Shown here one piece after another: positions 1-32,000 of a stretch of DNA of 32,000 bases (position 1 is its first letter; each line of letters opens with the position of its first letter). A program made the position numbers and the translations under genes. The stretch comes from Crocinitomix sp. Its GTDB lineage: Bacteria > Bacteroidota > Bacteroidia > Flavobacteriales_D > Crocinitomicaceae. The stretch is from positions 30,991 through 62,990 of the forward strand of contig JBLHOW010000002.1 of assembly GCA_047623705.1 (NCBI GenBank), in the 5' to 3' direction. A model generated the notes under the pieces. It saw only the letters and a list, made by a program, of their open reading frames with translations, had not been told where the DNA came from and ran no database searches.

Positions 1-1312
1 CAAAAATTGTGTTTTCAGAAATTGAGACCGCCTCACCAAATAAATCCTCAGCATTTCTATCTGCATTTACAATTTTTTGAATTTCTGACCAAACACCGTC
101 ATCATCTTTTTCAAAGACATATGCCGCACCAGCATTTGATAAGGAGTCACCAGGACTTCCATCACCTAATAATACATCTTCATGCTCGGCACCAATTACC
201 ATGTAGTTATCGTCAATTGCCACGTCTCGTCCAAAGTGATCTCCAGCAGTTCTGTCACTTGCATCTAATTTTTGAATTTGCGACCAATCACCACCACCGT
301 CTCTTTCGAAAATATAAGCTCCTCCAGCATTCATGAGAGATGCGCCTTCTAATTCGCTTTCATCTTCAGAGTAGACACCAACAACAATTATGCTTGAATC
401 AATATCCACTGCATATCCAAATCTGTCGTATGGGTTTCGGATAGATGGTAAAAGTTTTTCAACTTCTGTCCATGTATCACCAGTTCTTTCAAAAATATAG
501 GCCGTTCCAGCATTCCAAGAATAACCTGTTCCAACTCCACCTGCACCATAATCATGCATATGTGAACCTGCAATTAAATAATCACCCCAAATGGCAACAC
601 TTCCGCCAAATAAGTCTGAAAAATCTTCATCATCTGGATCAGGTCGACCAGATGGGTAAACATGATCGTCTGCTCTGTCAGATGGAACTAGTTTTTGTGT
701 TTCTGACCAAACGCCAGCATCAAGAGTATAGGTGTAAACTGCACCAGCATGATATTCAAAATCTAATCCAGCTTCATCATATCCTTCGTTATGAGCGCCA
801 ATAATAACTGTCGTTTCATAAACATCTACAGACCATCCAAATTCAGCGTCTGCAACACGGTCAGACGCGACAATCTTTTGCATTTCTGTCCAAGTGCCAT
901 CAACTCCTCTTTCAAAGATATAAGCTGAACCTGCCTTTGCCATTGCATTGTCGTCATCAACATCATCATCTTCGCCATAAGCACCAACAACTGCATAGTC
1001 TCCATGTATGGCAACCGAATAGCCAAAACGATCATAATCGTCTTGGTCTGAATTATTTATTTTTTGTACAAACGCCCAATCTTCGATTCCTGTTTTTTCA
1101 AAGATATATGCAGAACCCATATTAGGATTGGTACCGCCAAAATCGTCACCGTAGGCACCAATAATTGCGTAATCACCAGAAATATCCAAAGAATATCCCA
1201 ATCGATCTTCTGAGTCGCGATCAAAAGCTGCAGCTTTAAATATTTCTGTAAATGATTGAGAGTATCCGATAGAACAAACTATCAATAGGCTAGTAGAAAG
1301 TAGTAGTTTCAT
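1..1312 (-). CDS. FG-GAP-like beta-propeller repeat protein, N-terminal 437 codons (C-terminus lies beyond the window start)
   Basis: Absent from the supplied ORF track because it runs off the left edge. My own reverse-complement translation from the ATG at 1312-1310 gives MKLLLSTSLLIVCSIGYSQSFTEIFKAAAFDRDSEDRLGYSLDISGDYAIIGAYGDDFGGTNPNMGSAYIFEK... and stays open to position 1. It has a signal peptide and the same DRFGxSVxIxGDYxxVGA...GSAYIFE...W.E.QK repeat as the next two genes. Confidence 0.85.
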   Translation of the reverse strand, partial: MKLLLSTSLLIVCSIGYSQSFTEIFKAAAFDRDSEDRLGYSLDISGDYAIIGAYGDDFGGTNPNMGSAYIFEKTGIEDWAFVQKINNSDQDDYDRFGYSVAIHGDYAVVGAYGEDDDVDDDNAMAKAGSAYIFERGVDGTWTEMQKIVASDRVADAEFGWSVDVYETTVIIGAHNEGYDEAGLDFEYHAGAVYTYTLDAGVWSETQKLVPSDRADDHVYPSGRPDPDDEDFSDLFGGSVAIWGDYLIAGSHMHDYGAGGVGTGYSWNAGTAYIFERTGDTWTEVEKLLPSIRNPYDRFGYAVDIDSSIIVVGVYSEDESELEGASLMNAGGAYIFERDGGGDWSQIQKLDASDRTAGDHFGRDVAIDDNYMVIGAEHEDVLLGDGSPGDSLSNAGAAYVFEKDDDGVWSEIQKIVNADRNAEDLFGEAVSISENTIF

Positions 1313-1414
1313 TTAAGTTGTATTAAACTTGCTACGCCTTTAGACTTAAAATATATTCGGTTTAAACACGTAGCTTACGTGGTTTAATCCGCAAATATAG
1401 TTAAGTAGGAAGTA

Positions 1415-1461
1415 AGAAAAAATTATTTAATCGATTTAAACAGTTGTTTCACCGATTAAAT
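1415..1461 (-). terminator. candidate rho-independent terminator after the 1466-3604 gene
   Basis: 9-bp perfect inverted repeat ATTTAATCG (1425-1433) / CGATTAAAT (1453-1461), starting 5 nt past the stop. On the minus strand it is followed 2 nt later by TTTTTT. The stem is AT-rich and the loop is long (19 nt), so it is weak. Confidence 0.4.
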
Positions 1462-1465
1462 GAGA

Positions 1466-3604
1466 CTATTTCACAGTTATTTTTTCAATTTTAGATCCAT
1501 TCTCTCCCGTTATTCTTAATAAATAAATTCCAGAAGATTGGTTTGTGATAGAAACAGCATGCGAATTTGAAGTAGCAGTTGTTTCATATACGATTGCACC
1601 AATTGAATTATAGATTCGAATTTCAGTACCAATAAGTAAATCGCCATTGATTACGAAGTTTCCGTTACTAGGATTTGGATAGATCGTTATAGATGCGCCA
1701 AATACAGATTCCTCAAACCCAATGCCTGGATCATCTTCAATAACAACTGTATAACAGTCAGATGTATCAGCACAATCACCGTCTGTAATAATTACAGCAT
1801 AGTCACCACTTTCTGTTGCAATAAATGCTTGCGAAGTTGCGCCATCTATTATCTCAAAAGGATCACAAGTAATCCACTGGTAGTCCATATCGTCCTCAAG
1901 AGCCTCTAAAAGTGTTTCGTCTACATCAACATCCGTATAGATTGGTTCAGCAACTTCTAAATAGGTAAATACAATACTATCACAGCCGTCTACAGATTCG
2001 AATATATCTAAATAAGATCCTGTTTCATCATAAGTCATATCACCAACGGTGATTGATTCCCCATCACAGACAAAGAATTCTTGTTCCGTCTCAATTTCTT
2101 CCGTAACGTCTAAAATTGTTGTGACAACACTATCGCAACCTAAATCCGTCGTTATAACATCAGTATAAACTCCTGTTTCATCATAAACACTTCCGCCAAC
2201 CACAATTTCTTCGCCTGCACAAATGTCTATTTCTTGAGTGTAAAATACATCTTCACAATCTGGATCACCGCCGCCGCCATCAAGGTTAGTGTAGAAGTAA
2301 GCCGCACCGGCATCCTCTAAATAAGAACCACCATCAGCTTCTTCGTCTTGTTGAAACGCTCCTGCAATTATTGTGCTTTCAGAAATCGCAATACTTATGC
2401 CTAATTCATCATCCTCTGAACGATCAGAAGCATCTAATTTGATTAATTCATCATAGGTTCCATCATCCTGTAATTCGAAAATATAAACTGATCCTGTATT
2501 TTCAATTTCTGCACCACCATCTTCATCATGATTGTCTGAATGTGCGCCAACAACAATATAATCTCCATCAATACCTACACTAATTCCGAAATGATCACCA
2601 GCATCACGGTCTCCCGGAGAAAGTCTTTGAATATAACTCCAAGTACCACCAGTTCTTCTAAAGACGGCTGCTCCGCCTGAATTTAAAATTGATTCTTCCA
2701 TGTCAGCATTTAAATCTTCTGTTTGAGCTCCAAGAACTATAGTCGTTGAATCAATGTCAACTGGCGCCGCACGATCTAGCCACGAAATTCCAGGGTAAGT
2801 CAAAAATGAAACTTCTGTCCAAACATCTCCTATTCTCTCAAATGCGTATGCTTTTGAAGCAAATGGGCCACCAACTACTAAATAATCATTCCAGATTGAT
2901 ACTGATTCTCCAAAACGATCATTCCAATCTTCATGGTCAGGCGCAAAAACAGTTCCAGGGCTTCTGTCAGAAGCTACAATTTTTTGAGTTTGTGTCCAAG
3001 ATCCATCAATTTCTCTATCAAATATATAAGCCGATCCTGCATGATAAAATGAACCCATACCAAAAGCGTTTTTATCGTCAAGATGTGCGCCAACAATAGC
3101 GGTTGTGCCATGAATTGAAACTGACCATCCAAATTCATCATCCGCAGCTCTATCTGCAGCAATTAATTTTTGAACTTCGTCGAAAACACCATCATCACCT
3201 CTTTCAAAGATATAAGCTGAACCTGCTTTGGATAAGGAAGCACCGTCATCAGTATCATGATCTTCACCATAGGCACCAACGATAATGAAATCACCGCTGA
3301 TTTCAACATCCCAACCAAAACGGTCATAATCGTCTTGATCTGAATTGGATAATTTTTGAATTTGAATCCATTCACCACCGATTCTTTCATAAACATAAGC
3401 AGATCCCATATTAGGATTGGTAGCGCCATAATCATCCGCATAAGCACCGACAATGGCAAAATCACCTTCAATATCGCATGACCAACCTAGTCGGTCTTCT
3501 GTATCGCGGTCATCAGCGACAACCATCATTAATTCTTCGAAATCTTGTGCTACAGCACCTAATGAAAGTAGGAGCGATACTGTGCAAATAATGTTTTTAA
3601 TCAT
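1466..3604 (-). CDS. FG-GAP-like propeller repeat protein with Cys-bounded modules and T9SS C-terminal sorting domain (712 aa)
   Basis: ATG at 3604; signal peptide MIKNIICTVSLLLSLGAVAQ. About 8 copies of D(R/E)FGWSVxIxGDxxxVGA...GSAYIFER..dG.W.EvQKL blades (FG-GAP/integrin-alpha-type pattern). C-terminus ITIYPNPSNGNFVI...SGIYLLRI...KITVK fits the T9SS type-A CTD (TIGR04183-like) pattern. Confidence 0.9.
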   Translation of the reverse strand: MIKNIICTVSLLLSLGAVAQDFEELMMVVADDRDTEDRLGWSCDIEGDFAIVGAYADDYGATNPNMGSAYVYERIGGEWIQIQKLSNSDQDDYDRFGWDVEISGDFIIVGAYGEDHDTDDGASLSKAGSAYIFERGDDGVFDEVQKLIAADRAADDEFGWSVSIHGTTAIVGAHLDDKNAFGMGSFYHAGSAYIFDREIDGSWTQTQKIVASDRSPGTVFAPDHEDWNDRFGESVSIWNDYLVVGGPFASKAYAFERIGDVWTEVSFLTYPGISWLDRAAPVDIDSTTIVLGAQTEDLNADMEESILNSGGAAVFRRTGGTWSYIQRLSPGDRDAGDHFGISVGIDGDYIVVGAHSDNHDEDGGAEIENTGSVYIFELQDDGTYDELIKLDASDRSEDDELGISIAISESTIIAGAFQQDEEADGGSYLEDAGAAYFYTNLDGGGGDPDCEDVFYTQEIDICAGEEIVVGGSVYDETGVYTDVITTDLGCDSVVTTILDVTEEIETEQEFFVCDGESITVGDMTYDETGSYLDIFESVDGCDSIVFTYLEVAEPIYTDVDVDETLLEALEDDMDYQWITCDPFEIIDGATSQAFIATESGDYAVIITDGDCADTSDCYTVVIEDDPGIGFEESVFGASITIYPNPSNGNFVINGDLLIGTEIRIYNSIGAIVYETTATSNSHAVSITNQSSGIYLLRITGENGSKIEKITVK
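1952..2221 (-). repeat. two tandem copies of a ~51-aa Cys-bounded module inside the FG-GAP gene
   Basis: CAGEEIVVGGSVYDETGVYTDVITTDLGCDSVVTTILDV... followed by CDGESITVGDMTYDETGSYLDIFESVDGCDSIVFTYLEV. Shared pattern: C.G....VG..Y.E.G.Y.D......GCDS.V.T.L.V. Confidence 0.8.
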
Positions 3605-3660
3605 AATAGTAGAGTTGCGGTTAAACTAATTTCCTTCGTTAAGTGAAGGTTTCTTTATTT

Positions 3661-5976
3661 TTATTGGATGACTAGTCTAAATGAATGGACGGAATCATCT
3701 CCAACAATACTTAAAACGTAAACGCCCGTTGGTAGGTTGTTTAAATTAAAAGAATTTGTGGTTTTTTTAAGTAGAAATTCGTGAACAACTTCGCCCAGTG
3801 GGTTGAATATAACACCAGCGTATTGGGAGGGATTAGGATGTTCGTAGGATATTGTAAAGTTTCCATTTGATGGATTAGGGTAGATTTTAAAGTTTTCATC
3901 CGCCGTGTATATTGGGTTAGAAAGAAGGTCAACATAGAGACAAGAGGAAGTGTCTGAACAAGCGTCCTCTGTTACAATAACTGCATATTGCCCAATAGCT
4001 GGGGCGACGTAAATTTGTTCTGTAGCACCGGCTATTTCAACATACGGACTGCATTTGATCCATTGATAAATGGCATCATCTGACCCTGCTGTTAATGTAT
4101 TTAAGCTTTGACTTACTGAATTATCTACAGGTAATTGTACCATCAAATTTGTTGTGATTGTGCAATCGCATAAAGCCCACGAGGTAACGACATCTGTGTA
4201 GACACCCGCCGCATCATAGGTTGATGCACCAATCGTATATGTTTCACCCCAACAAATTGTTACATCTTGCGTAACAGCGTTTTCTGGACTAACAGTTAAA
4301 TTTGTTGTAATCAAACTATCACATCCATCATCTGATGAAACTGCGTCAACATAGGTGCCAGGTTCAGTATATGAAGAACCACCAATTTCATATGAATATC
4401 CAAAACAAATAGAAATTTCTTGAGACGCACTAGGTGCGGGAGTGATGGTTAGGTTTGTTGTAACAGTGCTATCGCAGCCACTTTCAGAAAATATAACATC
4501 TGTATAAGTACCTGTCTCGCCATGCGTGTAAGGACCTACTTCAACAACTTGACCTTCACACAATGTTAAGGTTTGGCTGCTAAAACTTGGTGTACATTCT
4601 TCTTGACTATAAAAATAAGCAGCACCAGCATCATTAATATCTGTTGCACCTGTCTCGTCGAAATCTTGTTGGTAAGCACCCAATATGATTCCCTGACCAG
4701 ATATTGCGACACTTACACCTAATTCATCATCATCTTGTCGATCAGAAGCATCTATTTTATTAATTTCTATCCACATATCGCTATCGCTATCATATACAAA
4801 AGCATAGGCCGCGCCGGCGTTATCTAAGGCGCTTTCATCATCCTCGTCTCCATTAGTTTCAAGCGCGCCTGCTACTAATGTTTCGCCATCTAAATAAATA
4901 TCCCACCCAAAACGATCTCCAGGACTACGATCACTTGCGACAATTTTTTGCATTTGAGACCAGGTTCCACCTCCGTCTCGTTCAAAAACATAGGCCGATC
5001 CAGCATTTGCCATAGTTGTTGCACCGCCCGCATTTTGATCTTCACTATAGGCACTGACAACTGCAAAATCACCGTCAATACTTACTGAGAATCCAAAACG
5101 ATCTTCTGACGCACGGTCCGAATTATCTAATTTAGCGACTTCAGACCAAGTTGGGCCTGAAAGCTCAAAAATGTATGCTGCACCGGCTTCATTCAATGGG
5201 GCACCATCAAATTCATCAAAATCACTGTGATGTGCTCCAACAATTATACGATCGCCAGAAATTGAAACAGAACCGCCAAATAAGTCTGAAAGTTCATCAC
5301 CTCCGCCTCCGTCAGGAAAATCAATATCTGGTGCACGTCCTGATCCTACAATTTTTTGTATTTCTGTCCAAGTGCCATCTCCTTCACGATCGAAAATATA
5401 GGCAGAGCCAGCATTGTAAATATATGCACCGCCGCCTGCGTCATGATCTTCAAAATGTGAACCAACTACGAGTGTTGTTCCTGAAATATCAACAGACCAT
5501 CCAAATTCATCTCCTGCAGCGCGATCACTTGCAACAATCTTTTGAACTTCATCCCAAACTCCATCTCCACCGCGTTCAAAAATATAGGCAGAGCCAGCTT
5601 TTGATTGGTTATCTCCATCAGCTACATTATGATCCTCGGCATAAGCCCCAACAACAACATAATCTCCGTCCATTGCTACCGACCAGCCGAAACGATCATA
5701 GTCATCTTGATCGGAATTAAATATTTTTTGTACAAAAGCCCAATCAGCAATGCCTTCTTTTTCAAAAATATAAGCAGAGCCCATATTCGGATTTGCGTCA
5801 CCAAAATTATCGGCGTATGAACCGACAATTGCATAATTTCCAGAAATATCAACTGACCATCCAAATCTATCTTGGTCGTCACGGTCATCTGCAACAACTT
5901 TTATTAGTTCAGAAAAAACTTGTCCAAAGCTTAGGCCTGTTATTGAAATTGTAAGAAGTAGAATTAAATATTTCAT
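3661..5976 (-). CDS. FG-GAP-like propeller repeat protein with Cys-bounded modules and T9SS C-terminal sorting domain (771 aa)
   Basis: ATG at 5976; signal peptide MKYLILLLTISITGLSFGQ. Repeated DRFGWSVDISG.YAIVG...GSAYIFE blades. C-terminus FKIYPNPSNGNFTIS...TGVYVLSIV...FRLVIQ fits the T9SS CTD. Paralogue of the 1-1312 and 1466-3604 genes. Confidence 0.9.
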   Translation of the reverse strand: MKYLILLLTISITGLSFGQVFSELIKVVADDRDDQDRFGWSVDISGNYAIVGSYADNFGDANPNMGSAYIFEKEGIADWAFVQKIFNSDQDDYDRFGWSVAMDGDYVVVGAYAEDHNVADGDNQSKAGSAYIFERGGDGVWDEVQKIVASDRAAGDEFGWSVDISGTTLVVGSHFEDHDAGGGAYIYNAGSAYIFDREGDGTWTEIQKIVGSGRAPDIDFPDGGGGDELSDLFGGSVSISGDRIIVGAHHSDFDEFDGAPLNEAGAAYIFELSGPTWSEVAKLDNSDRASEDRFGFSVSIDGDFAVVSAYSEDQNAGGATTMANAGSAYVFERDGGGTWSQMQKIVASDRSPGDRFGWDIYLDGETLVAGALETNGDEDDESALDNAGAAYAFVYDSDSDMWIEINKIDASDRQDDDELGVSVAISGQGIILGAYQQDFDETGATDINDAGAAYFYSQEECTPSFSSQTLTLCEGQVVEVGPYTHGETGTYTDVIFSESGCDSTVTTNLTITPAPSASQEISICFGYSYEIGGSSYTEPGTYVDAVSSDDGCDSLITTNLTVSPENAVTQDVTICWGETYTIGASTYDAAGVYTDVVTSWALCDCTITTNLMVQLPVDNSVSQSLNTLTAGSDDAIYQWIKCSPYVEIAGATEQIYVAPAIGQYAVIVTEDACSDTSSCLYVDLLSNPIYTADENFKIYPNPSNGNFTISYEHPNPSQYAGVIFNPLGEVVHEFLLKKTTNSFNLNNLPTGVYVLSIVGDDSVHSFRLVIQ
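4138..4560 (-). repeat. three tandem copies of the same ~51-aa Cys-bounded module
   Basis: CEGQVVEVGPYTHGETGTYTDVIFSESGCDSTVTTNLTI / CFGYSYEIGGSSYTEPGTYVDAVSSDDGCDSLITTNLTV / CWGETYTIGASTYDAAGVYTDVVTSWALCDCTITTNLMV. Copies are 51+51+39 aa, against two copies in the neighbouring paralogue. Confidence 0.8.
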
Positions 5977-5993
5977 AGTTGCAAAAGTCTAGG

Positions 5994-8612
5994 CTATTGT
6001 ACAATTATTTTTAGTGTCTCCTGGGAATCTGTTCTTATGATATAAACACCCTTTTTAAGGTCCGAAACATTAAATTGCTGCTGGTTTTTTCCAGTCATAA
6101 TTAAGGCCCCTTTTAAATCGTATAGTTTAAAATCAACAACTTTATTTAGCGTAACCAATTCACTTGCTGGATTTGGATATGCTGTTAATGGCGTTAAAAT
6201 TGTTACCGCTTCATTCAAGCCAGAAATATCATTATTGGCCAAAGGAGTAGGGTAGGTGAAACTTGAAAAAGTCTCACTGCCATTCGGATATCTTCCATAC
6301 GAATTATCAGTAGTAGTAACAGGATAACGTAGATTATCCATTTCTACTCCTTGCGGAGAGATTAAGAAAACCGTATCTATAATATTTGATAGTTTGAAGT
6401 TGACGTGATTATTCCCTTGATATGTTTCGTTGTCATGCCAGAAGATAAGGTAATCATTAGCTGGAATGATGAATTCATTTGGCAAAGCCCATTCAATTCC
6501 ATCTCTACGTAATTTGCAGCCTGATAAGTTAACAGCGTAAGCATTGGGATTGAAAAGTTCTAACCAATCATCATTTTGTCCAAAATTATCTTCTGAATAA
6601 TCTGCATTTGAAGGCATTAATTCATTGATAAGTACGGATTGATAATCATCATCTATCCCGAAGACAGCCGTATATGTAACTTCCGTAGATGGTACCCAAG
6701 AAATGGTGTCATTTGTTTCACCTGTCTCCATCCATTCAATAAATCGATACCCAGGTAAAGGCACAGCGATTAATGGTACCGCAACTGTGTTAATATAAAT
6801 CCCCGTCCAAGGGTAAATTCCGACTTCTACACCAGGTAAATTATTGTTAATCAATATTGAGTTCACTTTTACGCGTCCCATATTAACATCATTCACATCA
6901 ATAGTAACAGTGGTGGTATCATCTGGATATTCCCACTTTTCCATCATATGTTCACGCACTTTTCTTCCACGACGTTCAGCAAATAAATGCAATAAATCCC
7001 ATAATTCATTCCAACGACCAATACTTGGTGCTTCTTCATAGCGGTCTTCTAAATTTGATGCAAATGAAGGATAACGCCATCTTTCCGCGTTTTCAAATAT
7101 TTCTGGTGTTGTCATGGCATACATAGAATCCATTTTTGCATCCATTACTTCCGTTCGGAACCAAGAATTGGCTAAATCGTTCATACGATTGACGTATTTA
7201 ATTTTGAATTCATCACTGCCCAACATTCCTCTAAAAAATCTTGAATAAGAAGAGAAATCTCCACCTATAATCGTAGCGGCAGCAAGTGTGTTTACCGTAT
7301 AATGTGCATTAGCACAAGAGCCTCCAAAGGCACCATCTAAATCGTAAATAGCCCATCTAAACTTCCCGTCATGTCCTGCAGGTTTTGAAGGATCAAAGTC
7401 TCCATTCTTTCTCCAAATATTTACATTAGAATAAACCCAATCTTCATTACTTAAGAAAATCTCAGAAGCCATATAGTCAATATAATTGTCTACATCCATA
7501 CGATCTAAAACATAAGCATAGCTCGTTGGATCATTCATGTCATTGACATCAACAAAGCCTTCTAAATTTTTCATTTTCGCACTATCGGCTTCATGCCCAT
7601 TACCTTGAATATCATATTCCTGATCCAACATGGTAATATCATTGTCATCAATTCCATAAAGGTTTTGAATAAAATAACTGTCCATTCTCTCTTTTATAGA
7701 ATGAATTCCCCAATATTCTCCGTTAATAAATACGATTACATGCCTGAAATGCTGTTGTTCAACATTAACGCCTTTGGTCAACATATTCCCTAAGTCATCA
7801 CGTGGAAAACAATCTGGACGGTGACCGCCAGCTTTTAGTAGGATACGTTTGTATTTGTCAATTTCAGTATCTTCAAAAAACGGATATTTAAAGTTCTTTA
7901 TAGTATCCGTTTCACCATAAATTCGAAATGATTTCTTAGGTGCATGTCTACTTCCACCTCCATGAATTCTTGTTCTTGAATCTTGCGAAATAGCAATCTC
8001 ACCATTTTTGTCAATATACTCGAAGCTCATCATCTTTTCCCAGTCCGCTCCCTTTTGCTCGTAATTGCCATCTTCATGGTCGCCATAGACGTAGAAACCT
8101 CTAGCATTCGAAAATATATGTTCAAAATCCATTGCAATTGAAACAATTGGCATTGTATAGAGATCTGTTCCACTCGGATCAATTAAGAAAGTTTGAGTTA
8201 AAGTTGGACTTGGTGCAAAACCAGGTTTAAAAGCTTTGTAACGAATCACATTTGCTTTATATCCGTCAGTATAAGGAGGAACCCAGCCTCTGCTGCTAGC
8301 TCTGCCAGCACTATATGTCCCGTAGGGGTATGTTAAATTCGGGTTAGTGGGGATTAACGAAAACACATCTGGTCCGTCACCAATGTTATCCATTGTTATG
8401 GGACCAGTATAAAGATGGTCAGAAACCGTTGGATCATCTCCATTTAAAGTATAAAAAATGGATACTCCAGCTTCGATATGGGATAATTCTAAATTAACTG
8501 CACTCGTATAAACTCCAGCTTCAATACTGGGAGTTGGTGGTGCAAGTACCTGTGCCATGAGGGAAAAATTGGCGCAAATAAAAACGAGTAGTAAGGTGTA
8601 TTTTTTGTTCAT
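5994..8612 (-). CDS. CotH-family protein (atypical kinase fold family) with N-terminal chitobiase-C-like Ig motif, lamin-tail domain and T9SS CTD
   Basis: The track start at 8618 is a TTG; the ATG two codons downstream (8612) gives MNKKYTLLLVFICANFSLMAQ (signal peptide). FYTLNGDDPT motif resembles the chitobiase/hexosaminidase C-terminal domain. Central HGGGSRHAPKKSFRIY, GEYWGIHSIKERMD and AIYDLDGAFG resemble CotH (PF08757-type). INELMPSN...NDDWLELFNPN resembles LTD. The end AYPNPASELVTL...GVYIIRT...KIIVQ fits the T9SS CTD. Confidence 0.8.
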   Translation of the reverse strand: MNKKYTLLLVFICANFSLMAQVLAPPTPSIEAGVYTSAVNLELSHIEAGVSIFYTLNGDDPTVSDHLYTGPITMDNIGDGPDVFSLIPTNPNLTYPYGTYSAGRASSRGWVPPYTDGYKANVIRYKAFKPGFAPSPTLTQTFLIDPSGTDLYTMPIVSIAMDFEHIFSNARGFYVYGDHEDGNYEQKGADWEKMMSFEYIDKNGEIAISQDSRTRIHGGGSRHAPKKSFRIYGETDTIKNFKYPFFEDTEIDKYKRILLKAGGHRPDCFPRDDLGNMLTKGVNVEQQHFRHVIVFINGEYWGIHSIKERMDSYFIQNLYGIDDNDITMLDQEYDIQGNGHEADSAKMKNLEGFVDVNDMNDPTSYAYVLDRMDVDNYIDYMASEIFLSNEDWVYSNVNIWRKNGDFDPSKPAGHDGKFRWAIYDLDGAFGGSCANAHYTVNTLAAATIIGGDFSSYSRFFRGMLGSDEFKIKYVNRMNDLANSWFRTEVMDAKMDSMYAMTTPEIFENAERWRYPSFASNLEDRYEEAPSIGRWNELWDLLHLFAERRGRKVREHMMEKWEYPDDTTTVTIDVNDVNMGRVKVNSILINNNLPGVEVGIYPWTGIYINTVAVPLIAVPLPGYRFIEWMETGETNDTISWVPSTEVTYTAVFGIDDDYQSVLINELMPSNADYSEDNFGQNDDWLELFNPNAYAVNLSGCKLRRDGIEWALPNEFIIPANDYLIFWHDNETYQGNNHVNFKLSNIIDTVFLISPQGVEMDNLRYPVTTTDNSYGRYPNGSETFSSFTYPTPLANNDISGLNEAVTILTPLTAYPNPASELVTLNKVVDFKLYDLKGALIMTGKNQQQFNVSDLKKGVYIIRTDSQETLKIIVQ

Positions 8613-8619
8613 AATCAAA

Positions 8620-9381
8620 TTAATTCATGTTCCTAAGTGAATAGAATAGTTCATTTTTCATCAATGATTTGATGTCTAACAAGAAGTTGGTGTCTTCCTC
8701 TATTCTATTACCAATTACAACTAAATCGGCACCAGCCCCCAAGGCGGTCTTTATATCTTCAATGGTTTTTAACCCCCCGCCGATAATTAATGGGATACTA
8801 ATATTTTTCTTTACAGCAGCAATCATCTCTCCGCTTACAGGCTTATCTGCTCCACTACCAGCATCCATAAAAAGTGCTTTTAATCCTAACATTTCGCCTG
8901 CAATCGCAGTCTTTACCGCTATTGTTATTTGATCTGCCGGAATAGGTGTGGTTTGGCTAACATATGAAACCGACGAAGTTTTGCCGCCATCTACTAATAA
9001 ATAACCAGTGGGGATTACTTCGAGATCCATTTTTTTTATCAAATGTGCCGATTCAATCTGGTGACCAATTAAAAAATCTGGATTCCTTCCAGAGATAAGT
9101 GTTAAAAATAATATTCCGTCTGCTTTAGCACTAATTTGTTGCGACGAGCCAGGGAATAGAATAACCGGTATATCACATTTAGCCTTGATGGCTGAAACAC
9201 AATTCTCGAAATCTACTGGATCTACCGTACTTCCACCAACAAATATAATTGCCGATTCGAGTGCTTCAATTTTTTTAATTAACGGATCTATATCTATAGC
9301 CGTATTAACCTTATCAGGGTCAACAAGAATTGCAATTTTCTTGTCATCACGTTTCAATATTTCATCCAAGGACAATTTCAT
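8620..9381 (-). CDS. geranylgeranylglyceryl/heptaprenylglyceryl phosphate synthase family protein (PcrB/GGGPS)
   Basis: 253 aa with no signal peptide. IIFVGGSTV, LFPGSS and C-terminal PLIIGGGLKT...GAGADLVVIGN phosphate-binding motifs are typical of the PcrB/GGGPS TIM-barrel family. Its ATG overlaps the upstream stop (TAATG at 9379-9383), and its stop lies 7 nt before the CotH ATG. Confidence 0.8.
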   Translation of the reverse strand: MKLSLDEILKRDDKKIAILVDPDKVNTAIDIDPLIKKIEALESAIIFVGGSTVDPVDFENCVSAIKAKCDIPVILFPGSSQQISAKADGILFLTLISGRNPDFLIGHQIESAHLIKKMDLEVIPTGYLLVDGGKTSSVSYVSQTTPIPADQITIAVKTAIAGEMLGLKALFMDAGSGADKPVSGEMIAAVKKNISIPLIIGGGLKTIEDIKTALGAGADLVVIGNRIEEDTNFLLDIKSLMKNELFYSLRNMN

Positions 9382-10601
9382 TAATTGAAAATGAATTTTT
9401 GCGTATTAAAAATTACCTTATTGTGCATGATATTCAAAAAGTAAATTCCATTTCCAAAATCAGACTTATAAATTTTTAATGCAGAGTTGAGTCCTTGGCT
9501 TTCAAAAATGACCCTACCAGTTATATCTGTAATTTGAACCGATAATTGGTTTTGTAATTCCGTTGGGATTTCCGCAGCTATAGTTATAACATCCGAAGAG
9601 GGGTTAGGGTAAAGATTGATCTGAACTTCGTTTAAAAAAGTTTCTTCAATTGAAGCTGTTGGCGCGAAAGCCCATAAATCTTTAAAATTTGTACCGTCTG
9701 TTCCCCCAGCAATATATGGAATGTCATCTATAACGAAAGTAACCGCATAACGTCTTTTGGCGCCACTAAAATCACCGATTTGTGTCCAAGTGTCCGCGTC
9801 AAAATCATACTCCCAAATGTCACGGAAATCATTTCCTAAATTATCGTTTCCAGTTCCAATATATCCTTTACCGTCAATCGCAAATGCCATTGCGTCTTGT
9901 CGAATTGGTCCACCCACGCTGGCTTTCACTGTCCAAATATTAGTTGATGGATCGTATTCATAAAAGTCACTCAATGCTAGGCCAATCATATGTCCGGTTC
10001 CAACATATCCTTTGGAGCCATTTGTAAAACTTACTGAAGCACTTCTAGGTTCTCCAGGAAATTCAGCTAATTCTATCCAAGCATCTGTTGTGGGATTGTA
10101 GGAGAAGAAATCAGTACGATATCCGTCATCTGATTGCCCCGTACCAAAATAACCTATACCATCAATTGTAAAGGCAGTTCCACCCCGCCTTTCAATAGCA
10201 GGTAAGTCTGCAACAGGGAACCATGTGTTTACTTCAGGTACATATTTCCACCAATCATTCGTATAAGAATGACTTCCATTTTCTCCACAACCTACATAGG
10301 CTGAATTACCAATGGTGAATGCACTAGAATGATAGCGCAAGCCACCACCAAAATTTGCAATTTGAGTCCATGAATTTGTTGCCGGATCATATTCCCAATA
10401 ATCTTGATAGGTTATCGCAGTTCCAGAATTAATATGCCCGCCACCATAATAGCCTTTATTTCCAATCTCAAATGCCGTACATCTGTGTCTGGCATCTCCA
10501 CCAATGTGTGCTTTTTGATGCCAGAACCTACTGACAGCGCTGGCTGTCTCTGGAAGAGCGGTTAAAGCTAAAAATAAGATGAAGCATTTAAGTAAATTCA
10601 T
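9381..10601 (-). CDS. Kelch-type six-bladed beta-propeller protein with T9SS CTD (406 aa)
   Basis: ATG at 10601; signal peptide ...PETASA. Six repeats of the form R..(a/s)(a/t)F(t/v)I(g/d)(n/g)kGY.G(t/g)G......D(f/w)W(e/k)Y(d/n)P.tn.W(t). The end INLYPNPSSDVITIAA...GIYFLNI fits the T9SS CTD. Confidence 0.85.
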   Translation of the reverse strand: MNLLKCFILFLALTALPETASAVSRFWHQKAHIGGDARHRCTAFEIGNKGYYGGGHINSGTAITYQDYWEYDPATNSWTQIANFGGGLRYHSSAFTIGNSAYVGCGENGSHSYTNDWWKYVPEVNTWFPVADLPAIERRGGTAFTIDGIGYFGTGQSDDGYRTDFFSYNPTTDAWIELAEFPGEPRSASVSFTNGSKGYVGTGHMIGLALSDFYEYDPSTNIWTVKASVGGPIRQDAMAFAIDGKGYIGTGNDNLGNDFRDIWEYDFDADTWTQIGDFSGAKRRYAVTFVIDDIPYIAGGTDGTNFKDLWAFAPTASIEETFLNEVQINLYPNPSSDVITIAAEIPTELQNQLSVQITDITGRVIFESQGLNSALKIYKSDFGNGIYFLNIMHNKVIFNTQKFIFN

Positions 10602-10728
10602 AATCTAATATGTGTTAATAAAAAACGTTTGTTTTAACAAATGGTTGGCTGCGAATTGACTAATTACCAAAGATATGAATTATTTTTAAATTTAATTAGT
10701 TCTAAATCGATTGAAAGTTAGATAGATC

Positions 10729-11355
10729 CTAGAATGCGTCTGTACAATAAATAAGAATGAATGTTTCAAACACAATTCTTGTAAAGGTGAACTCTTTAGT
10801 CGCAGGCCCAATTTGAACACTAACACGATTAGTAGCGCCAACTTCTAATACCTCAATGTCGCCTTTAAAAGTTAGACCTGCTATATCTAACAATTTATAC
10901 ACGGCTTCCTTAATGCTCCAAAGGGTGGTTAGGTTTTCTTCATTGTCTAAATCAAACCGATTTTTTTCTTTAAGCGATAAGAATTTGTCCTGTACGCGTC
11001 TAATTTTTGGGTTGAAATGCTCAATATCTAAACCAATCGGGTGTAAAACTGAATGAGATATAGCTACAGTTCTACTTGAGTGAGATATACTTATAAAGCC
11101 GTTTTCAATACACGGCCTGCCACTTTTCGTATATTTAATTGGTTGATGAACGGTGAAATCGCGCCATAAAACGCGCGTAAAATAGTATTCTAACTTGCGC
11201 TTTTTAGCACCAAAGCTATCAAAGCGTTCCCGCTCTTGCGTGCTGAGTCTTTGTAAATCAAGTGAATCAATAGGGCAGTCTTTATAATTCAAGACTTTAA
11301 CGCTTAATTCGCCATTTTCAATAATGTCATTAATTTCAAAATTCAATGCTTTCAA
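10729..11355 (-). CDS. 4'-phosphopantetheinyl transferase superfamily protein (Sfp-type)
   Basis: PIGLDIEHF (G-x-D-x-E Mg site) and LWSIKEAVYK (W-x-x-KE-x-x-K) are the two PPTase signature motifs. The start at 11355 is a TTG and there is no in-frame ATG upstream of the motifs, so the exact start is uncertain. Confidence 0.8.
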   Translation of the reverse strand: MKALNFEINDIIENGELSVKVLNYKDCPIDSLDLQRLSTQERERFDSFGAKKRKLEYYFTRVLWRDFTVHQPIKYTKSGRPCIENGFISISHSSRTVAISHSVLHPIGLDIEHFNPKIRRVQDKFLSLKEKNRFDLDNEENLTTLWSIKEAVYKLLDIAGLTFKGDIEVLEVGATNRVSVQIGPATKEFTFTRIVFETFILIYCTDAF

Positions 11356-11359
11356 TTTA

Positions 11360-11401
11360 GATGGTGCAAATTAGAAACTTGTTTTGTACTTTTGCACCAT
11401 C
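11360..11401. promoter_or_regulatory. 11-bp perfect inverted repeat in the PPTase/ahcY divergent intergenic region
   Basis: GATGGTGCAAA (11360-11370) and TTTGCACCATC (11391-11401) are exact reverse complements separated by 20 nt. The repeat lies between the two divergent start codons and overlaps the candidate -7 box. Confidence 0.5.
11387..11394 (+). promoter_or_regulatory. candidate Bacteroidota -7 promoter element for ahcY
   Basis: TACTTTTG matches the TAnnTTTG -7 consensus of Bacteroidota sigma-A promoters, 30 nt upstream of the ATG at 11424. I found no convincing -33 TTG at consensus spacing. Confidence 0.3.
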
Positions 11402-11423
11402 TTTTAAAGAAAAATTTAAAAAA

Positions 11424-12737
11424 ATGAGTAATACACAAGAACAAGTGAAGTATAAAGTTGCAGATATAAGTCTTGCAGACTGGGGAAGAAAAGAGATTAG
11501 ACTAGCTGAGGCTGAGATGCCTGGTTTAATGTCATTGAGAGAAGAGTTTGGTGAGTCAAAGCCACTTGCTGGTGCTAGAATAGCTGGATGTCTTCATATG
11601 ACAATTCAAACAGCTGTTTTAATTGAGACATTAACTGCTTTAGGAGCTGAAGTAACATGGTCTTCTTGTAATATTTTTTCAACTCAAGATCAAGCTGCAG
11701 CAGCTATTGCTGCAACTGGCGTACCAGTTTATGCTTGGAAAGGAATGAATGAAGAAGAATTTGATTGGTGTATAGAACAAACAATTAAAGGATTTGAAGG
11801 TGGAAAAGCGTTGAATTTAATTTTAGATGATGGTGGAGATTTAACCAATATGGTTTTTGATCGTTTTCCAGAATTAACTGATGGAATTAAAGGTTTGTCA
11901 GAAGAAACGACAACTGGTGTTCACCGTTTATATGAAAGAGTTAAAAATGGCACTTTAGTAATGCCTGCAATTAATGTAAACGATTCAGTAACTAAATCTA
12001 AATTTGATAACAAATACGGATGTAAAGAATCATTGGTTGATGCGATTCGTCGTGCAACTGATACAATGATGGCTGGTAAGGTTGCTCTTGTTGCAGGATA
12101 TGGAGATGTTGGAAAAGGATCTGCTGCTTCTTTGCAAGGTGCAGGTGCGCGAGTTATTGTTACTGAGATTGATCCAATTTGTGCGCTACAAGCTGCAATG
12201 GACGGTTTTGCTGTAAGAACAATGGAAAGTGCTGTTGGAGATGCTGATATTGTTGTGACAACAACTGGAAATAAAGATATTATCGTTGGACGTCACTTTG
12301 AGGCAATGAAGGATAAAGTAATCGTTTGTAATATCGGTCACTTTGATAATGAAATTGATGTTGCATGGTTAAATGACAATTTTGGTGATACTAAAATTGA
12401 AGTAAAACCACAAGTAGATATTTACAATGTAAATGGAAAAGATATCATTTTATTGGCTGAAGGTAGATTAGTGAATTTAGGATGTGCAACTGGACACCCT
12501 TCATTTGTAATGTCGAATTCATTCACAAATCAAACATTAGCACAATTAGAATTGTGGAACAATACTGATGCATATAAAAATGATGTTTATATGTTGCCAA
12601 AACACTTGGATGAAAAAGTTGCAAAACTTCACTTAGCTAAAATTGGAGTAGAATTAACTGAATTATCGAAAGATCAAGCTGACTATATCGGAGTAAATGT
12701 AGAAGGTCCTTACAAACCTGAACACTATCGTTATTAG
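11424..12737 (+). CDS. ahcY: adenosylhomocysteinase (S-adenosyl-L-homocysteine hydrolase)
   Basis: [54 protein letters not shown], the NAD-binding [18 protein letters not shown] and the C-terminal KPEHYRY are classic AhcY motifs. I prefer the ATG at 11424 over the track start at 11361, whose extra 21 residues are not AhcY-like. Confidence 0.97.
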
Positions 12738-12758
12738 TCGATAAAAGTTTTTGTAGAA

Positions 12759-12790
12759 AGCGAGAATCTTAACGGTTCTCGCTTTTTTTA
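12759..12790 (+). terminator. rho-independent terminator of ahcY
   Basis: AGCGAGAA (12759-12766) pairs with TTCTCGCT (12776-12783) and is followed by a T-run (through 12789), 22 nt after the ahcY stop. Confidence 0.8.
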
Positions 12791-12841
12791 TGCGTTAGAA
12801 TTAAAAATGTGAAATCAATTTGGCTTATTGATAAGCTGAGA

Positions 12842-13276
12842 TCAATTGTATACTGTTACCGTATAAGCGCCATCCCAATAAGCGTTGTAGCGTCTTAATC
12901 CATATTGTGCTGGTCCAACTAGAACAACGCCGCTTAGAATACTGTATGTAGAACCGGAGCAAGTGTCAACCAATTCAAATGGATTGTCTGCGTTTACTTC
13001 AACAACTGCGCATTCATTTTCCGAATCATAAGTGGAATGTCTGTCTAAAGCTACAAACTCGTCAAAGTTGCGGTAAATTACAATTCCACGTGATCCTCCA
13101 TTTACATAAGCAAATCCTCCCGGCGAATTTAATGCGGTATATGACGGTAAATCTAAGTTCAAGCTGAGGTTGACAGGCAGATTTGGGATGGGGTAATCTT
13201 TTTCTTTACAATTTGTTAGAAATAAACTTGTAAAAAGTAGTCCGAATAAAAAGTATCTTAAATATATTTGTTGCAT
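12842..13276 (-). CDS. small lipoprotein, possibly a degenerate Rieske-fold domain (144 aa)
   Basis: ATG at 13276 gives MQQIYLRYFLFGLLFTSLFLTNC, a signal peptide plus lipobox Cys. The C-terminal half (IVIYRN.DEFVALDRHSTY...LVDTCSGSTYSILSGVVLVGPAQYGLRRY....G.YTVTV) has the spacing of a Rieske domain but lacks a full Cys/His ligand set. The 45-codon upstream extension in the track looks spurious. Confidence 0.6.
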   Translation of the reverse strand: MQQIYLRYFLFGLLFTSLFLTNCKEKDYPIPNLPVNLSLNLDLPSYTALNSPGGFAYVNGGSRGIVIYRNFDEFVALDRHSTYDSENECAVVEVNADNPFELVDTCSGSTYSILSGVVLVGPAQYGLRRYNAYWDGAYTVTVYN

Positions 13277-13565
13277 GGAGAAACGATTGTATAAAACTAT
13301 AACGAAAATAATCATAATTATTGCATCAATCATTGTAGTTCCCCAAAATGGGTTTTTGCAGGACCGAGGAGCGAAGAGTGTTAAGTCAGGAGATAAGGGG
13401 AGTAAAGGCAAGCGCGTTAAGAGTACCTACAAGAAGCAAAAAAGAACACGAAAGAAACATTGGAAAAACCAAGACAAAGCAACGCGTAAAAGAATGAAAC
13501 GTGCAGCAAAAAACGCTAGAAGACGTCAAAAGGGGAAGCCCATGAAGAATAATAGACTGGTATAA
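13275..13565 (+). CDS. possible small membrane-anchored polybasic protein (96 aa)
   Basis: MEKRLYKTITKIIIIIASIIVV is a hydrophobic N-terminus. It is followed by a tail in which 27 of the last 56 residues are K/R (KGSKGKRVKSTYKKQKRTRKKHWKNQDKATRKRMKRAAKNARRRQKGKPMKNNRLV). I recognise no homologue, and its ATG overlaps the divergent lipoprotein ATG, so it may be non-coding. Confidence 0.35.
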   Translation: MEKRLYKTITKIIIIIASIIVVPQNGFLQDRGAKSVKSGDKGSKGKRVKSTYKKQKRTRKKHWKNQDKATRKRMKRAAKNARRRQKGKPMKNNRLV

Positions 13566-13738
13566 TTTGATTCAAATTGTTATCCATACAACTTTCATTT
13601 TCACAATTGTCAACGTAAATTTGTAAGTGGGTTTTAACCTATTACACTTTTGTCATTTAATTTTGGCTGTTGAATTATTAAATTGCCTATATTTACGGGC
13701 TATCGTATTTTAAGATTTTTTAACAAACACGCTTACTT

Positions 13739-16700
13739 ATGCTTAAAAAACTAAAATTATTACTTGCAATACTCTTTCTTTCAGTGAGTTCAAGTTTTGC
13801 TCAAACAGGTACCGGATCTATTAAAGGTACCGTAAAAGACAAAACTTCGGGTGAAGGCTTGCCATTTGTGAAAGTTGTTGCTTTCCAAGGTGGCCAACAA
13901 AAGGGTTATGCACAAACAGATTTTGATGGAAAATTTAAAATTTCATCTTTACCTCCAGGCGAATATGCTGTAGAGGTTCGTTTTGTTGGTTATACATCAA
14001 TTCGGAAAGAAGGAGTTTTGGTGAACTCTGATAAATTAACAAGCTTACCGCTTGAATTAGCCACTTCTGACGAAATGTTAGATGTTGTAGAGGTAACTTA
14101 TTATGAAGTTCCTTTAATTGATAAAGATGGTGGTGCTTCTGGAGCGGTTGTTACACGTGACGATATCTCTAAGATGCCAACGCGATCTGCTGCTGGTATT
14201 GCTGCCACAGTTGGTGGTGTTTATCAAGCTGAAGGAGATGGTGACCAGTTGAGTATTCGTGGGGCGCGATCAGATGCGACTTATTATTATATTGATGGTA
14301 TTAAGGTAAGGGGTTCTTCTTCATTACCAAAATCTGCAATACAAGAGGTTGCTGTAATTACTGGAGGGGTTCCTGCAAATTATGGTGATTTGACTGGTGG
14401 AATTATCTCAATTACAACACGTGGGCCTTCAGCCAAATATTTTGGATCAATTGAAGCAGTAACATCTGGCTTTTATTTTAATGGTCAGGATCCAATTGGA
14501 TATGACGGTAAAGTAATTGGTTTAGATAAATATGCCTACAACTTACTTGAAGGATTGATTTCTGGTCCTATCTTAATGAAGAGAGATTCTTCTGGAAGAC
14601 CAACAAAACCTCGTTTAGGGTTTTTCCTATCAGCTAACTATACAGACGTTATAGATAGCAGACCATTGTCTGGTGGTGGCGGATACCGTATCAAACAAGG
14701 AGTTAGAGATTCATTAATTGCAAATCCCTTACGTCCAACAGGACAAGAAGGTGGTGGAGCTTATTATAACGCAGATTTCTTAAGACATTCAAGTGATCCT
14801 GAATTATCGGATTTCGAACAAGTGCCTTGGAGAATGAACGCAAGAGGGACTTCTTTCTCAGCAGCTGGTAAGATTGATGTAAACGCAGGACCAAACATTA
14901 ACTTAACGTTTGGTGGTAACATGGCATATAACAATAGAACTAATTATAGTTATAGCAATTCATTATTCAATTTTGAGAATTTCGGAAAAGAACGAAGTAT
15001 TGATTGGAGAGTATATGGTAGGTTTACACAACGTTTTAATAATAATCAAGAAGGTTCATCTTCTAAAATTAAAAGTGCATACTATTCATTAATGGTAGAT
15101 TACTCTCAATCTCATAATAGACTTTGGGATGCGAATCACGAAGATCGTCTATTTAACTACGGACATGTAGGGAAATTTGAAACTTTCAGAGAAACAACGT
15201 ATGAATTCAACACAAACAGTGATAGTTTAGTTCATAACGGTTTCAGAGATACAATAGTAATATTTACGCCTTCTACGAATAACGCGGCATTCGCATCAAT
15301 CACAGAACAGTATTTCGATATTTATGCTGGAAATCCATTCGGTAATTATGAAAACCTTTTCCAAATTGAGCAAGGAAACGCACTAAGAAATGGTGATCTT
15401 CCCCAAAGTGTTTATGGAATTTGGAGCAACGTTGGTACTCCGTCTAACAATTATAGAACGAGACAAAGAGATCAATTCCGTATTACAGGTTCAGGTACAA
15501 TTAACTTAAATGACCATGCAATTTCATTAGGATTTGAGTACGAGCAAAGATGGGATAGATCATTCCAGTCTGCAAGACAGGGACCAATAGGACTTTGGAC
15601 AATTGCACGTCAGTACATGAATAGCCACATTGAGGAGTTAGATCAAAGCAAGTCTTCATTTGATTATTATGGAACTTTCCCAAGAATTACCTACGAGCGT
15701 TTAAATGCTTCTGAAGGTGAGTTTGGTGGACAAGAAAATGATGACGCACAGTATTTCTTTGATTATAACGTAAGAAATAAATTAGGACTTGATCCTGATG
15801 GAACTGATTATATCGATATTGATGCTTTGGATCCTGATTTCTTTACATTAGATATGTTTAGTGCAGATGAACTATTGAATTCAGGTAATAACTTCTTTAC
15901 TTGGTTTGGATATGATCACACTGGAGAAAAAGTTAAGGGGAATACAGATATCAATAAATACTTCAACGAATTCAATAGCGACCAAAACTACGCAAGAACG
16001 ATTGGTGCTTTCCAACCAATTTATATCTCTGGATATATAATGGATAAGTTTGCATTTGATGATATTATTTTCAATGTTGGTTTACGTGTAGATGTATTTG
16101 ATGCTAACCAACCAGTATTGAAAGATAAATACTTATTGTATGAAGCTAAGACTGTACAAGAAGTATCAGAATTTGATAACGGAACGGCGATTGAACATCC
16201 AGCTAATATGGGAGATGACTACGTAGTTTACGTGAATGATGTGGATAACCCAACTTCAATTAATGGATATAGAACAGGTGATACATGGTATGACGCTACA
16301 GGTGTTGAAGTATCGGATCCAACAGTATTAGAAGGTAGTAAAGGTATTGCACCTTGGTTACAAGATAATACGTTGACTACACCAAACGCTGATGCATTTG
16401 AAGATTATAAGCCGCAAATTAATGTAATGCCTAGGGTTGCGTTTTCATTCCCTATCTCAGATGAGGCATCTTTCTTTGCACATTATGACATCTTAACAAA
16501 ACGACCTACAACTGGAAATAGATTTGATCCAATTCAATATCAATTCTTACAAGATCGTAACCTAGTTGTGAATAACCCGAATTTAAAACCGGAAAAAACA
16601 ATTGATTACGAATTAGGTTTCCAACAAGTATTAACGAAAACTTCATCTTTAAAAATATCTGCTTTCTATAAAGAGCAAAGAGATCAAGTACAGTTAGTGA

Positions 16701-17479
16701 ATGTATTCTCAGCATATCCGAATACTTACCGTTCATATGGTAACAGAGATTTCGGAACGGTGAAAGGATTAACTGTTTCATACGACTTAAGAAGAACAAA
16801 GAACATTAGAATGACTGCTTCTTATACGCTTCAATTCGCAAATGGTACTGGTTCTGATGCCAATTCAGCACTTACTTTAGTGAACTCAGGTGAGCCGAAC
16901 TTAAGAACTATTTTCCCATACACTTATGATCAAAGACACGGTTTCAACGTTGTGTTTGATTATAGATACGGAGATGGTAAAGATTATAACGGACCGGTTA
17001 TCGGAGACTTTGGTGTATTAGAAAACACAGGGTTGAACGTTGTAACTCAAATTGGATCAGGTACACCTTACTCAGGATATAAGCAAGCAGCTGGTGAAGC
17101 ATTATTATCTGCTGGTTCTTCACAGTTAGATGGATCATTGAACGGTTCAAGAAAACCTTGGCAATACAGAGTTGATCTTCAATTGGACAGAAACATCATG
17201 TTAGAATTCGGAGATGATGAGAACAAGAAAAAATCAGCTTATTTGAATGTGTATGTACGTGTTACCAACATATTTAACATTGTAAACGTATTGAACGTTT
17301 ATAGAGCAACTGGTAACCCTGATGATGACGGTTATTTAGCGGCATCTCAATTCCAAGCATCTATCCAAAATCAATTGGATGAGCAATCTTTTAGAGATTT
17401 CTATGCGTTGAAGGTTCAAAACCCTTTCAACTTAGGAATTCCGAGAACGATTAGATTAGGTGTTAAATTTGACTTTTAA
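13739..17479 (+). CDS. oversized TonB-dependent-receptor-like outer membrane protein (CarboxypepD_reg domain + plug + large beta-barrel, 1246 aa)
   Basis: Signal peptide MLKKLKLLLAILFLSVSSSFAQ. GSIKGTVKDKTSGEGLPFVKVVAF...GKFKISSLPPGEYAVEVRFVGY resembles the carboxypeptidase-regulatory-like domain. VVTRDDISKMPTRSAAGIAATVGGV...LSIRGARSDATYYYIDGIKV resembles the plug. The remainder is long, alternating and Gly/aromatic-rich, and ends ...IRLGVKFDF (terminal Phe, an OMP signature). Confidence 0.85.
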   Translation: MLKKLKLLLAILFLSVSSSFAQTGTGSIKGTVKDKTSGEGLPFVKVVAFQGGQQKGYAQTDFDGKFKISSLPPGEYAVEVRFVGYTSIRKEGVLVNSDKLTSLPLELATSDEMLDVVEVTYYEVPLIDKDGGASGAVVTRDDISKMPTRSAAGIAATVGGVYQAEGDGDQLSIRGARSDATYYYIDGIKVRGSSSLPKSAIQEVAVITGGVPANYGDLTGGIISITTRGPSAKYFGSIEAVTSGFYFNGQDPIGYDGKVIGLDKYAYNLLEGLISGPILMKRDSSGRPTKPRLGFFLSANYTDVIDSRPLSGGGGYRIKQGVRDSLIANPLRPTGQEGGGAYYNADFLRHSSDPELSDFEQVPWRMNARGTSFSAAGKIDVNAGPNINLTFGGNMAYNNRTNYSYSNSLFNFENFGKERSIDWRVYGRFTQRFNNNQEGSSSKIKSAYYSLMVDYSQSHNRLWDANHEDRLFNYGHVGKFETFRETTYEFNTNSDSLVHNGFRDTIVIFTPSTNNAAFASITEQYFDIYAGNPFGNYENLFQIEQGNALRNGDLPQSVYGIWSNVGTPSNNYRTRQRDQFRITGSGTINLNDHAISLGFEYEQRWDRSFQSARQGPIGLWTIARQYMNSHIEELDQSKSSFDYYGTFPRITYERLNASEGEFGGQENDDAQYFFDYNVRNKLGLDPDGTDYIDIDALDPDFFTLDMFSADELLNSGNNFFTWFGYDHTGEKVKGNTDINKYFNEFNSDQNYARTIGAFQPIYISGYIMDKFAFDDIIFNVGLRVDVFDANQPVLKDKYLLYEAKTVQEVSEFDNGTAIEHPANMGDDYVVYVNDVDNPTSINGYRTGDTWYDATGVEVSDPTVLEGSKGIAPWLQDNTLTTPNADAFEDYKPQINVMPRVAFSFPISDEASFFAHYDILTKRPTTGNRFDPIQYQFLQDRNLVVNNPNLKPEKTIDYELGFQQVLTKTSSLKISAFYKEQRDQVQLVNVFSAYPNTYRSYGNRDFGTVKGLTVSYDLRRTKNIRMTASYTLQFANGTGSDANSALTLVNSGEPNLRTIFPYTYDQRHGFNVVFDYRYGDGKDYNGPVIGDFGVLENTGLNVVTQIGSGTPYSGYKQAAGEALLSAGSSQLDGSLNGSRKPWQYRVDLQLDRNIMLEFGDDENKKKSAYLNVYVRVTNIFNIVNVLNVYRATGNPDDDGYLAASQFQASIQNQLDEQSFRDFYALKVQNPFNLGIPRTIRLGVKFDF

Positions 17480-17513
17480 GAAGTTTTAAACGGAGAAGTT
17501 TAATAAAGAAATT

Positions 17514-20500
17514 ATGAAGAAGCTATTATTAAGTATTTTAGTGTTAGGGCTGACGAACGTGATGTATGCCTACAAATTAGAAGGACATCTCGGACCAAGG
17601 GGTGATTCTGACTCTGAGTCTCGTGCGGCAGGATGTTCTCCAGCTAATGAGAAGATTTTCATGGAGTTCAACAATATTAGAGCATTGGTGGAAACTGGTG
17701 GATCTCTATGGCAAGACCGTTCTAACGGACGCTCTTCTTATGAATATCCAAAAGACAGTAGAAATCATGTAATCTATTCAGGAGCACTTTGGATGGGTGG
17801 TGAAGACATTAACGGTCAATTGAAATTGGCTGCACACATGTTCCGCCAAGGAAATGATTTTTGGCCTGGACCTTTAGGAGATTTAATTTCCGGTACAGGT
17901 AATTACAATCCATTTATTCCTCAAAATGCAGATGCAACATTAGTAAGAGATTACGGTGCAGCTGAGATTTTCACAGGAGAATGTACTAAATATGACAAGT
18001 TTTTCTCAATCAGAAAGAGTGAAGTTATTCAATTCATTACATGGTGGAAATGTGATAATGGTGTAAGTGATCCTGAAGATTGTGAAGAAGTTGAACGTCC
18101 AAGCGAAGAAATTCTAGACAAAATTAGAAACTGGCCAGCACATGGTGATGAGTCATTAGGTCAAGATTTCTATTTAGCTCCTTTCTATGATAATACAAAA
18201 GAAGGTGAAACACCAAATGGAATTTATGATCCAATAAATGATGGAGATTACCCTTGGTATGATGTTGAAGAAGAAATTGATTGTAGAAATGACAGACGTG
18301 TAACACTTTTTGGTGATGAAACGCATTGGTGGGTATTTAACGATAAAGGAAATATTCACACAGAGTCTGGTGGAGATCCAATTGGTATGGAGATTCGTGC
18401 GCAAGCATTCTCTTTCGCTACAGATGACGAAATCAATGACATGACTTTCTATAACTATGAGTTAATCAATAGAGGTACTCAAACATTATATGAAACTTAC
18501 TTTGGTCAGTGGTGTGATGCTGATTTAGGTTACGGATTGAATGATGATGATTATATTGGTTGTGATGTTGGTAGAGGTTTAGGTTACTGTTATAATGGTG
18601 ATTTAAATGATGAAGGTGGTGGAAACCAACCAGGTTATGGTGCAAACCCTCCTGCTGTAGGTATTGACTTCTTTGAAGGACCATATTTAGATAATGATAA
18701 CATAGATAATCCATTATATAGAGCAGAGGCAGAAGGTGATTTACCAGCGGTATTATTACCTGAAGTATTTGCAAATGACGGTATTCCTTACCCAGGTTTA
18801 GGAATTGGATACGGTGATGGTGTTGTAGATAATGAGCGTTTTGGAATGCAACGATTTGTATATCACGAACGTGATCCAGGTGCTTACGGAGATCCAAGTT
18901 CAGCGGCAGATTTCTATAACTACTTAAGAGGTATATGGAAAAATGGATTAAACATGCAATGGGGTGGTAACGGAAACACAAGTGGTTCTGGAGTTCCAAC
19001 TAAATTTATGTATCCAGATGATTCCGATCCATTAGGATGGGGAACTTATCCTACACCACTTCCTTCTTCGGATCCATGGTCAGAAATTAGCGTAGGAAAC
19101 CCTAAAGGGGATAGAAGATTCTTACAATCTGCTGGTCCGTTTATCTTACGTCCAGGAGCTGTAAATAATATTACTGTTGGAGTTGTAATTGGTCAAAGTA
19201 GTGAGTCTGATCTTGAAGCACCGATTAGAGCTTTAAAAACTGCGGATACTAAAGCACAAGCTTTATTCGATAATTGTTTCGAATTAGTTGAGCCGCCATT
19301 AGCGCCAGTATTGACTATTCAGGAAATGGAAAACCAATTGATCCTTTTCTTAACAGATCCTGCAATTGTTGAATCTTTAGAATCTTATGAAGAAGAAGAT
19401 AATATCAATATTATTACTCCAGATGAATTAATCGCAATGGGTATCTTCTATGATAACATATATCGTTTCGAAGGATTCCAAGTTTATCAAATGGTTGATG
19501 ATTTAGCTTCAATTACTGAACTTTCAGACCTTTCTAAAGCACGTCTAGTTGGACAATCTGATTTAGAAAATGGAATTGGAAAATTAGTTAACTATACATA
19601 TGACGAAGAATTAGATATTTCGATTCCTGCAGTTATGGTAGAAGCAGCTGGAGAATTTGATTTAGATAAAGGTTTACGTCGTTCATTCTCAGTAACTGAA
19701 GATTTATTTGCTACTGGTGACAGAACGTTAGTTAACCATAAGAAATACTATTTCTTGGCTGTTTCTTATGCTTATAATCAATATAAAGAATACGATCCAA
19801 ATGATCCAACTTTATTAGATGGTCAAAAGAACCCTTACTTACGTTCAAGAATTTCTGCAACAGGTGCAGGTATTGAATCTGTAGTGGGTATTCCGCATGA
19901 TCCATCTCCTGAGGCAGACGGTAGAGTGTTTACTACTTCTTACGGATTCCAACCAGAAATTACACAAATTGAAGGTGAAGGAAACGGTGGTACATTCTTA
20001 GAATTGACAACTGCAACTGTAACAGATATTTTAGCAAACAATCAAATTGATCATCCTACTTACCAAAGTGGTGCTGGACCAATTGACATTAAAGTTGTTG
20101 ATCCATTAAACTTAAAAGGTGGAGCATATACGTTAGGATTTGTTACTGATTCAAGTGAGATTGATGAAACAACTTGGTGGCTAGAAAAATTCGCTGATGA
20201 TGAAAGAGACACAGTATGGTCTGATGGAGCAATCAATGTTGTGAGAGAACAATTGATCTTAGATTGGGGTATTTCAGTTCAAATCAATCAACGGTATTAT
20301 ACAAATGCTGGTGTAAATGCTTTTACTGAGCCAATTGGAGCTTCAATTGATTTTGCAGATTCTTCTAAAATGTGGGTGAGTTTTGTTCAAGATGATGATG
20401 CTTTCTATCCTAGTAACTGGATTCGTGTAGGTAACAGTGAAGAAGCAAATAATCATGCGACTGATCCAAACCCTAGTTGTATAGCTGATAGCTGGATTTA

Positions 20501-21734
20501 TCAACCATGTCATTATGATGATGGTGGACTAGATGCAACTGATCAATTATACGAGCAATTGCTTGACGGTGGAATTGCACCATTTAAATTTGTTGCAAAG
20601 GCGCCTTACGGAAGTCCATTCGGATTCCCAGGAGAGAATACAAATACACCTTGGTATGAGTCGAATCAAAGTTGGTTTACATCTGCTTCTTCAGTTCAGA
20701 ATCAAATTTCAATGGTTGATTTGCATAGTGTTGATATCATCATTACTGCTGATAAATCGAAATGGACAAGATGTCCTGTATTGGAAATCAATAATATTGA
20801 AGTTCAAACGGAACATGGAGATCAAGTAATCACTCCAAGATCTGACGCTTCTGTTGGAAAAGATGGTTTACCTGATGGAGATGGTACTGGTATGGGTTGG
20901 TTCCCTGGGTATGCAATTGACATCATCACGGGAACTAGATTGAACATGGCATTTTCTGAGAACTCTTGGTTAAAAGGAGACAACGGAGATGATATGATTT
21001 GGAATCCTACTTCAAGCATGGTTGATAATTCTGGAGCACCATTATTCGGAGGAATGCATTATGTATATGTGTTCGGAAATAATACAGCAGGAGTTGATGA
21101 AGCACCGGCGTATGATGGAGGAAATTGGTTAAGAGGGATGATGGATGTTTCTGTATCGAATAGTGAACGTAACAACAATTACCGTAACCTTTGGAAAACA
21201 TGCTATTGGGTTATGGAACCAGTTTTAACGTTTGGACAAGAATTGTTATCGTCTGATGTTAAAATCAGTGCGCGTATCAATAAGCCTTATGAAGAGCGTG
21301 AAGTGAATGGTGAAAACGAAGGATACCCTCTTTACCAATTCAGTTTCGATAATCCTTCAATTGTTGGTAATGGAGATCGTTTAACTTCTGTACTAGACAA
21401 TATTAATATCGTACCTAACCCTTACTATGCTTATAGCGAGTATGAGACTGGGAAAAGAGATAATAGAGTTAAAGTAACAAACCTTCCTGAAAGATGTGAA
21501 GTAACGATCTTTAACATGCAAGGTGCTTTAGTTAGAAATTATGTGAAAGATGATCCTTTAACATCAGTTGATTGGGATTTGAAAAATCACTCAGGAATTC
21601 CTATTGCAGGTGGATTATACATTGTGCACATTAAGATTGAAATTCCAGATAGTGAAACTGGTGCGATCGTTGAGCATGAGAAAATCCTTAAATGGTATGG
21701 TGTATTAAGAACGCCAGACTTGGATAACTTGTAA
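17514..21734 (+). CDS. giant secreted protein of unknown function, copy 1 (1406 aa), with T9SS-CTD-like C-terminal domain
   Basis: ATG 34 nt after the receptor stop; signal peptide MKKLLLSILVLGLTNVMYA. Conserved Cys pattern and blocks such as HWWVFNDKGNIHTESGGDPIGMEIRAQAFSF, NDMTFYNYELINRGTQTL and DDYIGCDVGRGLGYCYN. The C-terminal end is IVPNPYYAYSEYE...VTNLPERCEVTIFNMQGALV...GGLYIVHIKI. I cannot name any catalytic or Pfam domain by eye. Confidence 0.85.
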   Translation: MKKLLLSILVLGLTNVMYAYKLEGHLGPRGDSDSESRAAGCSPANEKIFMEFNNIRALVETGGSLWQDRSNGRSSYEYPKDSRNHVIYSGALWMGGEDINGQLKLAAHMFRQGNDFWPGPLGDLISGTGNYNPFIPQNADATLVRDYGAAEIFTGECTKYDKFFSIRKSEVIQFITWWKCDNGVSDPEDCEEVERPSEEILDKIRNWPAHGDESLGQDFYLAPFYDNTKEGETPNGIYDPINDGDYPWYDVEEEIDCRNDRRVTLFGDETHWWVFNDKGNIHTESGGDPIGMEIRAQAFSFATDDEINDMTFYNYELINRGTQTLYETYFGQWCDADLGYGLNDDDYIGCDVGRGLGYCYNGDLNDEGGGNQPGYGANPPAVGIDFFEGPYLDNDNIDNPLYRAEAEGDLPAVLLPEVFANDGIPYPGLGIGYGDGVVDNERFGMQRFVYHERDPGAYGDPSSAADFYNYLRGIWKNGLNMQWGGNGNTSGSGVPTKFMYPDDSDPLGWGTYPTPLPSSDPWSEISVGNPKGDRRFLQSAGPFILRPGAVNNITVGVVIGQSSESDLEAPIRALKTADTKAQALFDNCFELVEPPLAPVLTIQEMENQLILFLTDPAIVESLESYEEEDNINIITPDELIAMGIFYDNIYRFEGFQVYQMVDDLASITELSDLSKARLVGQSDLENGIGKLVNYTYDEELDISIPAVMVEAAGEFDLDKGLRRSFSVTEDLFATGDRTLVNHKKYYFLAVSYAYNQYKEYDPNDPTLLDGQKNPYLRSRISATGAGIESVVGIPHDPSPEADGRVFTTSYGFQPEITQIEGEGNGGTFLELTTATVTDILANNQIDHPTYQSGAGPIDIKVVDPLNLKGGAYTLGFVTDSSEIDETTWWLEKFADDERDTVWSDGAINVVREQLILDWGISVQINQRYYTNAGVNAFTEPIGASIDFADSSKMWVSFVQDDDAFYPSNWIRVGNSEEANNHATDPNPSCIADSWIYQPCHYDDGGLDATDQLYEQLLDGGIAPFKFVAKAPYGSPFGFPGENTNTPWYESNQSWFTSASSVQNQISMVDLHSVDIIITADKSKWTRCPVLEINNIEVQTEHGDQVITPRSDASVGKDGLPDGDGTGMGWFPGYAIDIITGTRLNMAFSENSWLKGDNGDDMIWNPTSSMVDNSGAPLFGGMHYVYVFGNNTAGVDEAPAYDGGNWLRGMMDVSVSNSERNNNYRNLWKTCYWVMEPVLTFGQELLSSDVKISARINKPYEEREVNGENEGYPLYQFSFDNPSIVGNGDRLTSVLDNINIVPNPYYAYSEYETGKRDNRVKVTNLPERCEVTIFNMQGALVRNYVKDDPLTSVDWDLKNHSGIPIAGGLYIVHIKIEIPDSETGAIVEHEKILKWYGVLRTPDLDNL

Positions 21735-21768
21735 GATATTTAAAGTATTAATTTGAAATTCATTGAAA

Positions 21769-22845
21769 ATGAAAGTAAATAAATTAATTAAAAACACATT
21801 CTTAGCAACAGTAGCACTCGGTTTGAGCAGTGCAGCTTTTGCTGGAAATGGTGATAGAGTTGGTTCTGCGGGAGCAACTGAATTACTCATCAATCCATGG
21901 GCACGAAGTGCTGCTTGGGGAGATGCTGGAGTGTCTTGTGCAAATGGTATTGATGCTGTTTTTACAAATATTGCTGGTCTTGCCTTTACAGAAAAGACAC
22001 AAATTCGCTTTGACAGAACAAATTGGCTTGGTGGAGCAGGAATTAATATTAATTCAGCAGGTTTCGCTCAACGAATCTCTGAAAGTAGTGTGATTTCAGT
22101 AACAGTAATGGCCATGACTTTTGGCGATATTGATATTACAACAGTTGATTTACCTGAAGGTGGAATCGGAACGTATTCACCGACGTATTCAAACTTTAAT
22201 GTTGGATATGCACGTGAATTCTCGAATTCTATTTATGGAGGAATCAATTTCAAAGTAATTTCTGAATCTATTGCAGATTTAAAAGGTACTGGAGTAGCAA
22301 TTGATGCTGGAATTAGATATGTAACTGGAGAAGAAGATCAAATGAAATTCGGTATTACATTAAAAAATATCGGGCCAACAATGAGCTTCAATGGTGATGG
22401 TCTTGGACAACAAGTACTATATCCTGGTTCTGGTGACCTTGCAACTTTAGAGCAAAGATCGGCTACGTTTGAGATGCCATCTTTACTTGCAATTGGTGGA
22501 TCATATGATTTTAACTTCACCGAAACAAATAAATTAACGTTAGCCTTAGCGTTCTCTGCAAATTCTTTTTCAAATGATCAATTCCGTATCGGAGTAAATT
22601 ATGGAATGGAATTAGAGAAAGCAAGATTTAACTTAATGGCTGGTTATGTTTATGAATCAGGCATCCTTCAATCTAACTTTGGATACCGTGAGCGTGTAAC
22701 TGCATTAAGCGGTTTAACAGCTGGTGTATCAGTAGATGCAGTTGTTGGAAAAAGTAAGAGTATGTTAGGTATTCAATATGGCTTCCGTCTTACTGAAAAT
22801 TTCGGAAACATACATACAATTGGATTATCAATAGAGATTTTATAG
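21769..22845 (+). CDS. PorV/PorQ-family (FadL-like) outer membrane beta-barrel protein
   Basis: The track start at 21763 is a TTG; the ATG at 21769 gives MKVNKLIKNTFLATVALGLSSAAFA (signal peptide). The mature N-terminus GNGDRVGSAGATELLINPWARSAAWGDAGVSCANGIDAVFTNIAGLAF matches the G.(s/a)GA.fL.i....Ra.a(m/l)G.A..A...d..a...NpAGLA signature of the PorV/PorQ (UPF0164-like) family. The rest has alternating beta-strand character. Confidence 0.7.
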   Translation: MKVNKLIKNTFLATVALGLSSAAFAGNGDRVGSAGATELLINPWARSAAWGDAGVSCANGIDAVFTNIAGLAFTEKTQIRFDRTNWLGGAGININSAGFAQRISESSVISVTVMAMTFGDIDITTVDLPEGGIGTYSPTYSNFNVGYAREFSNSIYGGINFKVISESIADLKGTGVAIDAGIRYVTGEEDQMKFGITLKNIGPTMSFNGDGLGQQVLYPGSGDLATLEQRSATFEMPSLLAIGGSYDFNFTETNKLTLALAFSANSFSNDQFRIGVNYGMELEKARFNLMAGYVYESGILQSNFGYRERVTALSGLTAGVSVDAVVGKSKSMLGIQYGFRLTENFGNIHTIGLSIEIL

Positions 22846-22853
22846 AAGTATTA

Positions 22854-22901
22854 CTTATTCCGCCATCCTTACTAATGCGAACGTAAGGATGGCTGAGTAA
22901 G
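22854..22901 (+). terminator. strong hairpin 9 nt after the PorV/PorQ-like stop (terminator-like, but no U-tract)
   Basis: The core is an 11-bp perfect stem, GCCATCCTTAC (22862-22872) / GTAAGGATGGC (22883-22893), with a 10-nt loop. It extends by 7 further pairs (22854-22860 / 22895-22901, one G-U) after one mismatch. It is followed by GAGTTAAAAAC, not a T-run. Confidence 0.5.
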
Positions 22902-23153
22902 AGTTAAAAACAATAGCCACCCATGTGTGGCCGTTAACCCAAAGTGCTTATAGCACACATTCAAGTTAGCATTTGGCTAACATCCTCAGTAAGATTAGGT
23001 GTAAGTTCGGCTTTTAATTGAAATAGATTAAAAGACATTCGTTTTAATACTATAAACGAATCAATATTGGGAATTGCGAATTATTCTTTCCATTTAAACT
23101 TTATTTCATTTAAAAAATTAACGCGTTACTGCGAATTTATAGTGCGTTAATTT
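22854..23153 (+). other. hairpin-dense structured intergenic region (candidate cis-regulatory leader, processing site or small RNA)
   Basis: Seven perfect-stem inverted repeats lie within 300 nt: 22854-22901; GCCAC/GTGGC 22916-22931; GTGCT/AGCAC 22944-22956; GTTAGC/GCTAAC 22965-22981; CTTTTAAT/ATTAAAAG 23011-23034; ATTCGTTT/AAACGAAT 23037-23061; AAATTAACGC/GCGTTAATTT 23115-23153. The first ~150 nt is visibly more GC-rich than the surrounding intergenic DNA. Confidence 0.45.
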
Positions 23154-23185
23154 GGCGTTTATTCGTCCGTTTCTCAGTCTAGGTG

Positions 23186-23193
23186 TACGTTTG
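23186..23193 (+). promoter_or_regulatory. candidate -7 promoter element for giant protein copy 2
   Basis: TACGTTTG matches TAnnTTTG, 32 nt upstream of the ATG at 23225. There is no clean -33 TTG at consensus spacing. Confidence 0.3.
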
Positions 23194-23224
23194 ACTTTTT
23201 ATCTATTAACTAAATATAAAGGTT

Positions 23225-26200
23225 ATGAAAAAGTCGATTTTAATTGTTTTTGCTCTTTTGAGCGCAAATCTTGTCTTTGCGGACATTTTTATTAATTCCC
23301 GAAATGCGGTTGCACCAAGTGATTCCAGAGCGGCGACTTGCTCACCAGCAAGTGAAAAGGTTTTTATGGAATTAAATAACGTTCGTGCCATTGTAGAAAC
23401 TGCAGGTTTTTTGTGGGAAGACCGAGCAACATCAAGCGCGGGATATGAATATCCCAAGGGTAGTAATAGCTTCGTGATTTTTTCTGGCGCCCTTTGGATG
23501 GGTGGAGAAGATGAGAATGGACAATTAAAAATCGCTGCGCATAGATATCGGCAAGAAGGAAATGATTTTTGGGCAGGACCATTGCAACAGCTTGATCAAG
23601 GTAATGGAAATTATGATCCGGCCATTCCGCAAGAATCTGATGTGAACCTAACAAGACCTTATGGAGCTGCAAGGATTGCTGATTCTTTTTGTGACGAATA
23701 TGACAAGTTTTTCACTATTCGTAAAGTAGAGGTGGAAGAATTTGTCCGCTGGTGGAATTGCGATCGAGGATATTCAAGCGAAGAAGATTGTGAGGAGGTT
23801 GAATACCCTAGTCAAGAACTAATGGATAAAATTGAAAACTGGCCTGCACATGGAGATGAATCTATTGGGCAAGATAAATATTTAGCTCCTTTTTACGATA
23901 ATTCAACACCTGGTAATCCTGCAAATGGAGTTTATAATCCAAAGGATGATGGAGATTACCCTTGGTTTGATCTTGAAGGTGATGTAAGCTGTAAAAATGA
24001 TCGTAGAGTAACCCTTTATGGTGATGAAACGCATTGGTGGGTATTTAATGATAAAGGAAATATCCATACCGAAACTGGTGGAGAACCAATTGGAATGGAA
24101 ATACGTGCACAAGCCTTTTCATTTGCAACTGACGACGAAGTAAATGATATGACTTTTTATAATTATGAACTAATCAATAGAGGTACGCAGACATTAAAAA
24201 ATACTTATTTCGGTCAATACGTTGACCCTGATATTGGTTTAGCGACAAATGATTACGTTGGATGTGATGTTAAACGAGGATTGGGCTACTGTTACAATGC
24301 AGAGGTGAATGATATTGGACAGGGCTCACAAACACCGTACGGTAATAATGTGCCAGCTGTAGGAATCGATTTTTTCGAAGGCCCTTATCAAGATAAAGAT
24401 AATATTGATAATCCAATTTATAAAACTGTGGCTGATTCAACTGAACCTATCGCCTTAATGCCACGCGTATTTGCAGAAAAAGGTATTCCTTATTCTGGTT
24501 TAGGGATTGGTTATGGCGACGGAATAATAGATAATGAACGATTTGGAATGCAACGTTTCGTTTATTATAATAATTCAACTGCCGACAATGGCGATCCGCA
24601 AACGGCTGGAGAACATTATAATTATATGAAAGGTTTGTGGCGGAATGGACAAGCTATGACTTATGGTGATAATGGTTTCTCTCCAAGTTCTTCCAATGTT
24701 CCTACGCGATTTATGTTTCCTGGTGATTCAGATCCATTGGGCTGGTCAACTTATCCGGCGGCAGTTCCAAGTCCGACAGATTGGTCAGAAATATCAGCAG
24801 ATACTGATCCTCAAGACAGACGCTTCATTCAATCTGCAGGACCCTTTGAATTAAAGCCGGGTGCCGTTAATAACATCACCGTGGGTGTAGTTATTGGTCA
24901 AAGTTCTGAAACAGACGTAGAAGCACCAATTCGAGCATTGAAAAGAGCAGATACTAAAGCACAGGATTTATTTGACAATTGTTTTGAAGTATTAGAACCG
25001 CCACTGCCGCCCGTATTAACAATTCAAGAAATGGAGAATGAATTGCTACTCTTTTTGTCTGATCCAGTAGGTGTAGCACCACTTGAGGATTATGAGGCAG
25101 AAGATTTTAGAATAAAGACGCCAGACGAATTACTCGATTCAGGAATTGTATATAATAATAAATTTAGTTTTGAAGGATTCCAAATTTATCAAATGCGTGA
25201 CGCAATAACGTCAATCACTGATATTGGTAATTTAGATAAAGCAAGATTAATAGCCCAAACTGATGTTATCAACGGTGTTGGTACATTGGTCAACTACACG
25301 TATGACGAAGAATTTGGATTGTCGATACCAGCCGTAATGGTTGAACCTGCTGGGGAATTTCCTTTGGATGGTGGTATTCGTAGATCATTCACAGTTACTG
25401 AAGATTTGTTTGCTTTAGAAGATCGTGGCTTGGTCAATCATAAGAAATATTATTTCCTTGCCGTTTCATATGCACAAAATCAATTTTTAGAATATGTCGC
25501 TGATGATCCGATTGGAATATACGGTCAGAAACAACCCTACCTAAGATCGCGTATAACTGCGAGAGGCTCGTCTATTGAATCTGTGATAGGGATTCCACAC
25601 GATCCTTCTCCAGAAGCGAACGGACGTGTATTTACGACAAGCTACGGTTTCCAACCTGAAATCACATTAATTGAAGGGTTAGGAAATGGAGGAGCATTTA
25701 CGGAGCTTTCTAAAGAAACTGTGACACAAATTCTGGCCAATGGCAAGGTTCTTAACCCGACATACCAAAGTGGAGCAGGACCAATTGATGTTAAAGTAAT
25801 TGATCCTTTAAACCTTAAAGGAGGACAATATACTTTAGGTTTTGGTAGAGATTCAGCTTCATTGAATGAGGACACGTATTGGATTGAACGTTTGTCAGAA
25901 GGACAACGAGATACCATTTTCTCTCAAAAAGAAATTTCAGTTGCCCGCGAACAGCTTATTTTGGAATGGGGAATTTCAGTTCGAATCAATCAAAATTATT
26001 ATACGGGTACGATAGCCAATCCATTTACAGAACCAATTGGAGCCACTATATCTTTTTTAGATTCTTCAAAAAGATGGTTGAGTTTCGTTCAAGATGATGA
26101 CAATTTTTATCCTTCAAATTGGATTTTAACGGGGAATAGTGACGAATATGATGCAGATAATGATGATAATCCAGAGAATGTTCCAGCTAGATGGATTTAT

Positions 26201-27466
26201 CAACCTGGACATTATGATGATAATCAAGTCTTAGATAAGACTGACCAATTGTACGAACAAATGTTAGACGGTGGAATTGCACCCTTTAAATTTGTGTCAC
26301 AAGGAGTTTATGGGGGTCCATTCGGATTTCCAGCTGATGATCCAAATACATCTTGGTATCGAACAAATGAATCATGGTTTATTGGGTCGGATGCCATTCA
26401 AAAAACCATTTCATTAGATGAACTACATGATGTGGATATTATCATCACAACAGATAAGTCAAAATGGTCCAGATGTCCGGTAATAGAAATTAATGATAAC
26501 CCAATTAATACCGAACATGGTGATTATGTATTACAACCACGTAGTGATGCGTCTGTTGATAAACAAGGATTGTCTGCGGCAGAAGGTGGAGTAGCGAGTG
26601 AAGCGAATTTAACGGATGAAACCGGTATGGGTTGGTTCCCTGGCTATGCACTAGATGTGAGCACAGGTGCACGTTTAAATATGGTATTTGCCGAAAACTC
26701 GTGGTTAGTAGGTGATAATGGTGATGACATGATTTGGAACCCTACATCAAGTTACAGCGACAATGCGGGTAATCCATTATTTGGAGGGATGCATTACGTT
26801 TACGTTTTTGGTGAAAACTTAGAGGGTTCTGGTAAATCTCCTGCATATGATCATGGTAAATGGTTACGCGAACGTTTTGAACCTGAATTGGACGACGCAG
26901 ACAAAAGACAAGAGTATAGAAAAGCGTGGAAAACGTGTTTATGGGTAACTGAACCAATGTTGGCAGAAAATCAAGATTTACTTGCAACTGATGTGAAGAT
27001 AAGCGCAAGAATTAATATGCCATATGTTGAACGTGATGTGAATGGTGAAAATGAGGGCTTTCCAATGTATCAATTTGGATTTGAAAATCCTTCCTATACC
27101 AATGATGCGGATCGATTGATTTCAGTAATTGATAACATCAATGTTGTACCAAATCCGTACTACGCTTATAGTTCATATGAAACTAACAAACGTGATAATC
27201 GAATAAAGTTCACCAACTTACCTGAGCGCTGTGAAGTAACGATTTTCAATATGCAAGGTGCCTTAGTGCGTAGGTTCGTTAAAAATGATCCCTTAACCTC
27301 AATCGATTGGGATTTGCGTAATCACCAAAGTATCCCAATTGCTGGCGGTGCCTACATCATTCACGTGAAAATTGAAGTGCCAGACGAGAATGGAGAACTT
27401 GTTGAACATGAAAAGATTTTGAAATGGTTCGGCGTTCTAAGGAAACCTGATTTAGATAATTTATAG
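23225..27466 (+). CDS. giant secreted protein of unknown function, copy 2 (1413 aa), paralogue of 17514-21734
   Basis: Signal peptide MKKSILIVFALLSANLVFA. Collinear with copy 1 along its whole length; about two-thirds identical in the segments I aligned by eye, with near-identical blocks (HWWVFNDKGNIHTETGGEPIGMEIRAQAFSFATDDEVNDMTFYNYELINRGTQTL; NLPERCEVTIFNMQGALVR; HEKILKWFGVLRKPDLDNL). Confidence 0.85.
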   Translation: MKKSILIVFALLSANLVFADIFINSRNAVAPSDSRAATCSPASEKVFMELNNVRAIVETAGFLWEDRATSSAGYEYPKGSNSFVIFSGALWMGGEDENGQLKIAAHRYRQEGNDFWAGPLQQLDQGNGNYDPAIPQESDVNLTRPYGAARIADSFCDEYDKFFTIRKVEVEEFVRWWNCDRGYSSEEDCEEVEYPSQELMDKIENWPAHGDESIGQDKYLAPFYDNSTPGNPANGVYNPKDDGDYPWFDLEGDVSCKNDRRVTLYGDETHWWVFNDKGNIHTETGGEPIGMEIRAQAFSFATDDEVNDMTFYNYELINRGTQTLKNTYFGQYVDPDIGLATNDYVGCDVKRGLGYCYNAEVNDIGQGSQTPYGNNVPAVGIDFFEGPYQDKDNIDNPIYKTVADSTEPIALMPRVFAEKGIPYSGLGIGYGDGIIDNERFGMQRFVYYNNSTADNGDPQTAGEHYNYMKGLWRNGQAMTYGDNGFSPSSSNVPTRFMFPGDSDPLGWSTYPAAVPSPTDWSEISADTDPQDRRFIQSAGPFELKPGAVNNITVGVVIGQSSETDVEAPIRALKRADTKAQDLFDNCFEVLEPPLPPVLTIQEMENELLLFLSDPVGVAPLEDYEAEDFRIKTPDELLDSGIVYNNKFSFEGFQIYQMRDAITSITDIGNLDKARLIAQTDVINGVGTLVNYTYDEEFGLSIPAVMVEPAGEFPLDGGIRRSFTVTEDLFALEDRGLVNHKKYYFLAVSYAQNQFLEYVADDPIGIYGQKQPYLRSRITARGSSIESVIGIPHDPSPEANGRVFTTSYGFQPEITLIEGLGNGGAFTELSKETVTQILANGKVLNPTYQSGAGPIDVKVIDPLNLKGGQYTLGFGRDSASLNEDTYWIERLSEGQRDTIFSQKEISVAREQLILEWGISVRINQNYYTGTIANPFTEPIGATISFLDSSKRWLSFVQDDDNFYPSNWILTGNSDEYDADNDDNPENVPARWIYQPGHYDDNQVLDKTDQLYEQMLDGGIAPFKFVSQGVYGGPFGFPADDPNTSWYRTNESWFIGSDAIQKTISLDELHDVDIIITTDKSKWSRCPVIEINDNPINTEHGDYVLQPRSDASVDKQGLSAAEGGVASEANLTDETGMGWFPGYALDVSTGARLNMVFAENSWLVGDNGDDMIWNPTSSYSDNAGNPLFGGMHYVYVFGENLEGSGKSPAYDHGKWLRERFEPELDDADKRQEYRKAWKTCLWVTEPMLAENQDLLATDVKISARINMPYVERDVNGENEGFPMYQFGFENPSYTNDADRLISVIDNINVVPNPYYAYSSYETNKRDNRIKFTNLPERCEVTIFNMQGALVRRFVKNDPLTSIDWDLRNHQSIPIAGGAYIIHVKIEVPDENGELVEHEKILKWFGVLRKPDLDNL

Positions 27467-27537
27467 TCTCAGTCAACTCCTAATCACACGGGCTTTAATG
27501 CTAGGATAGGTAAAATTTATTTCATATATTTGTTATT

Positions 27538-27565
27538 CAAGAGAGTCTTAACAAGGGCTCTCTTG
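27538..27565 (+). terminator. hairpin between giant copy 2 and greA (possible terminator or greA leader element)
   Basis: CAAGAGAGTC (27538-27547) pairs with GGCTCTCTTG (27556-27565): 10 bp with one G-U and an 8-nt loop. It is followed only by TT, lies 72 nt after the stop at 27466 and ends 23 nt before the greA ATG. Confidence 0.4.
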
Positions 27566-27587
27566 TTACGTTATAAAAACATTAAAG

Positions 27588-28061
27588 ATGTCAGAATTAG
27601 ACTATTATACGCAAGAGGGATACGATAAATTGAAGGCTGAATTAAAGCACATGAAAACTGTGCTTCGTCCTAGCCTTTCCGAACAAATTGGAGAAGCTAT
27701 TGATAAAGGAGATTTATCAGAAAATGCAGAATATGATGCCGCTAAAGAAGCTCAAGGGTTATTAGAAGCAAAAATAAATAAATTAGAAAACGTTGTTTCC
27801 AACGCACGGGTATTAGATGATTCGGACTTGGACACATCTAAGGCGCTAATTTTGAGTAATGTCAGAATTAAGAACGTAGGCAACGGAATGGAATTAACCT
27901 ACACCTTAGTTGCCGAAAATGAAGCTGACCTTAAGGCGAAGAAAATATCGGTAGACTCTCCAATAGGAAAAGGGCTTTTAGGTAAAGAAGTTGGTGATCT
28001 TGCCGACATTGAAGTGCCAAATGGGGTAATGCAATTTGAAATTTTAGAAATCACTAGATAA
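27588..28061 (+). CDS. greA: transcription elongation factor GreA
   Basis: 157 aa. The N-terminal coiled-coil YTQEGYDKLKAELKHMKTV.RP...IGEAIDKGDLSENAEYDAAKEAQG..EAKI..LE and the C-terminal ISVDSPIGKGLLGKEVGD are typical of GreA. Confidence 0.95.
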   Translation: MSELDYYTQEGYDKLKAELKHMKTVLRPSLSEQIGEAIDKGDLSENAEYDAAKEAQGLLEAKINKLENVVSNARVLDDSDLDTSKALILSNVRIKNVGNGMELTYTLVAENEADLKAKKISVDSPIGKGLLGKEVGDLADIEVPNGVMQFEILEITR

Positions 28062-28456
28062 TGGCTTCAATTTTTACTAAAATCATCAACGGAGAAATTC
28101 CAGCGCATATAGTTGCTGAGAACGATAAATTTTTCGCTTTTCTAGATATTTCACCTTTACAGAAAGGGCACACGTTGGTGATTCCAAAAAAGGAAGTGGA
28201 CTATATTTTTGATGTGGAAGATGAGTTGTTGGGAGAGATGATGATTTTCGCAAAACAAGTTGCGCGCAAAATAAAAATAGTGTTTCCATCCTTCAATCGA
28301 ATTGGCGTAACAGTGATCGGTTTAGAAGTGCCGCATGCTCATATCCATTTAGTGCCAATTAATCAAATGGCAGACATGAATTTTTCAAATGAAAAACTTA
28401 GTCTATCTCAAGATGAATTAGCGAAAATTGCTTTCGATATAAGAGCAGCTAAATAA
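28061..28456 (+). CDS. HIT-family (histidine triad) nucleotide hydrolase
   Basis: 131 aa. N-terminal IFTKIINGEIPA, FLDI.P...GHTLVIPK and the histidine triad HAHIHLVP. The start overlaps the greA stop (TAATG). Confidence 0.92.
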   Translation: MASIFTKIINGEIPAHIVAENDKFFAFLDISPLQKGHTLVIPKKEVDYIFDVEDELLGEMMIFAKQVARKIKIVFPSFNRIGVTVIGLEVPHAHIHLVPINQMADMNFSNEKLSLSQDELAKIAFDIRAAK

Positions 28457-28490
28457 TTGGACCAAATTTAAATACAAATTATTGAACATA

Positions 28491-28530
28491 AAAAAAGCCC
28501 AGTTGCACATTTGCAACTGGGCTTTTTTTT
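28491..28530. terminator. bidirectional rho-independent terminator shared by the convergent HIT gene and the 28544-29671 gene
   Basis: AAAAAA, then GCCCAGTTGCA (28497-28507), loop CATT, TGCAACTGGGC (28512-28522), then TTTTTTTT. This is an 11-bp GC-rich perfect stem with an A-tract upstream and a T-tract downstream. Confidence 0.9.
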
Positions 28531-28543
28531 ATCCAGTATATTC

Positions 28544-29671
28544 TTATTTTTTCTTCTTCTTTTTGTCGTCTTTCTTATCGTCGTTAGTCGGAACAACTGC
28601 TTTCTTCTCATCTTCCAATTCGCCCTTCTCAATTTTCTTTACCATTAATTTACCCGTAGCATTATCGACATAAGCTGTGTAAATAATATTACGATATTCA
28701 CAAGATGCTAATGATTTAGCTTTCTTATCAGAAAGGTTATTGACTGCACCCCAAACTCCTCTTTTATTGTTTTTAAGGTATTGTGGAATACCAGTACTAC
28801 TTAAAGAAGTGAAGAAATAGTATTCAGAAATATTTAAATTATAATTGGCTTTACCCAATTCAAATGGAGCTTCAGCATCTGCAGCATCTTCAATAGTTTC
28901 CCATTTTTTTGCTAAATCTTCTAAAGAAATAATAACAGGACCAGTTGTGGTAGAATAAGTTATATAAGCCTTGTTCTCAATAAATTCAAAATCATCAATT
29001 CTTGCTATATCTTCCAATTTGATTTTTTTTGTCAAATCCTTCCACTCATTCATGTCTTCAATCAATTGGTCAACTTCTTTAATGAGAATACCTTCTGCAT
29101 CCATCACCGCCATGTACAAATCACCACGAAAATTTGCCGCAAGTTTATAAGACTTTACGCCTTCAATTGGCATAACGTCAACATCATACCACGTTTCATC
29201 TAAAAGCGAAAACATACGAATCATTTCATAGTCCTTGTCTTCAAAAAGAATATATGGTTCTTCTCCAATTACAGAAAATTCTGGATTAGTTACATTTCCA
29301 GTACCAAAATCTTCTTCACCAACAAATTCCCATTTATCATCAATTGCTCTAATTACAGACATTTTATCGTCATAATAACAAAAAACATAAGGAACTGCTT
29401 TGTAAGCAAAAATTTCAAGCGCTTTCAATTTGAAAATGCCTTCAATTGGTGTTTGATCAAACTCTTCCCATTTCCCTCTATAGAAACGCCTTACCCTTAA
29501 TTTCCCATCCTCTACGGAGGCAACATGAATGGATCGGCCTACTTCCTCAATGTCTATTTTATCTAATACTGTATTGTCAGAAACATAGCCACCGCCATAT
29601 TCTTCCACGATTTGAGAATTTGCATTTATAAAGCTAAAGCTTAAAATCAATGCGAATAAAATCTTTTTCAT
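28544..29671 (-). CDS. secreted repeat protein of unknown function with poly-Lys/Asp C-terminal tail (375 aa)
   Basis: I prefer the ATG at 29671 (MKKILFALILSFSFINANSQ, signal peptide) to the track start at 29719. Recurrent ~45-55-aa units end in a Trp motif (GKWEEF, DKWEFVG, ETWYDV, NEWKDL, KKWETI, GVWGAV). The tail is EDEKKAVVPTNDDKKDDKKKKKK. Confidence 0.7.
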   Translation of the reverse strand: MKKILFALILSFSFINANSQIVEEYGGGYVSDNTVLDKIDIEEVGRSIHVASVEDGKLRVRRFYRGKWEEFDQTPIEGIFKLKALEIFAYKAVPYVFCYYDDKMSVIRAIDDKWEFVGEEDFGTGNVTNPEFSVIGEEPYILFEDKDYEMIRMFSLLDETWYDVDVMPIEGVKSYKLAANFRGDLYMAVMDAEGILIKEVDQLIEDMNEWKDLTKKIKLEDIARIDDFEFIENKAYITYSTTTGPVIISLEDLAKKWETIEDAADAEAPFELGKANYNLNISEYYFFTSLSSTGIPQYLKNNKRGVWGAVNNLSDKKAKSLASCEYRNIIYTAYVDNATGKLMVKKIEKGELEDEKKAVVPTNDDKKDDKKKKKK

Positions 29672-29843
29672 TTCTATTTTTTTTTCGAAGATAATTAAAA
29701 TACTTAAAATTGAGTTCATCCCAATTTTGTTTTACACAGTATCTGGTCTGAAATAGACGTAAAAGTTCAATTGTAATTTACTTATAATTCTGAACAGACA
29801 CTACTTTCTTTAAAACCCTAATTGCAATCGTCATACCAAACTG

Positions 29844-30602
29844 CTATAAGTCGCTCCGCTTCTTGAATATGTCTTCAAAATTTGGTTTCTTATATTTGGA
29901 TAGTTTACAAATCAATTCGTTTTCTAACGTTATTGTTAATTGAGATTTTGAATAAGTTTTAACACGACTCGTATTCACCAACCAAGATTTATGCGATCTG
30001 AAAAATGTGTCGTTTTCGCCCAACAAGTTTTCAAAATGCTTTAAATTTTTACTCACCATATATTTTTCACCGTTCATTAAGTGGATGGTCGAATAGGCCT
30101 CCTTCGCTTCAAAAGCCAAAATAGATGAGATTGAAATTATTTTTTGAGATCCTGAATGAGGAATAATAATTTTAGTTAGGGACGGACTGTTTATATTCTC
30201 TTTTAAAGCCGTGTATGATTTATGGGAGTTTGTTCGATTTTGTTTTTCCGCAAATCGCTCAACTGAAAGTTTCAATCGCTCAATTGTAACAGGCTTTAAC
30301 AAATAGTCCACCGCTGAAACTTCAAACGCTTTAATGGCATATTGATCGTAGGCCGTAACAAAAATAATTTCAAAATCTATTTCATCAAAAAATGAAACGA
30401 TTTCATACCCCGCATAATTAGGCATCTCAATGTCAAGAAAAACCAATGCCGGTTTATGTTTTTTAATGGACTCAACAGCCTCTTTTAATCCTTTGCATTT
30501 ATCTACTATGCGCAGTTGTGGACAATAGCGTAGAACTAATCCAGATAAAATCTCCCTTGCACTTCTCTCGTCATCAACAATAATTGCGTCGTGTGTGGTC
30601 AT
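29844..30602 (-). CDS. two-component response regulator, receiver + LytTR DNA-binding domain
   Basis: AIIVDDE...ALVFLDIEMP...FVTAY...A....DYLLKP is a receiver domain with the phospho-acceptor Asp. The C-terminal half (I..I.AFEA...Y..IH....KY.V...L..FE..L....FFR.HKS.LVN) is LytTR-type. Confidence 0.9.
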   Translation of the reverse strand: MTTHDAIIVDDERSAREILSGLVLRYCPQLRIVDKCKGLKEAVESIKKHKPALVFLDIEMPNYAGYEIVSFFDEIDFEIIFVTAYDQYAIKAFEVSAVDYLLKPVTIERLKLSVERFAEKQNRTNSHKSYTALKENINSPSLTKIIIPHSGSQKIISISSILAFEAKEAYSTIHLMNGEKYMVSKNLKHFENLLGENDTFFRSHKSWLVNTSRVKTYSKSQLTITLENELICKLSKYKKPNFEDIFKKRSDL

Positions 30603-30651
30603 TTGTTAACTTGTTTTGTGTGTCTTATAATTAATGTCGGTGTATACTCAA

Positions 30652-32000
30652 TTAATGGGTTGGTTTAAATGGTAAACTAATGACAACAGTCGTTCCTGTT
30701 GCCTTTAGATCAGATTTTAGATCGATATAAGTGACACCTAAATTATTTCCATAAACCTGACGCAATAATTTAAAGCGCTCTTCTATAGAGTTTAATGCAA
30801 ATGAAGTGTGATTTTTTATGCGTCTTTTTTGAATTTCTTGCGAGGCCTCTCGTCCAATTCCATTGTCACTTATCGTGCAAATCAAATCTTCTTTTAATTT
30901 AAATTGAACCCGCAAATGTTTGGGCCCTTCTTTATGAAATAACCCATGCTTAATAGAATTTTCAATAAAGGGTTGAATGAGTAGCGGTGGAATTAATATA
31001 TGATTGATGCCGATTGACTCAAATTCAATTGTCAAATCATTGTCAAAGCGCAATTTTTCTAATTCTAAATACAATTGCAATGAGGTAATTTCATCCTCAA
31101 TATCAATAAATTCTTGACTAGAATGATTTAACGTATTACGGATTAAATCAGCAAATTTCGCAATATAATTGTATGACTCTTCTGTGTCTTCTTTTAAAAT
31201 TAAGTCTTGAATAGAGTTCAAAGCGTTAAAAGTAAAGTGCGGATTCATTTGCGATTTCAAAGAAGTCATTTGGTGGTGAGACATTTCTTTTTGTTGCCGT
31301 TCAATTTGAATCTTTCGATTTAAGCGATACCGATTAAAGATGAGGATAATGATAAAAATAAGCAAGACAAAAGCTGCAACAGTAATTACAATAGCAATGG
31401 TTAGTAGCTTATTCCGGTCCGTTTCGAAATCATTCTCCAGTGCTAATGAATTAATTTGAGAAATTTTTTCATCAACATTAAACTTAATCTGCAACATTTC
31501 TAAACGCGAGTCTCGATCCTGTGCTGCAACTTCAGCAGAAAGATTGATATATCTGGCTTGATATTCTGAAGCTTTATCGAATTGTTTTTCCTCCGTATAA
31601 ATTTGGGTGCAGGCCTTATAAATGCCAAGTAATCTTAAATTGATATTTTGTTTAATGCCAATCTCTTCAGCATTATGGTAATAATAAAGGGACGAATCAT
31701 GCTCCCCCATATCATAGAAAATCTGTCCTTTTCTATATTGTCCAACACATGCTAGGTTTGAAGCTCCAGAATCATTTGACAAAAGGATTGATCGTTCGGC
31801 CATTTCTATTGCTTCCGGATATTTGTGTTGAAGCCTATAAACATCTGAAAAATTTAAATAGCAAGAGTTAACACTTAAATTATATCCAATTTTCTGGCCT
31901 AAATCCAAACATTGCTCCATATAGATAATGGCATTGTCATAATCCTTAGCAAGAATATAGATATAGGCCGTAACTAGTAAATTGTCGCAATGCATGTATG
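30652..32000 (-). CDS. sensor histidine kinase (TPR repeats + TM + LytS/YehU-type His_kinase + HATPase), N-terminus beyond the window end
   Basis: MNPHFTFNALNSIQ is the PF06580-type phospho-acceptor region, and LIPPLLIQPFIENSIKHG plus SDNGIG are ATPase N/G boxes. There is one TM segment (LLTIAIVITVAAFVLLIFIIILIF). The upstream TPR-like repeats (A..Y...A.......Y..A) remain in an open frame to position 32000, so the listed Met at 31995 is probably internal. Confidence 0.88.
   Translation of the reverse strand, partial: YMHCDNLLVTAYIYILAKDYDNAIIYMEQCLDLGQKIGYNLSVNSCYLNFSDVYRLQHKYPEAIEMAERSILLSNDSGASNLACVGQYRKGQIFYDMGEHDSSLYYYHNAEEIGIKQNINLRLLGIYKACTQIYTEEKQFDKASEYQARYINLSAEVAAQDRDSRLEMLQIKFNVDEKISQINSLALENDFETDRNKLLTIAIVITVAAFVLLIFIIILIFNRYRLNRKIQIERQQKEMSHHQMTSLKSQMNPHFTFNALNSIQDLILKEDTEESYNYIAKFADLIRNTLNHSSQEFIDIEDEITSLQLYLELEKLRFDNDLTIEFESIGINHILIPPLLIQPFIENSIKHGLFHKEGPKHLRVQFKLKEDLICTISDNGIGREASQEIQKRRIKNHTSFALNSIEERFKLLRQVYGNNLGVTYIDLKSDLKATGTTVVISLPFKPTH

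Follow-up and report, generated by a model that had tools for sequence, protein, structure and literature searches.

Four large genes on one strand of a Crocinitomix sp. contig raise the question of whether an oversized TonB-dependent receptor, two giant secreted proteins and a small outer-membrane barrel work together at the cell surface. An earlier note on this DNA (a stretch of 32,000 nucleotides, here called the window) had proposed that the giants are exported and displayed on a dedicated PorV-like barrel beside the receptor, an overall interpretation that our analysis partly supports. The four-gene arrangement that it described is real, and all four large open reading frames (ORFs) were recovered on the plus strand:

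13275..13565, + strand: candidate accessory gene, 96 aa (ORF; homologues at the equivalent position)
13739..17479, + strand: oversized TonB-dependent receptor, 1246 aa (ORF, Pfam domains)
17514..21734, + strand: giant A, 1406 aa (ORF; C-terminal domain matches; AF2 model)
21763..22845, + strand: PorV/PorQ-family outer-membrane barrel, 358-360 aa (NF033709 match)
22846..23224, + strand: hairpin-rich spacer, 379 nt (folding against shuffles; comparison with L004)
23225..27466, + strand: giant B, paralogue of giant A, 1413 aa (66% identity to giant A)

The 34-nt gap between receptor and giant A and the 379-nt spacer were both measured as described earlier. The second 34-nt gap, between giant A and the barrel, is correct if the barrel starts at ATG 21769 (358 aa) and becomes 28 nt if it starts at TTG 21763 (360 aa). 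A LytTR two-component pair lies on the opposite strand 2.4 kb 3′ of the block, and a type IX secretion system (T9SS) cargo protein is encoded next door to the block in the same organism.

A conserved three-gene unit

Gene linkage was assessed among homologues listed as the best 80 to 150 matches. In 80 metagenome loci retrieved by the receptor alone, a giant gene started at most 400 nt downstream in all 68 loci with room for it, and the barrel gene followed the giant in 37 of 38. Of 80 genome loci retrieved through the giant, about 55 showed the receptor-giant-barrel order and about 25 were stand-alone giants with neither receptor nor barrel, so giants evidently can exist without an adjacent receptor. 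For distant giants, the order was kept in seven of the eight contexts looked up (the exception, L088, has a giant standing alone), with the three genes on one strand, inter-gene gaps of 7-101 nt and varying upstream genes. In Flavobacteriales and uncultured Bacteroidia the order is still seen at identities as low as about 38%, while in L029, L033 and L034 the barrel gene is not adjacent and an SOD-like gene follows the giant. Receptor, giant and barrel therefore form a conserved three-gene unit (the trio), and the neighbourhood check that the earlier note had suggested revealed near-obligate linkage. Its grouping of all four genes as one unit did not hold, as, of 98 loci with a barrel, four have a second giant 3′ of it, making the four-gene form a minority variant.

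The earlier note had also suggested that such trios occur elsewhere in the FCB group under hypothetical names. Their recurrence under uninformative names stood: giant homologues are annotated as ‘T9SS type A sorting domain-containing protein’ or hypothetical, and receptor homologues as ‘TonB-dependent receptor’ or ‘carboxypeptidase regulatory-like domain-containing protein’. The breadth did not, since all trio loci among the best 80 to 150 matches listed belong to Bacteroidota, with none in Ignavibacteriota, Fibrobacterota or Gemmatimonadota; a single KSB1-labelled contig is gene-for-gene syntenic with a Bacteroidales-labelled MAG. Named matches among those listed fall in the Crocinitomicaceae and Cryomorphaceae group and uncultured Bacteroidia, and do not include Flavobacterium, Porphyromonas or Cytophaga. 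The note knew of no functional description of the trio, and none was found in the literature searched.

Each locus carries the trio once, among housekeeping genes. The greA and HIT genes lie downstream in 31 of 33 loci, so conserved adjacency alone is no proof of function; among the distant loci looked up, L084 has an intact trio and no greA downstream. Pairwise distances of the trio proteins co-vary (r 0.88-0.90; partial r 0.76-0.79), compared with r 0.68-0.75 against greA and 0.39-0.50 against HIT, controls whose correlations are depressed because they are short proteins.

The spacer folds better than shuffled sequences, in line with its description as hairpin-rich (minimum free energy −89.5 kcal/mol versus −71.5 ± 4.7 kcal/mol; z = −3.84; 0 of 100 shuffles folding as well), and is 86% identical to that of the nearest relative, L004, with its hairpins retained; it had no match in Rfam. 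An 11-bp stem beginning about 16 nt past the barrel stop codon is a candidate terminator or stabiliser, and the remainder of the spacer probably holds the giant B promoter region. Giants A and B are 66% identical across their full length, as expected of the paralogues they had been taken to be. Among the loci compared, only L004 has a giant B orthologue at the equivalent position, and a neighbour-joining tree groups giant B with this fourth-position copy, beside the Crocinitomix trio clade; giant B is a Crocinitomix-lineage-specific duplicate. The 96-aa accessory protein, whose ORF ends 173 nt 5′ of the receptor gene, begins with a signal-like stretch and ends in a tail rich in Lys and Arg, and homologues with the core motif ‘IQxKETRKRMKK’ occur at the equivalent position in 30 of 119 loci. 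It matched no Pfam family and its membership of the module is uncertain.

Domain composition of the receptor, giants and barrel

The receptor was correctly described as a CarboxypepD_reg-plug-barrel protein. Its signal peptide is followed by a CarboxypepD_reg extension (aa 27-103, 58 bits), a TonB-box-like stretch (LDVVEVTYYEVPLI, about aa 113-126), a plug (aa 133-221, 39 bits) and a long barrel region with the C-terminus ‘...GVKFDF’. Both domains score above their Pfam cutoffs, while the barrel part of the window protein gave weak TBDT matches; many close homologues and two of eight distant ones carry a PF00593 annotation. With a profile of the receptor family, the plugs of Cir, PirA and FepA were recovered (E 5e-11), as was a SusC homologue through its N-terminal extension; SusC/RagA signature models did not match the receptor. 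With its N-terminal extension, plug, C-terminal Phe and a TonB-box-like stretch that is kept in the consensus of eight distant orthologues, the receptor looks functional, and the retention of this motif and the plug suggests an active transporter and not a passive platform.

Giant A consists of a Sec signal peptide and a beta-rich body of ~1270 aa with an unrecognised architecture, followed by its C-terminal domain (CTD). No Pfam domain was found in giant A or, outside the C-terminus, in its family, which splits into no fewer than 6,345 clusters when grouped at 50% identity. A match to a characterised family had been named earlier as evidence against the proposal, and the giant matched none (PorU sortase, SprA, peptidase or glycosidase). 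The AF2 model of giant A is confident (pLDDT 86.7, pTM 0.76) and has no whole-chain analogue in the PDB by Foldseek. It aligned partially and weakly (TMq 0.16-0.17, rmsd 8-11 Å) with enzymes of families GH15, GH65, GH94 and GH116, with polysaccharide lyases and with galactose mutarotase, and these matches point to no binding site. We read this partial similarity to carbohydrate-active enzymes as reflecting a common fold, which we take to be a beta-supersandwich, the aligned residues of the matches not being reported. The scaffold is conserved across the family, with many invariant polar residues and with lineage-specific insertions that include a BNR/Ycf48 propeller in one member, and genomes carry several giant paralogues, many of them without a receptor or barrel close by.

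The type-A-like T9SS CTD of giant A (about aa 1290-1394) is followed by a conserved tail, ‘GVLRTPDLDNL’, and giant B has the same CTD and tail; this extra tail (summarised as 10-residue) is common to trio and stand-alone giants. The CTD-like end noted earlier in both giants is sub-cutoff in the window proteins (TIGR04183 16.4 bits, cutoff 23) and clear family-wide, with TIGR04183 matched by 24 of 34 diverse members. The window giants also match the C-termini of PorZ (E 2.9e-5) and PorU (E 4.6e-4), the former being matched by 17 of the 34 diverse giants (best E 3.7e-10), and the domain matches the PorZ CTD in PDB 5m11. No match was obtained with the type-B model TIGR04131, and the giant CTD is classed on these profile matches as type A, closest to that of PorZ. 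PorV itself is the usual carrier of the type-A class, which PorU normally cleaves; retention of the CTD on the giant, despite its class, is an assumption. Residue K1393, near the giant C-terminus, is invariant. A near-C-terminal Lys contacts PorV in solved complexes (PMC10994853), and K1393, as its counterpart, was counted in favour of a carrier or anchor role for the barrel.

The barrel passes the cutoff of NF033709 for the PorV/PorQ family (145 bits against 90), as its earlier description as PorV/PorQ-like implied, and falls below the equivalog cutoffs for PorQ (70 against 220), PorV (70 against 250) and PorV2 (45 against 325). It also matches Pfam PorV (32.6 bits) and PorV in the PDB (6h3i_F, E 2e-5). 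Seven distant orthologues repeat this pattern of a family member that is neither PorV, PorQ nor PorV2 (8/8 tested), and two of seven barrels score 19-23 bits on TIGR03519 (PorP/SprF; cutoff 90.55). These scores place the barrel in a subfamily distinct from PorV, PorQ and PorV2. PorU and PorZ retain their CTDs and remain bound to PorV and PorQ (PMC10202324), while alternative barrels carry type B cargo and afterwards anchor it (PMC10994853); given these precedents, a dedicated PorV-like anchor for the giants is plausible.

Relation to known surface systems

The CTDs of PorZ and PorU from Porphyromonas gingivalis are the most similar to that of the giant, and the gene order in porU-porV is a large CTD protein and then the barrel, as in the trio. 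In both PorZ-PorQ and PorU-PorV, a large T9SS-exported protein keeps its CTD and sits on a 14-strand PorV/PorQ-family barrel (PMC10202324). However, the giant is unlike PorZ and PorU outside the CTD, with neither propellers nor a C25 peptidase, the trio barrel fails the equivalog cutoffs, and the attachment complex has no counterpart to the obligately linked TonB-dependent receptor. SprB-SprF and other type-B cargo of Flavobacterium johnsoniae resemble the trio in that the cargo gene adjoins that of its cognate barrel, a PorP/SprF-family protein that takes the place of PorV as translocon carrier and later serves as the surface anchor of the cargo (PMC10994853, PMC10202324). The giant CTD differs in being type A-like instead of type B (TIGR04131 unmatched), the trio barrel is of the PorV/PorQ and not the PorP/SprF family, and the giants lack gliding-adhesin repeats.

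Like the receptors of SusC-SusD (RagA-RagB) systems, the trio receptor has a CarboxypepD_reg extension, TonB box, plug and large barrel; in both cases the gene that follows codes for a partner exposed at the surface (predicted for the giant), and the role proposed for the trio is likewise substrate capture and hand-over. In contrast to those systems, the receptor matches no SusC/RagA signature model, a T9SS cargo protein of 1400 aa with no SusD Pfam match stands in place of the ~550-aa TPR lipoprotein, a third gene encodes the proposed barrel anchor, and glycoside hydrolases and regulators are lacking. Moreover, the trio locus is kept across families and orders, whereas SusC-SusD loci vary between species. 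In BamG-BamH of the Bacteroidota BAM, a 14-strand FadL/PorV-like barrel binds a large extracellular protein via its loops and packs on a larger barrel (PMC12578637), which is a structural precedent for combining a barrel, a surface protein and a big barrel. BamH is a surface lipoprotein, whereas the giant is T9SS cargo, and the partner barrel is BamA instead of a TonB-dependent receptor; the likeness is structural, with no sequence relationship seen. Oar of Myxococcus xanthus, which is functionally tied to the secreted protein PopC, is an oversized plug-barrel with an N-terminal carboxypeptidase-regulatory-like domain. That system has no T9SS or PorV-like barrel and the trio receptor matched no Oar-specific model; the likeness drawn here is one of architecture.

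A proposed role and its alternatives

We tentatively propose that the barrel is the cognate T9SS carrier and anchor of the giant, and that giant and receptor capture and import a substrate. The giant would be exported to the periplasm through Sec and recognised by the T9SS through its type-A, PorZ-like CTD, and the cognate barrel, instead of the general carrier PorV, would receive it from the SprA translocon. The CTD and conserved tail would remain uncleaved and hold the giant non-covalently on the barrel at the cell surface, in parallel with PorZ on PorQ, PorU on PorV and SprB on SprF. Once anchored, the giant, seen in this model as a rigid multidomain protein rich in beta structure, would lie beside or over the receptor, in contact with it, and capture a substrate, most likely a glycan, that the receptor would import with TonB energy. 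Giant B and the stand-alone giants of the same genomes, with the same CTD and tail, would use the same barrel. Substrate-specific uptake loci normally vary between species, and the unusually high conservation of the trio beside housekeeping genes counts against import.

The giants could instead be structural or adhesive, coating the surface from the barrel, with the receptor as a docking platform or independent neighbour that imports nothing they capture. Several paralogues per genome, many distant from any receptor or barrel, would suit such a coat, as would a conserved scaffold with lineage-specific insertions, the lack of a detected catalytic or transport-related domain and the resemblance of two neighbouring paralogous CTD giants to TfsA/TfsB, the Tannerella S-layer pair. 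We consider this unlikely because the receptor subfamily always has a giant directly 3′ (68/68 of the listed loci with room for one), its TonB-box-like motif and plug suggest active transport, and adhesin repeats and S-layer families were unmatched in the giants. It is quite improbable that the trio is a variant T9SS attachment or processing module, its barrel-bound giant handling glycan or lipopolysaccharide or modifying cargo, like PorZ on PorQ. In keeping with this idea, the giant CTD is nearest to those of PorZ and PorU, T9SS components that retain their CTDs (PMC10202324), the PorQ and PorV scores of the barrel are equal, the fold matches are glycan-handling enzymes, and a single unit per locus with many invariant polar residues sits among housekeeping genes. 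Against it stand the dissimilarity of the non-CTD part of the giant to PorZ propellers and to the C25 peptidase of PorU and the lack of a known role for TonB-dependent receptors in T9SS attachment; the absence of Flavobacterium, Porphyromonas and Cytophaga from the matches listed is weak evidence against a core T9SS function.

With a T9SS sorting domain bearing an invariant Lys on the giant and T9SS cargo encoded next door, a secretion route is already present, which makes it very unlikely that the plug-barrel protein helps to secrete the giant or assemble it at the surface instead of importing. Oar, which is TonB-dependent-transporter-like, does serve secretion of the protease PopC in Myxococcus; the CarboxypepD_reg, plug and oversized barrel of the receptor resemble Oar-type proteins, and the giant is more tightly linked to the receptor than to the barrel (receptor and giant stay together in L029, L033 and L034, where no barrel is adjacent). 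However, a 22-strand barrel is unlikely to admit a folded, beta-rich protein of 150 kDa, and stand-alone giants have no such receptor nearby. As the presumably unrelated greA and HIT lie downstream almost as often as the trio genes adjoin, synteny in this clade can last without an obvious functional link. Inherited synteny alone is nevertheless extremely unlikely to account for three genes that lie 7-101 nt apart on one strand in the loci examined, co-occur near-obligately whichever partner is used for retrieval, all encode outer-membrane or surface proteins and stay together while the upstream flanks change. An ordinary Sus-like nutrient locus, which the earlier note had already discounted, is no more probable and was rejected: Pfam and family models detected no SusC/RagA signature, SusD, glycoside hydrolase or regulator domain in the block, including hybrid two-component and ECF regulators, the LytTR pair being 2.4 kb downstream.

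Deeply conserved yet unstudied, the trio may represent a new way to pair a surface protein with an uptake channel.

Gene content of the block and its surroundings

Open reading frame (ORF), Pfam and NCBIfam analyses bore out the earlier note's account of four large plus-strand genes, at the coordinates and with the domains it had given. These encode a TonB-dependent receptor, a giant protein (giant A), a PorV/PorQ-family barrel and a second giant (giant B) that is 66% identical to giant A from end to end. The spacing was also as described: the receptor and giant A genes are separated by 34 nt, the giant A and barrel genes by a further 34 nt if the barrel starts at ATG 21769, and the barrel and giant B genes by a hairpin-rich spacer of 379 nt.

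Features of the block and its flanks (window positions)
1466-10601, minus strand: run of type IX secretion system (T9SS) cargo genes, two FG-GAP, one CotH kinase-like with a lamin-tail domain and one Kelch propeller; Por_Secre_tail above cutoff in all four
8620-9381: PcrB-family gene among the T9SS cargo genes (family match)
12842-13411 (true start probably near 13276), minus strand: protein of about 144 aa with a lipobox-like 'LFLTNC', divergent, upstream of the receptor gene; no Pfam family
13275-13565, plus strand: 96-aa ORF, N-terminus signal-like, tail rich in Lys/Arg ('...QDKATRKRMKRAAKNARRRQKGK...'); no Pfam family
13739-17479, plus strand: receptor gene, 1246 aa (ORF)
17514-21734, plus strand: giant A gene, 1406 aa (ORF)
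21763-22845, plus strand: barrel gene, 360 aa (ORF); start TTG 21763 or ATG 21769
23225-27466, plus strand: giant B gene, 1413 aa (ORF)
27588-28456, plus strand: greA and a HIT-family gene directly 3' of the block (family matches)
28544-29719, minus strand: 391-aa ORF with a C-terminal poly-Lys/Asp tail ('...DDKKDDKKKKKK'); no Pfam family
29844-30602, minus strand: LytTR response regulator (domain match)
30652-32000, minus strand: TPR/His_kinase sensor, running past the window end (domain match)

The best homologues come from Crocinitomix and other Crocinitomicaceae (Flavobacteriales). The nearest locus, L004, belongs to an uncultured Crocinitomix sp. and shares 83-95% protein identity across the region. 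Judging by the four upstream Por_Secre_tail genes, the source organism evidently uses type IX secretion. The strict Bacteroidota promoter pattern TTTG N17-23 TANNTTTG had no match in the block, and a lone TAAATTTG is located 115 nt upstream of the receptor gene.

Compared with shuffled versions of itself, the 379-nt spacer forms a more stable fold (z = -3.84), and it is 86% identical in L004; a known RNA was rejected, as no Rfam family matched. Comparison of these two sequences hints that structure, beyond sequence, may be conserved. Elsewhere, strong hairpins at 12731-12791 (after ahcY) and 28472-28530 (after the HIT gene) gave sub-threshold matches to the Rfam Thr_leader and several miRNA models, and are most likely bidirectional terminators and neither of these. 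Within the spacer, the hairpin at 22964-22981 (GTTAGC...GCTAAC) reads GCTAG...CTAGC in L004, a pair being altered on both sides, and the other hairpins are kept.

Some flanking genes recur in related loci. In 30 of 119 loci a homologue of the 96-aa ORF (core 'IQxKETRKRMKK') is located 100-175 nt ahead of the receptor gene, and in 21 other loci this slot is filled by another small transmembrane protein, conserved at its C-terminus ('KAVxYSEILxRPY'), which matched no Pfam family. Either protein could be a fourth component alongside receptor, giant and barrel. The position of the 'LFLTNC' protein is conserved in many loci, at 39-88% identity, and in Crocinitomix loci the 391-aa ORF is kept after the HIT gene (54-87% identity). 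LytTR two-component genes were found near receptor-giant-barrel sets or isolated giants in only 8 of 88 loci (L086, L087, L088 and others), so this system was rejected as a core component and is at most an occasional neighbour, perhaps with a regulatory role.

Linkage of the receptor, giant and barrel genes

Among 80 genome loci retrieved with a giant query, about 55 carry the receptor, giant, barrel, greA and HIT genes in this order on one strand, and about 25 carry stand-alone giants, without an adjoining receptor or barrel, in unrelated contexts. When eight distant giants (38-47% identity) were looked up singly, seven were part of a receptor-giant-barrel trio and one (L088) was a stand-alone copy. 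The seven distant trios have intergenic gaps of 7-101 nt and variable upstream genes, and one locus (L084) keeps the trio without greA downstream. An independent test used 80 metagenome loci retrieved with the receptor profile only, counting those with room downstream. A giant started within 400 nt downstream of the receptor in 68/68 loci and the barrel came next in 37/38, while greA and the HIT gene followed the barrel in 31/33, as they do in most genome loci across deep divergence. Since greA and HIT are found downstream at almost the frequency of the barrel, inferring function from adjacency by itself calls for real caution. The gaps between these two genes and the trio are approximately 80-200 nt. 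A single lineage (L029, L033 and L034) lacks the adjacent barrel; after its receptor and giant genes come those for a 346-aa superoxide-dismutase-like protein and MgtE, in place of barrel and greA.

A second giant follows the barrel in only 4 of 98 barrel-bearing loci. In a neighbour-joining tree giant B clusters with the giant at the fourth position of L004, adjacent to the clade of Crocinitomix trios, and giant B is therefore a lineage-specific duplicate. The conserved unit is the trio and not the four genes: of the four-gene outer-membrane module put forward in the earlier note, the receptor-giant-barrel core is co-conserved and the second giant is not. In the same tree, stand-alone paralogues form two old clades of 14 and 7 loci. 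Two stand-alone giants (L019 and L080) are followed within about 10 nt by a 253-259-aa OMP_b-brl_2 barrel (TDE1717-like), with no PorV/PorQ barrel, and in L080 two proteins with a type-B C-terminal sorting domain (CTD) precede the giant.

Pairwise distances among the three trio proteins co-vary (r 0.88-0.90; partial r 0.76-0.79), compared with r 0.68-0.75 against greA and 0.39-0.50 against HIT, which is weak evidence because these two control proteins are short. The recurrence of the trio elsewhere in the FCB group, which the earlier note had suggested, held within Bacteroidota and no further among the matches listed (best 120 to 150), where trio loci came from this phylum only; one contig labelled KSB1 proved to be gene-for-gene syntenic with a Bacteroidales-labelled MAG. 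We found no description of the trio in the literature on PorV-like, PorV2 or PorQ-family proteins with TonB-dependent receptors, or on Crocinitomix and Fluviicola.

Family assignments of the three proteins

The receptor features a CarboxypepD_reg domain (aa 27-103, above the Pfam cutoff) followed by a Plug domain (PF07715, aa 133-221; 39.3 bits against a cutoff of 23.9), and its family profile matches the plugs of Cir, PirA and FepA (E 5e-11). Between the N-terminal extension and the plug is a TonB-box-like 'LDVVEVTYYEVPLI', a motif match only, with the consensus 'VVEVVxYEVPLI' in eight orthologues (33-41% identity to the reference sequence). The barrel region gave weak NCBIfam matches to TonB-dependent transporters (aa 897-1035); PF00593 is recorded for many close homologues and in two of the eight distant orthologues, OMP_b-brl_3 in one of the eight, and the protein ends in '...KFDF' with a final Phe. 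With both plug and TonB box, the receptor is a predicted TonB-dependent transporter. The profile also matches the N-terminal extension of SusC homologues, while no other part is SusC-like and the SusC/RagA signature (TIGR04056) gave no match at E <= 0.01. No neighbouring ORF matched a SusD Pfam family, and Pfam and NCBIfam scans of the four-gene block found no SusD, glycoside hydrolase or regulator. Since all four hallmarks are absent, a Sus-like PUL was rejected.

The barrel scores 145.2 bits on the PorV/PorQ family model NF033709 (cutoff 90), where seven distant orthologues reach 113-165 bits, and 32.6 bits on Pfam PorV (cutoff 27). It falls well below cutoff on PorV proper (NF033710; 69.6 bits against 250, orthologues 47-76), PorQ proper (NF033711; 70.1 against 220, orthologues 43-78) and PorV2 (NF052325; 44.8 against 325, orthologues at most 59). 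In the PDB, PorV (6h3i_F, E 2e-5) is the one relative found by sequence. On these scores, the eight proteins represent a separate PorV/PorQ subfamily, distinct from PorV, PorQ and PorV2.

The giant family is large, with at least 6,345 representatives at 50% clustering (E <= 1e-3; 1,619 at E <= 1e-30) and member lengths of about 1240-1760 aa. Among the matches listed, homologues are named only 'T9SS type A sorting domain-containing protein' or 'hypothetical', and have no precomputed Pfam domain. Pfam and NCBIfam scans of 34 diverse members yielded recurrent families at the C-terminus only, namely Por_Secre_tail (9/34) and FlgD_ig from Pfam, and TIGR04183 (24/34 at E <= 0.1, best 2.7e-6) and the C-termini of PorZ (17/34, best E 3.7e-10) and PorU (10/34) from NCBIfam. 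On TIGR04183, which like PF18962 models the type-A CTD, giant A itself reaches 16.4 bits (cutoff 23) and giant B gives no match. The CTD carries the type-A motifs VPNPYY and GxY and, near its end, an invariant Lys (K1393), the counterpart of the PorV-contacting residue in solved translocon complexes (PMC10994853). It is followed by a family-specific tail, 'G.LR.PDLDNL' or more broadly 'MRxxDLxN[LIF]', that trio and stand-alone giants share. Insertions in the family are concentrated at a few sites; for example, the 1687-aa giant of L084 (P0393, 10001-15064), named 'YCF48-related protein' by NCBI, has about 350 extra aa near giant A residues 881-911 that form a BNR/Ycf48-like beta-propeller, a domain seen in this one scanned member only.

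The scans place the giant outside characterised families, with no match of the kind that would have counted against the earlier note. As a PorU sortase (NF033707) it matches over the last ~90 residues only, at 13.8-17.9 bits against a cutoff of 420, and Peptidase_C25 had no match in the 34 members. As PorZ (NF052228; two beta-propellers and a CTD) it reaches 22.7 bits against 260, in the CTD only, and domain evidence excludes SprA, an adhesin-repeat protein, a peptidase or a glycosidase. An invariant Cys41 does not make it a lipoprotein, as this residue lies about 24 residues beyond the hydrophobic core of the signal peptide and is not a lipobox. A sequence search of the PDB with a single giant returned one non-significant match (E 0.91), while a 40-sequence profile matched only the PorZ structure 5m11, across CTD residues 669-753 (E 0.06).

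A confident AlphaFold2 model of giant residues 20-1219 built from a 113-sequence alignment (pLDDT 86.7, pTM 0.76) replaced a mediocre first model from a shallow alignment (pLDDT 66.5) and is mostly beta, with short helices only. Foldseek found no whole-chain analogue in the PDB. Its matches were partial and weak (330-590 columns, TMq 0.10-0.17) and did not differ between the two models; they comprised dextran dextrinase, GH65/94/116/149/161 enzymes, polysaccharide lyases and galactose mutarotase, whose common element we take to be a beta-supersandwich. Enzymes of GH15/65/94/116 have an N-terminal beta-sandwich followed by an (alpha/alpha)6 catalytic domain. Because the model has short helices only, the giant probably lacks the helical catalytic domain of the matched enzymes. 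A glycoside hydrolase or phosphorylase of the GH15/65/94/116 type was rejected on the partial fold matches, the mostly-beta model and the near absence of GH Pfam families, the sole match being Glyco_hydro_65N in one of 34 members (E 0.1). The trio as a whole thus falls outside SusC/RagA, PorV, PorQ, PorV2, PorU, PorZ and glycoside hydrolases.

A candidate anchor-and-import complex

During type IX secretion, substrates leave the SprA translocon on a carrier barrel, which is PorV for type A, while type B substrates use PorP/SprF-like carrier barrels that later serve as anchors (PMC10994853). PorU and PorZ are T9SS substrates that keep their CTDs and are bound to PorV and PorQ, and 'cognate PorV-like barrels' have been proposed as CTD protectors (PMC10202324). 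By analogy, the trio is a candidate for a cognate pair of T9SS cargo and carrier coupled to a TonB-dependent receptor. The gene that follows the giant's would encode its cognate carrier and anchor, with the conserved tail as a candidate specificity element, and the giant would remain surface-bound, its CTD uncleaved. The same barrel would also serve giant B and the stand-alone paralogues. The anchored giant would then work with the receptor, capturing a substrate for import; going by the fold matches, our best guess at this substrate is a glycan. The analysis shows which genes are present, their families, their linkage and the conserved CTD and tail, whereas each physical and functional step here is one that we infer, and our confidence in the whole model is somewhat short of even.

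A retained CTD on a PorV-family barrel, as proposed here for the giant, is seen in PorZ-PorQ and PorU-PorV, and porU-porV have the same gene order as giant and barrel. The pairing of giant and barrel also resembles SprB-SprF, in which the cognate carrier gene adjoins that of its cargo. Receptor and giant recall SusC-SusD, where a receptor gene is followed by that of a surface partner, although SusD is a lipoprotein whereas the giant is a predicted T9SS cargo. Finally, BamG-BamH pairs a FadL-like barrel with a large surface protein, which is held against a second barrel (PMC12578637). The interpretation in the earlier note is supported in part: its dedicated anchor beside a TonB-dependent channel is a hypothesis that fits all of the evidence and has published precedents.

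Joint substrate capture by giant and receptor is suggested because the receptor is never found without a downstream giant and keeps the hallmarks of an energised transporter. In a rival reading, which we consider unlikely, the giants form a surface coat or adhesin and the receptor is only a platform or a neighbour. The PorZ/PorU-like CTD, the location of the locus among housekeeping genes and the many invariant polar residues would also suit a T9SS accessory or attachment-type module, an improbable reading in our judgement, and we would be surprised if the plug-barrel protein acted in export, as in Oar/PopC. The frequency of greA and HIT downstream speaks for mere synteny, yet we give hardly any credence to this or to an ordinary PUL.

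If the anchor-plus-import model holds, it would provide a role for a family whose ~1400-residue members have no solved analogue and, apart from the C-terminus, no Pfam domain. The barrel would represent a new PorV/PorQ subfamily, a cargo-specific T9SS carrier for a type-A-like CTD, extending the idea of a cognate carrier barrel so far proposed for PorZ/PorQ and type-B cargo. Type IX secretion and TonB-dependent uptake, two hallmarks of Bacteroidota, would be joined in one complex. With considerable doubt, we suggest that this could be a third architectural class of TonB-dependent machine in Bacteroidota, in which the receptor's partner is a giant T9SS-exported protein on its own PorV/PorQ-like carrier barrel, assembly of the uptake complex depends on the T9SS, the giant is the ligand-binding module and stand-alone paralogues plug into the same anchor. 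The carriers are abundant aquatic Flavobacteriales (Crocinitomicaceae, Fluviicola group), with Crocinitomix catalasitica, Brumimicrobium and Putridiphycobacter in culture. Should the import model prove wrong, the near-obligate linkage still makes a new complex formed by the trio a strong possibility.

Follow-up and report, generated by a model that had tools for sequence, protein, structure and literature searches.

BIG, as we name it here, is a T9SS-exported protein of 1406 residues that belongs to an unannotated family and is encoded between a TonB-dependent transporter and a PorV/PorQ-family outer-membrane β-barrel. The gene and its family are real, the C-terminal domain (CTD) is of the T9SS type, if atypical, and the linkage of the three genes extends across orders. 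This conserved three-gene context, overlooked in the original prediction, is the most informative feature of the locus. We propose, with a probability of about 0.4, that BIG is held at the cell surface by docking of its CTD onto the adjoining barrel and captures ligands outside the cell as a partner of the transporter. Positions are those of the window, which is the whole 32,000-nucleotide stretch of DNA that was analyzed, and the locus comprises the following features.

13739..17479, + strand: TonB-dependent transporter-like outer-membrane protein of 1246 residues, with an N-terminal CarboxypepD_reg domain, Plug and a long barrel
17514..21734, + strand: BIG, an open reading frame with an ATG start, 1406 residues
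17514..17573, + strand: Sec signal peptide of BIG, approximately residues 1–20, without a lipobox (seen on inspecting the translation)
21763..22845, + strand: PorV/PorQ-family outer-membrane β-barrel of 360 residues, on which the CTD is proposed to dock
22862..22893, + strand: 11-bp stem-loop, 17 nt past the stop of the barrel gene, read from the sequence
23225..27466, + strand: BIG2, a paralogue of 1413 residues, 66% identical to BIG over its full length

The BIG open reading frame stands as first described and is not a chance one, since a search of the 90% clusters yielded over 5,648 homologues and the family comprises 6,310 clusters at 50% identity. The family is very large, and all of its named members belong to the class Bacteroidia. 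The N-terminus, MKKLLLSILVLGLTNVMYA, reads on inspection as a Sec signal peptide lacking a lipobox cysteine, and the consensus of the homologues begins in the same way; together with the C-terminal T9SS-type domain, this signal peptide supports the prediction of a secreted protein. Each of the conserved blocks originally quoted occurs in both BIG and its paralogue. The claim that some 1250 residues belong to no characterized family also holds, as HMM, PDB profile and Foldseek searches gave no confident match that spans most of the protein. With whole BIG, its 300-residue pieces or 33 diverse members, no score exceeded the cut-off of any Pfam or NCBIfam family, and about 1,290 residues had no match when sequences and profiles of Pfam, NCBIfam and the PDB were searched. 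Comprising thousands of clusters of 1,300–1,500-residue proteins with confident models, yet no domain annotation or solved relative, the family ranks among the larger gaps in the annotation of Bacteroidota surface proteins. Its biochemistry is accessible because several carriers are cultured (Crocinitomix catalasitica ATCC 23190, Wandonia haliotis JCM 16083, Paracrocinitomix mangrovi, Taibaiella soli and Polluticoccus soli). Members are also common in MAGs and metagenome assemblies, the names of which indicate aquatic and other environmental samples, and given this spread the substrate of BIG could matter for nutrient acquisition by these bacteria.

The gene ending 34 nt upstream of BIG encodes a credible TonB-dependent transporter, judged from its Pfam matches (CarboxypepD_reg, 58 bits, likewise above its cut-off; Plug, 39.3 bits against a cut-off of 23.9), a TonB-box-like strand read by inspection before the plug (LDVVEVTYY) and an aromatic-ended barrel (...KFDF). 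A profile of six orthologues matches the plugs of PqqU, YncD and PirA and a barrel segment of PhuR in the PDB, and the SusC/RagA model gave no match to the transporter at an E-value of 1 or better. On the other side, 28 nt beyond BIG, the barrel belongs to the PorV family (NCBIfam PorV_fam, NF033709, 145.2 bits against a cut-off of 90; Pfam PorV, 32.6 bits), and its orthologue profile matches Flavobacterium johnsoniae PorV (6h3i_F, E 2.6e-11). Assignment as a PorV, PorQ or PorV2 equivalog was rejected, with scores of 69.6 against 250, 70.1 against 220 and 44.8 against 325, respectively. The stem-loop that follows may mark the end of the operon.

The transporter lies directly upstream of the BIG-family gene in 54 of 71 testable loci, the barrel directly downstream in 41 of 53, and both neighbors flank it in 36 of 45, across orders. 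The order transporter, BIG, PorV-like barrel, with gaps of 9–100 nt, recurs in Crocinitomicaceae, in Chitinophagales (Polluticoccus soli) and in MAGs labelled 'Bacteroidales' or 'Bacteroidia', and the transporter–BIG gaps span 9–41 nt across orders. Orphan copies with unrelated neighbors account for seven of the 45 testable loci, and two loci have the transporter and no PorV-like gene directly downstream of the BIG-family gene. The housekeeping genes greA, HIT and ahcY surround the cassette across orders. Since the synteny with greA and HIT nearly equals the triad in conservation, part of the triad linkage may reflect an inherited order of genes and not function. No degradative or regulatory PUL genes and no SusD were found in the cassette; the same window contains a PorV-family gene and the genes of four canonical T9SS cargo proteins. 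BIG2 follows after a 379-nt spacer and shares 80% identity with BIG in the CTD, and two BIG-family copies on one contig are found in seven related assemblies too.

Within BIG, the following regions were delineated.

17619..19283, + strand: N-terminal module, residues 36–590, β-rich, with all of the quoted blocks and many invariant Asp and Asn residues
19284..21398, + strand: central body, residues 591–1295, β-sandwich-rich domains with no PDB counterpart
20154..20708, + strand: least conserved stretch, residues 881–1065
20709..21143, + strand: most conserved body segment, residues 1066–1210
21399..21731, + strand: atypical T9SS CTD, residues 1296–1406, seven predicted β-strands and then a conserved tail

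The sorting-like domain noted earlier at the C-terminus is confirmed as an atypical T9SS CTD by HMM scores, PDB profile searches and Foldseek. The AF2 model has seven strands over residues 1298–1396, and the type A CTD fold is a seven-strand Ig-like β-sandwich (PMC11285876); the predicted signal peptide and seven-strand domain of BIG are those expected of type A cargo. HMM scores do not place the CTD in type A, as TIGR04183 gave 16.4 bits with whole BIG and 21.6 bits with the isolated CTD (cut-off 23) and PF18962 gave 13.7 bits (cut-off 27). The isolated CTD scores 28.4 bits on the NCBIfam PorZ model and 19.9 bits on PorU. For the CTDs of BIG and BIG2, which reach 20–22 bits with TIGR04183, the highest scores come from PorZ (28.4) and PorU (24.1). 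As a control, the four neighboring cargo CTDs in the window gave 43–51 bits with TIGR04183 and no match to PorU; a weak PorZ match (23 bits) was also seen for one canonical CTD of the window. A PDB profile search with the BIG family matched only the PorZ (5m11) CTD (E 0.007) and no PorU, SprA or BAM component. Foldseek aligned the BIG CTD with PorZ at an E-value of 3.4e-5 and 24% identity, over 137 columns only, and BIG with PorU (6za2) at an E-value of 0.044. BIG is neither PorU nor PorZ: alignment is confined to the CTD (positions 994–1095 of NF033707, 13.8–24.1 bits against a cut-off of 420; positions 658–740 of NF052228, 22.6–28.4 bits against 260), and the body has neither the C25 peptidase domain of PorU nor the β-propeller of PorZ. 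Among 33 diverse members, the CTD is the most conserved region, with 46% identity against 24–45% in the others. It is also the most conserved region in six of eight pairs of same-contig paralogues, which are probably orthologues descended from one duplication, so that the six do not count as independent cases. Such conservation fits a maintained protein–protein interface better than a disposable signal.

In ordinary type A cargo, the CTD is cut off. We infer that the unusually conserved CTD of BIG would be kept rather than cleaved because it scores best on PorZ and PorU, the CTDs of which are retained and bound to PorQ and PorV, respectively, both of them PorV-family 14-strand barrels (PMC10202324). 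Export by the T9SS is indicated by the signal peptide, the PorZ-like seven-strand CTD and the presence of canonical cargo and PorV-family genes in the window. The CTD would then dock non-covalently on the dedicated barrel encoded immediately downstream, which BIG2 would share, and hold the 150-kDa β-rich body on the cell surface; type B CTD proteins, which bind an adjacently encoded PorP-like barrel for surface anchorage, provide a precedent (PMC9143113). The gene order kept across orders, with both neighbors at most testable loci, suggests a partnership in which surface-held BIG would serve the transporter as its extracellular ligand-capturing subunit. The ligand would probably be a glycan or another polymer, and the role would resemble that of SusD and surface glycan-binding proteins, with delivery by the T9SS rather than as a lipoprotein. 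Arguing against this reading are the CTD scores on PorZ and PorU, far below the family cut-offs, the orphan copies and the two transporter loci without a PorV-like gene directly downstream.

The AF2 models of the N-terminal module (pLDDT 93.2, pTM 0.92) and of residues 590–1406 (pLDDT 91.5, pTM 0.88) are both β-rich, with only short helices. Foldseek searches of residues 30–600 against the PDB returned weak matches to the β-supersandwich N-domains of GH15-like, GH94, GH116 and GH63 enzymes (best, 9ju0 with E 3e-6 and 6gh3 with E 2e-5; GH116/GH63, E ~1e-3 to 1e-2), with TM-scores of 0.15–0.31 and 6–11% identity; these N-domains are the sole body-level structural matches. The central body gave only generic Ig/FN3-type matches (E >0.01) in the PDB and BFVD. 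Mean identity to diverse members falls to 24% over residues 881–1065, against 37–46% elsewhere. We read this stretch as corresponding to the site at which a longer relative carries a BNR/YCF48-like insertion (its own residues 996–1104); in another relative, a Big_9/cadherin-like module is inserted at a more upstream position (its own residues 768–821). Residues 1066–1210, with the motifs DKSKWTRCPV, GMGWFPGYAID..TG.RLN..F.ENSW, NGDDMIWNPT and GG.HY.YVF and invariant residues that include R1142, E1149, S1151, D1160, N1164 and H1182, form a candidate functional site on grounds of conservation.

The cysteine pattern proved to be real, C41 and C157 each being 99% conserved and three further pairs being gained or lost together (C180/C190, r = 0.96; C257/C588, r = 0.81; C989/C999, r = 0.95). 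This co-occurrence supports the predicted extracellular disulfides, which in the N-terminal module would be C41–C157, C180–C190 and C257–C588. The near-invariant C350 adjoins C359 in a predicted β-strand and looks structural rather than catalytic. The metal or catalytic site suggested earlier for the AHGDES and DETHWW blocks is unlikely because their histidines are poorly kept, H210 being His in 63% and H271 in 31% of 244 aligned members; the conserved histidines of BIG are H282, H795, H1182 and H1372.

These features bear on whether BIG might be an enzyme of new fold that the T9SS exports as ordinary cargo, such as one that degrades polysaccharides or another kind of hydrolase, with the transporter importing its products and the barrel acting solely as a dedicated export shuttle. 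The many invariant acidic and polar residues (such as N276, D277, E293, R1142, E1149, S1151, D1160 and H1182), the transporter linkage, the name type A sorting-domain protein that NCBI gives to some homologues and the weak likeness of the N-terminal half to domains of GH15, GH63, GH94 and GH116 enzymes are all compatible with such a function. The matched domains, however, are non-catalytic N-domains, and membership in GH15, GH63, GH65, GH94 or GH116 was rejected, since BIG lacks the (α/α)6 barrel, TM-scores do not exceed 0.31 and no GH HMM matched. Moreover, no HMM detected a catalytic motif or an enzyme family in BIG, the most conserved region is a CTD that is PorU/PorZ-like rather than canonical, and the cassette lacks other degradative or regulatory PUL genes. 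We consider a cargo enzyme unlikely.

Less probable still is a structural surface-coat or adhesin protein, S-layer-like in function, for which the transporter link would reflect inherited gene order only. BIG is large, extracellular, β-sandwich-rich and disulfide-stabilized, some relatives bear adhesin-type insertions, orphan copies exist without the cassette, and its paralogues are in tandem, as are the T9SS S-layer proteins TfsA and TfsB (named in PMC8869499). BIG is not repetitive, however, and coat proteins or adhesins seldom combine such high, evenly spread conservation with clusters of sharply invariant polar residues; its linkage to the transporter, moreover, is tight and kept across orders.

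In porU–porV, too, a large CTD protein gene precedes a PorV-family barrel gene, and no T9SS module is known to include a TonB-dependent transporter. Least likely is that BIG and the barrel form an accessory T9SS or outer-membrane-biogenesis sorting or attachment module, a third PorU–PorV/PorZ–PorQ-like pair processing or positioning a subset of cargo or outer-membrane proteins: the mirrored gene order, the CTD scoring best on PorZ and PorU, the retention of the cassette among greA, HIT and ahcY across orders and the BamG–BamH pair of the Bacteroidota BAM complex, in which a large surface protein is likewise held by a FadL/PorV-like barrel (PMC12578637), are outweighed by a body without C25 peptidase domain or β-propeller, a family profile that reaches PorZ in the CTD only and no PorU, SprA or BAM component in the PDB, the structural appearance of C350 and the foreign transporter.

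Retention of BIG at the surface as the capturing partner of the transporter is the reading that we prefer. A binding role is hinted at by the weak resemblance of the N-terminal half to carbohydrate-associated β-supersandwich domains and by the inserted BNR or cadherin/Big_9 modules of the two longer relatives; the weakness of the supersandwich likeness (TM 0.2–0.3) and the failure to identify a ligand-binding site in BIG weigh against ligand capture. A broader and more doubtful proposition is that the triad is a previously undescribed, class-wide outer-membrane machine of Bacteroidia, composed of a SusD-less transporter, a T9SS-delivered extracellular partner of new multi-domain fold and a CTD retained on a dedicated PorV-family barrel. 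If so, surface-exposed uptake complexes could be built in a third manner, in addition to the use of surface lipoproteins and of A-LPS anchoring, and PorV-like carriers would have a new physiological role. The fixed position of BIG leads to the testable hypothesis that T9SS carrier-type barrels may assemble permanent nutrient-uptake complexes and not only shuttle cargo.

Among known systems, the GH15-like, GH63, GH65, GH94 and GH116 enzymes share with residues 30–600 of BIG a partial resemblance to their N-domains, which, given that their catalytic barrel is absent, is resemblance rather than membership. The BamG–BamH pair of the Bacteroidota BAM complex is comparable in that the loops of a FadL/PorV-like 14-strand barrel hold a large extracellular protein (PMC12578637), but BamH is a lipoprotein and not T9SS cargo, and a PDB profile search detected no sequence relation to BIG. 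In the type B systems SprB–SprF and PG1035–PorP, the gene for a T9SS surface protein adjoins that for its cognate PorV-like barrel, to which the protein binds for surface anchorage (PMC9143113). The genes of BIG and its barrel are likewise adjacent, and BIG may bind its neighbor in a similar way; the CTD of BIG, however, is type A-like and not type B/CHU_C, and its barrel belongs to the PorV/PorQ branch rather than to PorP/SprF. In the Porphyromonas gingivalis attachment complex, PorU–PorV/PorZ–PorQ, large T9SS surface proteins sit with uncleaved CTDs on PorV-family 14-strand barrels (PMC10202324), an arrangement that BIG may share: its CTD scores best on their models and the PorZ structure, and a PorV/PorQ-family barrel is encoded directly after it. 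In its body BIG is unrelated to them, having neither C25 peptidase nor double β-propeller, its barrel falls below the PorV, PorQ and PorV2 cut-offs, and the cassette adds a TonB-dependent transporter. A SusD-like or surface glycan-binding lipoprotein was rejected for BIG, which has no lipobox, no SusD match in Pfam or NCBIfam and a new β-rich architecture, and whose transporter gave no match to the SusC/RagA model at an E-value of 1 or better, in a cassette without SusD, enzyme or regulator genes. As in the SusC/SusD utilisomes of Bacteroidota, however, a carboxypeptidase-regulatory-like TonB-dependent transporter is co-encoded with a surface-exposed partner, and the proposed role of BIG, extracellular capture for the transporter, would be analogous.

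BIG (17514-21734, forward strand) is a real gene that opens with ATG and encodes 1406 residues, the first ~20 of which read as a Sec signal peptide; a lipobox is absent. Its paralogue BIG2 (23225-27466, forward strand; 1413 residues) shares 66% identity with it from end to end, and the conserved blocks quoted in the original prediction all occur in both proteins. A protein homologue search returned more than 5,648 relatives, and an exhaustive HMMER scan of 1.84 billion cluster representatives with BIG residues 30-1229 matched 6,310 clusters at E ≤1e-3 and 1,619 at E ≤1e-30; most of the listed HMMER matches are 1,300-1,500 residues long, the shorter ones covering the query partially. The extent and taxonomic spread that had been left to be defined are those of a large family with named members in Crocinitomicaceae and other Flavobacteriales, in Chitinophagaceae and among MAGs labelled Sphingobacteriales, Bacteroidales and Bacteroidia. 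The nearest genome is an uncultured Crocinitomix MAG (locus L006), with 94% identity across the N-terminal half. A few family records are labelled as proteobacterial (Arenicella, Comamonadaceae, Luminiphilus), every one on a MAG contig, and we read these labels as binning errors.

The original prediction had recognised no domain in the body of the protein, and searches of Pfam, NCBIfam, the PDB and Foldseek likewise yielded no body family. Pfam held no family for whole BIG, for its 300-residue pieces or for 33 diverse members scanned singly, all signals being sub-threshold and of C-terminal sorting-domain type; NCBIfam matches to BIG were also sub-threshold and all lay at the extreme C-terminus. 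Searching all PDB chains by phmmer with the protein and by hmmsearch with a 96-sequence family profile gave one relevant match, to the C-terminal T9SS sorting domain (CTD) of PorZ (5m11, E 0.007). AlphaFold2, given alignments of 96 and 94 homologous sequences, modelled residues 30-600 (pLDDT 93.2, pTM 0.92) and 590-1406 (pLDDT 91.5, pTM 0.88) with very high confidence. Foldseek comparison with the PDB produced weak matches for the N-terminal half (E 3e-6 to 1e-2, TM 0.15-0.31, identity 6-11%), which share the N-terminal beta-supersandwich of GH15-like, GH94, GH116, GH63 and GH65 enzymes; the (alpha/alpha)6 catalytic barrel of these enzymes is absent from the predicted BIG structure. Within residues 590-1406, the sole specific match was the CTD (PorZ, E 3.4e-5, 24% identity, 137 columns), the remainder giving generic Ig/FN3-like matches, and BFVD added nothing further. 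No confident structural match across most of the length emerged from this comparison, and the multi-domain body is apparently new.

BIG is flanked at short distances by two genes, with which it forms a cassette, and the second of these is followed by a stem-loop:

13739-17479: TonB-dependent transporter-like gene, 1246 residues, 34-nt gap to BIG
21763-22845: PorV/PorQ-family barrel gene, 360 residues, 28-nt gap from BIG
22862-22893: stem-loop with a perfect 11-bp stem and a 10-nt loop (gCCATCCTTAC...GTAAGGATGGc), no T-run, beginning 17 nt past the barrel gene stop

The upstream protein has CarboxypepD_reg and Plug domains above cut-off, and a profile of its orthologues hits the plug domains of TonB-dependent transporters with solved structures. 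The barrel scores 145 bits on NF033709 and falls below the NCBIfam equivalog cut-offs for PorV, PorQ and PorV2; its profile matches Flavobacterium johnsoniae PorV (E 2.6e-11). An identity as PorV2 was rejected on a score far under the cut-off, and a literature lead on that name gave nothing useful. A 379-nt spacer parts the barrel gene from BIG2, beyond which come greA and a HIT gene. The order transporter-BIG-barrel-greA-HIT recurs in Crocinitomix catalasitica, Putridiphycobacter and freshwater metagenomes, and also in a 39%-identical relative, Polluticoccus soli (Chitinophagales), and a MAG labelled 'Bacteroidales'; a MAG labelled 'Bacteroidia' has the triad without greA. Using tblastn across 86 fetched loci, with testable loci as denominators, we found the transporter upstream of BIG in 54 of 71, the barrel downstream in 41 of 53 and both neighbours in 36 of 45. 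In two of these 45 the transporter is accompanied by another downstream gene, and seven hold orphan copies among unrelated neighbours, around which no alternative conserved context was found; at least one orphan is a second copy, its genome having the full cassette as well (L048 and L002, in one 6.9-Mb genome). The genetic coupling of BIG to a TonB-dependent transporter and a PorV-family barrel, at operon-like distances, extends across orders. Literature searches turned up no account of the family or the cassette, and nothing relevant on a PorV-like/TonB cassette.

From its sequence and position, the stem-loop may be a Bacteroidota-type terminator between the triad and the duplicated BIG2. It is not among the sites listed by a consensus terminator scan; sigma-70 promoter and terminator scans of the window gave site numbers no higher than in shuffled sequence, and Rfam and tRNA scans had no matches. 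Several cassette-bearing MAG entries (L012, L023, L050, L051, L053, L055, L056, L067 and L079) go under the names Chryseobacterium gleum, Comamonadaceae or Luminiphilus and resemble Crocinitomicaceae in sequence content; probably their taxonomy was misassigned or the bins were contaminated. Divergent from the transporter gene lies a small predicted lipoprotein (12842-13411, reverse strand; ~144 residues from an internal Met, lipobox LFLTNC, no Pfam match), rejected as a fourth component: same-position homologues occur in only seven fetched loci, one being the 'Bacteroidales' MAG L087, so it is probably outside the cassette core. Beyond BIG2, a 391-residue protein (28544-29719, reverse strand) has a signal-peptide-like N-terminus, no Pfam match and a lysine-rich C-terminal tail (...DDKKDDKKKKKK). 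Downstream of the cassette, 29844-31995 (reverse strand) encodes a LytTR response regulator and a TPR-His_kinase sensor. In another genome (L045), an orphan BIG copy stands immediately behind a Y_Y_Y/His_kinase sensor and a LytTR regulator (2532-5754); the two arrangements could reflect chance or a link in regulation.

Besides BIG and BIG2, the window encodes four T9SS cargo proteins (two FG-GAP, one CotH-LTD, one Kelch propeller), which served as controls for the CTD:

1466-3604 and 3661-5976, reverse strand: paralogous pair of FG-GAP-repeat cargo, Por_Secre_tail CTD
5994-8618, reverse strand: CotH-kinase and lamin-tail-domain cargo, Por_Secre_tail CTD
9381-10601, reverse strand: Kelch beta-propeller cargo, Por_Secre_tail CTD

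Por_Secre_tail scores are 42-48 bits throughout this run (1466-10601). Between the cargo genes sits a PcrB-family gene (8620-9381, reverse strand; geranylgeranylglyceryl / heptaprenylglyceryl phosphate synthase type), as it does in C. catalasitica (L001), whose cassette is preceded by a comparable run of CotH/PcrB/Kelch/ACPS/AdoHcyase genes. For BIG, BIG2 and the four cargo proteins alike, the C-terminal 130 residues were compared with NCBIfam.

NCBIfam scores of six CTDs (type A cut-off, 23 bits)
Four canonical cargo: type A model, 43-51 bits; PorZ model, one weak match (23 bits); PorU model, none
BIG: type A model, 21.6 bits; PorZ model, 28.4 bits; PorU model, 19.9 bits
BIG2: type A model, 19.9 bits; PorZ model, 22.6 bits; PorU model, 24.1 bits

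The BIG CTD (residues 1296-1406) is of T9SS type but atypical, PorU/PorZ-like and unusually conserved. It is the most conserved region of the protein (46% mean identity among 33 diverse members, against 24-45% elsewhere) and ranks highest in six of eight same-contig paralogue pairs (71-87% identity), which are non-independent observations because all probably descend from one duplication. The least conserved stretch spans residues 881-1065. Two longer relatives carry insertions: P0257 has a BNR/YCF48-like stretch at its own residues 996-1104, to which the NCBI name 'YCF48-related' for the whole protein is due and which appears to fall within that least conserved stretch, and P0237 has a Big_9/cadherin-like domain at its own residues 768-821.

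Residue conservation was scored in a 244-sequence family alignment. C41 and C157 each reach 99%, and other cysteines are gained or lost jointly (C180/C190, r = 0.96; C257/C588, r = 0.81; C989/C999, r = 0.95), consistent with the extracellular disulfides originally proposed. C350 is 97% conserved, and we take C359, found in 33% of members including BIG and BIG2, to be its putative partner. The suggested metal or catalytic site was rejected as unlikely on conservation: at the 'AHGDES' and 'DETHWW' positions, histidine occurs in just 63% and 31% of members, so that they form no conserved site. An enzyme of clan CD or of sortase-like Cys/His type (WPAHGDES ... IGCDVGRG) was rejected on the 63% conservation of H210, on the predicted placement of C350 on a beta-strand in an all-beta region, C359 lying on the adjacent strand, and on the lack of any peptidase HMM or fold match to BIG. 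H282, H795, H1182 and H1372 are 95-96% conserved, and 74 polar or aromatic positions reach at least 95%, many being loop Asp/Asn residues in the N-terminal half. A dense cluster of such positions at residues 1078-1200 (T1078, W1084, R1142, E1149, S1151, D1160, N1164, H1182, Y1200) is, we infer, the best candidate functional site.

The features of BIG are those of a protein exported through Sec and the T9SS. Our leading reading, to which we give a probability of roughly 40%, is that its CTD would stay uncleaved and dock on the adjacent PorV-family barrel, and that the body, held on the cell surface, would act as capture subunit for the transporter. Retention and docking would follow the precedents of PorU-PorV, PorZ-PorQ and type B cargo, the last anchored by adjacent PorP-like barrels (PMC9143113). 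The modeled supersandwich resemblance and the BNR and cadherin/Big_9 insertions of longer relatives weakly hint at binding. That BIG is a secreted, cleaved enzyme feeding the transporter is unlikely, and we are more doubtful still that it forms a structural coat or serves as an adhesin. A role as an accessory module for T9SS or outer-membrane sorting is the least probable reading. This large, conserved and wholly uncharacterised family offers a directly testable hypothesis.

Among known systems, BIG falls outside the PorU, PorZ, SusD-like and GH families, since a defining feature of each failed. A BamH-like role in the Bacteroidota BAM complex was dropped because BamH is a lipoprotein (PMC12578637) and the family profile matches no BAM chain in the PDB. 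The closest working likeness is to the retained-CTD proteins of the T9SS attachment complex combined with the role of a SusC partner; PorU and PorZ are the T9SS proteins that keep their CTDs, which stay bound to PorV and PorQ (PMC10202324). By analogy, we would file BIG with T9SS surface proteins anchored via PorV-family barrels, a type of anchoring already known; what is new is the unannotated multi-domain body and the linkage to a transporter.
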